Part shown: positions 1-64,000 of the stretch, piece by piece
Position numbering within the stretch: position 1 is the stretch's first letter
Layout: every line of letters starts with the position of its first letter
Assembly (NCBI GenBank): GCA_044344255.1
Contig: JBIJDH010000024.1
Coordinates: forward strand, 62,812-126,811
Source of the DNA: Myxococcota bacterium
Lineage (GTDB): Bacteria; Myxococcota_A; UBA796; UBA2385
Reading direction: 5' to 3'
DNA length: 64,000 nt
Made by a program: the position numbers and the translations under genes
The notes under the pieces: generated by a model
The model's database searches: none
The model's input: only the letters and a program-made list of their open reading frames with translations
Told to the model about the DNA's origin: nothing

Positions 1-1
1 C

Positions 2-1222
2 CTGCTCTCGCACCTCGACAGCATCGGCGATGGCGCGCTCGAGGGGCACATCGACAGCCACCGCATCGTCTGGATCGGCCACTCCCGGGGTGGAGAGGGC
101 GTGGCGCGCGCGGCCGACAAGCTCTTCACCGGCAGCTTCGTCCCGGATGAATACACCTACGAAGACATCGTGCTCATCAGCTCGATCGCCCCCACGGTCT
201 TCCTGGGCACGGGTCACTCGACCCCCCATGACCGGCCCTACCACCTCATCGCGGGCGCGTCGGACGGCGACGTGACCGGCGGCGCAGACTGTGAGATCTG
301 CCAGTTCCTCCGCATCCCGGAGGCCGCCGAGGCCGAGGTCGCCGTGACCTACGTGGAGGGGGCCAGCCACAACGACTTCAACTGCTGCGGCTTCGACGAC
401 GGCACCGGCCCCGACCTCATCGGGCGCGCGGCCGCTCAGCAGGTGGCCAAGGCGGCCTGGATGGCGCTCCTCACCTGGCGGGTGGAGGGCGACCCCGCCA
501 CCCGCGACTTCGTCGAGCGCCCCTACGAGAGCTTCCACTCCATCGGCATCCCCGACACGGTGATCGTCGCCAGCCAGTGGAGCGACCCCGGCCTCGATCG
601 GCTCGTGCTCGACGACTTCGAGTCGAGCCCGGAGCTCACCCTCTCCTCGAGCGGCGGCGCGGTCAGCGCCACGGTCACGAACCTCGTCGAGGGCCGCCTC
701 GACGACGGCAACAGCAGCTTCGTCTGGGACGACTCCGATCCCATGAACGGGATGACCCTGTCCACCTCGGCCTCGGAGGCGACCTCGGGGGCCCTCTTCG
801 ACTGGACCGAGGAGGGCAGCTATACGATCGAGGTCCCGGCGGGCGAGGGCGACTGGCTGGCGAAGCGCTGGCTCTCCGTCCGGGCCTGTCAGCAGAGCCA
901 GCACCCGAACACCGAAGACCTCGACGGTGGCCTGTCCTTCAGCGTCACGCTGGTGGACGGGGCCGGCGTCGAGGCCAGCCTGCCGATCGCCCCGCTCAGC
1001 CGCCTCCCTGCCCCTTACGCCCGCTCCAGCGGCTGGGGGGCCGGCTCGACCGGCTGGGCCAATGAGTGGCAGACCCTCCGCCTGCGCCTCGCCGACTTCG
1101 AGGCGGGCGGCACCGGCATCGACCTCCAAGACATCGCCCTGCTGCGCTTCGACTTCGGCGGGGAGGCGGGAGACGCCCCGGGCCGCATCGGCATCGACGA
1201 CATCGAGGTCCTCTCCGAATGA
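2..1222 (+). CDS. 5'-truncated alpha/beta-hydrolase-fold protein with C-terminal beta-sandwich-like domain
   Basis: Frame is open from base 2 and reads ...HRIVWIGHSRGGEGVA (GxSxG nucleophile elbow). Candidate catalytic Asp in GASDGDV and His in EGASHNDF. Confidence 0.7.
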   Translation: MLSHLDSIGDGALEGHIDSHRIVWIGHSRGGEGVARAADKLFTGSFVPDEYTYEDIVLISSIAPTVFLGTGHSTPHDRPYHLIAGASDGDVTGGADCEICQFLRIPEAAEAEVAVTYVEGASHNDFNCCGFDDGTGPDLIGRAAAQQVAKAAWMALLTWRVEGDPATRDFVERPYESFHSIGIPDTVIVASQWSDPGLDRLVLDDFESSPELTLSSSGGAVSATVTNLVEGRLDDGNSSFVWDDSDPMNGMTLSTSASEATSGALFDWTEEGSYTIEVPAGEGDWLAKRWLSVRACQQSQHPNTEDLDGGLSFSVTLVDGAGVEASLPIAPLSRLPAPYARSSGWGAGSTGWANEWQTLRLRLADFEAGGTGIDLQDIALLRFDFGGEAGDAPGRIGIDDIEVLSE

Positions 1223-1863
1223 CCGCGCTCCTCACCGCCCTCGGGCTCCCTGTCGCGCTCTGGCTCCACACCGGCGCGGCCTCGGCCGGCGAGGGCGCCA
1301 CGCCCGCCCCCGTCCGCGCCTCCGCCCCCGCAGCGCCGGTCGCCCTGACGCCGCTGGTCGTCCAGCCCTTTCGACTCCGCACGCCCTATCGGTACGACTG
1401 GAGCGCCGACCACCCGATGGTGTCCGAGGGGCTGCTCGTGGTGCTGCGCAGCCCCGCGGCGGCGCCCCGCGACGCCCTCGAGCCCCTGCTCTACGCCGGC
1501 GCCGTCCCGATGGAGCGCCTGTCCTGGAGCCCGACCGACACGGCCGTGGTGGCGATCATCCCCGGCCCGCTCGCCCACCGCCCCCTCTCGGAGACCCTGC
1601 TCTATTGGGGGGCCCCCGCGCTGGCCGAGCAGCTCGACGCCCCCTCCGGCGCCGCCGAGCTGCGCCGCGCCCTCGCCGCGGGGGTCCGCCCCGCCTCCCC
1701 GGCCGCCCTCTCGAAGGTGACGGCGCCCCAGGTGCAGGTCGAGAGCGCCGAGGCCCTGCTCTGCCTCGCCGCCGACCTCGTCTCCGCGTGGGCCCCCGCC
1801 GACGCCGCGCGGGCCGCCGGCTGGCGCGCCGCCCCCGCCTGTGCGCGCGCCGAAGCGCCTTGA
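1219..1863 (+). CDS. hypothetical secreted protein
   Basis: ATG overlaps the upstream stop (ATGA). Signal-peptide-like N-terminus MTALLTALGLPVALWLHTGAASA. Confidence 0.65.
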   Translation: MTALLTALGLPVALWLHTGAASAGEGATPAPVRASAPAAPVALTPLVVQPFRLRTPYRYDWSADHPMVSEGLLVVLRSPAAAPRDALEPLLYAGAVPMERLSWSPTDTAVVAIIPGPLAHRPLSETLLYWGAPALAEQLDAPSGAAELRRALAAGVRPASPAALSKVTAPQVQVESAEALLCLAADLVSAWAPADAARAAGWRAAPACARAEAP

Positions 1864-1893
1864 GCCCCTCACCGCACCCTGCCTGGAGACCGC

Positions 1894-2775
1894 ATGAACG
1901 CTCGCCTGTACCCCGCCCTCCTGCTGCTGCTCCCCCTCGGCCTCGGCTGCTCGGACAAGTCCGACGGTGACAAGAGCGGGGAGGAGTCCGACGCCGACAC
2001 CGACGCCGACGCCGATGGGGACGCCGACGGTGACGCCGACTCCGACGCCGACTCCGACGCCGACTCCGACGCCGACCCCACCGGCGGCCTCTCCGGAAAG
2101 GTGGTGTGGGAGAACGGAGCCCCGGCCGCCGAGGGCATCCAGATGCGCCTCTGCCAGGTCTCCTGCATGTCGATCTTCCCTGAGTCCGATGGCAGCTACA
2201 GCTTCGAGGGGGCGCCGGCCGGCTGGAGCGCCTTCGAGGCCGCCCCGCTCGTGGAGCCGAAGGTCTACGCCACCCCGGTCGCCCCGGTGAACATCACCGA
2301 CGAGGTCGTGCACCTCGACGCCCCGCTCGTGGTGGCCGCCTACACCGACTCCAAGAACCTGAGCGGCACCGGCGACTTCACCGTCACCGGCCCCGATGGT
2401 GTCCAGCTCACCGTGAGCTACGACGCCGCAGGCTTCACCCCCGGCCCGACCAGCCCCACCACCGACGCCTTCATCGCCGGCGTGCAGGTTGATCCCGCCA
2501 CCGCCGGCCTGCCCATCGCCGGCATCGAGTACGGCTCAGTGGCGGGCATGTGGTACTTCGGCAACCCGGAGGCGGAGATCGATCCCGGCTGGTCGTTCAC
2601 CGTCAACGACCCCCTCGGCCTGCCCGAGGGCACCGTGCTCAACGTCTGGGTGGCGGACTACACCCACATCGAGTGGAAGAGCGGCGGCACCGCCACCGTC
2701 ACCGGCGGCCAGATCGTCTCCGAGGGCGGGCTGACCATCCTGTCCACCCTCATCCTGACCACGGCGGCCGAGTAG
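1894..2775 (+). CDS. lipoprotein with Asp-Ala/Ser repeat stalk and beta-rich C-terminal domain
   Basis: GGAG RBS, lipobox LGLG-C, DADTDADADGDADGDADSDADSD linker. Confidence 0.75.
   Translation: MNARLYPALLLLLPLGLGCSDKSDGDKSGEESDADTDADADGDADGDADSDADSDADSDADPTGGLSGKVVWENGAPAAEGIQMRLCQVSCMSIFPESDGSYSFEGAPAGWSAFEAAPLVEPKVYATPVAPVNITDEVVHLDAPLVVAAYTDSKNLSGTGDFTVTGPDGVQLTVSYDAAGFTPGPTSPTTDAFIAGVQVDPATAGLPIAGIEYGSVAGMWYFGNPEAEIDPGWSFTVNDPLGLPEGTVLNVWVADYTHIEWKSGGTATVTGGQIVSEGGLTILSTLILTTAAE
1990..2076 (+). repeat. in-frame GACGCCGAC(T/A)CC-type tandem repeat encoding a D-A-D-S/T/G linker
   Basis: Directly visible 12-bp periodicity. Confidence 0.9.
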
Positions 2776-2802
2776 CCGGGGCCGCGCGGCCCCGGTTCAC
2801 CC

Positions 2803-3261
2803 TCAGACCTTGGGGCCGTGGGTGACCATCACGGGGATCGGGCACTCGCGCACCACCCGCTCGGTGACCGAGCCGAGCAGGGCCCGCTTGAGGCCGGTGC
2901 GGCCGTGGGTGCCCATCACCAGGAGATCGTAGCTCCCGCTGCGGAGCTCCTCCAGCACCTCCTCCGGTGGCCAGCCCTCGCGGATGACCGTGGCGGTGGC
3001 CACCTCCGACGGGAGGTTGCCGAGGCGGATGCTCTCGAGCTTGGCCTTCTGCTCGGTGGCCAGCTCCTGGCTCATCTGCGTGAACAGCGGGCCCGAAGAC
3101 TCCGACAAGCCAAACTCGGTGGCGTAGAAGTGGGGGATCACGCCGATGTGCAGCAAGGTCACCCGCCCCCCCGTCTTGGTGGCGAGGGCCCCGGCGAGCT
3201 TCACCGCGTGTAATGAAGCGTCGGAGAAGTCGATCGGCACGAGGATGTTCTTGAATTCCAT
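2803..3261 (-). CDS. universal stress protein (USP)
   Basis: FKNILVPIDFS and DLLVMGTHGRTGLKRALLGSVTERVVR motifs. Confidence 0.95.
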   Translation of the reverse strand: MEFKNILVPIDFSDASLHAVKLAGALATKTGGRVTLLHIGVIPHFYATEFGLSESSGPLFTQMSQELATEQKAKLESIRLGNLPSEVATATVIREGWPPEEVLEELRSGSYDLLVMGTHGRTGLKRALLGSVTERVVRECPIPVMVTHGPKV

Positions 3262-3270
3262 GGCGGCCCC

Positions 3271-3924
3271 CTAAGAAGCGTGAGCGTGGCAGGGAGGTAC
3301 CGTAGCGTCTGCGGAGTCGGGAGAGAAGGCCCCGCTTCGAAGGAGCAGGGCCCCCATCCCGAGAACGAAGACCGCCGCCGCCACCGAGCGGCGCAGCCGG
3401 GGGCCTCGGCCGGCCAGCCAGCCGAGGGCCGCGCGGGCGGAGGCCAGCGCCGGGACGGTGCCGAGGCCAAAGACCACCATGACGAGGGCCCCGGCGACCG
3501 GGCTCGGCGCGGCGACGGGGAGCGCCATCGCGGTGTAGACGAGCCCACAGGGTAAGAGCCCGCTCAGCAATCCGAACGTGAAGGCCGCCACCGGCCCGGA
3601 CCGCGCGGCGAAGCGAGAGGCGACCCGAATGAAGCCGGCCGGGGCGAAGCCCGGCGCCGCGCCCACCACACCGGCGAGGCGGAGCGCGAACCAGGCGAGC
3701 AGCGCGCCCGCCACCGCCGTGCCGACAAAGCCCGGCCCCGGGAGGACGGAGCCGAAGCTGCCGGCGAGGGCACCGAGGGCGCCGTAGGTGGTGAGCCGAC
3801 CCGCGTGCCAAAGCAGCCCGCCCCCCTTGGCGGTGGCCGCGCTGGCGAAGCCGCCACACATGCCGACGCAGTGGGGGCTGCCAGTGAGGCCGGCCAGAAA
3901 GGCGCCGCCGAGGAGAGGGATCAT
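3271..3924 (-). CDS. DsbD_2 / TauE-SafE-like membrane protein commonly found with cbb3 biogenesis genes
   Basis: [24 protein letters not shown] and GLLPCGLVY motifs; several TM helices. Confidence 0.9.
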
Positions 3925-4178
3925 CGCTCGAGCTCCAAGCTCAACAGGGCGGGGCTCTCCCCACCCCGAATGACGTGAATTCGAGGCCACCCCAGCGCCA
4001 GATCGGCGAGCCGCTCCGCGAGCAGGGACCCGAAGTCGTCAAAGTCCGCACCCGATGGGATCCGGAGACCCAAACCCACGAGGCGCCGGCCTGGACGCGA
4101 GCGGACAAAGTCGTGCACGGCCCGCGCGAGCTCGGCGACCCAGGCATCGATGGTGGGGACGGGCAGACGCGACAACAC
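3921..4178 (-). CDS. small hypothetical protein (85 aa), possibly HypA-like without the Zn finger
   Basis: GGAGG RBS before GTG at 4178. Its stop overlaps the DsbD_2 ATG (ATGA). It lies directly downstream of a consensus sigma54 promoter. Confidence 0.6.
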
Positions 4179-4201
4179 GTGAACCTCCGCGCCCTTCGAA
4201 G

Positions 4202-4216
4202 GCAAGGGGCGTGCCA
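4202..4216 (-). promoter_or_regulatory. sigma54 (-24/-12) promoter for the small ORF-DsbD_2-USP unit
   Basis: Minus strand reads TGGCACG-CCCC-TTGC, matching the TGGCACG-N4-TTGC consensus, about 14 nt upstream of the RBS. Confidence 0.75.
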
Positions 4217-4368
4217 AGCCCCCCGCAGTGAGGCGCGACGCCCCTTTCCCGGCGCAGGGGCCCCCGAGCCTCGGCAGGTCTGTGCCGACTGCCCCATCTT
4301 CTCCGTGCGATTTCCCACAGCGTCCGTCGCGTGCCAGGGGGGATCGAACCTTTTCGAAGCGCGGCCCA

Positions 4369-4384
4369 CGGCACGAAACATGCA
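4369..4384 (+). promoter_or_regulatory. sigma54 (-24/-12) promoter for the cco operon
   Basis: CGGCACG-AAAC-ATGCA with GG-N10-GC spacing, about 12 nt before the GGAGG RBS of ccoN. Confidence 0.6.
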
Positions 4385-4409
4385 TGGCGCCCGGTCGGAG
4401 GAAGCCCCC

Positions 4410-5861
4410 GTGTCCACCACACAAGCATCATCACCGGCTCCGGTGATTCAATATGACGACGCCATCGTCAAGAAATTCGTCTTCGTCACCCTGCTGTGGG
4501 GCGCTGTCGGCATGCTGGTGGGGGTCATTCTGGCCCTCCAGCTCGCTTGGTGGCCCGCCAATCTCAGCCTTCCGTACACCACCTTCGGCCGGCTGAGGCC
4601 CCTGCACACCAACGCGGTCATCTTCGCCTTCACCGGCAACTTCATCTTCGCCGGCGTGTACTACTCCATGCAGCGCCTCCTCAAGACGCGCATGTTCAAC
4701 GACACGCTGTCGAACATCCACTTCTGGGCCTGGCAGCTCATCATCGTCTCCGCCGCGATCACCCTCCCCCTCGGACTGACGCAGGGCAAGGAGTACGCCG
4801 AGCTCATCTGGCCGATCGACATCGCCATCACGCTCGTCTGGGTCGTCTTCGCGGTCAACTTCTTCGGCACCATCGCCATCCGCAAGGTCAAGCACCTCTA
4901 CGTGGCGATCTGGTTCTACATGTCGATGGTCATCACCATCGCCGTCCTGCACATCACGAACAGCCTCGCGATCCCCGCCACCCTGACCCGCTCCTACTCG
5001 ATCTACGGCGGCATGACCGACGCGCTCGTGCAGTGGTGGTACGGCCACAACGCGGTGGGCTTCCTGCTGACCACCCCGATCCTCGGCCTGATGTACTACT
5101 TCCTGCCGAAGTCCGTGGAGCGGCCGGTCTTCTCGTACCGCCTCTCCATCGTGCACTTCTGGGCCCTCGTCTTCCTCTACATCTGGGCCGGCCCCCATCA
5201 CCTGCTCTACTCCGCGCTCCCCGAGTGGGCTCAGACCCTCGGCATGGTGTTCAGCATCATGCTCATCGCACCCTCCTGGGGTGGGATGCTGAACGGACTG
5301 CTCACCCTGCGCGGCGCCTGGGACCGTCTCCGCACGGACCCCGTGGTGAAGTTCTGGGCCGTCGCCATCAGCTTCTACGGAATGAGTACCTTTGAAGGCC
5401 CGATGATGTCGATCCGCGCCGTGAACTCCCTGTCTCACTACACGGACTGGACCATCGCCCACGTGCACGCCGGCGCCCTCGGCTGGGTCGGCATGGCGGC
5501 CTTCGCGATGCTCTACTGGCTGGTCCCCCAGCTCTACCACCGCAAGCTGCACAGCGTCGCGCTCGCGAACGTCCACTTCTGGGTCTCGACCATCGGCATC
5601 GTCCTCTACATCATCGCGATGTGGACCGCCGGAATCACCCAGGGCCTGATGTGGCGCGCCATCGACGACCAGGGCCAGCTCCAGTACCCGGCCTTCCTCG
5701 ACACCGTCACCCAGCTGATCCCCTTCTACTGGATCCGCCTCCTCGGCGGCACCATGTACCTCGGTGGTCTGCTCCTGATGGCGTGGAACCTGTTCCAGAC
5801 CACCAAGGACGCTCCGGCCTCCTCCACTGTCCCCTCCGCAGCCCGCGCTTCGGCGAAGTGA
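4410..5861 (+). CDS. ccoN: cbb3-type cytochrome c oxidase subunit I
   Basis: [34 protein letters not shown] and TDWTIAHVH motifs. GTG start after GGAGG. Confidence 0.97.
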
Positions 5862-5865
5862 CATC

Positions 5866-6579
5866 ATGAGCACCGAACAGAACGCTCCTCAGGAATCCTT
5901 TCATCGCCGGGTGCTCGAGCACCGCAGCGCGGCCTTCGCGGTCCTGACGACGGTGACGATGCTGATCGGCGGCATGGTGGAGATCATCCCCATGTTCTCG
6001 GCGAGCGCCGGCCCCGACACCCTGGACAACGTCACCCCCTACACGCCGCTCGAGCTGGCCGGGCGCGACATCTACCTGCGGGAGGGCTGCTACAACTGTC
6101 ACTCCCAGATGGTGCGCCCCTTCCGCGCCGAGACGCTGCGCTACGGGCCCTGGTCCCGGGCGGGTGAGTACGCCTACGACCACCCCTTCCAGCTCGGCTC
6201 CCGTCGTATCGGGCCCGATCTGCACCGAGTGGGCGGCAAGTACCCGGACGCCTGGCACTTCGAGCATATGAAGGACCCGCGCGCCACCTCCCCCGGGAGC
6301 GTGATGCCGTCCTACCCCTGGCTCATCGACGACAAGGTCGATCCCGCGGACATCCAGGCCAGCGTCCGCGCGATGAAGACGATCGGCGTCCCCTACACCG
6401 ACGAGGACATCACCAACGTGCCCGCCTCCTTGGCGGCACAGCAGGCCACCATCGTCTCCAGCCTCGCCAGCGCCAAGATCACCGTCGAAGGCGATCGAGA
6501 GATCGTGGCCCTCATCGGCTACCTCCAGCGGCTCGGCAAGGACGGCCGCGCCGCGGTCGCCGCCGGGGGTGCCCCATGA
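5866..6579 (+). CDS. ccoO: cbb3-type cytochrome c oxidase subunit II
   Basis: GRDIYLREGCYNCHSQMVRP and GSRRIGPDLHRVGG motifs. Confidence 0.97.
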   Translation: MSTEQNAPQESFHRRVLEHRSAAFAVLTTVTMLIGGMVEIIPMFSASAGPDTLDNVTPYTPLELAGRDIYLREGCYNCHSQMVRPFRAETLRYGPWSRAGEYAYDHPFQLGSRRIGPDLHRVGGKYPDAWHFEHMKDPRATSPGSVMPSYPWLIDDKVDPADIQASVRAMKTIGVPYTDEDITNVPASLAAQQATIVSSLASAKITVEGDREIVALIGYLQRLGKDGRAAVAAGGAP

Positions 6580-6761
6580 GCCAGCTCACCACCGCGGTGG
6601 GTCAGGCCAGCGACGGCGGGATGCTGATGGGCGTGATGACCATCGTGTTCTTCGCTTTCTTCGTCGGATGGGTGGTCTGGGCCTGGAGCCCCGCCCTCCG
6701 CAGCCAGATGGACGCGGCGTCCCGCATGCCGCTCGATGATGAATCCGGAGGTGTACGGTGA
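6576..6761 (+). CDS. ccoQ: cbb3-type oxidase subunit IV
   Basis: Single TM helix FFAFFVGWVVWAW, ending AASRMPLDD; sits between ccoO and ccoP with overlapping start/stop codons. Confidence 0.85.
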   Translation: MSQLTTAVGQASDGGMLMGVMTIVFFAFFVGWVVWAWSPALRSQMDAASRMPLDDESGGVR

Positions 6762-7267
6762 GCGAAAAAGTCGACCAGATCCTCGGTCACGGCGCCGACT
6801 GTGACGGAATCGAGGAATACGACAACAAGCTGCCGACCTGGTGGCTCGGGCTGTTCTACTTCTGCATCCTGTGGGCCGGCGGGTACGCGGTGCACTACCA
6901 CTTCGTAGCGACCCGATCGCAGACCTCCGAATACGAGGCGGAGATCGCGGCCGCGGCCATCGCCTGGCCGATGCCCGAGGCCCCGGCTGGCGGCGTCGCG
7001 GGCACCCCCACGGCGGCCGACATCGAGGCCGGCAAGGCCATCTACACGGCCAACTGTGTAGGCTGCCACGGCCCGGAGCTGAAGGGTGGGATCGGCCCCG
7101 ACCTGACGGACGGGGAGTGGATCCACGGCGGGACGCTCACCGAGATCACCAAGACTGTCACAGAGGGCGTCCCGGCAAAGGGTATGCTGACCTGGGGCCC
7201 AATCCTGGGGCCTCAGAAGGTGGCCTCGGTCTCCGCGTTCATTCACAGCTCCGGCGGCGGAAAGTAA
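6758..7267 (+). CDS. ccoP: cbb3-type oxidase subunit III, short mono-haem form
   Basis: DGIEEYDNKLPTWW N-terminal motif, a single CVGCH, GPDLTDGEWIHGG. Confidence 0.93.
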   Translation: MSEKVDQILGHGADCDGIEEYDNKLPTWWLGLFYFCILWAGGYAVHYHFVATRSQTSEYEAEIAAAAIAWPMPEAPAGGVAGTPTAADIEAGKAIYTANCVGCHGPELKGGIGPDLTDGEWIHGGTLTEITKTVTEGVPAKGMLTWGPILGPQKVASVSAFIHSSGGGK

Positions 7268-7312
7268 CGAAGCCCCCTGCGAAGAGCGCGCTTCGAAGAC
7301 AAGGAGACGGTC

Positions 7313-8650
7313 ATGTCCGAGCAGAAGAAAGGTCGAGCCTGGGTCTACACGGCGTCGGTGAAGGGTCGCTTCCAGCGCCTCCACCGGCTCTCCGGGTTGG
7401 CCCTCCAGCTCATCCTCTTCGTGACGCCCTGGGTGACCATCGGTGGGTACCCCGCCTTCCGGCTGGATCTCCCCGGGCGGCGGCTCTTCGCCCTCGGGGC
7501 CACCTTCACGCCCAGGGACACCATCTTCCTGGTCCTCCTGCTCCTCTTCGGGGCCTTCTCGCTGTTCCTGTTCACCTCGCTCTTCGGGCGGCTGTGGTGC
7601 GGCTACGCCTGCCCACAGACCGTCTTCCTCGAAGAGTGGGTGCGCCCCATCGAGAAGGTGATCGAGGGGGACCGCGCTCGCCGGATGGCCCGTGACCGCG
7701 GCCCCTGGAACTTCGACAAGGCCTGGCGGAAGGTCCTCAAGAACACGCTGTACGCCGCGCTCGCTGTGGTGGTCGGCGCCACCTTCATGAGCTGGTTCGT
7801 CGATCCGCGGCTGCTCTGGACCGGAGAGGCGAGCGGGGTGGCCTACGGCCTCACGGGCTTCTTCAGCGCCGTGATGTTCGCCGACTTCTCCTGGTTCCGT
7901 GAGCAGTTCTGCAACTACCTCTGCCCATACGCCCGCTTCCAGGGCGCGCTCACCGACGACGAGAGCAAGGTCGTCGCCTACAACGTGGTGCTCGGCGAGC
8001 CCCGCCGCACCCGCGGGGACGCCGCCGCCACCGGCGCCTGTATCGACTGTGGAAAGTGTGTCGCTGTCTGTCCCCAAGGCATCGACATCCGCAAGGGCTA
8101 CCAGCTCGAGTGTGTCAACTGCGCTCGCTGCGTAGACGCCTGCGAGGGGGTGATGGACAAGCTCGGCCACGAGCCCCTGATCCGCTACACCACGGTGGCC
8201 GCCGACCAGGGCAAGGAGGCCCGCCTGCTCCGGCCGCGGACCGTGCTCTACAGCGCGGTGCTCTTCCTGATCGCGACCGTCTTCACCGTCCAGCTCACCG
8301 ATCGGCACGACATCGAAGGGGCGGTCAACCGCGTCCCCGGCGCGCTCTACACCCTCGACGCCGACGGCTGGGTGCGCAACACCTTCCTGCTCGAGGTGAC
8401 CAACAACCACGGGGTGCCCGGCGGCGACCCCGACACCATCACCGTGAGCATCGAGGGCCTCCCCGACGCCCAGGTCATCATCCCGCCGATCGCGCTCGGC
8501 CACACCGAGAGCACGCGGATGCCGCTGGTCGTGCGGGTGCCCCCGGACACGCAGATCGGCCGGACCGCGAACATCGAGGTCCGCCTCCGCACCGAGCACG
8601 ACGAGATCGTGCTCCACAGCACCTTCAAGAACGCGAGCCCCGAGAGCTGA
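7313..8650 (+). CDS. ccoG: cbb3 oxidase accessory ferredoxin-type membrane protein
   Basis: GRLWCGYACPQTVF, REQFCNYLCPYARFQ, CIDCGKCVAVCP and ECVNCARCVDAC motifs. Confidence 0.95.
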   Translation: MSEQKKGRAWVYTASVKGRFQRLHRLSGLALQLILFVTPWVTIGGYPAFRLDLPGRRLFALGATFTPRDTIFLVLLLLFGAFSLFLFTSLFGRLWCGYACPQTVFLEEWVRPIEKVIEGDRARRMARDRGPWNFDKAWRKVLKNTLYAALAVVVGATFMSWFVDPRLLWTGEASGVAYGLTGFFSAVMFADFSWFREQFCNYLCPYARFQGALTDDESKVVAYNVVLGEPRRTRGDAAATGACIDCGKCVAVCPQGIDIRKGYQLECVNCARCVDACEGVMDKLGHEPLIRYTTVAADQGKEARLLRPRTVLYSAVLFLIATVFTVQLTDRHDIEGAVNRVPGALYTLDADGWVRNTFLLEVTNNHGVPGGDPDTITVSIEGLPDAQVIIPPIALGHTESTRMPLVVRVPPDTQIGRTANIEVRLRTEHDEIVLHSTFKNASPES

Positions 8651-8688
8651 GGCGCACGCCTCTCCCCGCCGGGCCCCCAGGAGCGCAC

Positions 8689-8817
8689 ATGCCGGATCGT
8701 TGGACCCTCGGAATCATCAGCGGCTTCCTGGTGGTGTTCTTCGCGAACGGCCTGCTGGTCTGGTTCGCGCTGGACCAGCCCCTCGAGCTCGATCCCACCT
8801 ACACCGACTCCCGGTGA
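8689..8817 (+). CDS. 42-aa single-TM peptide at the ccoH/fixH position (mini-CcoH)
   Basis: AGGAG RBS. MPDRWTLGIISGFLVVFFANGLLVWFAL resembles the FixH N-terminal TM. Its stop overlaps the ccoI GTG. Confidence 0.65.
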   Translation: MPDRWTLGIISGFLVVFFANGLLVWFALDQPLELDPTYTDSR

Positions 8818-11195
8818 GCTCCCCCGTGCCCACCGCTCCCGCCCAGCCCGCCGACCCGCGCGCCCCCGAAAGCGGGGAGTGCGCACACTGCGGGACCCGA
8901 ATGGAGGGCGCCCTGGGCGGGCCGGCCTACTGCTGCAGCGGCTGCGAGGTGGCGGCGGCCATCATCTCCGGCGCCGGCCTCGAGCGGTACTACAGCGAGC
9001 GGGAGGCCCTGCCCCCGCGGCCCAGCGGAGACGCCCAGCACGGGTGGAGCCGGATCCCGCACCGCGAGAACGCCGACGGCACGCGCTCCGCTGAGCTCTG
9101 CATCGAGGGCCTGCGCTGCAGCTCCTGCGTCTGGGTCACCGAGAAGGTGCTCGAGCGCAGCCCGGGCGTGCGCGAGGCCACCGTCAGCTACGCCTCGGGC
9201 CGGGCCTCCCTCCGCTGGGACCCCGCAGAGGGCGACCTCGACACCATCCTCGGCCGCGTGGGCGCGCTCGGCTACAGCCCGCGGGCGCTGACGGCCACCG
9301 GCACCTCGCCGGCCGACCGCGACCTCCTGATGCGCCTCGGCGTGGCGACCTTCTCCGCCACCAACGTGATGATGATCGCGGTCGGGGTCTACCTCGGCTG
9401 GTTCAGCGGGATGGAGGACCGCTTCAGCCGGCTCTTCCAGTGGGCCTCGCTCACGCTGGCCACGCCGGCCGCCCTCTGGTCGGCGGTGCCCTTCTACCGC
9501 GCCGCCTGGACGGGCCTGCGCCACCGGGTCCTCTCGATGGACCTGCCCGTGAGCATCGGCGTGCTCTTGATGTTCGGCCACGGCACCGCCGCGACCCTCC
9601 GCGGGGAGGACGCCTACCTCGACTCCCTGACCATGCTCGTGGCGCTGCTCCTCGCCGGGCGGGTGGTGGAGCAGCGCGGCCGCCGGGCCGCCGCCAGCGC
9701 CGCCACCACCCTCGCCGCCGAGGCCCCCCGCAGCGCCCGCCGTGTCGAGGGTGACCGGGTGGTGGAGGTCGCGCCCGAGCGCCTCCGCGTCGGTGACCTC
9801 GTGGAGATCGGCGCCGGCGGGGAGATCCCGGCCGACGGGGTCGTGGTGGCCGGGCGCGCCGGCGTGCGCATGGCCCTGCTCACGGGCGAGTCCGAGCCGG
9901 TCGCCCGCACCGAGGGGGACGCCGTCATCGCCGGTGCCGTGGTCCAAGAGGGCTCGCTGCGGGTGCGCGTCGAGGCCGCAGGCGAGGGCACCCTCCTCTC
10001 CCGCATGGCAACCGCGCTCCGCGAGGCGGCCGACAAGCCCGCCGCGACCCGCGAGGACCGCATCGCCCCCTGGTTCACCGCGCTCACGCTCTTCGCGGCC
10101 ACGGCCACGCTGACCACCCACGCCTTGCTCTCCGGGCTCTCGGCGGCCCTGCCCCCGACCGTCGCCGTGCTCGTGGTGGCCTGCCCCTGCGCCCTCGCCC
10201 TCGCCGAGCCTCTGGCCCGCGCCGCCGGCCTCGGCGCCGCCGCCCGCCGGGGGCTGCTCTTCCGCTCCGGCGACGCCGTGCTCGACCTCGCGGAGGTCAC
10301 CCACATCGCCCTCGACAAGACGGGCACCGCCACCGCCGGGCGCCCCGTGGTGGTCGAGGCCGACGACAAGGTCCTCCGCATCGCCGCCGGCATCGAGCGC
10401 AACAGCATCCACCCCATCGCCCGCGCCATCGTCGACGAGGCGGTGCGGCGCGGCATCCCCCTGCCGGCCGGCCAGCTCATCTCCGAGACGGCCGGCGAGG
10501 GCATCGTGGGCGAGGTCGACGGGGCCCGCTACACGATCGCGAGCGCCGGGCCGGGCCTCGTCTCCGTGGTCGGCGGAGGCCCCTCCGCGGGTGAGGGGCC
10601 GGCGCTCTCCGGCACCATCGTGCTCCGCGACGTGCTGCGGCGCGACGCGGCCAGCATCGTGGCGGAGCTCCAGGCCGAGGGCCTGAAGGTGACCCTGCTC
10701 ACCGGAGACCACAAGGACATCGCCCGCCGCGTCGGCTGGGCCGCCGGCATCAACGACATCGTGGCCGGCGTGAAGCCCGACGAGAAGGCCGCCTGGATCC
10801 GCGCCCGGCAGGCCGAGGGTGCCCGCGTGCTCTTCGTGGGCGACGGCATCAACGACGGCCCGGCCCTCGTCGAGGCCAGCGTCGGCCTCGCGATGGGCAC
10901 CGGCGCCCCCTCCTCGATGCTCGCCGCCGACGCCATCGTCGCCGTCGACGGCCTGGGCCCGATCCTCGCCGGCCTCCGCGCCGCCCGCGCCGCCGCCGCC
11001 GCCGTCCGCTCGAACCGACGCCGCTCGCTGGTCTACAATTTCAGCGCCGTGGTCGCCGCCTCCCTCGGGCTGGTCAACCCCCTCGTCGCCGCCCTCCTGA
11101 TGCCCCTGTCGAGCGGGATGGTGCTCTACGGCGCCACCCGGGTAGAACGTCGAGTCCAAGCCGCCGAGCGCGCGGCCCGCCCGGTGAGACCATGA
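8814..11195 (+). CDS. ccoI: cbb3-associated P1B-type Cu ATPase
   Basis: CAHC..YCCSGC N-domain, HMA CSSC, TGES, CPC, DKTGT, HP and GDGIND motifs. Confidence 0.93.
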   Translation: MSSPVPTAPAQPADPRAPESGECAHCGTRMEGALGGPAYCCSGCEVAAAIISGAGLERYYSEREALPPRPSGDAQHGWSRIPHRENADGTRSAELCIEGLRCSSCVWVTEKVLERSPGVREATVSYASGRASLRWDPAEGDLDTILGRVGALGYSPRALTATGTSPADRDLLMRLGVATFSATNVMMIAVGVYLGWFSGMEDRFSRLFQWASLTLATPAALWSAVPFYRAAWTGLRHRVLSMDLPVSIGVLLMFGHGTAATLRGEDAYLDSLTMLVALLLAGRVVEQRGRRAAASAATTLAAEAPRSARRVEGDRVVEVAPERLRVGDLVEIGAGGEIPADGVVVAGRAGVRMALLTGESEPVARTEGDAVIAGAVVQEGSLRVRVEAAGEGTLLSRMATALREAADKPAATREDRIAPWFTALTLFAATATLTTHALLSGLSAALPPTVAVLVVACPCALALAEPLARAAGLGAAARRGLLFRSGDAVLDLAEVTHIALDKTGTATAGRPVVVEADDKVLRIAAGIERNSIHPIARAIVDEAVRRGIPLPAGQLISETAGEGIVGEVDGARYTIASAGPGLVSVVGGGPSAGEGPALSGTIVLRDVLRRDAASIVAELQAEGLKVTLLTGDHKDIARRVGWAAGINDIVAGVKPDEKAAWIRARQAEGARVLFVGDGINDGPALVEASVGLAMGTGAPSSMLAADAIVAVDGLGPILAGLRAARAAAAAVRSNRRRSLVYNFSAVVAASLGLVNPLVAALLMPLSSGMVLYGATRVERRVQAAERAARPVRP

Positions 11196-11326
11196 ACGCC
11201 ATCCTCTTCCTGCTCCCGGTCGCCGTCGGCCTCGGCGCCTTCTTCGCCTGGAGCTTCCTCAAGGCGGTGCGAGACGGTCAGTTCGATGACCTCGACGACC
11301 CGCCCCGGCGCATGCTGCGCGACTGA
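11192..11326 (+). CDS. ccoS: cbb3 oxidase maturation protein (44 aa, absent from the ORF track)
   Basis: MNAILFLLPVAVGLGAFFAWSFLKAVRDGQFDDLDDPPRRMLRD carries the GQFDDL motif; ATGA overlap with ccoI. Confidence 0.92.
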   Translation: MNAILFLLPVAVGLGAFFAWSFLKAVRDGQFDDLDDPPRRMLRD

Positions 11327-11376
11327 CCCCGGGTGACCGTCCACCTGTGGAGGCTCCCCGGTCCGAGGTTCTCCGG

Positions 11377-12129
11377 TCAGAGGCTCCCGGGCGCGATGCC
11401 GCTGCCGTCTGGGCGGACCATCACCTCGTGCGCCCCTTGGTAGTGCGGGCCGAGCGCGGTGGCGCGGCGGCTCACGTGGTCGAGCATCTCCCGCAGCGAG
11501 GACAGGGCCCAGCGGGTGGCGACCTCATCGGGCACGATGCCGCCGATGAGGGTGTGCACCTGATAGACCGCCAGCGTCCCGCCGCCCGCGCTGGCCAGGA
11601 ACCAGGCCCCGTCATTGGCGGGGAGCCAGACCCCCTCCGGATCGGGGTGGGTGGCGAGGGTGGGGTCCGCGAGGGTCCAGGTGCGCTCCCAGACCCGCCC
11701 CTCGGTCGCCTGGTAGAGCGCGCGGTTGTTGGAGAGGTCAATCACCCACTGGCGATCGGTGAGCGGCCAGGGGAGGTCGATGTGCTGGAAGAGCAGCTTC
11801 CGGTTGGGGGTGGTGCCGGGGAGCTGCTCCTCGCGGAGCCCGGAGACGATGGTGTCGTGCTTGTCGTCGAGGATGGCGATCCAGAGCGCCTCCTTCGAGA
11901 GGGGCGACCACATCGCCCCCTGCGCCCGGTCTGTCCCGGAACCCGACACCCGCCGCCGGACCGTCTCTCCGGCGGCGATACGCCGGAGGTCGGCCTCGGA
12001 GAGCCGCGGCGGCATGCGACCCTCCGACCGCAGCGCCGGCCCGAGCGCCGCCCAGTCGGCGATCAGGGCCGCAGGATCCGGCCCGGCGAGGGCCACTTGG
12101 AGCAGCAGCGAGGCGAGGAGCAGGCTCAA
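11377..12129 (-). CDS. secreted START/SRPBCC-superfamily lipid-binding protein
   Basis: Signal peptide; QHIDLPWPLTDRQWV resembles the START 'PWPxxdR' motif. Confidence 0.65.
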   Translation of the reverse strand: MSLLLASLLLQVALAGPDPAALIADWAALGPALRSEGRMPPRLSEADLRRIAAGETVRRRVSGSGTDRAQGAMWSPLSKEALWIAILDDKHDTIVSGLREEQLPGTTPNRKLLFQHIDLPWPLTDRQWVIDLSNNRALYQATEGRVWERTWTLADPTLATHPDPEGVWLPANDGAWFLASAGGGTLAVYQVHTLIGGIVPDEVATRWALSSLREMLDHVSRRATALGPHYQGAHEVMVRPDGSGIAPGSL

Positions 12130-12524
12130 TCGAGGCTTCGCAGCAGCGCCGGCAAGCGACGGAGGAGCTCGTCGCGGGTGGCCCGATAGGCCTCGAGCCG
12201 CTCCTCGGGGGGAGCGGAGGAGGGGTCTGGCAGGGGCCAGGCGACCCGACGGGTGGGGAGCTTCGCGCCCGGGCAGTCCCGCTCGGCCGCCAGGGTCACG
12301 AGCAGGGCGGTCTCCTCGAAGGGGGTCTCGCCGATGGCCCGCGCCCGCAAGAAGGCGGCGTCGATGCTCATCTCCCGCAGCACCTGCTTGACCTCCGGCC
12401 GCACGTGGGAGGGCCGCAGGCCCGCCGACCAGACCTCGAGGTCGGGCCGGATGTGGCGGGCGATCGCCTCAGCGAGGGGCGAGCGGGCGCTGTTTGTGTC
12501 GCAGACGAAGAGGACGAGGGGCAT
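12126..12524 (-). CDS. ArsC/LMW-PTP family protein lacking one resolving Cys
   Basis: P-loop VLFVCDTNSARS, SAG and WPLPDP motifs; VTLAAERDCP where ArsC has VTLCxxxxCP. Confidence 0.85.
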   Translation of the reverse strand: MPLVLFVCDTNSARSPLAEAIARHIRPDLEVWSAGLRPSHVRPEVKQVLREMSIDAAFLRARAIGETPFEETALLVTLAAERDCPGAKLPTRRVAWPLPDPSSAPPEERLEAYRATRDELLRRLPALLRSLD

Positions 12525-12609
12525 CGGCAGACCTTGTGCGGCGCAGCCTAGCTGCCACAGGGCCACTTGCCCAGGGGTCGCACCGTCGACGGGCTCGCGC
12601 GCGTTAGCG

Positions 12610-13314
12610 GTGCGGGTGCTCGCCCTCCTGCTGCTCGCCTGCGTCGCCGCGCCCGCGCCTGAGGCGGCCCGCTCCACCCTCGTCTGGTGGGCCTGGGAGC
12701 AGCCTGAGGACCTGCGGGGGCTGCCCGCTCCCGAGGAGGTCGCCGCCCTGCTCCGCACCCTCCGGGACGAGGGGGGCGCCCTCCAGGTGATCCCGCGGCG
12801 CCAGCCCCTCCGCATCGACCCCGGCACGCCGCTCACGGCGGTGGTCCGCCTCGAGCTCGACGGGCAGCCCCTCATCGAGGAGGTGGTCGCGGCGCTGCTC
12901 CCCGCCGTCTCTCGCCCGGAGGTGGTCCGCCTACAGCTCGACTTCGACGCCCGCGCCTCTCAACGCGCCTGGTACCGCGCCCTGCTGGAGGCGCTGCGGC
13001 CGCGCCTCTCTGTGCCCCTCTCCATCACGGCCCTCGCCTCCTGGTGCACGGGAGACCCCTGGCTGGAGGGGGCGCCGATCGACGAGCAGGTGCCGATGCT
13101 CTTCGACCTCGGCGCCGACGCGCCCGTCCTCCAGGCCCGCCTCGCGCGGGGAGGCGACGTGCTCCCTGACTGCCAGTCCGCCTGGGGGCTGTCGTCGGCA
13201 GGCGAGCTGTTTCCGCCGCCCTCCCCGCGGAGGATCTACCTCTTCCACCCAGGCCCGGGCTCGGCCGAGGCGCGGGCCGGCTTGCGCCAGCGGCTGGCCA
13301 GAACGGCGGGATAA
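12610..13314 (+). CDS. DUF3142-like secreted protein (GH18-like barrel)
   Basis: WAWEQPEDLR, LQLDFDARASQRAWYRALL and LSITALASWC motifs; start codon uncertain. Confidence 0.75.
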   Translation: MRVLALLLLACVAAPAPEAARSTLVWWAWEQPEDLRGLPAPEEVAALLRTLRDEGGALQVIPRRQPLRIDPGTPLTAVVRLELDGQPLIEEVVAALLPAVSRPEVVRLQLDFDARASQRAWYRALLEALRPRLSVPLSITALASWCTGDPWLEGAPIDEQVPMLFDLGADAPVLQARLARGGDVLPDCQSAWGLSSAGELFPPPSPRRIYLFHPGPGSAEARAGLRQRLARTAG

Positions 13315-13323
13315 GGTCAGCCG

Positions 13324-15408
13324 ATGCTCCTGCTCGCCCTCCTCGCCTCGCTCGCTCCCGCCGTCGCCTGCGGCCCCTTCATCGAGAGCACCGTGTTCTC
13401 CTACGAGCGGCACCCCGAGCCCCCGCTCGCCGCCTTCGTCGCCGGGCCCCCAGGGGTGATCCACCCCCGCTGGCTGGACAGCTTCCAGGTCGCGGCCTGG
13501 CGCGCGATGATCGGGCGCCCCCTCTCGGTCACCGAGCAGGCGGCCTTTCGAGAGGCCTGGGCGGTCGAGCTCACGAACGGGAGCCCAGCCTCCCCCGGCC
13601 TCGACGCCTGGACGGAGGCCCGCGCCAAGCTGCCCGATCCGCCGCCGGTCAACCCCTCTCGAGAAGACCCGGCCACCTGGAGCGCCTGGACGAACTGCGG
13701 CGACGACGCCTTTCGAGTGGCCGCGGCGACGCTGCGGCGCCTGTCGGTCGCCGATCCCGAGGGGGAGCGTGACGACTGGCTCGCCGCCCAAGACCGCGTC
13801 TTCGCCGCCTGCTCCGACGCCGCCGCCCCCGCGCCGAGAGACGCCCCGCCGCGGGCCTCCCGTTGGCTGAAAGAGGAGCGCGACTGGCAGGTGGCGGCCT
13901 GGTATTTCTATCAGGGCCGCTGGGACGAGGCCGACCAGGCCTTTACGCCCCTCGCCCGCATCGGCCCGCGCTCCGAGGAGGCCGAGCTCGTGCGGGCTCG
14001 AATCCAGGTGCGGCGCTACAGCCTCAGCGACTTCAAGGACGCCGAGGCCGGCGCACGCGCGCGAAAGATGCTCCAGGACATCCTCGACAACAAGCGCCTC
14101 GCCTCTGTTCACGCGAGCGCCACCCGGCTGCTCGACTACGTCTCCTTTCATGCCGCGCCCGTGGTGCAGCGGGACGCCCTCGCCAGTCAGCTCTCGGCGG
14201 GCCCGGCCACCGTCCACAAGCTGCGCGACTTCACACTGCTGATGGACCGCACCCTCGACACCGACGGCACCAACGGGATGGTGGAGTGGATTCGGGTCTA
14301 TCACCGCGGCCTCGGCGCGCCCGACTACGCCCAGCGCCGCTGGGAGAAGGGGCATGAGCTGCCCTGGCTGGTCGCCGCCCTGTCCCGGGCCGACCCCCGC
14401 GGGCCCGCCTGGGCCCGCCTCGCCGCCGACGCGGAGGCCGTGCCGCTACCGGACCCCGCCCGCCCCACCCTCGACCTCTCCCTCCTGCAGGGGGAGGTCT
14501 CCCGCGGCGAGGAGGCCGCCGCCCGCGCCCGCGGCGACCGCCTCCTCCGCGACACCCGCGCCTACTCCGACCGCAACATGATCGCCGCCCTGCGGCTGAT
14601 CGTCGCCGCCTCCGCCGAGGAGTGGCTCTCGCTCGCGGTCGCCCAGCCCGTGGCCTGGGGCTTTGACGAGGGGCAGTACGACTGGTTCGGCGACGTCGCG
14701 ATCGGCCCGGGGCCCACCTCGGGGCAGGTCGTGCCCCGCGGCCTCCTCCGCGGCGCGGCCCTCACCTGGGGCCTCGACCTCCCCCAAGACCTGCTGCTCG
14801 ACCTCGCCCCCCGCCTGGACCCTGCGCCCCGGCCCCGCGCCCTCCTCTCCGTTTGGACCCGCGCGGCGGTGCTCGGCCACGACAGCACCTACGCGGCCCT
14901 CGGGCCCCGCCTCGCCGTCGAGGTGCCCGAGGCGAGCGCGATGGTCGAGGAGGTCCGCGCCGCCCGCAGCGCGAAGGAGCGCCGCTTCGCCGCCGCCCTC
15001 GGCCTCCTCCGCCTCCCCGGGAGCCGCTACATCCCCGACGCGGGGGTCGGCCGGAGGACGCCGATCGATCAGATCGATGACTACCGCGACAACTGGTGGT
15101 GCGCGGTCACCGGCGCGCCGCCGCCGCCGAGCTTCCTCACCGACGCCGAGCGGCGCCGCGCCGCCGAGGAGCAGGTCACCCTCATCGCCGCCGGCAGCGG
15201 GCCGGTGGCCCTCGGGCAGATCGTGCTCGACTGGGTGGGCGGGCACAAGTCCGACCCCCGCTCCGCCGAGGCGCTGGCCCGCATCGTGCGCGCCACCCGC
15301 TACTCCTGCGGAGGGAACGCCGCGATCTCCCAGCGCGCCTTCAAGCTGCTCCAGAAGGACTACAAGGACACGGCGTGGGCGAAGGACACGCCCTACTGGT
15401 ATGACTGA
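13324..15408 (+). CDS. large secreted helical/TPR-like protein, likely partner of the DUF3142-like protein
   Basis: Signal peptide ending AVA-CGP, NCGDDAF, QDRVFAAC, and C-terminal RATRYSC..AFKLLQKDY..TPYWY. Confidence 0.7.
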   Translation: MLLLALLASLAPAVACGPFIESTVFSYERHPEPPLAAFVAGPPGVIHPRWLDSFQVAAWRAMIGRPLSVTEQAAFREAWAVELTNGSPASPGLDAWTEARAKLPDPPPVNPSREDPATWSAWTNCGDDAFRVAAATLRRLSVADPEGERDDWLAAQDRVFAACSDAAAPAPRDAPPRASRWLKEERDWQVAAWYFYQGRWDEADQAFTPLARIGPRSEEAELVRARIQVRRYSLSDFKDAEAGARARKMLQDILDNKRLASVHASATRLLDYVSFHAAPVVQRDALASQLSAGPATVHKLRDFTLLMDRTLDTDGTNGMVEWIRVYHRGLGAPDYAQRRWEKGHELPWLVAALSRADPRGPAWARLAADAEAVPLPDPARPTLDLSLLQGEVSRGEEAAARARGDRLLRDTRAYSDRNMIAALRLIVAASAEEWLSLAVAQPVAWGFDEGQYDWFGDVAIGPGPTSGQVVPRGLLRGAALTWGLDLPQDLLLDLAPRLDPAPRPRALLSVWTRAAVLGHDSTYAALGPRLAVEVPEASAMVEEVRAARSAKERRFAAALGLLRLPGSRYIPDAGVGRRTPIDQIDDYRDNWWCAVTGAPPPPSFLTDAERRRAAEEQVTLIAAGSGPVALGQIVLDWVGGHKSDPRSAEALARIVRATRYSCGGNAAISQRAFKLLQKDYKDTAWAKDTPYWYD

Positions 15409-15500
15409 GATTGGACTGGGTAGGACGGAGGCTGCGGCGCGCCGCAAACTGGCGCCGCCCGACGCGCGCCGATAGCCGGCTGTCCCTTCGGAGCCCGGCC

Positions 15501-16712
15501 ATGCGCAACGTCGTCTTTGTCCTCCCCTTCCCCTTCGAGGAGTCGCTGCGCTTCCTCCGCGCGGTCGCCGCGCTCCCCGACGTGCGGGTGCTCGGGGTCC
15601 ACCAGCGGGCCCCGACGCGGGAAGAGGCGCCCCTCCACGACGCGGTCGAGATCGCCGATGGCCTCGACCCCCAGCAGATCATCACCGGCATCGAGATCCT
15701 GCGCCGCAAGCACGGCCCCATCTCCCGGATCGTGGGCGTGCTCGAACCCCTCCAACACGCGCTGGCCGTGGCCCGCGAGCACTTTGACGTGCCCGGGCCC
15801 CGCCCCGCCACCGCCGAGCGCTTCCGCGACAAGGCCGTGATGAAGGACGCCCTGCGCGCCGCTGGGATCCCCTGCGCCCGCCACAGCCTCCTCACCTGCG
15901 CCGCCGACGCCCAGGCCTTCGTGCGCCACGTGGGCTTCCCGATCGTGATGAAGCCGCCGCAGGGGGTGGGCTGCCGCTCCACCTACCGCATCGACGGCCC
16001 CGCCGAGCTCGCCGCCGCCCTCCAGGACACCCGCCCGAGCCCCGGCCGCCCCGTGCTCGCCGAGGAGTTCCTCACCGGCGAGGAGCGCACCTTCGACGCC
16101 CTCACCCTCGGCGGAGAGGTGGTCTTCCACTCGATCAGCCACTACCGGCCGAGCCCGCTCGACGCGATGCGCAACCCTTGGATCCAGTATGTGGTCCAGC
16201 TCCCGCGTGACATCTCCGGGCCCGAGTACGCAGGCGCCCGCGACATCGGCGTCCGCACCATCCGCGCCCTCGGCCTCGACCACGGCATGACCCACATGGA
16301 GTGGTTCCGCCGCGCCGACGGCTCCGTGGCGGTCGGCGAGATCGCGATGCGGCCCCCCGGCGTGAACCTCGTCCCGATGATGAACGAGGCCTACGAGACG
16401 AGCCTCTACCGGGCCTGGGCCCGCGCCGTGGTCGACCAGGCCTTTGACGGCCCCTGGCGCCGCCGCTGGTCGGTGGGCTGCGCCTTCCTCCGGGGCACCG
16501 GCCGGGGCCGCGTGGTCGCCGTCGAGGGCCTCGAGGAGGCCCAGCGCGCCGTAAAGGGCATGGTGGTGAGCGCCCGCCTCCCCCGCTACGGCCAGCCCAA
16601 GGCCGACGGCTACGAGGGGGAGGGCTTCGTGATCCTCCGCCACGAGGACGACGGGGCCCTGTCCCAGGCCCTGTCGACCCTCATCGAGACCGTGAAGGTC
16701 CGCTACGCCTGA
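15501..16712 (+). CDS. ATP-grasp domain protein
   Basis: FRDKAVMK, GFPIVMKPPQGVG, LAEEFL, THMEWF and EIAMRPPG motifs. Confidence 0.9.
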   Translation: MRNVVFVLPFPFEESLRFLRAVAALPDVRVLGVHQRAPTREEAPLHDAVEIADGLDPQQIITGIEILRRKHGPISRIVGVLEPLQHALAVAREHFDVPGPRPATAERFRDKAVMKDALRAAGIPCARHSLLTCAADAQAFVRHVGFPIVMKPPQGVGCRSTYRIDGPAELAAALQDTRPSPGRPVLAEEFLTGEERTFDALTLGGEVVFHSISHYRPSPLDAMRNPWIQYVVQLPRDISGPEYAGARDIGVRTIRALGLDHGMTHMEWFRRADGSVAVGEIAMRPPGVNLVPMMNEAYETSLYRAWARAVVDQAFDGPWRRRWSVGCAFLRGTGRGRVVAVEGLEEAQRAVKGMVVSARLPRYGQPKADGYEGEGFVILRHEDDGALSQALSTLIETVKVRYA

Positions 16713-16719
16713 CGCAGGG

Positions 16720-17433
16720 TCAAGGGTGGCTCGCTGGCTCCTCGGCAAGGCGGAGGGCCTGGAGCACCTGCAGCCCGGCTCGCTCCGCCCGCGCAAGGTC
16801 GAGCGGAGTACCCGGGCACCCCGATGCACCCGCCACCTCCGCGGTGCGGACCATCGCGCCCAAGCCTCGTCGCCGACACTCCCGCACAAAGAGTGGGTTG
16901 ACACCCTCGAGACCGTCCAACAGAGCCTCCTGGTGCGCACGGTCCTCCTGCAAGCGCTCAGCGGAGGCGTCTCGTGCCCAGGAGTCGCGGACGATCAGCG
17001 GCGCATGACCGAGCTCGAACAACGCAGCGACAAAGGTCGCGCAGGTCAGTCCGGACCCCGACCCCGAGGAAGTGAGCGCACCGTCTCGACGGAAGGCCTG
17101 CTCCATATTCAAGCCAAACGGAAGCATCGCCTCACGCTCCCAGCGATCTCGGACGATGTCTGCGGCAAGCAACACACCTTCGAGGATCTCGTGCGGCAGG
17201 GCTGGCTTCACGAGGCGGAGCGTACGGTCCGGATCGAAGACGCGTTGCTCCAACGGCTCGAATGGCTGCTGGCTGAGGTAGAGAGCGTCACTCCCGGCTT
17301 CACCGGCTACGACAACCCCAACGTGGGAGGCGTCCGGGAGGATCGCCACCGCGACCAGGAGCCCATCCTGGAGCGCGGAGTGAGCCGGGAGGAGGCAGGG
17401 AGGGTCGTCGGCCTCCGCGGCTGTGACGCTCAA
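16720..17433 (-). CDS. hypothetical protein, probable permuted papain-like (His before Cys) hydrolase
   Basis: TTG start overlaps the upstream stop (TTGA). Contains SHVGVVV and GLTCATFVAALF; codon use differs from the core genes. Confidence 0.55.
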   Translation of the reverse strand: MSVTAAEADDPPCLLPAHSALQDGLLVAVAILPDASHVGVVVAGEAGSDALYLSQQPFEPLEQRVFDPDRTLRLVKPALPHEILEGVLLAADIVRDRWEREAMLPFGLNMEQAFRRDGALTSSGSGSGLTCATFVAALFELGHAPLIVRDSWARDASAERLQEDRAHQEALLDGLEGVNPLFVRECRRRGLGAMVRTAEVAGASGCPGTPLDLARAERAGLQVLQALRLAEEPASHP

Positions 17434-18854
17434 GACAGGCGCTCCAGCCAACGCTCGACCTCTGCGCTCAGAGGGCCCTCGCGCTCCAAATCGCTCCGGA
17501 ACCAAGACACGAGCTCGGCGCGCCCCTCGACCGGCCAGGGTGACCGAACGGTGGACAACAGCACGGCCCGAACCAACGGCCGCCGGAGCGCCCGCGCGGA
17601 CACCTCTCGCACCAAGGCCGCGGCGAGCTCGCGGTCGTACGCGTACTGCATGTCGTCCGCGAGCTGAGCGAGGACCACCGCACCCTCACGTGGGCGCCCC
17701 CTCTCGTCGGCCGCGAGGGCTCGAGACACGGCTGCCGAGACGAGCGAGCTCCGCCGCATCGCCTCCCCCCGCGCTGCGGCGAGCACCAGGGGATCGACCG
17801 CCCCATCCTCCCCGGGGAGCGCTGGCAGCGGAGCGCAGCCCGGCGAAGGGGAATCCACCGGCGGGAGCTCCACATCGCACGCAGCATACTCCTTGGTGTC
17901 CACCAGGTGCCGATGGGTCGCCCAACGCGGGAGGTAGCCCTGATTGACGAGCTGATATTGGGCGACCCCAACGGTCGCCTTGAAGACATCCACGACGCGC
18001 CGGACACGCTCCGCGCAGGCTGCGGAGCCGCCCGCAGGCCCCCCATCCGGCGGGCCGAACAGTTCAATCAGGCCCTGCAACGGAACGAGCAATTCGGCAG
18101 CGAACCCCTTTGCGCGCGACTCCGCGAGGTCCTTGGTCTCCGACCCGTCCTCCTTGTCTTCGGTGTCCAGGGTGAGGACAGTGCCACCCGCAGCCGGCGA
18201 ATCATAGAGAATGTGGCAAATCTCGTGGGCGATGTCCACACGCGCTGACCTGGGCTCGATTGGCCGCGCCTCCGCGATCACCGCAGCCGCAGCCGAGCGA
18301 TCGGCAGCCATCACCGCCACCGCGCGCAAGCCCGAGGATCGAAGACGACGATGGAGGACCGGTATCCCCAGCTCCGCGGCGAGCGAGACCAGGTCGGGTA
18401 CCGGCTTGCTCCCCAAGCCCCGCTCGTGCCGCAGCCGACGGGCGAGGCGATAGCCCTGTTGAGCTGCCGCCGTGGGGTAGGTGGCCGAGATGACAACCGG
18501 GAGAGGGGGGGGCAACCGCGCGTCCGGGGAGCAAGCGCGCGCGGCCCAGTCGCGACCGCAGCGCAGCGCCTCCAGGAGCGTCGAAACATCCGCGCCGTCC
18601 AGCGAGCCGAAGGGACCTCGAAATGTGAAGAACCTCGCGATGGACGGATCATCATCGGCCGGGGTGAGCACATCAAAGGCCCACGCGCCCCGGTGCAAAC
18701 CCAGCGCCGCCGTCACCGCTCGCACGACCTCGGGCTCCCGCTCTGGCGCGCTCTCCGCACGGAGGAGTTCCGCCACCGAGACCTCCGCCCCGGCCGCGAG
18801 CTCCGCAGCGGACAAGCCCGCGAGGTGCCGCAGCGCGGAGAGATCGCGAAACAT
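17430..18854 (-). CDS. XRE-HTH plus ImmA/IrrE (peptidase M78) fusion with C-terminal helical extension
   Basis: N-terminal LRHLAGLSAAELAAGAEVS HTH, IAHEICHIL (HExxH), ESRAKGFAAELLVP; strong AGGAGG RBS. Confidence 0.88.
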   Translation of the reverse strand: MFRDLSALRHLAGLSAAELAAGAEVSVAELLRAESAPEREPEVVRAVTAALGLHRGAWAFDVLTPADDDPSIARFFTFRGPFGSLDGADVSTLLEALRCGRDWAARACSPDARLPPPLPVVISATYPTAAAQQGYRLARRLRHERGLGSKPVPDLVSLAAELGIPVLHRRLRSSGLRAVAVMAADRSAAAAVIAEARPIEPRSARVDIAHEICHILYDSPAAGGTVLTLDTEDKEDGSETKDLAESRAKGFAAELLVPLQGLIELFGPPDGGPAGGSAACAERVRRVVDVFKATVGVAQYQLVNQGYLPRWATHRHLVDTKEYAACDVELPPVDSPSPGCAPLPALPGEDGAVDPLVLAAARGEAMRRSSLVSAAVSRALAADERGRPREGAVVLAQLADDMQYAYDRELAAALVREVSARALRRPLVRAVLLSTVRSPWPVEGRAELVSWFRSDLEREGPLSAEVERWLERLS

Positions 18855-18931
18855 TACTTACCTCCTACCCATCTCGACTTCTAACCCGTCGCAGGTCGCC
18901 TCGCCATGCGAAGACCGAGTCGCCCCCGCGC

Positions 18932-20077
18932 TCAATCGGCGAGGGCGGGGCGCTTCGCGGTGCTCTTCGTCTCGAGGAAGCGCTTCGCCTTCTTCTGGCT
19001 CGGGCCGTAGACGTCGCCGATGTTGTTGTCGGTGACACGGTTGCCGTGGCTGTCCGCTTCGCCGGCCGTCGGGTTCCAGAACTCGGAGACCAGCGTGCGC
19101 AGCCCCGCGTTCCGCGACCGATTGTCGGTGATCTGATTGTCATTCGAGGCGTTGGACACGCGCACCGAGTCGCCGGAGATGTCCTTGAAGCGGTTTCCGG
19201 AGACGGTGTTGTTCGAGCTGTGGTCGCGCAGATAGACCCCGTGGATCAGGCGGGGCCCCGTGCTCGTGCCCTTGACGTCTCCGTTCTCGAGCCCGTCGAA
19301 GACGTTGTCGGTGATCTGCGAGCCCTGGAGCCCGCGGGCGAGCACGCCGCCCACGCCGTAGCGCTGCTTGGACCAGTCGGCGGCGCCCGGCTTGGAGTGG
19401 AGGCTCCCGAGGTCTTCGAAGCGGTTGTGGTCAATCACGGCGCCGCTGAGGAAGGCCGACACGCCGCCGTCCCACTTGTGGTCTGAGCCGGACTGCGTCT
19501 GGGGGGAGATCTCGACGCCGCCCGACTCATAGCCGCGCACCGTGACGCCGCTCATCGTGAAATTGGCCGCCGCGGGGGCCGCCTCGGTGGTGCCGGCCCC
19601 GACGTTGGGCCGATAGGACAGGAAGAAGCCGGGCGTGGGCCGGCCACCCTTCAGGCCCGACACGACGGCGCCGTTGCCCTCGATCACGAGGCGCTGATCG
19701 GGGGAGTAGGTGGTCCACAGCGTCTGCTGCCGCTCATGGATGATGGAGTCGGGCGTCAGGCTCACCTTCAAGACCGGCTCGTGGGGCACGGTGCTCGTGG
19801 GGTCCTGCTTCTGGGCCTCCACCCAGTCGTGCACCGCCTGGAGGGTCGCGAAGCGCTGGCCCAGCAGCTCGAAGGAGCCGGCGACGCGCCCCTTGTCGCC
19901 GTCGGCGGCGCGGGTGGAGCGCTCGGAGGCCTGGTCGCTGGCGAGCTGGTCCTGGGCGAGGCTGTTGCTCTGGTCGGCGCTGTCGGCGCCCCCGGCCGAC
20001 CGCGCGCTGCTGGCGGCCGACTTCGCCGATGTGTCCTTCGATACGCTGCGGCTGCTGCGCTGCTGCTGACCAGACAT
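18932..20077 (-). CDS. right-handed parallel beta-helix (pectin-lyase-like) protein with low-complexity N-terminus
   Basis: Repeated IxxNxF units (IDHNRF, ITDNVF, VSGNRF, ITDNRS) and HGVYLRDHSSNNTV. Confidence 0.8.
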   Translation of the reverse strand: MSGQQQRSSRSVSKDTSAKSAASSARSAGGADSADQSNSLAQDQLASDQASERSTRAADGDKGRVAGSFELLGQRFATLQAVHDWVEAQKQDPTSTVPHEPVLKVSLTPDSIIHERQQTLWTTYSPDQRLVIEGNGAVVSGLKGGRPTPGFFLSYRPNVGAGTTEAAPAAANFTMSGVTVRGYESGGVEISPQTQSGSDHKWDGGVSAFLSGAVIDHNRFEDLGSLHSKPGAADWSKQRYGVGGVLARGLQGSQITDNVFDGLENGDVKGTSTGPRLIHGVYLRDHSSNNTVSGNRFKDISGDSVRVSNASNDNQITDNRSRNAGLRTLVSEFWNPTAGEADSHGNRVTDNNIGDVYGPSQKKAKRFLETKSTAKRPALAD

Positions 20078-20100
20078 GCTCACCTCACGGAGGGCCGAGC

Positions 20101-21447
20101 TTACACCAGCTCACCGAGCGCGAGGCTCACCGCGTCTCCCTTACCGCCGAAGTGCTGATCCAGCGCGGCGGAGCGGGCGGCGATGCGGGCGTCGCGCGTG
20201 GCGCCGAGGGCCCGCGCCGCCGCGACGCCGCGCTCGAGCACCGCCCGCACGGCGACCCGGGCGCGGGTGGCGGTGTAGAAGCGCGCGCCGTGGCGGGAGA
20301 GGGCGGCCGGATCGACCTCGGCGCCGAGGCCCGGCGTCTCGGGGAGCACGAGGCTGCCTCGGTCATGCAAGAAGGGGCGCTGCAGCACGCCGTCGCGGCC
20401 CTCGGGCACCCAGCCCGGCGGATCGAGCGGGTACTCGAGCCGCACCCCCTCGCGGAAGGGGCTCGCCGCGAAGAGCTGCGTGTTGAGCGCGAAGCCGAAG
20501 CCGTTGGTCCAGGTGTGGGGGCTGTAGCGCCCGCCGGCCGCGGCCACGGCGCGGATGATCTCCCAGGTGCCGGAGACGCCGCCGTTGAACACGGCGTCGG
20601 GCTGGTAGAGGTCAAGGCAGCCCTTGTCGAGCATCAAGCGAAACTCCGCTACCGTCTGGTTGTTGAGCTCGCCGCCGGCGACCGAGACCGCCGCGCCGGC
20701 CTCCCGCAGGCGCCGACGGAGCTCGACCTGGGCCTCGTAGGCGTCAAAGGGCAGCGGCTCCTCCACCCAGTCGAAGCCGAGGCGGGCGGCCTCGACGCAG
20801 AAGGCGGTTGCCCGATCGAGGTCCCAGCGGGGGGCGTCCGCCACCACCGCGACGCGCCAGCCCTGGTTGGCGTCGACCATCAGGCGCACGCCGTCCCCCA
20901 CGCGGGCGCGGACCGCCTGCAGCACGGCGACGTCTTCGGCGAGGGTGGGGGCGTGCACGCGCAGCTTCACGGCGCCGAAGCCCTCGGAGACCCGCGCCGC
21001 CGCCATCTCTGCGGCCTCCGCAGGCGGGCGGCAGACCCCCGAGCTCGCGTAGAGCTGGAGCCGCGGCGCCGGGCCGGACTCACCGGAGAGCAGCCGCCAG
21101 ACGGGCTTACCGGCCGCCTTGCCGAGGATGTCCCAGAGCGCGGCCTCCATCCAGGAGCAGCGCCAGCCGAGGTAGCTCATCTCGCGGATGCGCTGGCGGA
21201 TCGAGGGCACGTCGTCGGCCCGCTCGCCGAGCACGTAGCTGCCGAGCAGGGCGCCCATCCCCGAGCGCTCGTGGCCCATCGCCGGCGCCGCCGCCCAGCC
21301 CTCGAGCCCCCCCGCCGTGGTCAGGCGGAGGAGGTCAAAGTGGTTGTCCGCCATCGCCATCCCGGGGATCCAGGAGGGGCAGAAGGGGGCGGGGAGGGGC
21401 ACCGAGACGTGCCAGAGGTCGATCCGATCGATCTTCATGTCGCTCAC
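20101..21447 (-). CDS. mandelate racemase/muconate lactonizing enzyme family protein
   Basis: EAALWDILGK, AVKLR, LMVDANQGW, WVEEP, GGE and QPD motifs. Confidence 0.92.
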   Translation of the reverse strand: MSDMKIDRIDLWHVSVPLPAPFCPSWIPGMAMADNHFDLLRLTTAGGLEGWAAAPAMGHERSGMGALLGSYVLGERADDVPSIRQRIREMSYLGWRCSWMEAALWDILGKAAGKPVWRLLSGESGPAPRLQLYASSGVCRPPAEAAEMAAARVSEGFGAVKLRVHAPTLAEDVAVLQAVRARVGDGVRLMVDANQGWRVAVVADAPRWDLDRATAFCVEAARLGFDWVEEPLPFDAYEAQVELRRRLREAGAAVSVAGGELNNQTVAEFRLMLDKGCLDLYQPDAVFNGGVSGTWEIIRAVAAAGGRYSPHTWTNGFGFALNTQLFAASPFREGVRLEYPLDPPGWVPEGRDGVLQRPFLHDRGSLVLPETPGLGAEVDPAALSRHGARFYTATRARVAVRAVLERGVAAARALGATRDARIAARSAALDQHFGGKGDAVSLALGELV

Positions 21448-21532
21448 GGCACACCCTTCCTGCTGCTCAATTTCATCCTGTCGCACGGTCGATCCCGCGC
21501 GGCCGAGGCCCGATTAACCCGCGACGCCGCGC

Positions 21533-23842
21533 TCAGTCGGCGCCGTAGACCCCGATGAGCCCCCGCAGCAGCGCCTCGGCGTGGCGTCGCCGCGCCCGCC
21601 GGCCCTCCGCGGCCCCGGCGGCGTGGAGCGGCTTGGCGGCCCGGAGGCTGCGGACGAGCGCCTCCACGCCCACCTCGGCCTCCCCGCGCCCGAGCACCGC
21701 CTCCCCCTCGCGGAGCACGAGGCGGACCTGCCGCAGGTCGCGGCGGGCGTCGGCCCCGGGCCCGTCTTCGAGGCGGCGGGTGGCCACGAGCAGGAGGCGA
21801 CGGCCATCGGGGGCGGTGAGCGGCAGGCGGTAGCGGACGAGGCGCGCGGCGGGCTCATCGGGGTCGCGCCCGAGCAGGGTGAAGCGGCCCCCGTTGACCA
21901 GCAGCGGGGTGGGCGAGAGGGCGGGCAGCGACACCGTGCCCACCACCCGCCCGGCCGTCTCGGGCGCGCGCAGCGTGGCCTCGAGGTCAGCGTGGGTGGA
22001 GCAGAGGTCGAGCACCACCGGCGCGCCGCGGCCGCCGAGCTGGAGCGCGCCCTCGAAACGCTCGGAGAAGCGCAGGCCGAGCTTGGAGGCCGGTCGCGGG
22101 CGCGGCGGCCGCGAGGTGGAGCCGACCGTGAGGGGCGAGGCCCAGCCCCGCGCCTGGAGGGCCAGCGCGAGGCAGCGCTCGGCGAGGGCGGTGATGGTGA
22201 GCGAGGGGTTGACCCCGAGGCCGGTGGGCATCACGGCGCCGTCACAGACGAAGAGGCCCTCGTGCACCGCCACCCCGCTCGAGCCGGCGTAGACGCGGCC
22301 CTGATCGTCCACCACCCCGCGCGCGGCGTCGTCGCCCATCCCGCAGCCCCCGAGCGGGTGAACGGTGATCAGGTTGTGGTCAGTCCAGCGGTTCCACACC
22401 GGGCTCGGGATGTGCGCGCCGGACAGCGTGTCGGCGAGGGTGTGGGCCCGCCGGTCCTGAGCCTTGTAGACCGCCTGATCGCCCACGCCGGGCCAGCGGA
22501 TGTGGAGCTGGTCGGCGACGAGCCGGAGCTCGCCCTTGGCGTCGTCGTGGCCCATCAGCAGCCAGACCACCGAGCGCTGCATCACGCCCCCCCGCGGGCT
22601 GAGCAGCGAGGCCGCCGCGCGGAAGGCCCGGGCGAGGGCCGGCTCGGGCCCCGAGCCCTTGGAGAGCAGGGCCGCCGAGGCGGCGAGGCCGGCCGGCAAC
22701 AGCGGCACGAGGGGCCCCGGGAACACCCCGTCCTGGATGACAAAGCCCTCGGAGAGGGGCCGCTTGGGGTCGCGCCCGTCGAGCAGGCCGGCGATGGTCG
22801 GCCCCACCGGCGGCAAGGTCCCCGTCGGGGCCTCCCCCCAGCCGAGCGCCCCCTGCTCGGCCGCCGCCCCGTAGGTGATGCCGAGGAAGTCACCGTTCCC
22901 GCTGAAGGCCCGGCCGAGGCGCGGTGAGAGGGGCAGGCCCCGGTCGCGGGAGCGCAGCAGGATCTGGGTCGAGCCGAGCGCGCCGGCGCCGAGGAAGACG
23001 AGGTCAGCCTGGACCCGGTCGGGCGCGCCCAGCACCGCGTGGCCCGCCTCGTCGAGCACCTCGATGTGGACGATCCAAAAGCCCAGGCCCCGCTCGAGGT
23101 GACGCACCGAGACGCAGGTGAAGAGCTGCGCGCCGTGGTTCACGGCGTCGGGCAGGTAGTTCATCAGGGTCGTGTTCTTGGCGCGGTGGTTGCAGCCCGT
23201 CACGCAGTCCCCGCAGCCGACGCAGGGCTCCTGGTGCACGCCGACGTGGTTCGGCCCCGCGGCGCCGAAGTGGACATACTGTCCAGGGCGGCTGAACGGC
23301 GCCTGGAGGGGGGCCGCGCCCTGGGCCATGGTGGCGAGGCGAGGCAGGGCCGGCGCGCTCACGGGGTAGGCCGCCGGCTTCAGCATCTCGACGGCGCGCG
23401 CGAAGTAGGGCGCCAGCGCCCCCTCGGAGTGGAGGGCCGCCGGCCAGGACGGCTGTTGGAAGACGCGCGGATCGGGCGTGAGGGCGACGTTGGCGTTGAT
23501 GAGCGAGGTGCCGCCGAGCCCGCAGCCGACCAGCACGTCGATGTCGCCGTTGACGTGGAGGTCGAGCAGGGCCGTCCGCGCCCCCATGCGCCGCGCCTTG
23601 CCCCCGAGGTTGAGCTCCACCTGCACCTCTCCGGCCGACTCGAGGGCGGTGTCGGGGTACTCCCCGGGGCGGATCTCCCGCCCCCGCTCGAGCAGGCAGA
23701 CCCTCCGCCCGGCCCGGGCGAGGCGCGCCGCGGCCACCCCGCCGCCGTAGCCGGAGCCCACCACCACGGCGTCATAGCGGCCGGAGGGGGCAGAGTGTGG
23801 GTGGCGGTTCAGGGCGGAGAGGTCTTCGGAGAGTCGGGACAC
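21533..23842 (-). CDS. GMC oxidoreductase (cholesterol-oxidase-like)
   Basis: VVVGSGYGG, GLGGTSLINANV, CVGCGDCVTGC..AKNT, TVHPLGGC and VNPSLTITALAER motifs. Confidence 0.92.
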   Translation of the reverse strand: MSRLSEDLSALNRHPHSAPSGRYDAVVVGSGYGGGVAAARLARAGRRVCLLERGREIRPGEYPDTALESAGEVQVELNLGGKARRMGARTALLDLHVNGDIDVLVGCGLGGTSLINANVALTPDPRVFQQPSWPAALHSEGALAPYFARAVEMLKPAAYPVSAPALPRLATMAQGAAPLQAPFSRPGQYVHFGAAGPNHVGVHQEPCVGCGDCVTGCNHRAKNTTLMNYLPDAVNHGAQLFTCVSVRHLERGLGFWIVHIEVLDEAGHAVLGAPDRVQADLVFLGAGALGSTQILLRSRDRGLPLSPRLGRAFSGNGDFLGITYGAAAEQGALGWGEAPTGTLPPVGPTIAGLLDGRDPKRPLSEGFVIQDGVFPGPLVPLLPAGLAASAALLSKGSGPEPALARAFRAAASLLSPRGGVMQRSVVWLLMGHDDAKGELRLVADQLHIRWPGVGDQAVYKAQDRRAHTLADTLSGAHIPSPVWNRWTDHNLITVHPLGGCGMGDDAARGVVDDQGRVYAGSSGVAVHEGLFVCDGAVMPTGLGVNPSLTITALAERCLALALQARGWASPLTVGSTSRPPRPRPASKLGLRFSERFEGALQLGGRGAPVVLDLCSTHADLEATLRAPETAGRVVGTVSLPALSPTPLLVNGGRFTLLGRDPDEPAARLVRYRLPLTAPDGRRLLLVATRRLEDGPGADARRDLRQVRLVLREGEAVLGRGEAEVGVEALVRSLRAAKPLHAAGAAEGRRARRRHAEALLRGLIGVYGAD

Positions 23843-23937
23843 GGGCGCTCCCAAGCGGTCTCCCCCCCTATCGCCGCGCTCCAGGCCGGGGCCGCGGCCC
23901 CTGGACAGGCTCCCGGGCGCTCTGGCAGCATGCGCCC

Positions 23938-24726
23938 ATGTCCGGCACCCCACCCCGCCCGCTCCACCCCGTCAGCGTCGCCCTCCGTCTGGTGATCGGC
24001 GCCTCCTGGGGCCTCTTCTGCCTGCTGCCCACCCTGGCGATCGCGACCCTGCTGCTGCCCTGGCGCGGCCTGCGGGTGCGCCTCGGCAACCTCTATGCCC
24101 GCGTCGCGGCCCTGCCCTTCGTGCGCATCATGGGCTTTGACTGGCACATTGACCACCCGGAGCGGCTCGGTGGACAGCAGGCGATCTACCTCTGTAACCA
24201 CACCTCGTCGCTCGACCTCTTCCTCGGCTCGGGCCTCTGCCCGATGGGGGGCTGCGGGACCGCGAAGAAGGAGATCATCTACATCCCGGCGATCGGACAG
24301 GCCTTCTGGCTGACCGGCCACCTCCGGCTCGACCGCGGCAACACTGACAAGGCCAAGGCCTCGATGCGGGAGCTGGCGGAGGTCGTGGGCCGGCACGCGC
24401 TTTCGGTGTGGGTCTGGCCGGAGGGCACCCGCGCGAAGGACGGGCGGCTCCAGCCCTTCAAGAAGGGCTTCGTCCACATGGCGGTCGCCACGGGCCTGCC
24501 GATCGTGCCCGTCGTGCTCGTCGGCGCCCACAAACACTGGCCAGCCAAGGGCTTCCGCCTCGTCCCGGGCACCATCGAGGTCAAGGTGCTGCCCGCGATC
24601 TCCACGGTCGGATGGACCGTCGAGGGCGCGGACGCCCACATCGCCGAGCTCCAGGCCGTGTACACTCGGGAGCTCCCCGCCGACCAGCGCCCCCTCCTCG
24701 GGCCGACCGTCCCCTCGCTCGAGTGA
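23938..24726 (+). CDS. plsC: 1-acyl-sn-glycerol-3-phosphate acyltransferase
   Basis: NHTSSLD (HxxxxD), WPEGTR and FKKGF motifs. Confidence 0.85.
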   Translation: MSGTPPRPLHPVSVALRLVIGASWGLFCLLPTLAIATLLLPWRGLRVRLGNLYARVAALPFVRIMGFDWHIDHPERLGGQQAIYLCNHTSSLDLFLGSGLCPMGGCGTAKKEIIYIPAIGQAFWLTGHLRLDRGNTDKAKASMRELAEVVGRHALSVWVWPEGTRAKDGRLQPFKKGFVHMAVATGLPIVPVVLVGAHKHWPAKGFRLVPGTIEVKVLPAISTVGWTVEGADAHIAELQAVYTRELPADQRPLLGPTVPSLE

Positions 24727-24731
24727 CCCCC

Positions 24732-25154
24732 ATGCGATTCCTCCACACGATGATCCGTGTCCTCGATCTGAACGCCACGCTGCGCTTCTTCAGCCTGGTC
24801 GGCCTCCAAGAGCTGCGCCGCCACGACTACCCCTCCGGGCGCTTCACGCTCGTCTTCCTGGGCACCGGCACGCCGGGGGACAGCGCCGAGATCGAGCTCA
24901 CCCACAACTGGGATCAGGCCGAGCCCTACAGCAACGGGCGCGCCTTCGGCCACCTCGCCTTCGCCGTAGATGACATCTATGAGCTCTGCCTGCGCCTGCA
25001 GGCGGCGGAGGTGGTGATCCACCGCCCGCCCCGCGACGGGCGGATGGCCTTCGTGCGCAGCCCGGACGGCGTCTCCGTCGAGCTGCTCCAGGCCGGCAAC
25101 CCCCTCCCCGTCGCCGAGCCCTGGGCCTCGATGCCCAACACCGGCACCTGGTAG
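24732..25154 (+). CDS. gloA: lactoylglutathione lyase (glyoxalase I, VOC family)
   Basis: MRFLHTMIRV, ELTHNWD, FGHLAF and RPPRDGRMAFVRSPDG motifs. Confidence 0.88.
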   Translation: MRFLHTMIRVLDLNATLRFFSLVGLQELRRHDYPSGRFTLVFLGTGTPGDSAEIELTHNWDQAEPYSNGRAFGHLAFAVDDIYELCLRLQAAEVVIHRPPRDGRMAFVRSPDGVSVELLQAGNPLPVAEPWASMPNTGTW

Positions 25155-25179
25155 GGGATGCCCCTCCGCGGCCGGAGGA

Positions 25180-25953
25180 TCAGTGGCCGGAGCCGTGCCC
25201 GCCCTTGCCGCCGCCCTTGCCGGCACGGCGGGTGGTGCGCTTCGCCTCGCGATCGGCGGCCCGCGGCGGGGTGACCCGCGTGGTGGAGGGCGGTAGCCAG
25301 TCCACCATGCCGGTGTCGAGGTCGTAGACCGCGCCCATCACGTTGAGCTGGCCGGCGTGGACCCGCTCCTCGATGATGTGGCTGCCGAGCAGGGCCTCGA
25401 TCTGCTGGTAGACGTTGATCCGCACCGCCCGCGAGAGGTCGGTGGTGCCCTTCAGGGCCGGCCGGATGCGGGAGAGCAGGAATTCGAGGTTGGGGCCGAG
25501 GTCATCGGAGCCGAGCGCCGCCTTGACGGCGCCGCAGCCCTCGTGGCCCATCACCACGATCGTGGGGACGTCGAGGTGCTCCGAGGCGTACTCGACGGAG
25601 CCCGTGGTCGAGGGCTCGGCCACCTCGCCGGCGACCCGCACGGTGAAGAGCTCGCCCACGCCGGTGTCAAAGACGATCTCGGGGGGGACGCGCGAGTCCG
25701 CGCAAGAGAGCACCGTGCACCAGGGGTGCTGGGAGGTCGAGGTGGCCGCGCGGGCCGCCGAGAAGCTGACGTTCTTTCGGACGTCGCCTCGATAGCGCTC
25801 ATTGCCCGCGCGGAGGCGCGCCATGACCTCATCCGACGAGGGCTGCGCCGAGGCGGCGGACTTCGGGTGGGCCGCGGCAGCCTTGGCGGGAGGGGTCTCG
25901 GCCGCGTGGGCGAGGCCCAGGCCGAGGACGATGGCCAGCAGGATGCGATGCAC
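25180..25953 (-). CDS. secreted beta-class carbonic anhydrase
   Basis: Signal peptide; LSCADSRVPPE, VRVAG and MGHEGCGAV motifs. Confidence 0.93.
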   Translation of the reverse strand: MHRILLAIVLGLGLAHAAETPPAKAAAAHPKSAASAQPSSDEVMARLRAGNERYRGDVRKNVSFSAARAATSTSQHPWCTVLSCADSRVPPEIVFDTGVGELFTVRVAGEVAEPSTTGSVEYASEHLDVPTIVVMGHEGCGAVKAALGSDDLGPNLEFLLSRIRPALKGTTDLSRAVRINVYQQIEALLGSHIIEERVHAGQLNVMGAVYDLDTGMVDWLPPSTTRVTPPRAADREAKRTTRRAGKGGGKGGHGSGH

Positions 25954-26045
25954 CGGTGACTCCAAGGAGGGGGGCGTTTTCTACCACAGGTCACCCCCTC
26001 ATCGGCACAAGGGCACAATAGAGGGCCGACGCCACCGGATGACCC

Positions 26046-27326
26046 GTGTCCCCCCTCCGCTCCGCCCTCCCCTCTGCCCTGGCCGCCCTCCGCCGCCCCG
26101 GGCCCCGTCGCCTGCTCATCGCCGTCTTCACCGCGATGTACCTTGTGTTCGGGCTATACCGCTCGGGGGCCACCGTCTTCGCCGGCGGCGGGGGCCGCGA
26201 CTACGCGACCTACCACTACGCCGTCCAGGAGGCCGTCGCCGGGGGCGATCCCTACGACACCGCGGCGCTCGGCCTGCGGAGCGCCGCCGAGGGCACGCGC
26301 AAGTCTGTCCACCCCTTCTTCTACCCGCCCCCCTTCCTCTTCTCGATGCTCTGGGCGGCCCCCCTCTCGCTCATGACGGCCTATCGGGTCTTCTGGGCGG
26401 TCAATCAGCTCCTCCTCGTGGGCACGCTCTTCGCCCTCCGGCGCTGGTTCGGGCCCTCGCTGCTCCTGCTCGCCTTCGTCGCCGCCACCTTCAGCCCGAT
26501 CCCCGACAACGCCAAGATGGGGCAGGCCAACCTGCTCGTGCTGCTGCTCGCGGTGGCCGGGCTCGCGCGCGGCAGCGGCGGCCTCGTGGGGGCGGCGGCG
26601 ATGGCCAAGATGTCGCCGGCCCTCTACCTCGTGGGCTGGCTCTCTCGCCGAGAGTGGCGGCCGGTGCTCACCGCAGGGGTCACGGCGATCGGGCTCTCCC
26701 TCCTCGCCCTGCCGCTCGTGCCGCTCGAGACCCAGCGGATGTTCTACCTCGACATCCTGCCGGGCTTCTCCTCGGGCGACTACCACGGCTTGAAGGTGAA
26801 GATCACCCTGCCCGCCAACCACTCGATCCCCGATCTCTGGAACCAGCTCTGGCCGGGGCCGAGCGGGCACGCCCTCTCCCCCGCCGCCCAGCGCGCCTCC
26901 TCGCTCTCAAGCCTCGGCCTGCTCGGCCTGCTCGGCCTCGTGGGCGCGCGCACCCGCGGGGACGCCGACCCGCTCCGCCTCGCCAACCTGATGGGCGCGC
27001 TCACCGTGCTCATGCTGATCACGCCGGTCTACACCTACGAGCACCACCTCACGCTGCTGATCCTGCCCGTCGTCGCCCTCGGCGCCGCCATCGAGCGGGG
27101 GCGCCTCGGCCGGGGCTGGGTCGTGCTGGTCCTCGTGGCCTACTTCTTCGTCGCCTGGCCCCTCGCTTGGCTCCGCGGCCTCCAAGACCTCGTGCCCCTC
27201 CTCGACTGGCCCCTCCAGGAGAGCAAGTTCCTGGGGGCGCTCCTGCTCGGCCTCGCGAACGCGCGGGTGGCCTGGAGCCCGGCCCCGCCCGCCGCCGCCG
27301 ATCAGCCCGCCCGCGCCGAGAGCTGA
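26046..27326 (+). CDS. GT87 (DUF2029) family membrane glycosyltransferase
   Basis: RDYATYH, PFFYPPPF, GQANL, AKMSP and YEHHL motifs; many TM helices. Confidence 0.85.
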   Translation: MSPLRSALPSALAALRRPGPRRLLIAVFTAMYLVFGLYRSGATVFAGGGGRDYATYHYAVQEAVAGGDPYDTAALGLRSAAEGTRKSVHPFFYPPPFLFSMLWAAPLSLMTAYRVFWAVNQLLLVGTLFALRRWFGPSLLLLAFVAATFSPIPDNAKMGQANLLVLLLAVAGLARGSGGLVGAAAMAKMSPALYLVGWLSRREWRPVLTAGVTAIGLSLLALPLVPLETQRMFYLDILPGFSSGDYHGLKVKITLPANHSIPDLWNQLWPGPSGHALSPAAQRASSLSSLGLLGLLGLVGARTRGDADPLRLANLMGALTVLMLITPVYTYEHHLTLLILPVVALGAAIERGRLGRGWVVLVLVAYFFVAWPLAWLRGLQDLVPLLDWPLQESKFLGALLLGLANARVAWSPAPPAAADQPARAES

Positions 27327-27400
27327 TCGAGCAGGCCGACGAGGATGTGGGCCTGGTACCAGGCGTCGTAGTCGGCGCGGTGCTTCTGACCGAGGTCTTC
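27254..27400 (+). repeat. 147-bp direct repeat, left copy
   Basis: Identical to 32017-32163 except A27319 versus C32082. Confidence 0.97.
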
Positions 27401-27440
27401 AGACGGTCAGCGCCTTACAGGAGGCCCGCTGGGAGAGGCC
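27302..27440 (-). pseudogene. 3' remnant of the DEDDh exonuclease gene with an internal deletion
   Basis: 27302-27400 matches the exonuclease 3' end. 27404-27440 matches 32388-32424 with 3 mismatches. Confidence 0.8.
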
Positions 27441-27768
27441 ATGACCATGAGCACGGGCATCAACACTGGGTCGCCGGATTCCAGCGGGAAGAGGCGTTTC
27501 GGTGGACGTCCGCGGGGGAGGTCGGCAAGACCAGCTCAACCGACGGATGCCTGAGCCTTGACTCCCGACCTCCACCCCGACTGGACATCGCGGGCGGCAT
27601 CACGGTGTCACCGAGAAGAGGTCGAAGAGGTCGATGGTGCCCCAGTCGGAGATGCCGGGCAGAATTGGCATGAGGATTTCGCCGAGGTGGGTGAAGTTGG
27701 TGCCCTGAAGGTCGCTGTTGAAGAAGGCGATCATGGCGGCGTTCTGCCAGGGCGCGAGGCCGGGAGCC

Positions 27769-28260
27769 TCAGCCGCTTGTCGGGTAGTCGCACTCAGCAT
27801 ACGCTCCCGGCTCGGAGCACTCCTCCGGGCTTCGCCTCGTGAGATCGCACCACTCCTCCACGCCCATGTCGCCGCTGAAGACCCTGTCCAGCGCCGTCAG
27901 GTAGCGGCAGTCCCTTTCGCGAGTACACATCGCCACCGCACAGGGGTCATAATCGTCGCACTCGGCAGTAGGATCGGAGCGGATTTCCTCCCAGGCGACA
28001 ATTCCATTCGCCACGCAGGTGTCGTAGTAATCTCTAAATTCCTCGAGAGAATACCCATCGTCACACAGCCGAGAGCTCGCACAGTCCACGGCCGCATCCA
28101 CCTCATCGTACCGATAGATGTCGAAGGTGTCGCACTCATCTTCGCCCGGGTAACCAGCCGCGCAGTCCTCATACGCCTCTTCGGGTCTGTCTCCTTTGTC
28201 CGAGCATGCGCAGAGCAGTAGGATGGCGAGCAACCCCAGGCGCTGGACGACGACCCACAT
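27769..28260 (-). CDS. acidic Cys-rich lipoprotein
   Basis: RLGLLAILLLCA-C lipobox, about 12 Cys in the mature part, lower GC. Confidence 0.7.
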   Translation of the reverse strand: MWVVVQRLGLLAILLLCACSDKGDRPEEAYEDCAAGYPGEDECDTFDIYRYDEVDAAVDCASSRLCDDGYSLEEFRDYYDTCVANGIVAWEEIRSDPTAECDDYDPCAVAMCTRERDCRYLTALDRVFSGDMGVEEWCDLTRRSPEECSEPGAYAECDYPTSG

Positions 28261-28299
28261 GTTACTGCTGAAGGCGAATGCGGTTGTGGTGCTTGGAGG

Positions 28300-28530
28300 G
28301 GCAGCCGACTTCCTCGCGAGGTCTTTCATGGTGCGGTAACCGCTGGTAAGATAGGCGGTTCCGAGCTCCACCTTCACGCCATCGACGATGTGGGGGTCGC
28401 TCTGCCCGCCGACATCGCCGGAGGCCTCGAAGAGATCGACCTTGAGGTGGGAGAGGGGGCGGAGCTGCGCCGCGAGGGAGACACCGGCCGGTCCGGCGCC
28501 GATGATGGCGATGCGGAGGTTCTGGGTCAT
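28300..28530 (-). pseudogene. N-terminal fragment of an FAD-dependent oxidoreductase
   Basis: MTQNLRIAIIGAGPAGVS..LFEASGDVGG..VELGTAY gives only the dinucleotide-binding start; no remainder follows. Confidence 0.75.
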
Positions 28531-28705
28531 GCGGTCGCTTAACCCGGCGCATTCAGATGCACCGATGCGCCTCTCGAGTCTCTTTGACTTTTCGGTCTTC
28601 GGCTCTCCCGCCCAGGCGGGCGTCCTCACGGAGCTCGAAGGGCCGGAGCACAAGGTCGATGAGGGCCAGGTGATCGACGTGGAGGAGCCGCCGCAGCGCT
28701 GAGCC

Positions 28706-30571
28706 TCAGGCGGGGAGGGTGGGAGCGACGAGGGCGGCGAGGTCGGGGCGGCCGCGTGTGAGGGCAGCCTCGTGCCAAAGAGAGCGTTCGGCGGCAGGGA
28801 GGGTAGCGAGCACCTCAGTCGACCATAAGTCGTGGCCGTCTATGATCAGTCGCCACCCGGTGCCCGGCTTCAAATACGCATCGACGGTGTTCGCCAAGCT
28901 GGAGCTATGCGAGATGAGCGTTCGATAGGCCGCCGCCGCGGCTGCACAATTTTCACGACTGAGAAAGGTAATTTCGAAAATCTTAAATAGAAGCGATAGC
29001 ACCAGCAGTTTGCGGATTACATCTGTGCCGACCCCGGGTAGGGTCTTGATCAGATTGCTTGCGATTGATTGTTGTTGAGGGGATGTCGTCCAGAAGATCG
29101 ATCCCAGGAAGTTGGCGAGGACCATGCCGATGTCGAAGCGCTGGATGAGCTCGTCGTACGAGCTGTTCGCACGGACCCACTCGCCGAACAAGATGAGTGC
29201 GAATACCTGACAAGCTGCAGTTGTAACACACGGCTGGCGCAAATATAGTTCGTTTGCCAGCTCAGCGGCTCGAGTAGGGCTGTCCTCCATTTCGTTCGCG
29301 ATTGCTTTGAACAGGTGGCTATCCACCAGAATCTCGTCTCCTTCCCACATCAAGGCTTCATGAAACCAAGATTGGTGACCTTCGGGGGTTCCTTGGCGAG
29401 CCAGAAGCTCTGACCGGGTGTGCCAGAAGCGCAAGAACCGAATGAATACCTTTGGCGCCTGGTCCGGACGTTTCATGGCTCGTGCGATACGCCAGAGCGG
29501 ATCGCGCAGCTCGTAGAAGCTCTCTCGCCCTACGCTGTGGCTCTGCACGAGGCCATCGCGCCTAAGGAAGCGGAGCTGACCGGAGACGGTGCCCTGCGTC
29601 GAGAAGGTGGCATCGACGAGCTCACTCACGGTCAGCGGTCGCCAGCTCTCGCTCAGGCGCTCAAGCAGGGCCTGCTGGCCGGGGGCGCGGGCGCGGATCT
29701 GCTCCTGGAAGTAGGGGGTGAGCTCATCCCCGAGCTGGTAGAAGGCTGTCTCCAGCTCGTCGAGGCTCTCCCTCGTCAGGTAGGGGAAGAGCAGGGCCAT
29801 CCCACGGGGAGAGCCGCCGATCAGGTGGTGAATTGCTCGCACACGGGCGAGGCCAAGCGGGCTCTGGAGGCGCTCGGCGAGGCCGGGGTCTGGCCGGTCC
29901 TCTGCCAGGGTGAGGAGCATGTCTCGACACCCCTCCGGGCTGAGCGGCCCGACGGGCTCCTCGATCCACATGCGGTAGAAGGGCCGGTCCCGATTGTGGA
30001 AGTCGTCGCCGGTGGCCTGGGCGGTGGCGAGCACGCTCCAGCGCTGTTCGGTGACGATGCCGCGCAGGCGCCACTGCTCCTCAGTGCTCATCGCCGAGAG
30101 GATGCGGTCGAGGTTCTCGAGGCCGATGAGGAAGGGCCTCGCCTGGAGACGCCCCTCGATGAGGCGGAGAGCCCGCTCGACGGCCTCGGCGCGGTCACTG
30201 CCGCGAAGGAGTGCCACCTGACTCGCCGCGGTGGGCAGCCCCTCCACCTCGGGTAGGCGGGAGAGCAGGCGGGCGAGGAGGTCGAGCAGGCTGCCCACAT
30301 GCTCCTCCTCATCGAGCGCGGCGACCACCGGGGCCTGGGGCAATGCCGCCGCCCGGATGCGCGCCAGGAGCACCGCGAAGAGGTGGCTCTTCCCGCTGCC
30401 GCGGGCTCCAACGAGGACGACGTGCCGGGCCCCCCCTTCGGCGAGGGTGCCGACCAGGCCCTCCACGACGCCGTCGACCAGCGACCCGCGCTCGACCAGG
30501 CGGCGCTCCAGGAGCTCGGTGGGCAACAGATGGGGGGAGAAGCGGGAAAACTGGGGGCGGGTCAGAGACAT
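28706..30571 (-). CDS. P-loop ATPase (STAND/AAA-like) with winged-helix and divergent C-terminal helical region
   Basis: Walker A GARGSGKSH, Walker B LIGLENLD, GGSPRG, and wHTH LTVSELVDATFSTQGTVSGQLRFLRRDGLV..GRESFYEL. Confidence 0.85.
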   Translation of the reverse strand: MSLTRPQFSRFSPHLLPTELLERRLVERGSLVDGVVEGLVGTLAEGGARHVVLVGARGSGKSHLFAVLLARIRAAALPQAPVVAALDEEEHVGSLLDLLARLLSRLPEVEGLPTAASQVALLRGSDRAEAVERALRLIEGRLQARPFLIGLENLDRILSAMSTEEQWRLRGIVTEQRWSVLATAQATGDDFHNRDRPFYRMWIEEPVGPLSPEGCRDMLLTLAEDRPDPGLAERLQSPLGLARVRAIHHLIGGSPRGMALLFPYLTRESLDELETAFYQLGDELTPYFQEQIRARAPGQQALLERLSESWRPLTVSELVDATFSTQGTVSGQLRFLRRDGLVQSHSVGRESFYELRDPLWRIARAMKRPDQAPKVFIRFLRFWHTRSELLARQGTPEGHQSWFHEALMWEGDEILVDSHLFKAIANEMEDSPTRAAELANELYLRQPCVTTAACQVFALILFGEWVRANSSYDELIQRFDIGMVLANFLGSIFWTTSPQQQSIASNLIKTLPGVGTDVIRKLLVLSLLFKIFEITFLSRENCAAAAAAYRTLISHSSSLANTVDAYLKPGTGWRLIIDGHDLWSTEVLATLPAAERSLWHEAALTRGRPDLAALVAPTLPA

Positions 30572-31734
30572 CGGTGGAGCTTCCAGAAGCGACGAAGGCA
30601 GTCGAGGCGGAAGAGCCAGCGCTCATTGCGCCGATCGAGGTACTGGTCGCGCCGCAGCCACTGGAGGACCTCGACGAGCCGGTCTCCAGGGAACAACCGA
30701 CGAAGCTCGGTGATGGACTGGCCTGTCGGATGAAGGCAGAGGTGGTCGAGCAGATGCAACGCGAGGTCATGATCCTCGGCGCTCAGCGTGCGCTTCATCC
30801 GCTGGACGTAGTGCTCGAGCTCCAGCGGATCCTGATCATTGTCGAGGAGGGCCTCGAGTGCCTGATCGGCGGCGTGGCGGGTGTAGCGCCGCTCCATGCG
30901 CACCCGCTCGGCGATGTGCTGCAGCACGAAGGGGTGCCCTTCGGAGATACGCGAGAGGTGCTGCGCCAGATCGGCCGCGTTGGCGGACTCCTTCTCGAAG
31001 CTCGCCACGAGGCGCCCGGCCAGCTCCAGCGCTCCGCCGGGCTCGAGGACCGGGAGGACCTCCCGGGCCATCTTGTTGTCGGGGTCATTCGTGTACCCGC
31101 GGGCCTGCAGCCCGCGGATGATCTCGTGCAGCCCGATCGAGCCGGTGTAGACGAGGCGCAGCCGGGGCCAGCGCTGGGCGTCGCGCAGGAAGTCGAGGAG
31201 GGCGGTGACCTCGCGGTCCCCCCGCACGGTGACGAGGCCGTCGAGGAAGATGGTGAGCTCATCCCAGACGAGGACGACGATCCGCTCTTTTTCGTCAGCC
31301 CACTTCTGTAGCCCCTCGAAGGCCTTGTCGAGGACGGGCTGCCACTCCGCCCCCGGCAGGCGGAGCGCCAGCTTCACCCCCTTGAGCTCCACGCCCCCGG
31401 CGAGGCCCTCGACGTACCGGGCGAAGGGGAGGTAGCGCCGGAGGAAGCCACCCGTCAGCCCCTCGATCTGCTCCAACACGGCCTGCACGAAGTCCGGCAG
31501 GCCGCGCGGCACCTTCTCCAAGCTCGCGTAGCGGAGCGCGAAGTGGGCAGGCTGGTGCGCCGGATCGGCCATGCGGCGCCAGAGGCTCGTCTTGCCCATC
31601 CGGCGCGGGGCGGTGAGCACGAGGGAGCGCGTCTCCAGGATCTCCCGGAAGCGGCGAATCAGCTCATCCCGGCCGACGACCTGCTCCGGGCTGAGATCGC
31701 CGCCGGGGTTCGGGGTCAACGCGGTGGTGGACAT
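30562..31734 (-). CDS. P-loop ATPase (ATPase_2/AAA_16-like) with C-terminal winged-helix
   Basis: VVGRD, Walker A APRRMGKTS, Walker B VLVWDE, YTGSIGL and GHPF motifs; overlaps the downstream ATPase by 10 nt. Confidence 0.88.
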   Translation of the reverse strand: MSTTALTPNPGGDLSPEQVVGRDELIRRFREILETRSLVLTAPRRMGKTSLWRRMADPAHQPAHFALRYASLEKVPRGLPDFVQAVLEQIEGLTGGFLRRYLPFARYVEGLAGGVELKGVKLALRLPGAEWQPVLDKAFEGLQKWADEKERIVVLVWDELTIFLDGLVTVRGDREVTALLDFLRDAQRWPRLRLVYTGSIGLHEIIRGLQARGYTNDPDNKMAREVLPVLEPGGALELAGRLVASFEKESANAADLAQHLSRISEGHPFVLQHIAERVRMERRYTRHAADQALEALLDNDQDPLELEHYVQRMKRTLSAEDHDLALHLLDHLCLHPTGQSITELRRLFPGDRLVEVLQWLRRDQYLDRRNERWLFRLDCLRRFWKLHRCL

Positions 31735-31781
31735 CGTCGTTCCAAGGGGGGACCGGGAAGGCCCTCGACCCATGCTGGAAT

Positions 31782-31810
31782 CAACATATGTCAAAAACAA
31801 CATATGTCAA
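31782..31810 (-). promoter_or_regulatory. tandem 13-bp repeat forming a likely promoter/operator for the ATPase pair
   Basis: CAACATATGTCAA at 31782-31794 and 31798-31810, each with an ACATATGT palindrome. Minus strand reads TTGACA-N16-TATGTT. Confidence 0.65.
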
Positions 31811-31899
31811 CATCGACATGCATATCCCCCACCCCGCCGCAGCAGGATGCACCGAGGTGCTTCGCCGATCTCCTCGCATTCCCCGCCGGGGCCGTCGTG

Positions 31900-32016
31900 C
31901 ATGGCCTCCAGTCGGGCGTCCTGTAGCCGTCGAAGCAGGCGCTGCGCGGCGTTGATGGCCGGGTCGAGGGCCTCCACCCGGTCGAGGCAGGCGTCGATCT
32001 CCAGGGGGTCCACCCC
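31900..32016 (-). pseudogene. amidase N-terminal scrap
   Basis: VDPLEIDACLDRVEALDPAINA resembles the amidase N-terminus; compare LVEAQLARVDAYNPGLNA in the intact amidase at 43375-44916. Confidence 0.55.
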
Positions 32017-32163
32017 CGCGAACGCGCGGGTGGCCTGGAGCCCGGCCCCGCCCGCCGCCGCCGATCAGCCCGCCCGCGCCGCGAGCTGATCGAGCAGGCC
32101 GACGAGGATGTGGGCCTGGTACCAGGCGTCGTAGTCGGCGCGGTGCTTCTGACCGAGGTCTTC
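32017..32163 (+). repeat. 147-bp direct repeat, right copy
   Basis: Matches 27254-27400 with one mismatch. Confidence 0.97.
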
Positions 32164-32700
32164 GGCGGGGAGCCGCAGCCGCTCGGCCAGCACCTCCTTG
32201 TTGCTGTCGAACCAGTGCACCCCGAGGGCGCCGGTCGCCATCGCCTTCGTGCAGAGCGCCTTGTAGCCGAAGGGGTTCGGGAGCTCCTCGGCGGCGTAGG
32301 CGTAGCTCACGAAGCTCCAGTCAAAGGGCGCGTTGTGGCCCACGAAGGAGGGCTTCGTGCGGGGCTTCGTCCGTGCCCGCACCCAGGCGGTCAGCGCCTC
32401 GCAGAAGGCCCGCTGGGAGAGGCCCTCGGCAGCCAGCTTGCCCTGGTCGAGGCCGTGGATCGCGGCGGCGCGGGCGTCGAAGCGGGGCGCCCCGGGACGG
32501 AGCTCGGCGTAGAAGGGGTTGCCCTCGATGACGAGGTGGCCCTGCTCGTCGGGGGAGACCACCACCGCGCCGAGCGACACCATGTCGTAGAGCCCTGGAA
32601 CGGGGCCGTTGCACTCGATGTCGATGCAGAAGTACGTTGTGCGGGACTCCCGATGGCGGGAGGAGGGGGCGGCGGGGTGGGAGACAGGCAGGCCGGTCAT
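32065..32700 (-). CDS. DEDDh 3'-5' exonuclease (RNase T / RNase AS-like)
   Basis: CIDIECNG (ExoI), VGHNAPFDW (ExoII) and HRADYDA (ExoIII) motifs. Confidence 0.88.
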   Translation of the reverse strand: MTGLPVSHPAAPSSRHRESRTTYFCIDIECNGPVPGLYDMVSLGAVVVSPDEQGHLVIEGNPFYAELRPGAPRFDARAAAIHGLDQGKLAAEGLSQRAFCEALTAWVRARTKPRTKPSFVGHNAPFDWSFVSYAYAAEELPNPFGYKALCTKAMATGALGVHWFDSNKEVLAERLRLPAEDLGQKHRADYDAWYQAHILVGLLDQLAARAG

Positions 32701-33951
32701 GACGAGCTCCGAGCGAGGCTGGGCGATGGGCCCGGTCGGGGGCCCGCGTCGCCGCGGCTTATCCAGCCGCCGCGGAGCCCGCGCCAGCGTCAAGTCGAAG
32801 AGGCCCTCCGTAAGCTCATCCTCCTGAGCTACCTCCTCTCCATCCCCGGCCTGCTGCTCAGCACCTGGCTCCTGCTCGGCGCGGGCGTGCTCCGCCACGG
32901 CGGGGCCACCGCGGTGGCCGCGGGCGCGGCGCTGCTCCTCCTCCTGCCGGCGATGGGCGTGGCCAGCCTCTTCCCGCGGCGGCTCCACGGCCTCGGCCTC
33001 GGCCTCCTGCTCTGGCCGCTGGGGCTGCTGATCGGCTTCCCGCTCTACTTCCCCGCCGAGCGCGGCCCGGCCCTCGTCGCCGGGCTGAGCGTGGCCGCAG
33101 GCGCCCTCCAGCTCCACCCGGACCCCTCGATCGCCCTCGCCCTCGACCGCCTGCTCCCCGCCGTTGAGGGCAGCCGCCCGCCCGCCGTCCTGGCCGAGTC
33201 CACGCAGGTCGAGCCCCTGGCCCTCGCCACCGCCGCCCCGGAGCCCGCCGCCACGAGCGGCCGCCTCGGCGAGGGCGAAGACGAGGTGGTGCTGCCCTAC
33301 GAGGGCTCCGGCAGCTCGCTCCTCGTGCAGATCAGCCTCGAGCAGGGCAGCCGCAGCCAGGACGTGGTGATGATCTTCGACACCGGGGCCTCGATCACCA
33401 CCCTCGACACCGAGACCCTGCGCAGCCTCGGCGTCCGCGTGCCGGCCGACGCCCCCGTCCTCGAGGTCCACACCGCCGGCGGCGACCGCCAGACCCGCCT
33501 CGTCCGCCTCGACCGCCTCTGGATCGGCGGCTTCGAGGTGGAGGGGGTCACGGTGGGCGTCTGCGACGACTGTCGGATGGGCCGCACGGTGGGCCTGCTC
33601 GGCCTCAACGTGTCGAGCCGCTTCCTCGTCACGGTCGATCAACAAGAGAAGGAGCTCGTGCTGCAGCCCCGCGCGGGCGTGCTCGACGCCACCGCCGACG
33701 TCTCGCCCTGGGTCGACCTCTCCGCCACCGCCACCCGCTGGGAGGGCGGCCGCACCGAGGTGGAGGTGCGGGTGCTGAACAAGAGCGACCACCCCATCTC
33801 CACCGTCGGGGTGCGCATCGGCTGCGGGGCCGGCTTCCACACCGACGTCGGCCCGATCGCGCCCGGCGCCGAGGCCGAGAAGCCCGTCGCCCTCCCCCTC
33901 GGCACCGACTGCGAGGCCTACACCGTGGAGCTCGACCGGGCGCGATGGTGA
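32653..33951 (+). CDS. membrane-anchored retropepsin-like aspartyl protease (start uncertain)
   Basis: N-terminal TM helices; MIFDTGASITT, VHTAGG and GLLGLN motifs. Confidence 0.8.
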   Translation: MAGGGGGGVGDRQAGHDELRARLGDGPGRGPASPRLIQPPRSPRQRQVEEALRKLILLSYLLSIPGLLLSTWLLLGAGVLRHGGATAVAAGAALLLLLPAMGVASLFPRRLHGLGLGLLLWPLGLLIGFPLYFPAERGPALVAGLSVAAGALQLHPDPSIALALDRLLPAVEGSRPPAVLAESTQVEPLALATAAPEPAATSGRLGEGEDEVVLPYEGSGSSLLVQISLEQGSRSQDVVMIFDTGASITTLDTETLRSLGVRVPADAPVLEVHTAGGDRQTRLVRLDRLWIGGFEVEGVTVGVCDDCRMGRTVGLLGLNVSSRFLVTVDQQEKELVLQPRAGVLDATADVSPWVDLSATATRWEGGRTEVEVRVLNKSDHPISTVGVRIGCGAGFHTDVGPIAPGAEAEKPVALPLGTDCEAYTVELDRARW

Positions 33952-33967
33952 GCCCCCAGGAGCGAGG

Positions 33968-34381
33968 GTGAGCGCGGGCCGACCGCCGCCGAACCCCTTC
34001 TGGGTGCTCGGCCTGCCGGCCACGGCCAGCCGCGTCGAGCTCGAGCGGGCCGGGCAGCGCCTCCTCGCCCAGCTCGCCGTCGGCGCGCGGTCGGCGCGGT
34101 GGACCGAGACCCCGGGCGGGCCGCTCGAGCGGGACGAGGCCCTCGTCCGCGACGCGCTCGCCCGCCTCCGCGACCCCGAAGCGCGCCTGATCGCCGAGCT
34201 GCTCTACGCTGCCGCCGAGCTGCTCTCCGCTGTCCCAGCGCCTCCCGCTGCTACTCCCGCTGCGCCTCCCGATGCGACTCCCGCTGCGCCTCCCGATGCG
34301 ACTCCCGCTGCGCCTCCCGCTGCGCCCGAACCGGCCGGCCTGACCGGGCTGCACGAGGCCCTCGGCCTCCTCCCGAGCTAG
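33968..34381 (+). CDS. hypothetical protein with J-domain-like start and PAAPPDAT repeats
   Basis: NPFWVLGLPATAS..ELERA; no HPD motif. Confidence 0.65.
   Translation: MSAGRPPPNPFWVLGLPATASRVELERAGQRLLAQLAVGARSARWTETPGGPLERDEALVRDALARLRDPEARLIAELLYAAAELLSAVPAPPAATPAAPPDATPAAPPDATPAAPPAAPEPAGLTGLHEALGLLPS
34238..34326 (+). repeat. 24-bp in-frame tandem repeat (about 3.7 copies)
   Basis: GCGCCTCCCGATGCGACTCCCGCT units. Confidence 0.9.
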
Positions 34382-34385
34382 GCCC

Positions 34386-35861
34386 GTGCTCCCTATCGCC
34401 CCCATCCTGCTGATCGTCTTCTGGGCCCTCCGAAAGGGCGGCGTGGTGCAGCCCTCGAAGGGCACCCTCTCCATCCCCATCCGCTTCGCCGACCTCCCCT
34501 TCGTAGTCGCGCTGCTCTCGATCTTCACCGCCACCGTGCTCGTGATCACCGCCGAGACGGTGCAGTCCTGGGCCTTCCTGGTCGGCGCCACCCTCCTCCC
34601 GCTGCCCTTCGCCTTCCCGAGCCTCGCGGCGGGGTGGATCCGCCGCTGGCAGAGCGTGAACCTCGCCTTCTGGACCCTCCGCCTCTTCGCGGTGAGCGCG
34701 CTCCGCGGCGACCCCCCCGGCGGGGCGACGGCCCTCCTCCTGCTCTCCCCGCGGCCGATCTCCGAGCCGGACCTCGCCCGGATGGCCAAGCGCCTGCGTG
34801 GCACACGAAAGGCCTGGCCGATGACCGTCCTCGCCTGGGCCCTGCTCGCCGAGCGCCGGGGAGACAAGGCCCACGCCCGCGCCCTCTTCGGCCTGCTCGC
34901 CGTGCTGCCGAAGCTCCCCCGCGCCGCGCGGGCCCGCCGCGCCGCCCGCCTGTGGTGTATGGCCGAGGCCGCCGCCGAGGGCGACTGGGACGCGCTGGAG
35001 CGCTGGGGCGGCTGCGGGGCGCTGCGCGGGGGGGCCGATCCCCGGGCCGCCCTCCGCCTCACCGCCGAGGTGCGGCGCCGCCGGGCCGGCGGGCCCCCCG
35101 GTTCGACCTGGCTCCACGCCCTCCGCTCCGGCGTCTCCCGAGCGGCCCTGCGAAGGCTCGACACGGTCTCCGCCTGGCCGCCCCCAGGCGCGCCGACCGA
35201 CCTCTTGCCCCTGCCCGAGGGCCAGGGCGCCCAGGGCCCCCTCGCCGTCGCCCTCCACTGGATGGCCGAGCTCCGCGCCCAGCCCCGCGCTCACCCCGCC
35301 CACCTCCGGCAGGTGGGGGAGGCCTGGGACGCGGTCGAGGCGGACGCGGACCTGCTCGACCACCTCCGACAGCGCGCCGACACGCTCCAGCTCGCCACCG
35401 CCCCCGAGGCCCTCCGGGACCGCCTGATCGAGCCGGCCCTGGTCGAGCTCAGCGCGCGTATCGGGGCGGAGCGCACCGCCCTCGACGGCGCCCGCGCCGA
35501 GGGCACCCTCGCCCTGGCCCTCGCCCGCGCCCGCGCCCCCCGGGAGGCCGAGGTGACAGACCTCCTCGCCGACCTCGCGCCCGGAGACGCCACCGTCGAA
35601 GACGACTGGCTCCGCCTCGCCCGCCTCCGAGAGGCCGTGGACTGGCTCTATCAGACCGGCTCCCCCGCCCAGCGCCACTCCGTCTATCGAGAGGTCCTCT
35701 TCGTCACCCTGTCGCACGCCGCCCAGGCCTTCAACCAGGCGCACCAGACCCCCTTCGCCTTCGTGACCATGACCTGGCTCTGGGGCCTCGCCCACGACCA
35801 GCAGGACGCGGAGCACCTCAAGCTGCTCGAAGACAACCTGAAGGTCCCGCTCGGCGAGTGA
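34386..35861 (+). CDS. hypothetical membrane-anchored helical protein
   Basis: Follows the previous gene after 4 nt; N-terminal TM segments; core-like codon bias. Confidence 0.65.
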   Translation: MLPIAPILLIVFWALRKGGVVQPSKGTLSIPIRFADLPFVVALLSIFTATVLVITAETVQSWAFLVGATLLPLPFAFPSLAAGWIRRWQSVNLAFWTLRLFAVSALRGDPPGGATALLLLSPRPISEPDLARMAKRLRGTRKAWPMTVLAWALLAERRGDKAHARALFGLLAVLPKLPRAARARRAARLWCMAEAAAEGDWDALERWGGCGALRGGADPRAALRLTAEVRRRRAGGPPGSTWLHALRSGVSRAALRRLDTVSAWPPPGAPTDLLPLPEGQGAQGPLAVALHWMAELRAQPRAHPAHLRQVGEAWDAVEADADLLDHLRQRADTLQLATAPEALRDRLIEPALVELSARIGAERTALDGARAEGTLALALARARAPREAEVTDLLADLAPGDATVEDDWLRLARLREAVDWLYQTGSPAQRHSVYREVLFVTLSHAAQAFNQAHQTPFAFVTMTWLWGLAHDQQDAEHLKLLEDNLKVPLGE

Positions 35862-35872
35862 GCGCGGCCGGT

Positions 35873-38191
35873 TCACCGGCGCGCGGGGGGCGCCTCGAAC
35901 GTGACCCGCCCGAGCGTGACCGCGCTCCAGGGCGCTGGGCGCGACCACCAGCCGGGTGGGGCGGAGATCGGCAGCCCGTCTGTCTCATCGACGAGGACGG
36001 ACGTGCCGCGCCCGAGGGTGAGGACCACCCGCAGCCCGGCCTCGGGCGGGTCGACCCACAGCAGGCGGCGCGCCCGGCCCGTCCCCTGCACCTCATGGGG
36101 GCCCTCCGCGCCCTCCACCGACAGGACGCGGCTGCCGGGCGCCGGTCGAAAGGCGAGCGCGCGGGCCCCCCGCCGGGAGCGGAGGCGGAGGGCGACGCTG
36201 TCCCCGAGCCAGGCCTCCACCGAGACCTCGGGCGGCAGCACGTCCGCGTCCGGGGCCGGCGCCTCGAAGGCCTCCCCGCCGAAGAGCATCACGTCGGGCG
36301 AGGCGTCGGCGGCCGGGGCGCCGTCGGGGACGAGCTCCGCCAGCCACCCGGCGCGGCGGGCCTCTCCGCTGATCCAGCGCGGGCCGCGCTCATCGGTGAG
36401 GTGGACGAGGTGATAGGGCTGCGGCCAGCGATCCGGGGCCTGCTCCACGAGCGCGACCCCGACGAGCCCGAGCAGCACGAGGCCGAGCAGCAGCGGAAGG
36501 GCCCGGCGACCGGGCGTGAGCGAGGCGGCGCCCGGGAGGCCGAGCAGCGGGCCCACCGCCATCGCCAGCGGCGACAGGCCCACCCCCCAGGCGAGGAGCG
36601 GCAGCGTGGCCCCGAGCAGCGCCGCGAGGGGCACGAGCAGCAGCAGCGCCGGGGGCAGGCTGAGGAGCGCGGTCCCCGCCTCGGGCAGCCCGCGCGGCCA
36701 CCTCAAGCCCGGAGAGCGGGAGGCGCGGGCCCGCAGACCCAAGCACACGAGGCCGAGGGACAGGCCGAGGGCCGGCAGCACGAAGGGATAGGCGGCGCCG
36801 GGCAGGGTGAAGGCCACCCAGAGGGACAGGCCCACCCAGGCGAGGCCGCCGCCGAGCGTTGGCCCGCCGCCCGCCGCCCACCGCCCGCCGAGCGCCGACA
36901 GGGCGAGGGCGGGCCAGAGGCCGAGCAGGCTGAGCAGCGGCCGCAAGACCGCGGCGAGCGGGCTGTCCATCCCCTCGTGGGCCGCCTCCACCGGCGACAG
37001 GGCCGACAGGACCGACAGGGCCCCGTAACAGAGGCCCACGGCCCCCACGGCCGACAGGGGGGCCGAGAGGAGCCCGAAGAGGAGCGGGCCCAGCCGCGGC
37101 CGCGCGGCCAGCAGGGCGAGGAGCCAGAGCACCGCCGCGCTCACCGCGAGGATCGGCATCATCACGGCGTCGAGCACGACGAGGCCGCCCGGCAGGTTGA
37201 AGTAGACCGGGTCGGCCGCGCCGCCCCATCGGTCCGCCGCCGTGCCGGTCGCAGGGGCCGCCGCGGGGCCGGTCGGACGGGAGAGGTCGGCGTCGGCGAG
37301 GCCGAGGGACAGGGACCGGGCCAGGGCGGCCTGGTGCTGGAGCGTGCGCCGATCGAGGCGTTCGGGCCGATCCTCGGAGCTGTGATAGACCCGCAGCCCG
37401 TCGACGAAGGCGAAGTCGAGCCCCGGCACCCCAAACAGCGCCGACAGGTCGGTGTCATTCGGGAGGAGGGAGAAGACCGCCGGACCGAGCGAGCCCGCCC
37501 GCGCGTGGGGCAGCTCGGCGAGGGCCCGCACCAGGGCGCCGCTCCCGGGCCCGGTGTGGAACATCAGCGCCGCCCCGCCCGCGCCCCGCCCCTCAAAGTT
37601 GAGCACGGCCCCCACCGACGACCAGCGGGGGTGCTCCCGCTGAAAGAGGGTCGCGCCGAGCAGCCCGGCCTCCTCCCCGTCGGTGAGCAGCACCACCACG
37701 TCATTCCGGGCGGGGGGCCCGGCGCCGATCGCCCGCGCGGCGGCGAGCACCGCGGCCACCCCCGCCCCGGCGTCGGCCGCGCCCGCGGCGTTGGGCACGC
37801 TGTCGGTGTGCGAGACGAGGAGGAGGGTGTCCCGGCGCTCCACCCCCGCCCGCCGGGCGACGAGGTTGCGCACCCGCCCGCCGAGGAGCAGCCCCCCGCG
37901 CTCGACCATCACCTCCCCCACCTGCTCCTCGACGTCGAAGCCGGCGGCGCGGAGCTCCTCGGCGAGCCCGTCCTGGACGGCCGCGAGGGCCGCCGAGCCC
38001 GTGGGCCGCGGCGCCCCGGCCACCTGCGCGACCGTCCGGTCGAGCGCCGCCGCCGTCTCCGCGTCCACCGCCCCCGACGGCGCGCGGGCGAGGTCGAGCC
38101 CGAGCAGCACGAGCAGCCCGACCCAGCCCGCCCACAGGGTCAGGCCCAGGCGGGGGGCCGCGGACACGGGGGCTTCGCGGGGCGCGGTCAT
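35873..38191 (-). CDS. M28 family membrane metallopeptidase
   Basis: SHTDSV, GAADAGAG, DGEEAGLLGA, NFEGRG, PNDTD and YHS motifs followed by a TM bundle. Confidence 0.92.
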   Translation of the reverse strand: MTAPREAPVSAAPRLGLTLWAGWVGLLVLLGLDLARAPSGAVDAETAAALDRTVAQVAGAPRPTGSAALAAVQDGLAEELRAAGFDVEEQVGEVMVERGGLLLGGRVRNLVARRAGVERRDTLLLVSHTDSVPNAAGAADAGAGVAAVLAAARAIGAGPPARNDVVVLLTDGEEAGLLGATLFQREHPRWSSVGAVLNFEGRGAGGAALMFHTGPGSGALVRALAELPHARAGSLGPAVFSLLPNDTDLSALFGVPGLDFAFVDGLRVYHSSEDRPERLDRRTLQHQAALARSLSLGLADADLSRPTGPAAAPATGTAADRWGGAADPVYFNLPGGLVVLDAVMMPILAVSAAVLWLLALLAARPRLGPLLFGLLSAPLSAVGAVGLCYGALSVLSALSPVEAAHEGMDSPLAAVLRPLLSLLGLWPALALSALGGRWAAGGGPTLGGGLAWVGLSLWVAFTLPGAAYPFVLPALGLSLGLVCLGLRARASRSPGLRWPRGLPEAGTALLSLPPALLLLVPLAALLGATLPLLAWGVGLSPLAMAVGPLLGLPGAASLTPGRRALPLLLGLVLLGLVGVALVEQAPDRWPQPYHLVHLTDERGPRWISGEARRAGWLAELVPDGAPAADASPDVMLFGGEAFEAPAPDADVLPPEVSVEAWLGDSVALRLRSRRGARALAFRPAPGSRVLSVEGAEGPHEVQGTGRARRLLWVDPPEAGLRVVLTLGRGTSVLVDETDGLPISAPPGWWSRPAPWSAVTLGRVTFEAPPARR

Positions 38192-38898
38192 CGGGTGAGG
38201 AGCCGCACCTCACCGGTCTCGGTGTCCACGCTCACGCCCATGAAGCGCCCGCGGGAGCACGTGCCGGTGTTGGCGAGGACCCCGCCCGGCAGCTCCAGGC
38301 GGACGGGGATGTGGGTGTGCCCCATGACCACCACCTGCACGCCCTGCTCCGCCATCAGCGCCTGGGCCGCCCGGCCGTAGGGGCCCGCGGGCCCCTTGTG
38401 GAGGCGGCCCTTCACGGTCACGTCTCGGTCTTCGAGCACCTCCGCCACCGCCCGGAGCCCCACCGCGCGGGCCTGACCGGTGAACCAGGTGCCCGCGGCC
38501 GACAGGCGCGGCGCCCGCCCGATGACCGGGTCGTAGGCGTCTCCGTGGACGAAGAGCGCGCGGCAGCCGGGCTCTCCGAGGGTGAGCGACCGCGCGGCTC
38601 CCAGCACCTCGTGGGTGATGGGGTCATGGTTGCCGCAGATCCAGCGGTACTGCGGCTCTTCGAAGCGCTGGGTGAGGCGCGCGGTGCGCTCCCGGGCCAG
38701 GGCGAGGGCCCGCCGCGCCGAGGCTGGCCCGGGGAGAGGCCCGTGGTCGGTCTGGTAGATGTCCCCGAGGAGCACGAGGGCGTCGTGCTGGGCCTCGAGG
38801 ACGTCCAGCCACCGCAAGAAGTCGCCCTCCGCGTGCCGAAAGGTGTCCGCGTGGGCGCGGTCGCCGATGTGGAGGTCTGACACAGCGGCGATGCGCAT
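38188..38898 (-). CDS. calcineurin-like metallophosphoesterase (LpxH-like)
   Basis: SDLH, LGD, GNHD, VHGD and MGHTH motifs. Confidence 0.9.
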   Translation of the reverse strand: MRIAAVSDLHIGDRAHADTFRHAEGDFLRWLDVLEAQHDALVLLGDIYQTDHGPLPGPASARRALALARERTARLTQRFEEPQYRWICGNHDPITHEVLGAARSLTLGEPGCRALFVHGDAYDPVIGRAPRLSAAGTWFTGQARAVGLRAVAEVLEDRDVTVKGRLHKGPAGPYGRAAQALMAEQGVQVVVMGHTHIPVRLELPGGVLANTGTCSRGRFMGVSVDTETGEVRLLTR

Positions 38899-38915
38899 GG
38901 CGGGCTCGGCGAGCG

Positions 38916-38948
38916 GGGGCAGACACGGGGCAGACACGGGGCAGACAC
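38916..38948. repeat. 11-bp tandem repeat GGGGCAGACAC x3
   Basis: Directly visible between the RNA ligase and phosphoesterase genes. Confidence 0.9.
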
Positions 38949-38962
38949 GGGGGCCGGGGAGG

Positions 38963-39937
38963 CTACTTCCGAAGGAGGTAGCCCTCCCCGTGGAGCTTGA
39001 GGATGACACGGCCGACCCGGTCATCCCAGCGCTCTCGGATGGGCCGTACCACGAAGCCCTCCCGCACGTGGGCGCCGTCGGCGATCACCGTCGGCCCCTC
39101 CGCGAGGTGGCTCAGCCCCATCGACCAGGGCCCCCGATAGAGCCGCGGCACCACCGGGAGCTCCCAGACCGCGAGCAGCCGGTCGGCCTCGTCTACGTCC
39201 AGCCAGCGCCGGCTGCGCACGTCGAGCACGTCAAAGACCGCCCCCTTCACCATCCCCTGCCCGAGGCCATAGCGGAGGTCCTGCACGGCGCCGTAGGCCT
39301 CGAAGTACACGGCGTAGGGGGTGTCCCGCAGCTTCTCCTCGAGCCTCCAGCTCCGGGCGACCCGGGCCCAGAGGTTGTTGCCGTCCGGCGCCTTGAAGAG
39401 GTTGCGCGAGCCCACGTGCAGGCGCCCCTCGTGCCACACGGCGCGGCCGTTGGCGCCGTGCACCTTCTCGGTGAGCACCACCTCCTCCCCCTCCACGAGC
39501 ACCTCCGGCCAGCGCCGCACCCCCTCGATGTCATAGACGGGCAGCACACCGGGGTCGGGCATGCCCTCCTCTTCGACGCCGGGGTCGGGTGGATCGTACT
39601 TCTCGATCCCGAGGCGCTCCCGAACGTCCTCCCCCTCGGCCCAGCCGGGATCGGCGGGGAGGAGCAGCCCCATCGAGAAGATGCCCCGCAGCCGCAGGGC
39701 CTTGATCCGGGCCCAGCCGTCCTTGTTGGCCTGCTTGGCCAGGAAGGCGAACATTGGCCGGCTCACGTGCAGGAGGGCGTCGACCGGGATGTAGACCGCG
39801 AGGTCGCCCTCGTGGAGCTCGCCCGTGCGGATGATGCAGGGGTACCCACCGTGCACGCGGGTGATGGACAGGCTGTCCGCGTTCGGGTGGGGGTTGATCT
39901 CGCCGACGCGGACCGTGTGGATGTGGAACTCGCTCAT
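38963..39937 (-). CDS. ATP-dependent RNA ligase, DRB0094-like family
   Basis: N-terminal HPNADSL..RIKALRLRGIFSMG module, motif I TEKVHGAN, FEAYG, FDV, REGFVVRP and ILK. Confidence 0.9.
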   Translation of the reverse strand: MSEFHIHTVRVGEINPHPNADSLSITRVHGGYPCIIRTGELHEGDLAVYIPVDALLHVSRPMFAFLAKQANKDGWARIKALRLRGIFSMGLLLPADPGWAEGEDVRERLGIEKYDPPDPGVEEEGMPDPGVLPVYDIEGVRRWPEVLVEGEEVVLTEKVHGANGRAVWHEGRLHVGSRNLFKAPDGNNLWARVARSWRLEEKLRDTPYAVYFEAYGAVQDLRYGLGQGMVKGAVFDVLDVRSRRWLDVDEADRLLAVWELPVVPRLYRGPWSMGLSHLAEGPTVIADGAHVREGFVVRPIRERWDDRVGRVILKLHGEGYLLRK

Positions 39938-40281
39938 CGTTCCTCCATCCCGACTCCCCTGGGCCAACCCCAGGCCGGAGCCGGGGTTGTTCAGGGTGAA
40001 TGCCCTGCTCCGACTACCTCTTCGTACCCACTCCTGCTGCGAAGTCGCGCGCGACACTGGCCGAGCGATCGGCGCAGAGGCGGGACGGGCAACGGGTGCA
40101 GGGGAGGGTCGGGGTCATGGCGAGGGAGTCTTCGCCTGCGGAGCGGGGACTGTCAAGGCGCCCCGCCGCCGAGCGGTCCGAGCGGGGGGCGGAGGGCGGA
40201 GGGCTCCGAGCTGGGGCGGGAACGGGGGCGGGGGGAGGGAACGGGGGTTGCCGCTGGCCAACGAATAGAGATCGCTGGCTT

Positions 40282-40308
40282 CTGATATTGCAGATGTTTC
40301 AGATGTCG
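40282..40308 (+). promoter_or_regulatory. 9-bp-periodic repeats, likely an autoregulatory operator of the HTH/PIN module
   Basis: CTGATATTG CAGATGTTT CAGATGTCG in an AT-richer patch just before the GGAG RBS. Confidence 0.5.
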
Positions 40309-40331
40309 TGTATCCATAGGGGAGAGGTGTC

Positions 40332-40787
40332 GTGATGACCGAGCTTGACCTCCATCTCCCCAGCCCCGAGCAGGCCCGACAGGCCGCCCGCGCTCTTCGC
40401 GCCTTGGCAACCTTGGGGGAGCAGCCTTCGCCTGCGCAAGTCCGGCCGGTGGGTGTGGGCGACGAGAGGTCGGTCGAGATCCCCGCTGACGCCCTCGCCG
40501 TCCTGATACAGGTGCTGGGCCACATGGCCGAAGGTGACGCCGTCACGGTGGTTCCAGTGCAGTCCGAGGTCACCGCGCAGCAGGCGGCAGACCTCTTGGG
40601 GGTGTCCCGCCCGTTCCTGATTGGCCTGGTGGACCAGGGTAAGATCGCCTGTCGCAGGGTGGGCACCCATCGGCGAATCCCCCTCGCCGACCTCCTCGCC
40701 TTCAAGCAGGCGAGCAGGGCTGAGCGGAGGGCCCTGGCCGACCAGCTCACGGAGGAGGCTCAGGTGCTCGGCTTCGGCTACAAATGA
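40332..40787 (+). CDS. excisionase-family HTH antitoxin
   Basis: EVTAQQAADLLGVSRPFLIGLVDQGKI..VGTHRRI and C-terminal ALADQLTEEAQVLGFGY. Confidence 0.88.
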   Translation: MMTELDLHLPSPEQARQAARALRALATLGEQPSPAQVRPVGVGDERSVEIPADALAVLIQVLGHMAEGDAVTVVPVQSEVTAQQAADLLGVSRPFLIGLVDQGKIACRRVGTHRRIPLADLLAFKQASRAERRALADQLTEEAQVLGFGYK

Positions 40788-40902
40788 ACGACCTTGTCGT
40801 CTACGACGCCTGTGTCCTGTACCCGAGCCCACTGCGCGACTTCCTCATCCGGGTCGCCGTCGCGGAGCTGGTTCGGGCTCGGTGGAGCGAGCGGATCCTC
40901 AA
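40784..40902 (+). pseudogene. truncated PIN-domain toxin
   Basis: ATGA overlap. VVYDACVLYPSPLRDFLIRVA..ARWSERIL is a typical PIN N-terminus, and similarity stops where the convergent gene ends. Confidence 0.85.
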
Positions 40903-41561
40903 TCACCGAGATCGGACCGTGCCTCCTTTCGTCGACTGCGCTCTACCATGTCCACGAGGAGAGAGAATGAGCTCAGCGAGGAGGCCAACCCAAACTCCTC
41001 AACAGCCCCCACCGCGTCCATCATCAACTTTATTCCGGACTTGGTGAGTTCATCGGCCGAGCTGGGCACTCCGCCGCCCGTCATCGTAACGGTCCAGTCA
41101 ATGGGGCGCCCCGCGGGCACCACGTCGCTGGACTCACATCGCCCGCGCAAGGTCATCCCCTCCGAAGCACCGACCACGACAAGGGCCGCGCGACCGGAAC
41201 CCCAGCAATCCTCCCAGTTCGCCCGCCCACGCCGCTGGCGAAAACCCGAAGGCCGCGCTCCCCCCACGACGAGCACCGCCGTTGCCTGGGAGTCGCCGAG
41301 GACGGAGCACCGCAGCGCGCGGGTCTCCGCCTCCGGTCCCACGTTCTGGGCGAGCCCATCCAACCGCTTCGACAGGTTGATCACGGGCGCGTCTACGCCG
41401 GCCTCGGCCTCAACCGTCCAGGGGACCCGGCGCCACGGGAGCGCCGTGTCCGTCGGCCCGGATGGACTCCCCACCGCCCCCACCACATCTTCCGCGCGTG
41501 CCGGTGGCGTGGCGATCGCGGACAGGGAAATGGCAGCCAACACACGAATGCACGACGGCAT
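40899..41561 (-). CDS. secreted hypothetical protein, paralog of 41802-42479
   Basis: Signal peptide ending ARA-E; shared blocks TRALRCS, VLVVGGARP, WGSGRAALVVVGA and RGRCE. Confidence 0.7.
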   Translation of the reverse strand: MPSCIRVLAAISLSAIATPPARAEDVVGAVGSPSGPTDTALPWRRVPWTVEAEAGVDAPVINLSKRLDGLAQNVGPEAETRALRCSVLGDSQATAVLVVGGARPSGFRQRRGRANWEDCWGSGRAALVVVGASEGMTLRGRCESSDVVPAGRPIDWTVTMTGGGVPSSADELTKSGIKLMMDAVGAVEEFGLASSLSSFSLLVDMVERSRRKEARSDLGD

Positions 41562-41710
41562 CAATCACCACATCCAGCATCATCATAGGCCTTCAGAATT
41601 CGTTCAACCTCCGCAAGGGCATGCTCGTAGGCCGCCTCCGCGACCAAATACAGCAAAGGGTCACTCCCGGCCAAGAACGTTGCCGCCAACACTGCGTTCA
41701 AGGAGCCCAA
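41561..41710 (-). CDS. possible 49-aa helical peptide or C-terminal gene remnant
   Basis: GGAGG-N8-TTG start; MGSLNAVLAATFLAGSDPLLYLVAEAAYEHALAEVERILKAYDDAGCGD; TGATG coupling to the next gene. Confidence 0.4.
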   Translation of the reverse strand: MGSLNAVLAATFLAGSDPLLYLVAEAAYEHALAEVERILKAYDDAGCGD

Positions 41711-41801
41711 TCGCCGAGCCTCCGCACGACCGCAGGGGCCCTCATGCGGGCCCCGCCGTCACTGTTTGCCCCCTGCGCCACCGCCGCTCCCCAGCCCGCT
41801 C

Positions 41802-42479
41802 CTAGCCACTGGAACGCCGTCGCCTGTCTGGATACATCTTTGCGTCTTCGCCCATCTCCAACAGGCTCTCATACGCGGGTACGCCCAGCTCAGCCTCAAG
41901 GCGGTCAACGACCTCCGCAGCGTGTAGAAAGGTGGCCATCCCGGAGCGAAACACCTTCGGGGTACGGCGAGGCATACCGCCCTCCTCCACCCTTACGACC
42001 CAACTCAGCGAGCCGGCGCCCCCAATGATGTCGCCCAGCTCGCATGAGCCTCTCACCACAGTGCCGGCCCTGGCACCCACCAGCACGAGCCCAACCCGGC
42101 CGTCGCCCCACCGCTCGTCCCAGATGTTCTCGCTCGGTGGCGGCGTGCGCTCCGCGGGGCGCTCGCCACCGACAACGAGGATCGCGGCCGGATCACCGTC
42201 ACTGGCGGTCGAACACCGAAGGATTCGGGTAGGTCCGGCCGAACCGACTCGAATCGCGAGGGATGGCAGCAGCTTCGATATATTTACCGTCGGCGTTTCG
42301 ACGCCGACCGCACCTTCCACGAAGTGTTGTACATGCATGACGTCGGCGACCGTTGGCTCCTCGCCAATAGACTCCAATGTCGTTGAACCCGCTTTCAGGT
42401 CTTCTACTGCCGAGGCAGACAAGGACATAAAGAAGGTCGAAAGCAGTATCAGCGAGATCGGAACGGAACTTGAGCACAT
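41802..42479 (-). CDS. secreted hypothetical protein, paralog of 40899-41561
   Basis: Signal peptide ending ASA-V; blocks TRILRCS, ILVVGGERP, WGDGRVGLVLVGA and RGSCE. Confidence 0.7.
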   Translation of the reverse strand: MCSSSVPISLILLSTFFMSLSASAVEDLKAGSTTLESIGEEPTVADVMHVQHFVEGAVGVETPTVNISKLLPSLAIRVGSAGPTRILRCSTASDGDPAAILVVGGERPAERTPPPSENIWDERWGDGRVGLVLVGARAGTVVRGSCELGDIIGGAGSLSWVVRVEEGGMPRRTPKVFRSGMATFLHAAEVVDRLEAELGVPAYESLLEMGEDAKMYPDRRRRSSG

Positions 42480-42602
42480 GAATGAACCACCCACCAATGA
42501 AGTGCGACAGTGCGTACGGTCACTCATGGACGTGCGCATCCCGAGTCGCGATATTCTCTCTCCGGCTCTGCAGAGTGAGCGCCTTTCGCATGGCAGCCCT
42601 CC

Positions 42603-43016
42603 TCAGCTCTGCATACGCAGGTCGAGGATGACGGTCACCTGAGCCATCTCGTAGGCAGTACCCGTCCCATTGACGACATCCACCCCAAACTGAACGAGGC
42701 GCTTGAAGGAGTCGGGCGTGCCCGTCCAGCTCCCGGTGATCCGCGGGACGCCGTTGGAGGTGTATGAGGTGAGCGCCGTCACCGCGCTCCACACCGCGCC
42801 GTCTTCGCTCGTTCGGAAGACCCCCCGCACCTGCACGTTCGGCGTGCCCGACTCCACCACCACCGAGATGCGCGCGGCCTCCAACTTGGCGGAGATGCCC
42901 TCGAGGGAGTCTGGCGAGAGGGGGATGACGTTGGCCGTGCTGGTCGATCCCGCGCTGAACACGATGACCCGATCTCCGATCACCACCGTCTCGATCTTGC
43001 TGGAACAGCCCATCAC
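42603..43016 (-). CDS. hypothetical small all-beta protein
   Basis: GGAGG RBS; 137 aa, S/T/V/G-rich alternating pattern. Confidence 0.65.
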   Translation of the reverse strand: MMGCSSKIETVVIGDRVIVFSAGSTSTANVIPLSPDSLEGISAKLEAARISVVVESGTPNVQVRGVFRTSEDGAVWSAVTALTSYTSNGVPRITGSWTGTPDSFKRLVQFGVDVVNGTGTAYEMAQVTVILDLRMQS

Positions 43017-43110
43017 GCGCCTCCACCCGGCGGGCTCGTGAACGGCCGACCATCACCCCGAAACGGGGGGAGCCTCGACCAAAGGGCCCGACCTGGATGA
43101 CGCCCCCATA

Positions 43111-43144
43111 GCGCTGCGCTGCGCTGCGCTGCGCTGCGCTGCGC
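43111..43144. repeat. (GCGCT)6 plus GCGC microsatellite
   Basis: Directly visible, intergenic. Confidence 0.95.
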
Positions 43145-43374
43145 GCAAGGGTCGTGCCAACAAAGTTCTGCGCTTCGGAGCATCATGGAACCAGCCTACA
43201 CGGCCCGAACGGCCCGGTCAAGCCGATCGGGCCTGCTTTGCGACGCCGCGCAATTTCTCGCGGCCCGTCTCCACCGCACCCGGCGCCTTCAACGGGCCGT
43301 CTCTTCGCCTGCCATCGCCTGCTGCGGCCGCCGTCGCGCCGCGCGCCTCGTCCGTTCGGGTGGGTCGTGCCAGG

Positions 43375-44916
43375 TCATGGTCTGTGTCCGCTCTCCGCCC
43401 CCGAGGGGGCGCCGCCCACCTCCGACTGGAGAGTGCGGCTGAGGGTGCGCACCACCTGGAGCAGGCGCCGGTCGTCGTATCGCCGGCCCACCACCTGCAC
43501 CCCCACCGGGAGGCCGCTCGACCCGAGGCCCACAGGCATCGACACCACGGGGTTACCGGTCACGTTGAACAGGGTGGTCCAGGACTGGGTGGCGACGAAG
43601 TAGGGGACCGGCTGACCGTCCACCATCAGCGGCTCGTCGTAGACAGGGAAGGCCCCGAACATCCGCGAGGGCGCGAGGTGGGGGAACGCGGTGGTCGACG
43701 ACACGGGCACGATCCAGACGTCGTGCGCGTCGAAGAGGGCGTCCATCGCCTGGGCCGCGCGGTCCTGTCGCCCGAGGCTCTGCATATAGGACGGCACCGT
43801 GATCGGATCGAGGATGTGGCGGTGCATCGGCAGGTGCTCGACCTGCCTCCCGACGAAGAGCTTGCCCAGGCGCCGGGACAGGTTGGAGCGCTCGTAGCCC
43901 CCCTGGGCCCCCACGAGGGCGCCCCAGGTCTCCCAGATGGACACGGGGTCGAGCGCCGCGGGCGCGGCCCGGCTCACCTGCGCCCCGGCTCGCGCCAGCC
44001 GCTCCACCGTGGCGGCCATGACGTCTTTGATCTCCCGGCTCACGGGTACGCCGGGCAGGGTGTCGGTCCAGGCGACGCGCAGGCTGTCCACCGGCGGCGA
44101 CGCGGGCTCCGCCGACCAGGTGGGCAGCACGGTTCGATCGGTCGCGTGGGGGCGCGCCAGCACGTCAAAGGCCAGCGCGAGGTCGTCGGCGGTGCGGGCG
44201 ATGGGCCCCGCCACCGCCATGTTCCAGGTCATTCCATCGATCTCGCCGGGGATCGGGGGGACGTGGCCGTGCAGCGAGATCAGGTGATGGGAGGGCTTGA
44301 AGCCGTACACCCCGTTGAACGCGGTGGGGACACGCAGGGAGCCCGCGAGATCGCTCCCCACCGACAGCGCCGACATCCCGGTGGCCACCGCGACCGAGCA
44401 GCCCCCGCTGCTGCCGCCGGCGGTCCGCTCCGGATCCCAGGCGTTGTTCGTGCGGCCGAACACCGGGTTGGTGGTCTGCATGTCCATCGCCAGGGTGGGC
44501 AGGTTCGTCTTGCCGAGCACGATGGCGCCCGCCTCCCGGAGCAGCGCCACGACGGTCGCGTCGGCGTCGGGCACCCAGGCGGAGAGCGGCGAGTAGCCAG
44601 CGGTGGTGCGCATTCCAGCGGTGGCGAAGCTGTCCTTGACCGTCACCGGCACCCCATGGAGGGGCCCCCAGAGCTCCCCGCGGGCGAGCGCCTCGTCGGC
44701 CTGCCGGGCACGCGCGCGCGCCCCCGCGGCGTCGAGGGTGACGATGGCGTTGAGACCTGGGTTGTAGGCATCGACACGCGCGAGCTGGGCCTCGACCAGC
44801 GCGACAGAGCTGAGCTCCCCCGCGCGGATCGCCGCCGCGAGCTCGCTGGCGCTGGGGAGATCGGGCCGGGCCGCGGGGCCGGCGATGAGCATGGCGGTGA
44901 GCAACGCGCTGGACAC
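43375..44916 (-). CDS. amidase signature family enzyme
   Basis: PLHGVPVTVKD, GKTN, AGGSSGG and GSDLAGSLRVP (Lys-cisSer-Ser triad). Confidence 0.95.
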   Translation of the reverse strand: MSSALLTAMLIAGPAARPDLPSASELAAAIRAGELSSVALVEAQLARVDAYNPGLNAIVTLDAAGARARARQADEALARGELWGPLHGVPVTVKDSFATAGMRTTAGYSPLSAWVPDADATVVALLREAGAIVLGKTNLPTLAMDMQTTNPVFGRTNNAWDPERTAGGSSGGCSVAVATGMSALSVGSDLAGSLRVPTAFNGVYGFKPSHHLISLHGHVPPIPGEIDGMTWNMAVAGPIARTADDLALAFDVLARPHATDRTVLPTWSAEPASPPVDSLRVAWTDTLPGVPVSREIKDVMAATVERLARAGAQVSRAAPAALDPVSIWETWGALVGAQGGYERSNLSRRLGKLFVGRQVEHLPMHRHILDPITVPSYMQSLGRQDRAAQAMDALFDAHDVWIVPVSSTTAFPHLAPSRMFGAFPVYDEPLMVDGQPVPYFVATQSWTTLFNVTGNPVVSMPVGLGSSGLPVGVQVVGRRYDDRRLLQVVRTLSRTLQSEVGGAPSGAESGHRP

Positions 44917-44959
44917 GGGCACCTCCTCGGTACGAAGGCCAAATACCCACCGCTCGCCA

Positions 44960-44974
44960 ATGCACCCAATGCAT
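44960..44974. promoter_or_regulatory. LysR box (T-N11-A) between the amidase and its divergent LysR
   Basis: ATGCA-CCCAA-TGCAT inverted repeat. Confidence 0.7.
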
Positions 44975-44989
44975 GTTCATAATGGGGTC

Positions 44990-45868
44990 ATGCGACAAGT
45001 GGATTTGGCAGCCCTCGACCTGAACCTCCTCGTCGCGGCGGACGCGCTCCTCCGCGAGCGCTCGGTCACCCGGGCCGCGACGGTCCTCCACCTCTCCCAG
45101 CCCGCGGCGAGCCGCGTCCTCGCCCGCCTGCGAGACCTCTTCGATGACCCGCTCCTCGTGCGCATCGGCCACGAGATGGTGCCGACCCCCCGCGCCAAGG
45201 CGCTGGAGGAGCCCCTCCGGGACCTCCTGGCCCGGGCCCGAGACCTCCTCGGGCCACCGGCGCCCTTCGATCCGGCGAAGAGCCAGCGCCGCTTCTGCGT
45301 GCTGTCGTCCGACTACGCCCAGGTGGTCATCATCGGGCCGGCGCTCCAGGTCCTCGAGCGCGCGGCGCCCGGCGTGCGGCTGGCGGTCGAGGGGGCCGGC
45401 GCCGACGCCCTCGACCGCCTCGCCTCCGGGGGCGCCGATCTGCTGATCGGGCCGACAGACTCCCTGCCGTCCTGGACGGAGGCCACCCCGCTGCTCGCCG
45501 ATCCCTGGGTGTGCGTCCGGCGCCAGGGCTTGCCGCTCCCCCAGTCCGTCGGCGAGTACCTCGCCATGCCCCGCCTCCTCGTGGGCGCGCGGGATCGGAT
45601 CGGCCTCGCCGCGGGCGGCGGCCAGGCCAGCGCCGCGGTGGTCGAGGTCCCGGACTTCGCCGGCGCGCTGTTCGTGGTGGCGTCGAGCAGCGTCGTGGCG
45701 GCGGTGCCTCGCCCGATCGCCGAGGCGGGCGCCTCCCGCCTCTCGCTCCACTTCGCCCCGCTGGACCTGCCGCCGGTCGAGGTGTCCCTGGTCTGGTCGC
45801 GGCGCCTGTCCAACGACCCGGCGCACGCCTGGCTGCGCGCCGTGGTGCGAGCGGTGACCCCGCGCTGA
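44990..45868 (+). CDS. LysR family regulator (NodD/LeuO-like)
   Basis: LDLNLLV..RSVTRAA..LSQPAASRVLARLRDLFDDPLLVR and DPAHAWLR motifs. Confidence 0.95.
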   Translation: MRQVDLAALDLNLLVAADALLRERSVTRAATVLHLSQPAASRVLARLRDLFDDPLLVRIGHEMVPTPRAKALEEPLRDLLARARDLLGPPAPFDPAKSQRRFCVLSSDYAQVVIIGPALQVLERAAPGVRLAVEGAGADALDRLASGGADLLIGPTDSLPSWTEATPLLADPWVCVRRQGLPLPQSVGEYLAMPRLLVGARDRIGLAAGGGQASAAVVEVPDFAGALFVVASSSVVAAVPRPIAEAGASRLSLHFAPLDLPPVEVSLVWSRRLSNDPAHAWLRAVVRAVTPR

Positions 45869-45888
45869 GCCGCACCGCGCCGGCCCTG

Positions 45889-47556
45889 TCAGGCCACCGC
45901 CCCCTCCGAGCCCGGCTTCATGAAGGTCGCGCGGAGCACGAGGAGGCCGGGCAGGATGATGCCCACCAGCGCCTGCGCGACGTTCTCGACCACGTGGATG
46001 GGCTGGAGGTCAACCGTGACGGGGAAGGACCCGACCACCCCCAACCCCACCAGCGTGAGCACGCCCACCGGCCCGCGCACCTCGGCCGACAGCAGGGTGA
46101 TCGCCCACACCAAGCCAATGGCCACATAGCCCGGGGCGAAGGGGCTCTGGAGCGCAGCCACCACCAGCAGCCCCATCCAGACCACCGCCTGGCTGCGGCG
46201 CTCGCCCGTCCGACGGCCCGCCGCGAACGCCAAGGCCACCACCAGGACCGTGAAGACCGCCGCCACCCGCCGGCCCAGCACCCACGGGTCCCCCACGTCC
46301 ACGCCCAGGAGCTGCAGCTTGAACGGCAGCCCGAAGGGGCCAGAGTTGGTGAAGATCGAGAAGAGATCCTCCGCAAAGAAGGCGAAGGTCTCCCCCGAGC
46401 GGAGGCGCGGCAGGGTGTAGGTCAGGAAGGAGACCAGCGGGTCCGTCCCGAACAGGAGCAGGGAGACGACGAGGTAGAACAGGCCGAAGGCCGCCGTCCA
46501 GAGGGCCTCCCGCCAGCGGCGCTGGGCCAACAGCAGCACCCCGAGGATCCCGGGCGAGATCTTGGACAGGATGGCGAAGGCCAGCAGCGCGGCCCCCAGC
46601 CGGGGTCGGTCTCGGTCGAAGGCCACCATCCCGAGCACGGCCATCACCACCGTCATGAGCTGGAAATTCCCCACCTGGAGCGTCCCCAGCAGCGACGGGC
46701 TGGCGAAGAGCAGCGGCGCCAACAACAGCACGCGGTGGGCGGACCGCCCGCCCACCCAGCGAGCCACCGCCCACAAGCCCGCGAGGCTCAGCAGGCTGTT
46801 CAGGCCGAACCACAGCGCGCGCTGCGCCGGGAAGTCCGCCTTCAGGGGCACAAGCGGGGCGACGGCCAGCAGAAAGGGCGGAGGATAGGCGTAATAGTCC
46901 AACTTGAACGGGGCGTAGCGGCTCATCACTCCCGCGGGGAGAGGCGCCTTGCCGTGCGACCCTGCCCACCAGGGGTCGGCGTAGAGGTTCTCCACGCCAT
47001 CCTGAGCCAGCTCCGCCCCCCGCACATAGGCGGTCAAGCAGGAGTGGGTCTCCAGGAAGTCCATCCCCGGGAGCACCTGCAGGTCGGTGCGGCTGCCGTC
47101 CGCCATGAAGGTGCTCACACCGGCGGTGCTCCGTAGGGCACCCAGGGCCAGGAACAGGTAGAGCACGGCCATCACCGGGCGCCGCCGGGCCAGACCATCG
47201 AGCTCGATCGGCAGCCGCGAAGGGACGAGCACCATCATCGCCGTGACCGCGAGCCCGCCCGCGAGCAGGCTCAGCAGACCGGCCGCGCCCAGGCCCAGCC
47301 CGGCGCTGCCCGCCGCCGCCGCGACCACCGCCAGCGGCGTCGCTCGCCAACGAAGCCCCGGAGCGGCGCCCAGCACCCCCACCACCAGCGCGCCGATGCC
47401 CATCACCGCCGCGGTGATCTGTACCGCCTCGCCCGCGGAGCCCACCCCGAACACCAGGGGCCGCCACAGGCTCAGGGTCAAGACGGGCGCCACCAGCAAG
47501 GCCAACAGCGCGGAGAAGGCGCGGCGCTCGGCGCCGATGGGGGTCGGGTCGGTCAT
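45889..47556 (-). CDS. GT87 (DUF2029) family membrane glycosyltransferase
   Basis: YAYPPPFLL, LQVGNFQ and LSKISPG motifs; many TM helices. Confidence 0.8.
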   Translation of the reverse strand: MTDPTPIGAERRAFSALLALLVAPVLTLSLWRPLVFGVGSAGEAVQITAAVMGIGALVVGVLGAAPGLRWRATPLAVVAAAAGSAGLGLGAAGLLSLLAGGLAVTAMMVLVPSRLPIELDGLARRRPVMAVLYLFLALGALRSTAGVSTFMADGSRTDLQVLPGMDFLETHSCLTAYVRGAELAQDGVENLYADPWWAGSHGKAPLPAGVMSRYAPFKLDYYAYPPPFLLAVAPLVPLKADFPAQRALWFGLNSLLSLAGLWAVARWVGGRSAHRVLLLAPLLFASPSLLGTLQVGNFQLMTVVMAVLGMVAFDRDRPRLGAALLAFAILSKISPGILGVLLLAQRRWREALWTAAFGLFYLVVSLLLFGTDPLVSFLTYTLPRLRSGETFAFFAEDLFSIFTNSGPFGLPFKLQLLGVDVGDPWVLGRRVAAVFTVLVVALAFAAGRRTGERRSQAVVWMGLLVVAALQSPFAPGYVAIGLVWAITLLSAEVRGPVGVLTLVGLGVVGSFPVTVDLQPIHVVENVAQALVGIILPGLLVLRATFMKPGSEGAVA

Positions 47557-47672
47557 GGGTCAGGCTACCACCCGAACCACCCGCGGGGCGCAGAGAGCCA
47601 TGTCCACAGGGTGTCCGTTCAGCGGCCACCTCCGACCCGTCGCCGCCCCACCCTCCCAGACCCGCCTCTTCG

Positions 47673-48377
47673 TCAGCGCCCCGCCCGCCCCGCGAGCGGC
47701 ACGTAGAGCGCCGTCTCCAGCGGGCTGCCGGCGACCTCGGCGCGGAAGGTGACGAGCTCGAGCGCATCGACGACCATCGGCAGCGGCGGCAGCGCCCGGA
47801 GGGGCTGGAGCGCGGCGCGGAGGCGGTCGAGCGGGGCCCGGTCGCCGTAGAGCGCGGCGGTGACGTGGGGCAGGTAGGGCGCGAAGCGGAGCTCTCCGGG
47901 GCCGAGGCGGGCCCGCAGGCGCCCGAGGCCGCCCGTGGGGTCAAAGACCTCGAGGAAGGCGCAGGAGAGGAAGCTGTTGGCCCCGCCCACGACGAGGGAG
48001 AGCGGGCCAGCGCCCGCGGCCTCGGCGGCCTGCGCGTGGAGCCGCGCCCAGGCGACGTCGTCGTCGAGGGCGTCGCCGAGGGCGGGGGTGTCGGTGGGGA
48101 AGCCGGCCACCCAGACCGTCACGTGGGCCTCGGCCGCGGGCTGGGGGCGCAGCATGTCCGGGGCGGGCCCGAGCGCGCGGGAGAGCGCGCGCGACACGTC
48201 GTTCATCCGCTCCCGCACGGCGTCATCGGTCACCCGCAGGACCCAGACCGCGTAGCGGGGCCGCCCCCGGTGCCAGGCCTCGCGCACGCCGGGGGTGGGG
48301 CCGAGGGCCTCGCTCGCGGCGGAGAACTGGGCCCAGGTCTCCCCGAAGGCGGAGACGGCGCCGGGGGGCGCCCTCAC
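47673..48377 (-). CDS. 2H phosphoesterase (2'-5' RNA ligase family)
   Basis: Two HxT motifs (AHVTV, PHVTA); GTGA overlap with ppk2. Confidence 0.8.
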   Translation of the reverse strand: MRAPPGAVSAFGETWAQFSAASEALGPTPGVREAWHRGRPRYAVWVLRVTDDAVRERMNDVSRALSRALGPAPDMLRPQPAAEAHVTVWVAGFPTDTPALGDALDDDVAWARLHAQAAEAAGAGPLSLVVGGANSFLSCAFLEVFDPTGGLGRLRARLGPGELRFAPYLPHVTAALYGDRAPLDRLRAALQPLRALPPLPMVVDALELVTFRAEVAGSPLETALYVPLAGRAGR

Positions 48378-49234
48378 GTCTGCTCCGCCTCCAAGATCGC
48401 CTTGAGGCGGGCCATCTCCGCCGTCTCCTCGGCGTCGGGCACCGGCCAGCGGAGGGGGAGGCCCTCGAGGGCTTCCACCACCGTCTCGGCGACGATGGCC
48501 CGCATCGTGGGCTTGTGATCGGCGGGGATCGCGTACCAGGGCGCCCAGTCGCGGGAGGTCTCGTTGAGGGCGGCCTCGTAGGCCTCCATGTAGGCGTCCC
48601 AGTGGCCGCGCTCCCGCACGTCGCCCGCCTCGAACTTCCAGCGGGCGTCCTCGTCGGTGAGGCGGTCGAGGAAGCGGCGCCGCTGCTCGTCTCGGCCCAC
48701 GTTCAGCCAAAACTTTAGGATGATCGTACCGTTTCGATAGAGGTGGCGCTCCATCGAGCGGATGGACTGGGTGCGCTCCTCGAAGACGTCGTCGTCGATG
48801 CGGGGGAGGCGCTGGCCCTTCAAGAGCTCGGGGTGGACCCGCACCGCCAGCACCTCCTCGTAGTGGCTGCGGTTGAAGATGCCGATGCGGCCGCGCTCGG
48901 GCAGCGCACGCCAGACGCGCCACAGGAAGTCGTGGTCAAGCTCCTCCTCGGAGGGGCGCTTGAAGGCCTGCACCTGGCAGCCCGCCGGGTTGACCCCGCT
49001 CATCACAGCCTTCACGGTGCCGTCCTTTCCAGCGGCGTCCATCGCCTGGAAGACGAGCAGGAGCGAAAACCGATCGTCGGCGTAGAGCTTGGCTTGGAGC
49101 TTCTTCAGCCGCGCGCCCGCCGCGGCGAGGCGGGCCTCGGCGTCGGGCCAGCGCGCCTCGGTGGGGGCATCCTTCACGCGGAAGGAGCCGTCGAAGGGGA
49201 CACGCCAGCGGCTGTCGGGGCCGGGATGGGACAT
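48374..49234 (-). CDS. ppk2: polyphosphate kinase 2 (class III-like)
   Basis: QAMDAAGKDG, FKRPSEEELDHDFLWR, IFNRSHYEEVL and WKF motifs. Confidence 0.93.
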   Translation of the reverse strand: MSHPGPDSRWRVPFDGSFRVKDAPTEARWPDAEARLAAAGARLKKLQAKLYADDRFSLLLVFQAMDAAGKDGTVKAVMSGVNPAGCQVQAFKRPSEEELDHDFLWRVWRALPERGRIGIFNRSHYEEVLAVRVHPELLKGQRLPRIDDDVFEERTQSIRSMERHLYRNGTIILKFWLNVGRDEQRRRFLDRLTDEDARWKFEAGDVRERGHWDAYMEAYEAALNETSRDWAPWYAIPADHKPTMRAIVAETVVEALEGLPLRWPVPDAEETAEMARLKAILEAEQT

Positions 49235-49317
49235 GGGTGCTCCGGAGGGGAGCCCGATCCTACCGCTTGGGAGCGCGCGGGGCTCGCCCGCCGAGGCGCC
49301 TGGGGTACACTGGCCCG

Positions 49318-50475
49318 ATGCAGCCGCCCCCCTCGCCCGCCACGAGCAACCCGGCCGCCCGCGTGGTGGCCCGGGCGGGGAACCAGCCCGAGAGCGCGCT
49401 GCGCGACGAACGAAAGAACGTCGAGATCAACGTCGGCAAGGCGTGTAACAACCGCTGTGTCTTCTGCATTGACGGCCTGCCCAAAGCGGAAGACCGCTCC
49501 TACATGCCCTGGCCGATGATGCAGGCCGAGATCTCGCGCTGGGCTGACGCCGGCTACCGCTCGCTCGGCTTCCTCGGCGGCGAGCCCAGCACCTACCCTT
49601 GGATCGTCGAGAGCGTGGCCCACGCCCGCGCCGTCGGCTTCAGCCGCATCACCATCGCCACCAACGCCACCAAGCTCCGTAAGCCCGACTTCACCCGCCG
49701 CCTGATCGACGCCGGGCTCAGCCGGGTCACCGTCTCGATGCACGGCCACACCGCCGAGCTCGAAGACCGCCTCACCCGCGTGCCCGGGAATTTCGAGAAG
49801 AAGCTCGCCGCCTTTCAGATCCTCCGCCAGGAGAAGGAGCAGGGCCGGCTCCCCGACGGCCTCAGCGTCAACGTGGTGCTGAACGGTTGGAATCAGCCGC
49901 ATCTGTTGAAGATGATGCGCTTCTTCTACGAGACGGCGGGGGTCGACGACATGCGCGTCAACTTCATCCGCCCCGAGGGTTACGCCGAGGGCGACGCCGA
50001 GCTCACCGCTCGCTACCGGGTGGTGGTGCCGCAGCTCGTCAAGGCCATCGTGCTCGCCGAGACACACTGGCGCCGTGTCTTCACCTTCGGTGGCTTCCCG
50101 CTCTGTGTGCTGCCGCCGGCGCTGCGCCGGGATCGCGCGCTCCTGTCGCGCACGATGGGCGAGTACCGAGACCTGAGCACCGCCTGCTCCATCCGCTCCG
50201 GCGGGGGGGACCGCATCGTCCCCGCCCGCGCCGCCGAGCGGGCGCGGCCCGAAGCGGGGGCCAGCAGCACGGTGGTCCAGTTCGACGCCGCCGAGGGGCG
50301 CGCCCGCTTCAACTGGCAGGACCGTAAGCAGAACGACCTCAAGGCTCAGCCCAAGGCCTGCGGCGCCTGTGAGCTCAACGGGCTCTGTGAGGGCGTGTGG
50401 AAGGGCTACCTCGACATCTGGGGCGAGGACGAATTCCAGCCCGTGCGCATCGGCGAGACCGCCCTGGCCCCCTGA
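49318..50475 (+). CDS. radical SAM protein with C-terminal Cys cluster (HxsC-like/SPASM-twitch)
   Basis: CNNRCVFC, GGEPS, FPLCVL and CGACELNGLCEG motifs. Confidence 0.85.
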   Translation: MQPPPSPATSNPAARVVARAGNQPESALRDERKNVEINVGKACNNRCVFCIDGLPKAEDRSYMPWPMMQAEISRWADAGYRSLGFLGGEPSTYPWIVESVAHARAVGFSRITIATNATKLRKPDFTRRLIDAGLSRVTVSMHGHTAELEDRLTRVPGNFEKKLAAFQILRQEKEQGRLPDGLSVNVVLNGWNQPHLLKMMRFFYETAGVDDMRVNFIRPEGYAEGDAELTARYRVVVPQLVKAIVLAETHWRRVFTFGGFPLCVLPPALRRDRALLSRTMGEYRDLSTACSIRSGGGDRIVPARAAERARPEAGASSTVVQFDAAEGRARFNWQDRKQNDLKAQPKACGACELNGLCEGVWKGYLDIWGEDEFQPVRIGETALAP

Positions 50476-50511
50476 ACCGTCCACGGTCGGGGCCGGGCGC
50501 CGCAGGCGCGC

Positions 50512-51486
50512 TCAGCCGCCGATACAGTCTCGGCCCGCGAAGAGGGCGTCCCACTGCCGGCTGTCGTGAGCGGGGAGGAGGGTGAGCCCCGGATCGGCCT
50601 CATGGATGGCCCACAGCTTCTGGATCTGGGCGTCGGTGGCCACGGGATCGGCGTCGAAGGCGGCGGCGATGGCGCTCTTCGGCTCGCGCTGCTCGTAGCC
50701 CTCCCGCACCCAGACGGTGTCACCGACATGGAAGACCCGCTCTCCCCCCGGCAGGCGGAGGAAGGTGCCCATGCTCCCCGGCGAGTGGCCCGGCATCGGC
50801 ACGAGCACCACCGAGCCATCCCCATAGAGGTCGTGGCTGGCGGGGTAGGGGCCGAGGGGCGGCCCCTCGAAGAGCACGGTGTGTCCGCGGGCGGCGAGGG
50901 CGCGGGCCTCCCGCGGGAGGATGGCCGAGGGCTCCCCGGCGACGGCGCGGTCGGCCTCGGCGAGCTCGGCGGCGGGGGCGAAGATCGGGAGCTCCGGCAG
51001 ATCGACGAGCCCACCCAAGTGGTCATAATGCCCGTGGGAGAGGAGCCCGCCCTTGAGGCTGGCAGGCTCGACGCCGAGCTTCTTCAGGCCCTCGGCCGGG
51101 GTGGCCGTCACCACGAAGCCCTTGGCCGAGCGTTTCATGAAGAAGCGCAGGGGACCCTTGAGCTCGTCGAGGGCGGCGCGCCAATCGACAGAGATGCCCC
51201 CGTCGAGGAGGTAGCTCCCGCCCGGGTGCACGATCAGCAGCCCGGAGAGCGTGCTCGACACCTTCTCATGGAGCGCGCCGTGGGCGACCACGAGGGCGCG
51301 CGGCAGCTTGCCGGTGGCCAGCGGCACGCGGCAGATCTTGAGCCCCGTCGCCGCCGGCACCTTCGTGGGGAGCTGCGGCGCCGGCATCGGCGGCGGGATG
51401 TGGGGCGCACAGGCCGCGACGAGCCCGACCACAGCCAGGAGGCCGAGGTCGAACCGGGCGCGACGCGCGGAGGGGGAGCGGAGCAT
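50512..51486 (-). CDS. MBL-fold lipoprotein hydrolase (AHL-lactonase-like; start uncertain)
   Basis: VAA-C lipobox; SHGHYDHLGG, PGHSPG, GD and PAHD motifs. Confidence 0.88.
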   Translation of the reverse strand: MLRSPSARRARFDLGLLAVVGLVAACAPHIPPPMPAPQLPTKVPAATGLKICRVPLATGKLPRALVVAHGALHEKVSSTLSGLLIVHPGGSYLLDGGISVDWRAALDELKGPLRFFMKRSAKGFVVTATPAEGLKKLGVEPASLKGGLLSHGHYDHLGGLVDLPELPIFAPAAELAEADRAVAGEPSAILPREARALAARGHTVLFEGPPLGPYPASHDLYGDGSVVLVPMPGHSPGSMGTFLRLPGGERVFHVGDTVWVREGYEQREPKSAIAAAFDADPVATDAQIQKLWAIHEADPGLTLLPAHDSRQWDALFAGRDCIGG

Positions 51487-51534
51487 GGGGGGCCTCGTCA
51501 CGAGCAGCATACGCTCGGCGCGAGGCCCCACCCC

Positions 51535-52164
51535 TCAGGCCTGGGGCTTACTGTCGTCTTCCCCGCCGCCCTCTTCTTCGTCTTCGCCTTCGTCCTCATC
51601 GAGGTCGTCGTCGTCGAGGTCTTCGTCGCCGTCCTCATCGTCGTAGTCGTCGTCATCGTCGTCGTCGTGGTCCTCGGTGCCGTCGGCGCCGTGGGGGTGA
51701 CCGTGGGTGGTCTCCTCCTCGGTGGCGTCGCGGATGAGGGCGATCTCGACGTTGAAGTGCAACGTCACGCCGGCGAGGGGGTGGTTGGCGTCGAGGTAGA
51801 CGTGCTCCTCGTCGAAGTCAGCCACCCAGAGGGCGACGTGCTCGCCGTCCGGCGTCTCACCGAAGACGGGCATGCCCTCTTCGAAGTCCATGTCGTCGGG
51901 GAACTGGCTGCGGGGGAAGGGCTGGGGGTCGTTCCCGTCGTGCTCGCCGTAGCCGTCCTCGGGCTCGACCACCGCCGTGAACTTGTCGCCCACGACCTTG
52001 CCGGCCATGACCTTCTCGAGCCCGGGGACGATGTTCCCGGCGCCGTGGAGGTAGGGCAGCGGATCGCCGCCGTCCGAGGTGTCGAGCACCTCACCGTCCG
52101 AGTCGGTGAGCGTGTAGTGGAAGAGGACGACCTTGCCGTCGGCGACGGCTTCTGGTTTGGTCAT
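51535..52164 (-). CDS. slyD: FKBP-type PPIase SlyD with a long acidic tail
   Basis: YLHGAGNIVPGLE, DANHPLAG and RDATEEETTHGHPHG motifs followed by poly-Asp/Glu. Confidence 0.92.
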   Translation of the reverse strand: MTKPEAVADGKVVLFHYTLTDSDGEVLDTSDGGDPLPYLHGAGNIVPGLEKVMAGKVVGDKFTAVVEPEDGYGEHDGNDPQPFPRSQFPDDMDFEEGMPVFGETPDGEHVALWVADFDEEHVYLDANHPLAGVTLHFNVEIALIRDATEEETTHGHPHGADGTEDHDDDDDDDYDDEDGDEDLDDDDLDEDEGEDEEEGGGEDDSKPQA

Positions 52165-52394
52165 GGGGTGCTCCGCGGGCGGGATGGGCGAGGACCGGAA
52201 GGGCGACGGCAGGATGGCCGAGGACAGGATGGCCGCGCACCTACCGCCGGTTGCCCCCCGCGGCAATGCGGACGCGGGAAATTACCCAAGCTGCCATGGA
52301 GGGGGCCCTGCGGGATAGGAGCGGCCCCTCGGGGGGTTGGTGACGCCCTCGATCCCTGCCGCCGATCCCCCGCCGATCCCCCTTGGTGAGACCG

Positions 52395-53387
<993 letters not shown>

Positions 53388-53426
53388 GCGAGCCCGCGCG
53401 CGCCGCCCACCCCTGCGGGCCTGAGG

Positions 53427-53454
53427 CTCACTCGGTGGGCCTCACTCGGTGGGC
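53427..53454. repeat. 14-bp tandem duplication of the SRPBCC gene's stop region
   Basis: CTCACTCGGTGGGC x2. Confidence 0.85.
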
Positions 53455-53999
53455 TTCGGCCAGGGGCGGGCCGCGAGGGCCTGGATCGCCTCCCGCTGGC
53501 ACTGCTCCCAGGCGGGCTGGATGCGGTTGCTGTAGAGGCGCCGCACCGGCCAGGGCGGCGGCTGGATCCAGGTGTGGACCTCGACGTCGGTGGCCTGCTC
53601 CCCTGCCGGGCGGAGCGTCCAGGTGGTGAGGAAGCCGCGCTTGCCGGCGTGGTCGAGCGTCACGCGCTTGGGCGGATCGACCTTGGAGATCGTGGCGGTG
53701 AGCTTGCGGTGCATCGCCGAGGGCACGTAGATGAGGCTCGCGCTGGCGCCGACCCCCTCCGTCGAGGAGCCTGGCTCCCACTTCTTCACGCAGGCCTCGC
53801 TCCAGAGGCCGCGGTGGACCTCGAGGTTCACCAAGGCGTCAAAGACGAGCGGCATCGGCGCGCCGACCGTGCCCGTGGCGACGACGTCGGAGGGGTCAGC
53901 GACGGTAGAGCCGGGAGCGGCGGGCTCCGCGGCGGAGGCGCCGCCGGAGAGCGAGAGCCCAGCGAAGAGTACGGCGGAGAGCGCAGAGACGAGGAGCAT
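53442..53999 (-). CDS. secreted SRPBCC family protein
   Basis: GGAGG RBS, signal peptide, and VGAPMPLVFDAL..GVGA..TTWTLRP pattern. Confidence 0.7.
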   Translation of the reverse strand: MLLVSALSAVLFAGLSLSGGASAAEPAAPGSTVADPSDVVATGTVGAPMPLVFDALVNLEVHRGLWSEACVKKWEPGSSTEGVGASASLIYVPSAMHRKLTATISKVDPPKRVTLDHAGKRGFLTTWTLRPAGEQATDVEVHTWIQPPPWPVRRLYSNRIQPAWEQCQREAIQALAARPWPKPTE

Positions 54000-54246
54000 C
54001 GAGACCTCCGCGCCGCCCCTATCCCGCCGGGGCGGCGGGTCGGAGGGGCCCCGGCCTCCGCCTCGCAGACAAATGACCGCCACGCGCCTGGCGATGAAGA
54101 AAAACCCAATCAACAGCCAAAGTAAGCCATCGCCAGGCTGACGTGCGGCCACATCTGAAGGCTATCGAGGCCACCGAGCCCAGGGCACTTTCACTCGCTT
54201 TCGTCGGCGAGGGGGCCCACGCAAGGCGGCGCAGGGGAGGGCCGGC

Positions 54247-55908
54247 TCAGCGGAGGGGCGGCACGAAGCGGAGGCTCCCGCGCTTCGCCATCGCCCCCTC
54301 GGCGGCGGAGATGCCGTGCAGCTCGACCATATTGTCGAGGATGAGCTCGATGCGCGCGTTCGGCGTGCGCCCGCCGCTCATCGCCAGCGTGTAGCCGCTG
54401 CGGGGCGAGCGGAGGATCGAGGCGATGAAGGCCGCCTCCCTCGCCGAGAGCCGCTCGGGGCGCTTGGCGAAGAAGGCGTCGGCGGCGGGGCCCACGCCGT
54501 AGAGGTCGGGGCCGAGCTCGACGATGTTGAGGTAGAGCTCGAGGATGCGCTCCTTGCCGAGCGCTTGTTCCATCTCGAGGGCGTAGAGCAGCTCTCGCAG
54601 CTTGCGGGCGAGGGTGCGCTCGCCGCCGTCGAGGAAGAGGTTCTTGGCGAGCTGCTGGGTGAGCGTGCTGCCGCCGCGCAGCGCCTCGCCGGCGCGGGCG
54701 GCGTCGATGGCCTCCTGCACGGCGCGCAGATCGTAGCCCGGGTGCCCGCGGAAGCCGGCGTCCTCCGCCGCCATCACCGCGAAGGGGAGGAGCCCGGCCG
54801 CAGAGAGCGGCACCCAGTCGGGGCTGCCCTCGCCGGTGTCGCGCAGGCGGCCCTCGCCGTCGGCGGAGGGGGCCCGCCAGGACAGGGGGCCCGAGCGTAA
54901 GGCCGAGGAGTCGGGGAGCAGGCCCTCGGCGGCGAGGCCCTCGGCGGCGGGGGCGAGGGTCCACGCTCCCGAGGGGTGGCTGAAGCTCGCCTCCAACGAG
55001 ACGGTGCCGCGCACGTCGGCCACCTTGGCCTCGGGGACGAGGGGGCCCATGAGGTCGAGCACGCGGCTGAGCGGGGTGGGCGGCAGCGTGAAGCGGAGCG
55101 CCGCGGCGGGCGGCTCGAGGGTGGCCGTCCCGGCGACGGCGAGGGTGAGGCCCCCGAAGAGCACCCGCCCCTCGAGCGCCCCGCTGGCCCGATCGTAGGT
55201 GCCATCGACCAGCAAGGGGGCCGCTGGCAGGGCCCGATCGGCGAGCAGCGGGTGCAGGAGCTCGGCCTCGGGCACGGAGAGGGAGAGGGTGCAGGTCTCG
55301 GCGCAGGCGGCCCGGAGGGTGGCGGCGCCGGAGAGCGGGCCGAGCCGGAGCGGCCGCTGAAGCTCCACCTCGAAGGCCCCCGCCGAGCGGCGGAGGGAGG
55401 CGCCTGCGCCCTGGAGGTCGAGGTCGGGGAGCAAGCTGCCGTCGAGGCCCTCGGCGAGGAGGTCATCTCCCCAGCGCAGCCTGACCCCGTGGGCGAGGAG
55501 GGGGAGCTCGAGCGCGACGAGGGCGTCGAGCGCGCCCGGGGCCTCGGCGGGGGAGGGCATGGGGGCCGCGGCGCCCCCGTCCCCGCGCAGCGTGTCGAGC
55601 TGCACGTCCACCCCGTCGAGCTCGGCCCGAAAGGGGGGGATGAGGTGAATCGTGAGGTGGTCGGCCGAGACGCCGGGGCGGCGCAGCCCCTCCCAGCGCG
55701 CGACGCCGAGCTCATCCTGCCGCCGCTCCCAGGTGAAGCCCGCCCCGCGGAGCGCTTCCTCGACCTCCCCCTCCGCGGCGACCCGCGCGCCGACGGTCCC
55801 GCCGAGGGTGAGGGTGACGAAGAGGGCGCCGAGGAGCGGCCCGCGCGCGCGCCGGCCCGCGGGGCGAGCGGGGGCGCTCAGTGGGCCACGAGCACGGAGA
55901 CCGGGCAC
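54247..55908 (-). CDS. monofunctional peptidoglycan transglycosylase (GT51) with long N-terminal extension; start uncertain
   Basis: AEDAGFRGHPG, RGGSTLTQQLAKNLF, RKLRE and KERILELYLN motifs. Confidence 0.88.
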   Translation of the reverse strand: MPGLRARGPLSAPARPAGRRARGPLLGALFVTLTLGGTVGARVAAEGEVEEALRGAGFTWERRQDELGVARWEGLRRPGVSADHLTIHLIPPFRAELDGVDVQLDTLRGDGGAAAPMPSPAEAPGALDALVALELPLLAHGVRLRWGDDLLAEGLDGSLLPDLDLQGAGASLRRSAGAFEVELQRPLRLGPLSGAATLRAACAETCTLSLSVPEAELLHPLLADRALPAAPLLVDGTYDRASGALEGRVLFGGLTLAVAGTATLEPPAAALRFTLPPTPLSRVLDLMGPLVPEAKVADVRGTVSLEASFSHPSGAWTLAPAAEGLAAEGLLPDSSALRSGPLSWRAPSADGEGRLRDTGEGSPDWVPLSAAGLLPFAVMAAEDAGFRGHPGYDLRAVQEAIDAARAGEALRGGSTLTQQLAKNLFLDGGERTLARKLRELLYALEMEQALGKERILELYLNIVELGPDLYGVGPAADAFFAKRPERLSAREAAFIASILRSPRSGYTLAMSGGRTPNARIELILDNMVELHGISAAEGAMAKRGSLRFVPPLR

Positions 55909-56723
55909 TTCTTCACGACGTCCTCGGCCGTGCTCCCGGCGATGAGCCGGCTCAGGCCCGAGCGACCGGCGCTCGACATGACGATGAGGTCAACCTGGCT
56001 GGCGAGGCGGAGGATGCCGTGCACCGCCGTCTCGTCGATGAGGGCGACGGCGCGGGCGTGCGTGGGCAGGGTCGCGCCGAGGGCCCGCTCCACCCGCTGG
56101 CAGATGCGGGCCTCGGCCGCCTCAGGATCTTCGAGGCCCGAGCCCGCCTCGATCACCGAGAGGTAGTCCACCTGCGCGTCCGCGGCCCGGGCGAGGGTCG
56201 CGGCGTGGAGGATGGCGGCGTCGTGGCGGGGCTCCTCGAGGTCGAGGGGACAGAGCAGCCGGCGGAGGCTCGTGAAGGGCCGCGGGCCGACGACGAGCGT
56301 GGGGACGGGCATCCCCCGCACGAGGCGGGTGGAGGTGGAGCCGAGCAGCAGGCGGTCGATGCCCGAGACCCCGGTGCGCCCGGCGACGACCAGATCGACC
56401 TTGTGCGCCTTACAGAGCTCCTCGCCCACGTCCTCGGGCAGGCCCTCCACCACGAAGATCCGCGCGCTGACGCCCGCCTCGGCGAGGCGGGCCTGGACGG
56501 CCTCGAGGTGGGTGCGGGCGCGCCGGTTGCGCTCGAGCTCCACCGGGCGGGAGGCCGAGTCCGGAGACAGGGGCCGCTCGCGGAGCAGCTTCGGGGGCAG
56601 GCCGGTGGCATGGGCGAGCAGCACCTCGCCGCGGCTGAGCTTCGCGAGGGCCACCACGGGGTCGAGGCATTGGTCTGCCCGCTCGCTCAGATCGCTCATC
56701 CACAGCAGATTCCTGTACATCAT
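55878..56723 (-). CDS. tandem-domain universal stress protein
   Basis: Two USP ends: DLVVAGRTGVSGIDRLLLGS and DLIVMSSAGRSGLSRLIAGS. Confidence 0.9.
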   Translation of the reverse strand: MMYRNLLWMSDLSERADQCLDPVVALAKLSRGEVLLAHATGLPPKLLRERPLSPDSASRPVELERNRRARTHLEAVQARLAEAGVSARIFVVEGLPEDVGEELCKAHKVDLVVAGRTGVSGIDRLLLGSTSTRLVRGMPVPTLVVGPRPFTSLRRLLCPLDLEEPRHDAAILHAATLARAADAQVDYLSVIEAGSGLEDPEAAEARICQRVERALGATLPTHARAVALIDETAVHGILRLASQVDLIVMSSAGRSGLSRLIAGSTAEDVVKKCPVSVLVAH

Positions 56724-56867
56724 CCCTCCCCGCTCACCCCCACGGGCGAGCCCGACCCGGGGGAGGATAGCGCCTCCGCGGCCCGGGAGCGAGCGAAGGG
56801 CGGGCGAGGCGTCCGAACCCGGCCGCCCCCGCTGGACCGCGGCCCCCGAGGGGCATAGGCCCACCGC

Positions 56868-57208
56868 ATGAGCTACCGCGCCGAGACGCTGGACGTCCGC
56901 CCCCTCTCCGGGCTCATGAAGGCCCTCGCCGACGACACCCGGCTGCGCATGGTGGCGCTGCTCACGCACGGAGAGCTCTGCGTCTGCCACCTCGCCGCCG
57001 CGCTCGCGCTCGGCCAGCCGAACACCTCCCAGCACCTCGCCGTGCTGCGGAACGCCGGGGTGGTCGACTCCCGCCGCTGCGGGAGCTGGGTCTACTACCG
57101 GCTCATCGCCCAGGCGGAGCCCACGCGGGCCGCGGTGCTGACGGCGCTCACCGCCGGCTACGCCGAGCAGGAGGGCCTCGCCGAAGACGTCGCCCGGCTC
57201 CGGGCCGC

Positions 57209-57233
<25 letters not shown>
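56868..57233 (+). CDS. arsR: ArsR family As(III)-responsive repressor
   Basis: KALADDTRL, GELCVCHL and SQHLAVLR motifs. Confidence 0.9.
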
Positions 57234-57652
<419 letters not shown>

Positions 57653-57663
57653 GCTCACCTCTC

Positions 57664-58746
57664 CTATGGCCTTGTGACAGACCCGGCGGGGACTGAAAAA
57701 TAGCGCGGCCGCAACCACAGGGCCACGCGGACGAGGCCGATCAGCACCGGCACCTCGACGAGGGGCCCGATCACCGCGGCGAAGGCGGCCCCGCTCCCGA
57801 TCCCGAAGGAGGCCACGGCGACGGCGATGGCCAGCTCAAAATTGTTGGAGGCCGCGGTGAAGGAGAGGGTGGCCGTCTGACCATAGGTGGCCCCGACCCT
57901 GCGGCTCATGAAGAAAGAGACGAAGAACATCACCACAAAGTAGATCAGCAGCGGGACGGCGATGCGCAGCACGTCGATGGGCAGCCGCACGATGGCCTCC
58001 CCCTTGAGCGAGAACATCACCACGATGGTGAACAGGAGCGCGACGAGCGTGATCGGCCCCACCCGCGGCACGAATTCACGCTCGAACCAGGCGAGGCCGC
58101 GCAGCCGCACGAGGCCCTGCCGGGTGACGAAGCCCGCCAGGAAGGGCAGGCCGAGGTAGACGGCCACGCTCCCCGCGATCTCGCCCATCGTGATGTTCAC
58201 CTCCGTCCCCGGCAGCCCGAGCCAGCCGGGGAGCACGGTGGCGAAGAACCACGCATAGACGGGGAAGAACAAGACCTGGAAGATCGCGTTGAAGGCGACG
58301 AGGCCCGCACAGTACTCGGTGTCGCCGTCTCCGAGCTCGTTCCAGACGATGACCATCGCGATGCAGCGCGCGAGGCCGATCAGGATCAGGCCGAGCATGT
58401 ACTCCGGCTGGTCATGCAGGAAGACCACCGCCAGCCCGAACATCAGGAGCGGCCCGACCACCCAGTTCTGCACGAGAGACAGGGCGAGCACCCGCTTGTC
58501 GCGGAACACGCGGCCGAGCTGCTCGTAGCGCACCTTCGTGAAGGGCGGGAACATCATCAGGATGAGGCCGACCGCGATGGGGATCGAGGTCGTGCCCACG
58601 CTCAAGCGGTCGAGCGCCGCCGGGACGGAGGGGGCGAGCCGCCCGAGCGCCACGCCGAGGCCCATCGCCAGGAAGATCCAGAGCGTGAGGTGCCGATCGA
58701 GGAAGGAGAGCCGGCCACGGAGCCCGGGCGCGGGGCTCAGCGACAT
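57664..58746 (-). CDS. acr3: Acr3 arsenite efflux transporter
   Basis: [30 protein letters not shown] and GPLVEVP motifs. Confidence 0.96.
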
Positions 58747-58903
58747 CGGGGGCCCTCCAATTCCAGACGGCCGTCAGGGGGCGCGGGCTTGAAGGCGCCC
58801 GCGGCGGTGGGAACATCGGGGGGGCGCTCAATGGACGGCATCATCACATCACCATATGCGCACTCCCTGAATTCGTGCAAGCGCCCGACCCGCCGGAGGG
58901 AAG

Positions 58904-59272
58904 ATGTCTCGCCTCGAAGTCTTTGATCCCGCGATGTGCTGCTCCACCGGCATCTGCGGCCCCGAGGTCAATCCCGCGCTGCCGCGCTTCGCCGCTGACC
59001 TCGAGTGGCTCAGCGCCCAGGGCGTCGAGGTGCTTCGGTACAACCTCTCGCAGCAGCCGGCCGCCTTCGCCGAGAACGAAGCGGTGAAGGCCGCGCTCGG
59101 GGAGCAGGGCCTCGACTGCCTGCCCCTCGTGCTGCTCGACGGCAAGGTGCTCTCGATGGGCGCCTACCCCTCCCGCGAGCAGCTCGCGACGCGGACGGCC
59201 CCGAAGCCCCGTGTGCCCCTCGGCAGCCGCCCCGCCTGTGGGCCCAAGCCGGACGGCTCCGCATGCTGCTGA
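58904..59272 (+). CDS. arsD: arsenite metallochaperone
   Basis: FDPAMCCSTGICG, RYNLSQQP and YPSREQL motifs. Confidence 0.95.
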   Translation: MSRLEVFDPAMCCSTGICGPEVNPALPRFAADLEWLSAQGVEVLRYNLSQQPAAFAENEAVKAALGEQGLDCLPLVLLDGKVLSMGAYPSREQLATRTAPKPRVPLGSRPACGPKPDGSACC

Positions 59273-61020
59273 GCGCGCTCCAGGCGCCCACGCGGGTGCT
59301 CTTCTTCACGGGCAAGGGCGGGGTCGGCAAGACCTCGGTCGCCTGCGCCACCGCCCTCCGCCTCGCGCGGGCTGGGCGGCGGGTGCTGCTCGTGAGCACC
59401 GACCCCGCCTCGAACCTCGACGAGGTGCTCGGCCTCCCGCTGCACCCCGAGCCCACCGCGGTGCCCGGCGCCCCCGGCCTCTCCGCCGCCAACCTTGACC
59501 CCGTCGCCGCGGCGGCCGCCTACCGGGAGCGGGTGGTCGGCCCCTACCGCGGCCTGTTGCCCGCCGTCGCCATCACCAGCATGGAGGAGCAGCTCTCCGG
59601 GGCCTGCACGGTCGAGATCGCGGCCTTTGACGAGTTCTCGAAGCTCCTCGGCGACCCCGCGGCCACCGCCGGCTACGACCACGTCCTCTTCGACACCGCC
59701 CCCACCGGCCACACGCTCCGCCTCCTCGAGCTGCCGTCGGCCTGGAGCGGCTTCCTCGAGTCCAGCGCCGGCGGCACCTCCTGCCTCGGGCCCCTCGCCG
59801 GCCTCGAGGGCCAGCGGGCGCTGTACGCCGCGACCGTGGCCGCGCTCGGCGACGCCGCCATCACCACGCTCGTGCTCGTCGCCCGCCCCGAGCCCGCCGC
59901 CCTCCGCGAGGCCGAGCGCACCCGCGTCGAGCTCCAGGCGCTGGGCGTCGAGAATCAGCTCCTGGTCCTCAACGGCGCCTTCCAGCCGACGGTCGCCGAC
60001 GACCCCGTCGCCGCCGCCTTCGCCGCCCGCGGGGAGGCCGCGCTGCGGGGCATGGCGCCCGGGCTGGCGGCGCTGCCCCGTGAGGTCTTGCCTCTGCTCG
60101 CCGCGGCGCCGATGGGCCTCGCCGGCCTGGGCGCCCTCCAGGGTGGCCTCAACGCCGCCGAGGTCGGCCTCGACGACGGCCCCCTCGCGCTCCCGGGCTC
60201 GCTCGCGCTCCTCGTCGATGCGCTCGTCTCCGGCGGCCACGGCGTCGTGATGACGATGGGGAAGGGCGGCGTCGGCAAGACCACGGTCGCCGCCGCCCTC
60301 GCCGTCGAGATCGCGCGCCGGGGCCACCCCGTGCACCTCTCCACCACCGATCCAGCGGCCCACGTCGCCGACGCCGTGGGCGAGGTCCTCCCCGGCCTCC
60401 GCCTCAGCCGGATCGACCCTGTCGCCGAGACAGAGGCCTACCGCGCCGAGGTGCTGGCGAAGGCCGGCGCCGGCCTGGACGCCCGCGGCCGCGCCCTGCT
60501 CGAGGAGGACCTCCGCTCCCCCTGCACCGAGGAGATCGCCGTCTTCCGCGCCTTCGCGCGGGTGGTGGCCGACGGGGCCGGCGGCTTCGTCGTGCTCGAC
60601 ACCGCCCCCACCGGCCACACGCTCCTGCTGCTCGACGCCAGCGAGGCCTACCACCGCGAGATCTCGCGCACGAGCGCCGACACGCCGGCCTTCGTGCGGG
60701 AGCTCCTCCCCCGGCTGCGCGACCCCGCCTACACGCGGGTGCTCTTGATCACGCTCCCCGAGGCCACCCCGGTGCACGAGGCGGCGATGCTCGGCCGCGA
60801 CCTCGAGCGCGCCGGCATCCACCCCTTCGGCTGGGTCATCAACGCGAGCCTCCGCCCGCTCCACCCGCTGGACCCCGTCCTCCGCGCCCGCCGCGCCCAC
60901 GAGCGCCCCTTCATCGAGGAGGTGCAGGCGATGGGCGGCCGCGTGGCCCTGGTGGCCTGGCAGGCCGAGGCGCCGACCGGGGCCGAGGGGCTCGCCCGCC
61001 TCCTCACGCTCCCCGCCTGA
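59263..61020 (+). CDS. arsA: arsenical pump-driving ATPase
   Basis: GKGGVGKT twice, DTAPTGH twice, and metalloid Cys in GACT, SCLGP and SPCTEE. Confidence 0.96.
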   Translation: MLLSALQAPTRVLFFTGKGGVGKTSVACATALRLARAGRRVLLVSTDPASNLDEVLGLPLHPEPTAVPGAPGLSAANLDPVAAAAAYRERVVGPYRGLLPAVAITSMEEQLSGACTVEIAAFDEFSKLLGDPAATAGYDHVLFDTAPTGHTLRLLELPSAWSGFLESSAGGTSCLGPLAGLEGQRALYAATVAALGDAAITTLVLVARPEPAALREAERTRVELQALGVENQLLVLNGAFQPTVADDPVAAAFAARGEAALRGMAPGLAALPREVLPLLAAAPMGLAGLGALQGGLNAAEVGLDDGPLALPGSLALLVDALVSGGHGVVMTMGKGGVGKTTVAAALAVEIARRGHPVHLSTTDPAAHVADAVGEVLPGLRLSRIDPVAETEAYRAEVLAKAGAGLDARGRALLEEDLRSPCTEEIAVFRAFARVVADGAGGFVVLDTAPTGHTLLLLDASEAYHREISRTSADTPAFVRELLPRLRDPAYTRVLLITLPEATPVHEAAMLGRDLERAGIHPFGWVINASLRPLHPLDPVLRARRAHERPFIEEVQAMGGRVALVAWQAEAPTGAEGLARLLTLPA

Positions 61021-61051
61021 ACGACGGGGGGCGCCGCGGCCTCCCCCGCGA

Positions 61052-61936
61052 TCAGGCCGCCGCGCCGGCCGACAGCGCCGAGGCCAGGAAGGCCGCGACG
61101 CCGACGCGGCCGCTGAGGCGGCGGTGCCCGCCCTCGAAGGCCACGCGGCCGCCGATCAGGCCCTCGGTCATCTCCTGCAAGAGGGCTGAGGCGTCGGCGG
61201 GGAAGCCGAAGCCGCGCAGGGTCTCGGCCATCACCGCCACCGGGGCCTCCGCCACCTGGACCGGGCGGCCGAGCTGGGCCGAGAGCGCGAGGGCCACGTC
61301 CTGGTAGGAGATCGGCTCGGAGCCGAGCTCGACCACGCGCGCGCCCTCGGCGGGCGGGCCCTCGAGGAGGAGGTCAGCGGCCGCCTCCCCGATGTCGACC
61401 GAGGCGATCATCGGCAGGCCGAGCCCGGCCGGCGTGAAGCTCGGCAGCAGGCCCTGGTCGAGCATCCCGAAGTTGCCCTGCAGGTTCTCCATGAAGGAGG
61501 CGGCGCGGAGGAAGCTGCTGCGGGTGGCGGGCAGGGCGCGGAGCCGGGCCTCGAGCGGGAAGAGGGCCTGGATGGGGCCGGTGCCGTCGGGGTGCTGGGC
61601 GCCGACCGACGAGAGGAGCACCACGTGGGGCGGGGCCGCGGCCGTGACAGCGGCGACCAGGGCGTCGCTCACCCGGGCCTGCCAGCCGCGCATGTCGCCG
61701 GTCGCGAGGTTGGGGGGCACGAGGAGGTAGGCCCCATCGACCCCCTCGAGGGCGCGGCCGAGGGCCGCCGCGTCGGTGACGTCGGCCAGGGCGAGCTCAG
61801 CGCCGCGGGCCACAAAGGGGGCCGCCTTGGCCTCATCCCGCACCACCACCCGCACGCGGTGGCCGCGAGAGAGGAGGGACTCGGCGACGACTCGACCGGT
61901 GTGACCGCTGACACCGAGGACCGCGAAGAGAGACAT
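61052..61936 (-). CDS. NmrA-like NAD(P)H-binding protein
   Basis: VLGVSGHTG, LSSVGA and LRAASFMEN motifs; AGGAG RBS. Confidence 0.9.
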   Translation of the reverse strand: MSLFAVLGVSGHTGRVVAESLLSRGHRVRVVVRDEAKAAPFVARGAELALADVTDAAALGRALEGVDGAYLLVPPNLATGDMRGWQARVSDALVAAVTAAAPPHVVLLSSVGAQHPDGTGPIQALFPLEARLRALPATRSSFLRAASFMENLQGNFGMLDQGLLPSFTPAGLGLPMIASVDIGEAAADLLLEGPPAEGARVVELGSEPISYQDVALALSAQLGRPVQVAEAPVAVMAETLRGFGFPADASALLQEMTEGLIGGRVAFEGGHRRLSGRVGVAAFLASALSAGAAA

Positions 61937-62053
61937 AGTGAGCTCCTGGACTGGGCGAAGGACGAGCGGGGCGACAGGGCGGAGCGCCGCGTCGCCGGCC
62001 CCTCCACTTCACCTGCCGCGAGTCATGAGCCCAATACACGGTGTTCATTCACC

Positions 62054-62072
62054 TCATGAGCGCAGCTCATGA
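62054..62072. promoter_or_regulatory. palindromic operator upstream of the NmrA-like gene (LysR-type)
   Basis: TCATGAGC-GCA-GCTCATGA perfect inverted repeat containing T-N11-A; another TCATGAGC half-site near 62023. Confidence 0.6.
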
Positions 62073-62116
62073 TCCCATGTGGGGATGGGCTCCCGCCGGG
62101 CTCCCGCACCGAACCA

Positions 62117-62162
62117 GTGGTCGGGTAGACCGGGGAGATACCTCCCCGGTCTACCTGACCAC
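62117..62162. repeat. 21-bp-stem palindrome (REP-like element or terminator)
   Basis: GTGGTCGGGTAGACCGGGGAG-ATAC-CTCCCCGGTCTACCTGACCAC with one G-T pair, followed by ATTCCTCCTCA x2. Confidence 0.85.
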
Positions 62163-62209
62163 CGATTCCTCCTCAATTCCTCCTCAAGGGTCACCCTAAA
62201 CTGCACCTC

Positions 62210-62659
62210 CTACATGCCTTCATTCCAGTCGCATCGCATAGAGAGATAGAGTTCGTTACACACCTCGGGTCTCCACGGACTTGGTTCGTTTTCGCATTCC
62301 GGCTCCGAAACCTGGTAGTATTCCTCCTGTGCGCTCCATTCTTTGATACATTGAGCCGCATCGCAGCTCCATGAGTCGTCCCACTCACATTTGTTGGAAG
62401 TATACCTTTCGTTGAGATAAAAACTAACGCACTCGTCGTAGGTCGTCGATCCAATGGTTTGGCATCTTACCTCGTGAGCACAAAAAACGGGAACGACTTC
62501 CGCTCCAAACTCCCGGACTGTTTGAAAGGATCCCTCGTATGGACAAGCCCCGCTGTCGTCAGAAGCAGTTCCATCGCCCTTGTTGTTGCACGCCGCGAGC
62601 AGACTCATTGCCAACAACAAAATTCGTGATCGTATCCAGGTTCGATCAATAGGACCCAA
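62210..62659 (-). CDS. acidic Cys-rich lipoprotein (start uncertain)
   Basis: RSRILLLAMSLLAA-C lipobox, about 10 Cys in the mature part, much lower GC than the core. Confidence 0.7.
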   Translation of the reverse strand: MGPIDRTWIRSRILLLAMSLLAACNNKGDGTASDDSGACPYEGSFQTVREFGAEVVPVFCAHEVRCQTIGSTTYDECVSFYLNERYTSNKCEWDDSWSCDAAQCIKEWSAQEEYYQVSEPECENEPSPWRPEVCNELYLSMRCDWNEGM

Positions 62660-63998
62660 AGTAATCCTCGTTGTCGGGCCATTCAAAGCCGTTGAAGTAG
62701 ACCGATAGAGTTCCGGCAAGAAAGTCGGCGATTCTTGGAGTCCCATCATGAGGGACGATATCCCCATTTGCCATGGAGACAATTCCAACGTTTTCAACAG
62801 CCGAGTCCATATCCGGCGGGAACAGATAGGCACAAGCGGAGGTTCCGGCCCAGCTTCCTGTATGGTAACTTGCCCCGATTCCCCATCTGCCCGATTTGCC
62901 ATCCCGAACCTCGGCGTAATGCCCAAGCCTTGATTCATCAATAAACCAAGCAAGGGACCTGCCAGAGAAGACATTTTTTCGCATGCTGAGCACGTCATTT
63001 CGACTCAGAATATTCAAAAGTCGCCCTGTCGGATCGATGCTTGGTGTGTAGAGGTCAAACAACCTCTGGTCGGTCATGAACTTGCAGTAGTCGCTGACGG
63101 TTGAGACAAGTCCTCCGGCTGTATCCGTGTGATCGATCCGCCGTCCTCCCCCATATGCCACGGAAATCCGTGGACCGTCACCGCCATTATAGTCGTCCGC
63201 AGATAGGATGGATGGACTGACTGGATACCTCACCGTTTTGTCGTTCACAAAATACGGTGCTTCCCCCGGATACGCCTCCTCTGCCGTGGGACGGGCGGCA
63301 AAGGTATGATGCATCCCGAGTGGTTCCAGAATCAGCGCCTTCACCGCATCATACCATCCCGTCCACTCCGAAGCCCCGGTGCCGCGCTCCAGGATACGCC
63401 CCAGGAGCATGTATCCGAAGTTGGAATATTTTAGAGTGGTTCCGGGCTCAGACCACTTGAATGGACCGTTCTCTGGGGCCAGCCCAGCCTGCGAAAATGC
63501 GTACAATACCCTCATGGGGCGACTGACGGGTATCGAGATTTGGTGTAAATACACTGAATTCCAGCTTGAAACAAGCCTCGCATGGTCGAGGATGATCTTC
63601 GGGTCGCCGCCGTGCCATATATCCCACGTCGGCGTTAGGCAATACCCATCGTCCTCGCACCAACCCGCGGCGTGCAGCATCAAGTGCTGGATCGTAATGT
63701 TGTCCAGATGTCGTGTCTCCGACAGGGAGCTGAAGGGATAGCCAAATTCGACCACCACCTCATCGGGCGTCAGCCGTTCGGTGTGGGAGGGCAGCGCATC
63801 CGGGAAGGGCGTATCCAGGGTCATCGGATCGCCCGCATGATCCTCCACCCCGTCGACCAGCATCCGTTTGACCGCAAAAGCCGTGATCGGCTTGGTCAGG
63901 CTTGCGATGCGGTACAGCGTGTTCGGACAGGCGATGAACGGGCCGCCGTACCAGTCGGCGTCGGGGATATCACTCCAATATTTCAGATTGGTATAGCC
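62646..63998 (-). CDS. serine hydrolase, beta-lactamase/PBP-like family (5' end outside the window)
   Basis: YRIASLTKP (SxxK), YSNFGY (YxN) and HTG motifs; frame open to the window edge. Confidence 0.92.
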   Translation of the reverse strand, partial: GYTNLKYWSDIPDADWYGGPFIACPNTLYRIASLTKPITAFAVKRMLVDGVEDHAGDPMTLDTPFPDALPSHTERLTPDEVVVEFGYPFSSLSETRHLDNITIQHLMLHAAGWCEDDGYCLTPTWDIWHGGDPKIILDHARLVSSWNSVYLHQISIPVSRPMRVLYAFSQAGLAPENGPFKWSEPGTTLKYSNFGYMLLGRILERGTGASEWTGWYDAVKALILEPLGMHHTFAARPTAEEAYPGEAPYFVNDKTVRYPVSPSILSADDYNGGDGPRISVAYGGGRRIDHTDTAGGLVSTVSDYCKFMTDQRLFDLYTPSIDPTGRLLNILSRNDVLSMRKNVFSGRSLAWFIDESRLGHYAEVRDGKSGRWGIGASYHTGSWAGTSACAYLFPPDMDSAVENVGIVSMANGDIVPHDGTPRIADFLAGTLSVYFNGFEWPDNEDYFGSY

Positions 63999-64000
63999 CC

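What the first reader, a model, noticed from the sequence alone, without database searches (positions are those of the whole stretch)
27254..32163. Integrase-free island inserted at the overlap of two convergent genes, duplicating 147 bp so both survive
Seen: 27254-27400 and 32017-32163 differ at one base. The repeat contains the overlapping 3' ends of GT87 (+) and the exonuclease (-). The left copy completes GT87 and the right copy completes the exonuclease. No recombinase, tRNA or IS ends lie nearby. Inference: a homology-mediated cargo slot that could excise as a 4763-bp circle or amplify by RecA recombination.
Basis: partly seen in the sequence, partly recalled or inferred. Interest (0 to 1): 0.8.

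Follow-up and report, generated by a model that had tools for sequence, protein, structure and literature searches.

The report
Integrase-free gene islet flanked by duplicated gene ends
A 4.6-kb piece of foreign DNA carrying a widespread two-gene ATPase module sits between two tail-to-tail genes of an uncultured lake bacterium, and a 147-base copy of both gene ends on each side keeps both genes whole without any recombinase gene nearby.

Summary
27254-27400 and 32017-32163 differ at one base. The left copy completes a GT87 glycosyltransferase gene and the right copy completes a DEDDh exonuclease gene. No tRNA, Rfam RNA or recombinase domain was found nearby.

The 4.6-kb insert has lower GC and is a mosaic:
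- a 40-nt relic of the exonuclease gene
- a lipoprotein-like ORF
- a 5' fragment of an FAD-oxidoreductase gene
- a two-gene ATPase operon with its own operator-like repeats
- a 139-nt fragment of another host-like gene, joined to the repeat at a 14-of-16-nt microhomology

The ATPase pair is a conserved module found across phyla. The second gene lies within about 1.2 kb downstream in 75 of 80 loci; the other 5 contigs end within 407 nt.

In Floridaenema cyanobacteria the same module is flanked by a 113-134-nt duplication of the neighbouring gene's 3' end, and six related genomes show the empty site. At least six other recombinase-free islets in this genome have 106-200-nt flanking duplications of gene ends or gene-internal segments.

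Best reading (0.55): host-mediated, recombinase-independent insertion-duplication. Excision or amplification was not seen; contig depth is about one island per chromosome. Rivals are an orphaned att-flanked element, duplication before insertion, and a circle-plus-empty-site assembly.

The parts
26046..27326 (+). GT87-family glycosyltransferase gene (426 aa). Its last 24 codons lie in the left repeat copy.
   Evidence: Pfam PF09594, 1.1e-20. Orthologues in relatives align up to residues 421-423 of 426, so the tail is native.
27254..27400 (.). Left copy of the 147-nt direct repeat: GT87 tail plus a relic exonuclease tail.
   Evidence: one mismatch to 32017-32163. In run X1 the repeat is a 147-nt contig at depth 25.3, about twice the flanks.
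27302..27400 (-). Relic of the last 32 exonuclease codons plus stop. It is cut off from any gene body.
   Evidence: Translation. tblastn match of 31 residues at 94%.
27401..27440 (-). 40-nt relic of an internal exonuclease segment, equal to 32385-32424 at 90%. The 221 nt that lie between in the real gene are missing.
   Evidence: family D6; E 2.6e-7 genome-wide, the only such match. It translates as GLSQRASCKALTV against GLSQRAFCEALTA.
27441..27768 (.). Non-coding or gene-fragment stretch at the left end of the insert. It diverges about 4% between strains.
   Evidence: No ORF with a family match. Run X17 shows 15 substitutions in 27401-27770.
27769..28260 (-). Cys-rich acidic ORF with a lipoprotein-like signal (…LLLCACS…). 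It is fused in frame, by chance, to the fragment upstream.
   Evidence: Translations. No Pfam or PHROGs family. The lipobox call is my own reading of the sequence.
28299..28653 (-). 5' fragment (about 120 codons) of an FAD/NAD-binding oxidoreductase gene. A fuller paralogue lies on contig C70.
   Evidence: Pfam NAD_binding_8, 1.5e-10, on residues 50-114 only. 82% nt and 72% aa identity to G000:C70:46242-46511.
28706..30571 (-). Second cargo gene: AAA_16 ATPase plus ArsR-type winged helix (621 aa). It lacks the C-terminal third seen in its nearest homologues.
   Evidence: Pfam AAA_16 and HTH_5. Homologues of 880-934 aa, often with TPR domains. Alignment to proteins of 927 and 934 aa ends near residues 480-553.
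30562..31803 (-). First cargo gene: ATPase_2/STAND-like AAA+ ATPase with a C-terminal winged helix. The probable start is 31734 (390 aa).
   Evidence: homologues of about 390 aa. AlphaFold model with pLDDT 85. Best PDB matches are 2qen and 2fna, then Orc1/Cdc6 and NLR proteins. Atlas record starts at residue 24.
31783..31810 (-). Two operator-like repeats (TTGACATATGTT, 16 nt apart) upstream of the first cargo gene.
   Evidence: Related 16-nt-spaced repeats (TTGACGTAYRT and variants) are visible by eye in most of the 76 other loci printed; I did not tally them.
31894..32032 (-). 139-nt fragment, 86% identical to the 3' region of a gene at G000:C18:302918-303056. Its last 19 nt lie inside the right repeat, giving the microhomology junction CGCGAA.GCGC.GGTG.
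   Evidence: 17 of 19 positions match inside the repeat. My estimate of chance is about 2e-7, from base composition.
32017..32163 (.). Right copy of the 147-nt direct repeat: a relic GT87 tail plus the real exonuclease tail.
   Evidence: A 6239-nt contig of run X3 runs from 27547 to 33785 without a difference.
32065..32700 (-). DEDDh 3'-5' exonuclease gene (211 aa). It is divergent from an aspartyl-protease-domain gene in all relatives examined.
   Evidence: Orthologues at 56-74% identity in 35 of 40 relatives; 38 of 41 genomes including G000 have any match. The protease neighbour is conserved in 19 of 19 loci.

Best explanation
This is a real chromosomal islet. About 4.6 kb of horizontally acquired DNA sits in what used to be a 25-nt overlap between the 3' ends of a GT87 gene and an exonuclease gene.

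Mechanism proposed. The DNA was not placed by an element-encoded recombinase. It entered by host-mediated insertion-duplication. The incoming DNA became linked to a copy of the local segment (GT87 tail plus the exonuclease 3' part) and recombined with the chromosome's own copy. This could have been a single Campbell-type crossover of a circularised molecule, or an equivalent break-repair or template-switch event. Either route leaves that segment on both sides of the insert.

History inferred.
- The duplicated segment was at first at least 408 nt long, running from 27254 to the equivalent of 32424.
- The left copy later lost 221 nt.
- One junction was made at a 14-of-16-nt microhomology.
- An insertion at this site without the duplication would have truncated at least one gene. 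Only the duplicated form keeps both genes, which is why this form is what survives.
- Selection now holds the GT87 half of the left copy and the exonuclease half of the right copy.
- The unselected halves are still identical in this strain, but the left relic has diverged in another strain. That points to gene conversion or a recent origin in this lineage.

Cargo. It is a conserved, self-regulated pair of STAND/ORC-like ATPases of unknown role. A conflict or defence role is a guess.

Consequences. The repeats now allow loss, spread to island-free kin through flanking homology, or amplification by host recombination.

Shown: the repeat, the gene completion, the relic, the microhomology, the mosaic, the lack of recombinase genes, the single-copy depth, and the recurrence of this architecture elsewhere. 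Inferred: the order of events, the mechanism, and any present-day mobility.
For: - The repeat and the two completed genes.
- The 40-nt exonuclease relic directly after the left copy, the only such match in the genome (E 2.6e-7). The duplicated piece therefore once reached into the exonuclease gene body.
- Homology of the C18-like fragment runs 19 nt (17 of 19) into the right repeat, the signature of an illegitimate join at a microhomology.
- The insert is a patchwork of truncated genes, not a tidy element.
- No recombinase, tRNA or RNA family.
- Depth in X1 is flank 13.4, repeat 25.3, island 12, flank 9.6. The island is held by 20 runs from 18 studies (2 marked as a possible source).
- In run X17, a strain about 1% different, a contig carries the island's left part behind a left copy with 6 substitutions and an in-frame 18-nt insertion.
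- The cargo operon recurs. The second gene lies within 600 nt in 73 of 80 loci.
- Among 59 loci with enough flank, 5 (3 lineages) have flanking direct repeats that score above every one of about 350 mismatched-pair controls.
- In Floridaenema the 113-134-nt duplication holds the last 39 codons of the convergent neighbour. Six related genomes (four close, at 87-94% nt identity, and two more distant) have one copy of the segment and no cassette. Both duplicated copies there look host-derived.
- Six more lower-GC islets in this genome have 106-200-nt duplications of gene ends or gene-internal segments, and no recombinase family among 39 ORFs.
Against: - No mechanism was observed. Every step after 'there is a duplication' is inferred.
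- The two copies differ at 1 of 147 positions while the adjacent relic differs at 4 of 40 (Fisher p = 0.008). A single duplication followed by uniform decay does not predict this. A Campbell crossover with a diverged donor would make the two copies differ. An extra step (gene conversion) is needed.
- The Floridaenema insert is clean, while the window's insert is a mosaic, so the two may not share a mechanism.
- Most cassette loci have no flanking repeat: 54 of 59, and 55 of 64.
- In control pseudo-cassettes, repeats of 60 nt or more within 2.5 kb occurred in 2 of 37 loci. Loose flanking repeats are therefore not rare.
- A recombinase acting in trans cannot be excluded.
- k-mer contigs cannot separate the tandem order from a circle plus an empty site.
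Confidence: 0.55

Rival explanations
1. The repeats are attL and attR of a site-specific integrative element that carried replacement 3' ends for its target. Its integrase was later deleted, or it acts in trans from another element (a CIME-like or satellite island).
For: - Direct repeats of tens to about 150 nt that restore the 3' end of a target gene are typical of integrase-borne islands (established knowledge, recalled).
- The same cargo is found with such repeats next to gene ends in four lineages.
- An HTH_17 (excisionase-type fold) ORF lies 8 kb away at 40320-40784.
Against: - No integrase family among the 33 distinct ORFs tested within about 13-15 kb on either side.
- In Floridaenema, Myxococcota locus L185 and locus L215 the repeats enclose only the two ATPase genes, so there is no room for an integrase.
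- Six further islets in this genome also lack one among 39 ORFs.
- Both Floridaenema copies look host-derived rather than element-borne.
- The relic reaches beyond the identity block, and the far junction shows microhomology to an unrelated gene fragment. An att core does not predict either.
Confidence: 0.18
2. A local tandem duplication of the GT87-tail/exonuclease-3' segment came first. It created a dispensable joint between two essential gene ends. Foreign DNA and gene scraps then accumulated in that neutral joint through several separate events.
For: - The duplicated segment was once at least 408 nt.
- The insert is a mosaic with at least four breakpoints and a truncated cargo gene. That fits repeated small events at a tolerated site.
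Against: - No exonuclease-derived sequence remains next to the right copy, where the original duplication joint should be. That position holds the C18-like fragment with its microhomology.
- In Floridaenema a clean cassette lies exactly between the two copies, which needs insertion and duplication together.
Confidence: 0.12
3. Assembly artefact. The chromosome has a single GT87-repeat-exonuclease site, and the 4.6 kb plus one repeat copy is a separate 4763-bp circular molecule (or belongs to another strain) that the assembler threaded into the contig.
For: - The four junction types (flank>repeat, repeat>island, island>repeat, repeat>flank) and the doubled repeat depth are the same for both layouts.
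- The genome is a metagenome bin of 83 contigs.
- The cargo has iteron-like repeats and ORC-like ATPases.
Against: - Island and flank depths are about 1:1 in three runs.
- The cargo protein lies on contigs up to 127,261 nt in 6 assemblies.
- The copies differ at one base in the assembly.
- The same architecture is unambiguous where the copies are 4-9% apart: Floridaenema, L185, and the other islets of this genome.
Confidence: 0.08

Closest known systems
Microcin H47 genomic island of Escherichia coli (Azpiroz & Lavina 2017, PMC5426353; abstract and introduction read)
   Same: A small island flanked by extensive imperfect direct repeats. It encodes no recombinase, and its mobility is ascribed to host functions.
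   Different: H47 excision and re-integration were shown by PCR and were RecA-independent; nothing of the kind is shown here. H47 is 13 kb with four homology blocks. Here a single 147-nt block holds the ends of two genes. The phylum and the cargo also differ.
Campbell-type single-crossover integration (insertion-duplication, as with suicide plasmids, F-primes and specialised transducing DNA; recalled, no call)
   Same: A circular DNA that carries a piece of the chromosome integrates by host homologous recombination and leaves that piece as a direct repeat on both sides. Genes cut by the piece's ends survive if the piece contains their ends.
   Different: This is known mainly as a laboratory tool or for large episomes. 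Here it would be a natural route for small recombinase-free islets. How the chromosomal piece first joined the cargo is unknown.
Integrase-borne islands and their orphaned derivatives (CIMEs of streptococci; tycheposon remnants of Prochlorococcus; recalled, no call)
   Same: Direct repeats that duplicate the end of the target gene. The derivatives lack recombination genes.
   Different: Those repeats are att sites with a fixed crossover point and usually a tRNA or conserved target. Here there is no integrase, no tRNA, a relic that extends past the repeat, and a microhomology junction.
Illegitimate and homology-facilitated illegitimate recombination of foreign DNA (only search listings and one abstract start seen: 10.1101/2023.11.22.568220; the rest recalled)
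   Same: Foreign DNA joined at microhomologies, with or without a homologous anchor on one side.
   Different: The reported outcomes are mostly short patches or insertions with deletions. A 100-400-nt target duplication is not, to my recollection, the described outcome. I did not search for it specifically.
STAND/AAA_16 and ATPase_2 (archaeal-type AAA+) NTPases with winged helix and TPR domains
   Same: First gene: the fold matches 2qen and 2fna, Orc1/Cdc6 and NLR proteins. Second gene: AAA_16 plus HTH_5, with TPR domains in homologues.
   Different: No effector domain was found. No PADLOC system model matches beyond weak P-loop hits. The strictly paired operon with operator repeats has no name in any library searched.

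Membership tests
Integrase-mediated genomic island / ICE / IME | A tyrosine or serine recombinase gene in or next to the element | tested here: not met
   No recombinase Pfam family among the 33 distinct ORFs tested between 13.3 and 47.6 kb. No PHROGs hit for the island proteins.
Integrase-mediated genomic island / ICE / IME | Flanking direct repeats (attL/attR) that restore the target | tested here: met
   A 147-nt repeat in which each copy completes one gene.
Integrase-mediated genomic island / ICE / IME | Insertion at a tRNA, tmRNA or other recognised att target | tested here: not met
   No tRNA or tmRNA in the window. No Rfam match in 26000-33000.
IS / composite transposon | Terminal inverted repeats, a transposase, and a short fixed-length target duplication | tested here: not met
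   No transposase family. No inverted repeat at the island ends among the 25 longest pairs; the only notable pair, 27772-27796 with 29194-29218, is internal. The duplication is 147 nt.
Recombinase-free island with host-mediated mobility (H47 type) | Long imperfect flanking direct repeats and no recombinase gene | tested here: met
Recombinase-free island with host-mediated mobility (H47 type) | Demonstrated excision to a circle plus an empty site | tested here: inconclusive
   No joint 27400>32164 in the 4 runs laid. One weak joint, 27162>32065, appears in X17 (depth 40.5, side 29, below the tool's own caution limits). Contigs drop rare forms, and raw reads were not available.
Campbell-type insertion-duplication | The duplicated segment is host sequence present once at the empty site | tested here: inconclusive
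   For this window no empty site was found. Relatives do not have the two genes adjacent. For the same cargo in Floridaenema the feature is met: six related genomes carry one copy.
Known anti-phage defence systems (PADLOC 2.0) | Cargo proteins match a system model | tested here: not met
   Only weak partial hits (Csa3 HTH 1.5e-4, mad8 1.1e-3, HerA P-loop) for the 621-aa protein, and none for the 413-aa protein.
STAND / AAA+ ATPase_2 superfamily (cargo) | P-loop NTPase core followed by helical and winged-helix domains | tested here: met
   Pfam AAA_16 and HTH_5. Model with pLDDT 85. Foldseek matches 2qen at 2.5e-9 and 2fna at 6.9e-9, then Orc1/Cdc6, CED-4 and NLR proteins. Atlas clusters ATPase_2, AAA_35 and nSTAND.

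The most novel reading that the evidence does not exclude
Small recombinase-free gene modules, here a self-regulated pair of STAND/ORC-like ATPases, may spread between and within bacterial phyla by a so far undescribed insertion route. That route would duplicate 60-400 nt of the target, typically the end of a flanking gene, so the module can land inside or against essential gene ends without harm. This genome alone would hold at least seven such islets. The ATPase pair, with its iteron-like repeats, might itself take part in the process, for example as a small replicon that integrates through captured host sequence.
Probability: 0.2. Interest if true: 0.8.

Novelty: new variant of a known kind. 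Interest (0 to 1): 0.6.

Why it matters
Genomic islands are usually found and explained through their integrases. Islets without one are mostly written off as decayed remnants.

Here the flanking duplication has a clear consequence: it rescues two overlapping genes. The same architecture recurs with the same cargo in cyanobacteria, where empty sites prove insertion plus duplication, and with other cargo at several sites of this genome.

If a host-driven insertion-duplication route is common, three things follow:
- It would explain how small defence-like modules enter tightly packed or overlapping gene ends.
- It would give a sequence signature (a relic gene end on the far side of an islet) for finding such events.
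- It would make the islets unstable by design, since the repeats allow loss, transfer by flanking homology, and copy-number change.

The cargo itself is a widespread, unnamed two-gene ATPase module with a conserved operator array. It is worth a functional test.

Tried and rejected
- Empty site in relatives. 40 genomes of the same family or order were searched with each protein. The exonuclease keeps its protease neighbour, but the GT87 orthologue is always on another contig. One metagenome scan with GT87 gave 79 loci at no more than 63% identity, none with the exonuclease. No genome of the same genus is held.

- Laid runs. Only k-mer contigs were available. No contig bridges the left copy into GT87. 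The joints 26945>32991, 27088>32038 and 27093>32988 have sides of 20-22 nt and lie in GC-rich look-alike stretches, so I treat them as spurious. The X17 joint 27162>32065 (depth 40.5, side 29) would fit an island-free strain: 20.2 for the island plus 40.5 comes close to 63.6 for the shared exonuclease contig. It is below the tool's caution limits, so it stays a hint only.

- Empty-site test for Myxococcota locus L185. Relatives are at most 58% identical in the maf-like gene and share no flanks.

- The 20-nt repeat at locus L149. It scores 20 against a control maximum of 15. The cassette sits at one shared locus in related Nostocales, and no empty site was found. Left open.

- The 81-nt repeat at locus L169. 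It looks to me like a dispersed cyanobacterial hairpin repeat and lies 2.3 kb from the cassette. Rejected.

- Conserved terminal motifs or inverted repeats at cassette ends across lineages. None seen.

- Phage origin. No PHROGs hit.

- Known defence system. No PADLOC model.

- A recombinase in the lower-GC stretch at 40-43 kb. 6 ORFs gave no family.

- Earlier notes of this scan. One note on another piece of this genome, not relevant; none by sequence.

- Literature. Searches for recombinase-free islands with long target duplications gave one relevant paper, on the H47 island. I did not find the ATPase pair, or natural insertion-duplication of islets, described. Three searches of this library do not show that it is not in print.

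Full report
**1. The observation**

The window holds one long direct repeat near the reported place: 27251-27400 and 32014-32163, 150 nt at 99% identity, spaced 4763 nt apart. The alignment shows unbroken identity from 27254/32017 to 27400/32163 with one mismatch (27319 A, 32082 C) and no similarity outside it. With the window's base composition, one such match has a probability near 1e-75, against about 2e9 position pairs. In the 8.18-Mb, 83-contig assembly that contains the window (G000, contig C54) these are the only two copies.

26046-27326(+) is a GT87 glycosyltransferase (Pfam 1.1e-20). 32065-32700(-) is a DEDDh exonuclease (Rv2179c-like 4.3e-8; PADLOC exonuclease model 8.3e-38). The GT87 stop is at 27324-27326 and the exonuclease stop, in the left copy's register, at 27302-27304. 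The tails therefore overlap by 25 nt. The repeat is exactly the last 24 GT87 codons plus the last 32 exonuclease codons and its stop. Orthologues of both proteins in relatives align to within a few residues of these ends, so both tails are native. Both copies carry the two tails joined in the same way, so the ancestral state was GT87><exonuclease with overlapping ends.

**2. What lies between the copies**

GC falls from 70-76% in the flanks to 55-68% inside. From left to right the insert holds:

- 27401-27440: a 40-nt stretch 90% identical to 32385-32424 inside the exonuclease gene. It is the only such match in the genome (E 2.6e-7) and reads GLSQRASCKALTV against GLSQRAFCEALTA. The 221 nt that separate this stretch from the tail in the real gene are missing. 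The left copy is thus the remnant of a longer duplicate, at least 408 nt, that later lost 221 nt.
- 27441-27768: a stretch without a recognisable gene.
- 27769-28260(-): a Cys-rich ORF with a lipoprotein-like signal.
- 28299-28653(-): the first 120 or so codons of an FAD/NAD-binding oxidoreductase. It is 82% nt and 72% aa identical to a gene on contig C70.
- 28706-30571(-): a 621-aa AAA_16 ATPase with an ArsR-type winged helix.
- 30562-31803(-): a 413-aa ATPase (probable start 31734) that overlaps the previous gene by 10 nt.
- 31783-31810: two 12-nt repeats spaced 16 nt apart.
- 31894-32032: a 139-nt fragment, 86% identical to the 3' region of a gene at C18:302918-303056.

This last homology does not stop at the island boundary (32013). 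It runs 19 nt into the right repeat, matching 17 of 19 positions. The GT87 tail and the C18-like fragment share CGCGAA.GCGC.GGTG (14 of 16) at exactly the point where they are joined. That is the mark of an illegitimate join at a microhomology.

The 621-aa protein aligns with its nearest homologues (927 and 934 aa) only to residues 480-553, so its C-terminal third is missing or replaced. The insert is therefore a patchwork with several breakpoints, not a tidy element.

**3. No mobility genes**

- No tRNA or tmRNA in the 64 kb.
- No Rfam match at E <= 0.1 in 26000-33000.
- No recombinase or transposase family among the 33 distinct ORFs tested between 13.3 and 47.6 kb.
- No PHROGs family for the island proteins.
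- The nearest faintly suggestive item is an HTH_17 ORF at 40320-40784, inside a lower-GC stretch whose other 6 ORFs have no family.

**4. Is the tandem layout real?**

Twenty public runs from 18 studies of lake or fresh water hold at least 63% of the sampled words of 26800-32600. Two of them may be the source of the assembly. Four were laid. All are k-mer contigs, so none can bridge 147 nt.

- X1: the left flank contig ends 30 nt into the repeat (depth 13.4). The repeat is a separate 147-nt contig (depth 25.3). The island contig covers 27371-32046 (depth 12). The right flank starts at 32134 (depth 9.6).
- X3: one 6239-nt contig runs from 27547 to 33785 without a difference.

These data fit two repeat copies and one island per chromosome. 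They fit equally well a free 4763-bp circle at one copy per cell beside an empty site, because both layouts have the same four junctions.

Several points favour integration:

- The depth ratio is 1:1 in three runs.
- The cargo protein is present on contigs up to 127 kb in 6 assemblies.
- The two copies differ at one base.
- The same architecture is unambiguous elsewhere, where the copies are 4-9% apart (section 6).

I put the artefact or episome reading at 0.08.

**5. Strain variation**

X17 holds a strain about 1% different in coding flanks. One of its contigs covers 27264-28104. It has no difference in 27264-27295. It then carries an in-frame 18-nt insertion at 27296-27301 and 6 substitutions in 27306-27370. 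It has 15 substitutions in 27401-27770 and 1 in 27771-28104. X17's exonuclease contig (32065-32430) differs at 1 position.

In that strain the left relic has therefore drifted away from the functional tail. In the window's strain the unselected 74 nt (27327-27400) are identical to the right copy, while the adjacent 40-nt relic differs at 4 positions (1 of 147 against 4 of 40, Fisher p = 0.008). One possibility is that the 147 nt were recently homogenised by gene conversion, bounded by the 221-nt deletion. The other is that the 40-nt patch was already diverged when it arrived. I cannot tell which, and this remains unexplained.

X17 also gives a joint 27162>32065 at depth 40.5. Together with island depth 20.2 this adds up to about the 63.6 of the shared exonuclease contig. 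That would fit an island-free strain with a different GT87 tail. Its shorter side is only 29 nt at 90% likeness, so it is only a hint.

**6. The cargo and its other homes**

The two ATPases form a conserved pair.

- Homologues of the 413-aa protein are few in the protein collection (19 at E <= 1e-3). Three share contig lengths with homologues of the 621-aa protein.
- A scan of one genome per species with an alignment of 15 sequences found 303 relatives. The 80 kept come from Myxococcota, many Cyanobacteria, Planctomycetota, Gemmatimonadota, Verrucomicrobiota and others.
- In 73 of 80 loci a homologue of the second gene starts within 600 nt downstream. In 2 more it starts about 0.7 and 1.2 kb downstream. 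In the other 5 the contig ends within 407 nt.
- By eye, most of the 76 other loci printed carry two to four repeats spaced 16 nt apart (TTGACGTAYRT and variants) just upstream of the first gene. I did not tally them. The window has its own variant, and so does a diverged paralogous pair at C18:515339-517542. The module thus brings its own control region, most simply an operator array for its winged-helix protein.
- The first protein folds with confidence (pLDDT 85). It matches archaeal AAA+ ATPases 2qen and 2fna, then Orc1/Cdc6 and NLR/STAND proteins.
- No nuclease, recombinase or other effector domain was found. No PADLOC model fits.

The function is unknown. The patchy spread among complex bacteria suggests a conflict or regulatory module, which is inference.

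**7. The same architecture elsewhere**

I compared 540 nt upstream with 500 nt downstream of the pair in 59 loci that had enough flank. Five loci score far above all of about 350 mismatched-pair controls (control maximum 15): L185 (115), L144 (101.5), L146 (100.5), L147 (95.5) and L149 (20). A sixth, L215, has a 66-nt repeat cut by the contig end.

- L144, L146 and L147 are three Floridaenema species. A 113-134-nt segment, 91-96% identical between its two copies, flanks only the promoter and the two genes. The right copy is the last 39 codons, plus 16 nt, of a convergent 344-aa gene.
- Four closely related genomes (87-94% nt identity) and two more distant ones have the neighbouring genes with a single copy of the segment and no cassette. 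For example, L144 1566-6019 maps to L248 6566-10993 and L144 9987-11146 maps to L248 10861-12001, and these overlap by the 133-nt segment.
- Both duplicated copies resemble the host's single copy; the left one has decayed. This is insertion with duplication of host sequence, proven by empty sites.
- In L215 the right copy lies in the last 46 or so codons of a convergent 585-aa gene.
- In L185 (a Myxococcota genome) the 130-nt repeat holds the first 18 codons and 75 upstream nt of a maf-like gene. The far copy carries a stop.

Limits of this evidence:

- Most loci have no such repeat: 54 of 59.
- In control pseudo-cassettes placed in the flanks, repeats of 60 nt or more within 2.5 kb occurred in 2 of 37 loci.
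- The weight therefore rests on the tight placement and on the gene-end content, not on counts.

**8. Other islets in this genome**

A self-comparison of G000 lists many direct repeats. Among those 100-370 nt long and 1-10 kb apart, I picked 17 by eye and then looked closely at 10. Six enclose lower-GC DNA (0.59-0.67, against 0.70-0.76 outside). In four of them the repeat is the end of a flanking gene; in the other two it lies inside a gene or was not placed relative to one:

- C2:135486/137591 (106 nt; tail of a sigma-54 response regulator; FG-GAP cargo)
- C74:80462/85510 (200 nt; tail of a radical-SAM gene; histidine kinase plus cyclase cargo)
- C74:232184/235909 (137 nt; 5' part of a Cas3-like helicase; CotH and WYL cargo)
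- C38:5521/6983 (165 nt; 5' end of an Eco57I-like gene)
- C70:325779/327965 (165 nt, from inside a 316-aa ORF; PLD-nuclease cargo)
- C15:128/6962 (121 nt; DUF4062 and Schlafen-like cargo)

None of the 39 ORFs tested there has a recombinase family. The copies are 90-97% identical, so these are not assembly ambiguities. The window's islet is one of a set.

**9. How it most likely came about**

Any plain insertion into a 25-nt overlap of two converging genes truncates at least one of them. The form that survives is the one in which the ends are duplicated. The mechanism must create a duplication of 100-400 nt of host sequence without an element-encoded enzyme.

The simplest known process that does this is a single crossover between the chromosome and a circular, or circularised, DNA that carries a copy of the local segment. 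This is Campbell-type insertion-duplication. The microhomology junction would be the point where cargo and segment were first joined. The relic that runs into the exonuclease body would be the far end of that segment. A one-step break-repair or template-switch event with the same outcome is equally allowed by the data.

I give this family of host-mediated routes 0.55. The rivals are:

- an orphaned att-flanked element: 0.18
- a duplication that came before the inserts: 0.12
- an artefact or episome: 0.08

The remainder is unassigned.

Present-day excision, transfer or amplification through the repeats is plausible. A recombinase-free E. coli island with long imperfect repeats excises by an unknown RecA-independent host route (PMC5426353, abstract and introduction read). 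It is not shown here.

**10. Verdict**

It is unproven on circles and amplification, and too narrow in calling the site a slot.

The finding is a new variant of a known kind, the recombinase-free islet with long flanking repeats. It gains interest from three things:

- the clear selective logic of the duplication
- the conserved, unnamed cargo
- its recurrence with proven empty sites in another phylum and at several sites of this genome

Noticed in passing
window 28706-31810 (-) and loci L138-L217: The two ATPase genes form a module conserved across phyla. In most of the 76 other loci printed, an array of 2-4 repeats spaced 16 nt apart (TTGACGTAYRT and lineage-specific variants) is visible by eye upstream of the first gene (not tallied). 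The repeats look like operators or iterons. The module has no name in Pfam, NCBIfam, PADLOC or PHROGs.
   Followed up: partly
L144:5886-6019 and 9987-10119; L146; L147; empty sites L248-L253: In three Floridaenema species the module lies between two copies of a 113-134-nt segment that contains the last 39 codons of a convergent 344-aa gene. Six related genomes have one copy of the segment and no module.
   Followed up: yes
L185:9631-9760 and 14110-14239: In a Myxococcota genome the module is flanked by a 130-nt repeat (95% identical) made of the first 18 codons and 75 upstream nt of a maf-like gene. The second gene's stop codon straddles the junction (T|GA). The same is seen at L149 (T|AA) and, if the repeat is read 15 nt longer, at L144.
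   Followed up: partly
G000 contigs C2:135486-137696, C74:80462-85709, C74:232184-236045, C38:5521-7147, C70:325779-328127, C15:128-7082: Six further lower-GC islets flanked by 106-200-nt direct repeats of gene ends or gene-internal segments. Cargo includes a PLD nuclease, DUF4062 and Schlafen-like proteins, CotH plus WYL, and a kinase plus cyclase. No recombinase family among 39 ORFs tested.
   Followed up: partly
G000:C18:515339-517542: A second, diverged copy of the ATPase pair (31% and 27% identity) with its own 16-nt-spaced repeats (TTGTTGTACAGC). It has no flanking direct repeat.
   Followed up: partly
window 27772-27796 and 29194-29218: A 25-nt inverted repeat pair (88% complementary) inside the island. 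It encloses the lipoprotein-like ORF, the FAD-gene fragment and the 3' end of the 621-aa ATPase gene. It may mark a secondary insertion that truncated that gene.
   Followed up: no
window 38191-40114 (-) and 40320-43050: A metallophosphatase and an RNA ligase (RNA_ligase plus PHA02142 OB fold) lie side by side. They are followed by an HTH_17 ORF and about 2.5 kb of 63-67% GC DNA whose ORFs have no family.
   Followed up: partly
window 45892-47559 (-): A second GT87-family gene (Pfam 3.2e-26) 18 kb from the first. tblastn shows only 28% identity between the two.
   Followed up: no
window 34226-34336: Seven overlapping in-register copies (start-to-start spacing 12 nt) of a 39-nt stretch that encodes a Pro/Ala/Thr-rich repeat (…AAPPDATPAAPPDAT…), inside an ORF at 33968-34381(+) with no family.
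   Followed up: no
window 62001-64000 and 4001-8000: Other low-GC stretches (53-57% and 65-68%, against about 73% overall). They may be further acquired DNA.
   Followed up: no

Follow-up and report, generated by a model that had tools for sequence, protein, structure and literature searches.

A conserved pair of STAND/ORC-class ATPase genes preceded by its own promoter box array: a candidate sensor cassette in a Myxococcota genome

The system most closely resembling the locus described here is the nSTAND2 two-gene operon, which is itself a computational prediction only (Kaur, Iyer, Burroughs, Aravind, eLife 2021, PMC8195603). According to the accessible part of that paper, nSTAND2 is a mobile bacterial operon of two genes, found in Myxococcota and Proteobacteria, in which the first gene is given as '??+STAND+wHTH' and the second as STAND+wHTH+TPRs, about 530-640 aa; one of the two partners is impaired as an enzyme, a hetero-multimer is predicted, and the operon is predicted to act against invaders (PMC8195603).

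Our locus lies in the window, by which we mean the whole 64,000-nt stretch of DNA analyzed, and has the layout which the accessible text gives for nSTAND2: adjacent same-strand genes, each encoding an MNS-like STAND module with a winged helix (wHTH). The initial annotation had read it as a STAND-like two-component system that could not be assigned to any named one. This reading stands, as both proteins are STAND/ORC-class NTPase modules in a conserved two-gene unit, and PADLOC offers no match for gene A to any PADLOC-DB 2.0 model and weak domain matches only for gene B. Overlooked at that stage were a conserved operator/promoter array that accompanies the pair, the paralogy of the two genes and the degenerate Walker B of gene B. 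The conservation of the pair, the operator array, the predicted complex, the variability of the gene B sensor region and the insertion are new in this analysis. The features referred to below are as follows.

27254..27400, no strand assigned: left copy of the direct repeat, 147 nt, made up of the last 24 codons of a GT87 gene (plus) and a copy of an exonuclease gene 3' end (minus)
27401..32016, no strand assigned: inserted segment, 4.6 kb between the repeats
27769..28653, minus: FAD/NAD-binding amine-oxidase-like ORF, 294 aa, N-terminal Rossmann part only
28706..30571, minus: gene B, 621 aa, paralogous ATPase module with an ArsR-type winged helix and a helical C-terminal region
28709..29389, minus: C-terminal 227 codons of gene B, foreign in composition, helical, no relatives detected in the searches given below
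30562..31734, minus: gene A, 390 aa, ORC/STAND-type (MNS/PF01637-like) ATPase with a C-terminal winged helix
31779..31819, minus: operator/promoter array, two exact 13-nt boxes TTGACATATGTTG with a 16-nt period and a degenerate third unit upstream
32017..32163, no strand assigned: right copy of the direct repeat, the real 3' end of a DEDD exonuclease gene (32065-32700, minus)

The gene pair and its inserted segment

Two ATPase reading frames overlapping by 10 nt had been annotated at 28706..31734, and both are found there on the minus strand, with the stop codon of gene A at 30562 and the ATG of gene B at 30571. The longest gene A ORF (30562..31803) would encode 413 aa; alignment with 14 homologs places the true start at M24, position 31734. 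A gene B homolog lies directly downstream of the gene A homolog, on the same strand, in 75 of 80 fetched loci, and in the remaining five the sequence ends 0-401 nt past gene A. The two genes overlap or are separated by no more than 10 nt in 56 of the 74 loci where this could be measured. The pairing is far beyond chance and extends over at least eight phyla (Cyanobacteriota, Myxococcota, Planctomycetota, Gemmatimonadota, Verrucomicrobiota, Armatimonadota, Acidobacteriota and Pseudomonadota). A single peptide pattern found 303 relatives in a one-genome-per-species set. No third gene is conserved next to the pair in the fetched loci, and no conserved target gene stands beside it across the loci examined.

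The initial annotation had described the pair as the cargo of an island, which is correct in the narrow sense that the two genes lie on the 4.6-kb segment between the 147-nt direct repeats. The repeat copies are identical at 146 of 147 positions, with a spacing of 4763. In order along the segment come an exonuclease-like remnant (27400-27440, 90% like 32384-32424) and the truncated FAD-oxidoreductase gene, then genes B and A, and last the operator and about 200 nt of upstream sequence; no integrase was found within these 4.6 kb. The FAD-oxidoreductase ORF (GC3 0.76) matches Pfam NAD_binding_8 and Amino_oxidase at residues 50-122 only, and it is probably a pseudogene carried as co-cargo.

The wider distribution is patchy. 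The gene A tree joins sequences from different phyla as sisters, for instance Pseudomonadota with Planctomycetota (SH-aLRT 99), and only four of the 21 other genomes of the family to which the host belongs have any gene A match, all of them weak. Some genomes hold several copies with different boxes. Relatives of the pair were absent from 50,697 phage records and are represented among 72,556 plasmids by five distant ones only. Among such distant pairs, one on a Moraxella plasmid has QatD as its neighbor and one on a Segatella plasmid has WYL and DUF262 genes, which we take as hints of defense. The glutaminase and GDSL-lipase genes that adjoin the pair are the same in several cyanobacterial genera, and this looks like vertical retention over a long time. 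Conserved housekeeping surroundings had been named beforehand as something that would speak against a defense role, and this is what we see in part: 26 of 32 sampled loci have no defense-like gene among the two nearest genes on each side, which are mostly housekeeping genes, and a defense-candidate neighbor is present in the other six.

Two paralogous ATPases and their predicted complex

The gene A family has an invariant N-terminal NPGG, a GR[DE] motif (G21 nearly invariant and R22 invariant in the family alignment, followed by D or E), a Walker A of the form xRRxGK[TS], a Walker B WDE, and TGSIG. The window copy reads APRRMGKTS and VLVWDE at the Walker positions, and R-R-x-G-K and D-E are invariant across 75 sequences. 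The AF2 model (pLDDT 93, pTM 0.90) includes the C-terminal winged helix and no sensor domain. Its fold matches include 2qen (TMq 0.62), 2fna (TMq 0.59) and MalT (8bob), and its structural neighbors in the Atlas belong to PF01637/AAA_35 (TM 0.78-0.90). In Pfam the protein falls below every threshold and has no match to PF01637 (ATPase_2) at E up to 1; distant relatives score 20-30 bits against that family's cut-off of 33.2.

Gene B keeps an intact P-loop, GxxGxGK[ST], with the Walker A sequence GARGSGKSH, in which G58, G60 and K61 are invariant in 63 sequences. At the Walker B position it reads L-E-N-L-D, and E152 and N153 are invariant in the same number of sequences. Walker A and B had been called intact in both proteins, which is right for gene A and for the P-loop of gene B; it is half right for the Walker B of gene B, because the E-N there aligns with the W-D-E of gene A, so that one acid is kept and the second has become Asn. 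From these motifs gene B probably binds nucleotide without hydrolyzing it. Ahead of the P-loop, R28 is invariant, in the context VGR or VQR in most members and VER in the window copy. A match to Pfam HTH_5, the ArsR type, covers residues 302-344 (34 bits against a cut-off of 22), and ArsR proteins are the sole sequence matches of gene B among PDB sequences; an NCBIfam ArsR subfamily model stays below threshold (42 bits against 55). The AF2 model has pLDDT 83, falling below 50 at residues 528-537 and 555-580, and its fold matches include Orc1 on DNA (2v1u), 2qen, CED-4, Apaf-1 and a STAND-TPR protein (6mfv).

The C-terminal part of gene B is of a different character. GC3 is 0.61-0.66 there versus 0.87-0.91 in the 5' part, and both a word-based search and HMMER against 1.84 billion representatives returned the self-match only. 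In the window copy this part consists of helical hairpins with no TPR match in Pfam. Across the family, gene B proteins range from 588 to 1262 aa, and 34 of 75 B genes contain tandem DNA repeats of 102 nt (a 34-aa TPR) in 2-16 copies that match at 69-97%; precomputed Pfam annotation also reports TPRs in family members. The TPR units are near-identical in DNA, and their copy number varies among Microcoleus relatives. The repeat region is hypervariable across the family, as one would see in a sensor.

The initial annotation had called the two ATPases dissimilar, which is wrong at depth. In a profile comparison with hhalign the A and B families align over 325 columns, spanning all three domains (probability 97.7%, E 1.8e-12), and by this measure the two are remote paralogs. 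AF2 models, fold matches and hhalign agree on the domain order of both, a nucleotide-binding domain (NBD), a helical domain and a winged helix, together the NOD module. A winged helix had been noted in each protein and is present in each, by the HTH_5 match in gene B and by the AF2 model in gene A; such helices are a regular part of any STAND/ORC module, as its standard third domain, rather than something added to it. The top fold matches of the pair are PAB2304/SSO1545, Orc1/Cdc6, CED-4, Apaf-1 and plant NLRs, and RdrA also appears. The features that define the STAND class were reportedly set out by Leipe et al. in 2004. Both proteins have a P-loop core with Walker A and B, a G-R-[DE]-type motif before the P-loop strand, and the NOD module. 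The class also has a C-terminal repeat domain as its sensor; at that place family members of gene B have TPRs and the window copy has helical hairpins. The reported lack of a nuclease, TIR or SIR2 effector is borne out, as Pfam, PADLOC and NCBIfam recognize no effector in A or B; nor is a downstream output visible in the sequence.

The two proteins are predicted to form a heteromer. Three runs gave ipSAE values of 0.68, 0.66 and 0.68, with 0.00 for the best of three controls, these scores being model confidence and no measurement. The runs have at least 92% of contacts in common, with partner pLDDT of at least 85. The mark used for such scores is reached by 116 of 157 solved complexes and by 2 of 215 mismatched pairs, counts which hold only roughly here because the analysis used its own alignments, of a kind untried for that calibration. 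Likeness may also contribute to the score, since AAA+/ORC heteromers have already been solved. The predicted interface is built from residues invariant in both families; in the model, the NPGG tail of A would dock on the invariant G-x-A-R segment of B beside the P-loop strand.

The promoter box array

Directly upstream of gene A, a -35 hexamer and a -10 hexamer fall inside tandem boxes with a 16-nt period. On the minus strand the boxes occupy 31810-31798 and 31794-31782; TTGACA starts at 31810 and, after a 16-nt spacer, TATGTT ends at 31783. TRF reports a period of 16 and 2.6 copies for the array, and a promoter scan found 3 sites against 0.3 expected in shuffles. Allowing up to one mismatch, the window box motif occurs in the 8.18-Mb genome at these two places only.

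Homologous arrays lie upstream of gene A in other loci, with a core that is usually ACGTACGT in the family and ACATATGT in the window copy. In the 160 nt upstream of gene A, ACGTAC was observed 68 times in 80 regions against 0.9 expected, with core-to-core spacings of 16 (36 times), 32 (8 times) and 48 (twice). A position weight matrix for the box matches 75 of the 80 regions on which it was itself trained, the background being 52 matches in 2.09 million positions, and the distance from one match to the next is 16 nt in 56 of 64 cases. Of five whole genomes tested for the double box, three have it a single time, immediately ahead of gene A, and two lack the strict pattern. The 8.18-Mb genome also holds a second, divergent A-B pair, whose 16-nt-period boxes differ (TTGTACAGCGTT), and the Segatella plasmid pair, at about 25% identity, has an array with a period of about 16 nt.

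We infer that the boxes are bound by the winged helix of gene B. Where the boxes are canonical its recognition helix hardly varies (T-x-Q-T-A-S-S-Q-L-K), and it deviates most in three loci without canonical boxes (L020, L048 and L056), which fall in two separate clades. This association of helix and box rests on two lineages, and general divergence could also produce the pattern.

Possible roles and relation to known systems

The reading we favor, and to which we would give about an even chance, is that the locus is a self-contained, horizontally mobile and self-regulated two-subunit sensor cassette of the STAND/ORC class. Gene A would be the small, catalytically competent subunit, consisting of ATPase, helical domain and winged helix, and gene B a paralog that keeps its P-loop, lacks the catalytic Walker B glutamate and bears a variable helical sensor. 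The two would be translationally coupled and form a heteromer, expressed from the promoter whose -35 and -10 hexamers are embedded in the boxes. By binding these boxes, most likely through the ArsR-type recognition helix of B, the complex may repress its own synthesis. A ligand on the variable C-terminal region of B might then bring about nucleotide-dependent oligomerization, as in switches of the NLR, Avs or MalT type, by which the operator would be released or remodeled. Autorepression, ligand sensing and any immune role are what we infer from these parts. A defense role is plausible, and a role in conflict with phages or mobile elements seems somewhat more likely than a purely regulatory one.

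The main rival is just such a regulatory role, in which a non-immune, ligand-controlled transcription switch like MalT, GutR or AfsR would sense a metabolite or cell state through the repeats of B and regulate its own promoter, perhaps along with unlinked targets that have weaker boxes; we consider this possible, if on balance doubtful. A sequence-specific operator inside a promoter, an ArsR-type helix above cut-off in B and the MalT structure among the fold matches all fit it, as do the mostly housekeeping neighborhoods, the long synteny in some cyanobacteria and one locus (L047) where a second double box lies about 60 nt upstream of a NosD-like gene. It is also in keeping with the accessible part of a 2026 survey, in which non-defense STAND clades are interspersed with defense clades (PMC13581612). 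Yet the double box marks solely the pair in three of the five genomes and its strict pattern is absent from the other two, no regulon is visible, and no target gene is conserved. The patchy cross-phylum distribution and the multiple copies with different boxes also count against such a switch, and near-identical TPR DNA with copy-number change between close relatives fits a diversifying sensor better than a metabolite receptor.

It is also conceivable, though quite unlikely in our view, that the window copy is a decaying passenger, an inert cassette whose B gene is a recombinant with a meaningless C-terminus, even if the family functions elsewhere. The copy may be decaying because this C-terminus is chimeric and partly of low model confidence, its 227 residues lacking relatives and foreign in composition, and because gene A of a close relative among strains is frameshifted by a 134-nt deletion; the neighboring oxidoreductase gene is truncated, and the terminal branch of gene A is long (1.38 in the tree). 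Against this, both frames are intact with every invariant family residue present, the two boxes are exact copies, and a 227-codon open frame, with GC3 > GC1 > GC2 in coding-type order, is unlikely by chance at about 54% GC. Contigs from an RNA library, which match the window exactly in parts of A and B, point the same way, weakly given possible DNA carry-over. Least probable of all, and to us very improbable, is a role for the pair in a cryptic mobile element, as its ORC-like initiator or maintenance module, with the 16-nt boxes serving as iterons in the manner of the ORB repeats beside archaeal orc1/cdc6. Among the top fold matches are indeed DNA-bound Orc1 (2v1u) and the Orc1-1/Orc1-3 heterodimer at origin DNA (2qby), tandem repeats directly adjoin the genes, and the segment here is an insertion, but the boxes coincide with the operon's own -35 and -10 hexamers, and the loci, single and chromosomal, have housekeeping genes on their flanks. 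The cassette has no helicase, primase, integrase or partition gene, and the pair is missing from phages and nearly so from plasmids. TIGR02928 (orc1/cdc6) scores 11.4 bits against a cut-off of 181 and PF24389 16.9 against 27, and there is no sign of a circle, because the contig joints are accounted for by the direct repeat and by stretch ends.

A bolder form of the sensor-cassette reading, which we hold to be rather unlikely, is a bacterial "paired NLR" in which a hydrolysis-dead sensor and an active helper would read a private array of 16-bp period. Its output would be ligand-triggered, ORC-like polymerization on or off the array, a bistable immune or allorecognition switch without an enzymatic weapon. 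Each cassette would have its own orthogonal operator, and therefore several copies could coexist without cross-talk. The cassette-specific box variants (ACGTACGT, ACATATGT, GTACAGCG), if each is indeed read by the winged helix of its own cassette, would be a natural set of orthogonal pairs of operators and ATP-switch regulators. The cassette combines wide occurrence (the 303 relatives), two subunits, no visible effector and a cis-element of its own that goes with it in at least eight phyla. Because DNA site, promoter and both proteins are defined, this combination can be tested directly; it is also a simple system in which to study how inactive and active STAND modules cooperate and what role an "effector-less" NLR-like sensor plays.

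Several known systems resemble the pair in part. MalT, GutR and AfsR are ATP- and ligand-dependent oligomerization switches that bind direct-repeat arrays at promoters. They are single proteins with a separate terminal DNA-binding domain (LuxR-type, SARP) and known regulons; in the A-B pair there are two subunits, the candidate reader is the winged helix within the NOD module, and no regulon is visible. Plant sensor/helper NLR pairs are paralogous, encoded side by side and joined in a hetero-complex with one member specialized for sensing. They serve here as an analogy only, being from another kingdom, with other N-terminal signaling domains, no known sequence-specific operator binding and no known common ancestry of the pairing. 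The archaeal MNS-clade ATPases PAB2304 (2qen), SSO1545 (2fna) and PH0952 (6mfv), of Pfam PF01637, are the best structural matches of A and among the best of B, and agree in size and in domain order (ATPase, helical domain, winged helix), but they were solved as single proteins, not pairs. To our knowledge no function is known for these three. Archaeal Orc1/Cdc6 (2v1u, 2qby) likewise has an AAA+ domain and a winged helix fold that reads DNA, and two paralogs may lie side by side on repeated boxes beside their own gene. The likeness is one of fold only, as the A-B boxes are promoter elements without a replication context; membership in the Orc1/Cdc6 family was considered and rejected, TIGR02928 and PF24389 both being below cut-off.

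With Avs/AVAST and bNACHT the pair shares a STAND NTPase core, a variable TPR-like sensor, patchy horizontal spread and fast-changing repeats. In those systems a single polypeptide also holds the effector (nuclease, SIR2, TIR or protease) at its N- or C-terminus, whereas A and B are two paralogous subunits with an operator and no effector. Identity with Avs or NACHT proteins was rejected, as no PADLOC model passes for either protein and neither has an effector domain. As for nSTAND2, Pfam scans returned no family of that name, with weak matches to nSTAND1, 3, 5 and 6 in relatives. In the alignment published for nSTAND2, the TPR partner has an eroded Walker A without GK[ST] and a Walker B of ERFH, whereas gene B retains an invariant P-loop and has lost only the second Walker B acid. 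The nSTAND2 proteins end in HEPN or GT4 effectors (PMC8195603); neither is found in the A/B pair, where Pfam gives no match to either family at E up to 1 and the Rx4-6H motif is not conserved in 11 close homologs and is missing from the Moraxella relative as well. The operator array accompanies the A-B pair and goes without mention for nSTAND2 in the accessible part of the paper text (PMC8195603). Two features by which nSTAND2 is defined, the eroded motifs and the HEPN or GT4 effector, are thus lacking here, and we liken the two systems by their motifs and architecture.

Organization and conservation of the ATPase pair

The locus holds a genuine two-subunit ATPase cassette of the STAND/ORC type that is widely distributed and horizontally mobile. 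Its two genes, referred to here as gene A (an ORC/STAND-type ATPase) and gene B (an ATPase with an ArsR-type winged helix), are arranged in the window as follows.

Coding sequences of the pair
28706..30571, minus strand: gene B, an open reading frame of 621 aa
30562..31803, minus strand: gene A, longest open reading frame, 413 aa; with the family start at M24, 30562-31734, 390 aa

We take the 390-aa version of gene A to be correct because the family starts at M24 in an alignment with 14 homologues, and the end coordinate of 31734 in the initial annotation matches this start. The coupled ATPase pair reported there was confirmed and could be drawn more sharply. The gene A stop overlaps the gene B ATG by 10 nt. 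Relatives in a large protein collection are few (40 for gene B, itself included, and 19 for gene A); a pattern scan with one genome per species gave 345 stretches, 303 of which encode a gene A relative. Our locus set is the best 80 of these 303, the majority of them from Cyanobacteriota and the others from Myxococcota, Planctomycetota, Gemmatimonadota, Verrucomicrobiota, Armatimonadota, Acidobacteriota, Pseudomonadota and other phyla. A gene B homologue, counted as such over roughly the first 390 residues, follows gene A immediately on the same strand at 75 of the 80 loci, and at the remaining five the sequence ends 0-401 nt past gene A. Of the 74 measurable cases, 56 show an overlap or a gap of no more than 10 nt between the two genes, with starts guessed from open reading frames. 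Clustering of the open reading frames within 4 kb found no conserved third gene, only lineage-specific neighbours (by Pfam, glutaminase, GDSL lipase, RsmB, penicillin-binding protein, pantoate ligase and the like).

Gene B matches the ArsR-type family HTH_5 at residues 302-344 (34 bits, cut-off 22) and AAA_16 slightly under its cut-off (30.1 bits against 32.6), and the family-library matches of gene A are weak ones to AAA_16 and AAA_22 alone. A sequence search of solved structures matched only the winged helix of gene B. Named defence systems were considered for the pair and rejected: PADLOC had no match for gene A and weak domain-level matches for gene B, and an NCBIfam search returned no specific family for either. 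Structures predicted from family alignments (gene A, pLDDT 93 and pTM 0.90; gene B, pLDDT 83, residues 528-580 being of low confidence) were compared with known folds. Gene A comes closest to the archaeal Walker-type ATPases PAB2304 (2qen, TMq 0.62) and SSO1545 (2fna, TMq 0.59), followed by Orc1/Cdc6, MalT, CED-4, Apaf-1, RdrA and plant NLRs, and a protein atlas places it beside clusters of about 390 aa with PF01637, AAA_35 and AAA_22 (TM 0.78-0.90). Gene B matches Orc1 on DNA (2v1u), 2qen, the Orc1/Cdc6 heterodimer, CED-4, Apaf-1 and the archaeal STAND-TPR protein 6mfv.

The two families align with each other, profile to profile, over 325 columns (probability 97.7%, E 1.8e-12) that run through the ATPase, helical and winged-helix domains, which makes genes A and B remote paralogues. 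In this alignment, L-E-N of gene B sits under the Walker B W-D-E of gene A, in which all catalytic motifs are present. E152 and N153 of gene B are invariant among 63 B sequences, as are G58, G60 and K61 of its P-loop, so gene B would bind nucleotide and probably hydrolyse it poorly or not at all.

The initial annotation had read the pair as a two-component system and proposed a hetero-oligomer prediction, which came out in its favour: gene A and residues 1-400 of gene B gave ipSAE values of 0.68/0.66/0.68, against 0.00 for the best of three controls. Among solved complexes, 116 of 157 reach the mark used for ipSAE, as do 2 of 215 mismatched pairs; these counts calibrate only roughly because our own alignments were used for the complex prediction. 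The runs have at least 92% of contacts in common, with partner pLDDT of at least 85, and likeness to solved AAA+/ORC heteromers may have contributed to the score. The predicted interface sets residues 5-15 of gene A, with an invariant N-P-G-G, against residues 30-50 of gene B, with invariant G46, A48 and R49; this co-conservation holds independently of the model.

The promoter-embedded box array

The window sequence ahead of gene A is TTGACATATGTTG, ttt, TTGACATATGTTG, with the following elements.

Elements upstream of gene A
31810-31798 and 31794-31782, minus strand: two boxes, from the sequence
31779-31819: tandem repeat, period 16 nt, 2.6 copies, from Tandem Repeats Finder
31810 to 31783: promoter, from a promoter scan; -35 TTGACA starts at 31810, 16-nt spacer, -10 TATGTT ends at 31783

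The promoter scan gave 3 sites for the region, where shuffles would lead one to expect 0.3, and the 13-mer TTGACATATGTTG, with up to one mismatch, occurs at just these two places in the 8.18-Mb assembly. Nearly all other loci have the same architecture upstream of gene A, with the consensus AATTGACGTAC[AG][TA]TAA. In the 160 nt upstream of gene A (80 regions), ACGTAC is observed 68 times against 0.9 expected, with core spacings of 16 (36 times), 32 (8 times), 48 (twice) and five other values. A weight matrix matches 75 of the 80 upstream regions (one match in 26 regions, two in 37, three in 9 and four in 3), presence counts that are partly circular as the matrix was built from the same 80 regions. 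Of 64 steps from one match to the next, 56 measure 16 nt, and the background in the rest of the loci is 52 matches in 2.09 million positions. The strict double box RACGTAY-N9-RACGTAY occurs once in each of three of five whole genomes, every time directly upstream of gene A, and is absent from the other two; its reversed control pattern has one match in the five. Each box unit holds a -35-like TTGAC[GA] and a -10-like TAC[AG]AT, and given the 16-nt period these elements of neighbouring units fall 16-17 nt apart, which argues that the array itself would be a sigma-70-type promoter. The cassette thus described carries a private, promoter-embedded putative operator.

The box sequence differs between distant pairs. 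The window's own genome has a second, divergent A/B pair on another contig, with a 16-nt-period array of 3-4 units of a different box, TTGTACAGCGTT (contig C18; L002 518-3234, L008 1440-1530); its A' (322 aa) is possibly shortened, and its B' has about 580-690 aa. A Segatella plasmid pair (25% identity) has TGTATATAA-type boxes with a period of about 16 nt, and in place of boxes the pair on a Moraxella plasmid comes with three 18-bp palindromes. A possible extra box target was seen at a single locus, L047. Its second double box (12660-12691, boxes spaced by 16 nt) precedes a NosD/beta-helix gene by about 60 nt and follows both the pair and an AAA_21 (HEC-01A-like) gene; on the upstream side of that pair is a PtuB-like HNH gene.

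The ArsR-type recognition helix in the gene B winged helix reads T-x-Q-T-A-S-S-Q-L-K in most members. Five loci are without canonical boxes (L020, L043, L048, L056 and L057); in the tree, L020 and L048 fall in one clade and L043 and L056 in another. The most deviant recognition helices in our table are those of L020, L048 and L056, the table holding no gene B sequence for L043. Helix deviation together with missing canonical boxes amounts to two independent events, which is no more than suggestive of the gene B winged helix as the reader of the boxes. In L057, from Myxococcota, the usual boxes are missing and a long inverted repeat, GGACATAAGTCAAAGTTGACTTATGTGGAC, is present twice upstream of gene A (about 7900-8090).

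Contigs of many freshwater metagenome runs carry the stretch, and two RNA-library runs, from one sample, carry it in part. The RNA-library contigs are identical to the window over 30213-30504 and 31282-31764, and none enters the boxes; this is compatible with a transcript start just downstream of the predicted -10, in contigs that reveal neither ends nor strand and could reflect DNA carry-over. No meaning can be attached to the parts of gene B that they leave uncovered.

Insertion, mobility and the variable end of gene B

The window's high-GC genome (83 contigs, 8.18 Mb, 95% complete) is represented here by sequence of 70-77% GC over most of its length, and the pair lies between two long direct repeats.

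Features bracketing the pair
26046-27326, plus strand: GT87 glycosyltransferase, 3' end in the repeat
27254-27400 and 32017-32163: 147-nt direct repeats, 146/147 identical, 4763 nt apart, with the pair between them
32065-32700, minus strand: DEDD exonuclease, 3' end in the repeat, convergent with GT87

Adjoining the left repeat is a 41-nt piece with 90% likeness to an internal stretch of the exonuclease gene. Between the repeats, a 4.6-kb segment carries a truncated FAD-oxidoreductase gene, gene B, gene A and the putative operator, and no integrase was found in it. This arrangement bears the signature of what would be a target-duplicating insertion. Exact-pattern scans of metagenome contigs found no empty insertion site. 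Circular or tandem forms were rejected: the backward contig joints (4759/4763/4901) fit the register of the 147-nt and 41-nt repeats and stretch ends. The DEDD exonuclease, upstream on the same strand, was also rejected as a missing effector: it is set apart from gene A by 330 nt and a separate promoter, no such gene is conserved beside the pair elsewhere, and the segment is inserted into its 3' end.

Of the family's 22 genomes, 20 have the GT87 gene, and gene A-like genes were found in 4 of the 21 other family genomes, as weak matches. None of the other queried window genes lies near GT87 in six neighbourhoods, two of which were ended by contig ends, so synteny is uninformative for the island borders. 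No tRNA or Rfam family was found in the window. We rejected a phage or plasmid origin, the pair family having no match among 50,697 phage records and being nearly absent from plasmids (5 distant matches). In a quick maximum-likelihood tree, with SH-aLRT as its only support measure, the window's gene A falls on a long branch in a clade of 11 (SH-aLRT 100), together with eight metagenome proteins, two Myxococcota and a MAG labelled Enterobacterales. In several cases sister sequences come from different phyla, as with L047 (Pseudomonadota) and L081 (Planctomycetota; SH-aLRT 99); cyanobacterial gene A is largely clustered (35 rows, 4 changes). The gene A sequences of a Leptolyngbyaceae MAG (L031) and Anabaena azotica (L041) are almost identical (branches 0.008 and 0.02), with a Ser/Thr kinase and a bilin reductase as common neighbours, which suggests either that transfer was recent or that a contig was mis-binned. 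A strain closely related to the window's, seen on one 4670-nt contig of a metagenome run (X17), has a GGA insertion behind 31746 and a 134-nt deletion in gene A (window 30786-30919) that matches a 277-aa protein of the collection, P0042; thus the cassette is dispensable in at least one strain.

The putative sensor end of gene B is hypervariable. Complete B proteins vary in length between 588 and 1262 aa, and 34 of 75 B genes contain 102-nt tandem DNA repeats (34 aa, one TPR unit) in 2 to 16 copies that are 69-97% matching; among Microcoleus relatives in the same neighbourhood the copy number runs from 3.8 to 15.9. The window's gene B has no 102-nt tandem array. Its GC3 drops from 0.87-0.91 to 0.61-0.66 from about codon 350 on, the 3' frame keeping the coding order GC3 > GC1 > GC2, and its last 227 residues have no relatives in a word-based search or by HMMER against 1.84 billion representatives. 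Judging from this composition, the sensor end was probably replaced by recombination with a lower-GC donor. A HEPN domain was considered for this C-terminus and rejected, with no family match and no conserved Rx4-6H.

Several other features of the window may be recorded. Overlapping metallophosphoesterase and RNA-ligase (PF09414 and OB fold) genes lie at 38188-40787 on the minus strand, followed by an HTH_17 (excisionase-like) gene on the plus strand, with local GC of 63-67% (40-43 kb); the region may be another accessory or mobile segment. A 474-aa protein with an ImmA/IrrE-type M78 peptidase domain is encoded at 17430-18854 (minus), where local GC is lower, at 69%. GC falls sharply to 53-57% at 62001-64000, with neither Rfam family nor tRNA found there. 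Long antisense open reading frames overlap at 32110-33951 (plus) and 32065-34023 (minus); the Pfam-supported genes among them are the short exonuclease (32065-32700, minus) and an aspartyl-protease-domain protein (domain at about 33361-33613, plus).

Possible roles and likeness to known systems

The initial annotation had proposed a candidate defence or signalling system and looked to the neighbours of homologues for defence genes. We scanned 32 of the 80 loci, picked by eye with one per genus-level label, taking the two nearest non-overlapping open reading frames on each side (124 proteins), and most of the Pfam names obtained belong to genes for housekeeping, transport and signalling. With an E limit of 1e-10, PADLOC matched 17 of the 124, seven of them generic (three Ser/Thr kinases, an amino-acid transporter, RsmB, IS605 OrfB and a 3'-5' exonuclease). 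The ten defence-candidate proteins fall in six loci (L020, L025, L034, L036, L047 and L082). The expectation of defence-gene company therefore holds at six of the 32 sampled loci and fails at the other 26. The distant plasmid pairs do keep defence-like company, with QatD, WYL and DUF262 adjoining.

We see about an even chance that the pair is an autoregulated sensor with a probable role in conflict. Its mobility, the several orthogonal copies per genome and the homogenised, copy-variable TPR arrays all speak for a conflict-type sensor. The housekeeping neighbourhoods, the long synteny in cyanobacteria and the lack of an effector of any kind would sit better with a resident, non-immune regulatory switch, to which we give a lower but still appreciable probability. 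What expectation is left goes to an ORC-like maintenance function or to decay of the window's copy, both of which we think unlikely.

Beyond PMC8195603, the open-access literature searched describes neither the operator array nor the pair, and the available portions of PMC7159879 and PMC13581612 do not mention the pair or the motif. Of published systems, the nSTAND2 two-gene operon in the available portions of Kaur et al. (2021, PMC8195603) comes closest. There, a '??+STAND+wHTH' protein is followed by one of 530-640 aa with the architecture 'nSTAND2+wHTH+TPRs+HEPN', or with GT4 replacing TPRs+HEPN; the system occurs in Proteobacteria, Sorangium and Nannocystis, and is predicted to counter invaders with one inactive partner in a hetero-multimer (PMC8195603). 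The two-gene logic is common to nSTAND2, so far as that text describes it, and the present cassette. In the published nSTAND2 alignment, however, the P-loop of the repeat-bearing partner is eroded, whereas that of the present cassette is intact, and the HEPN or GT4 domain that features in nSTAND2 was not found here. Since the cassette lacks both of these defining features as the available text gives them, we file it, in a comparison by features rather than profiles, as a sister variant of nSTAND2 and not as a member.
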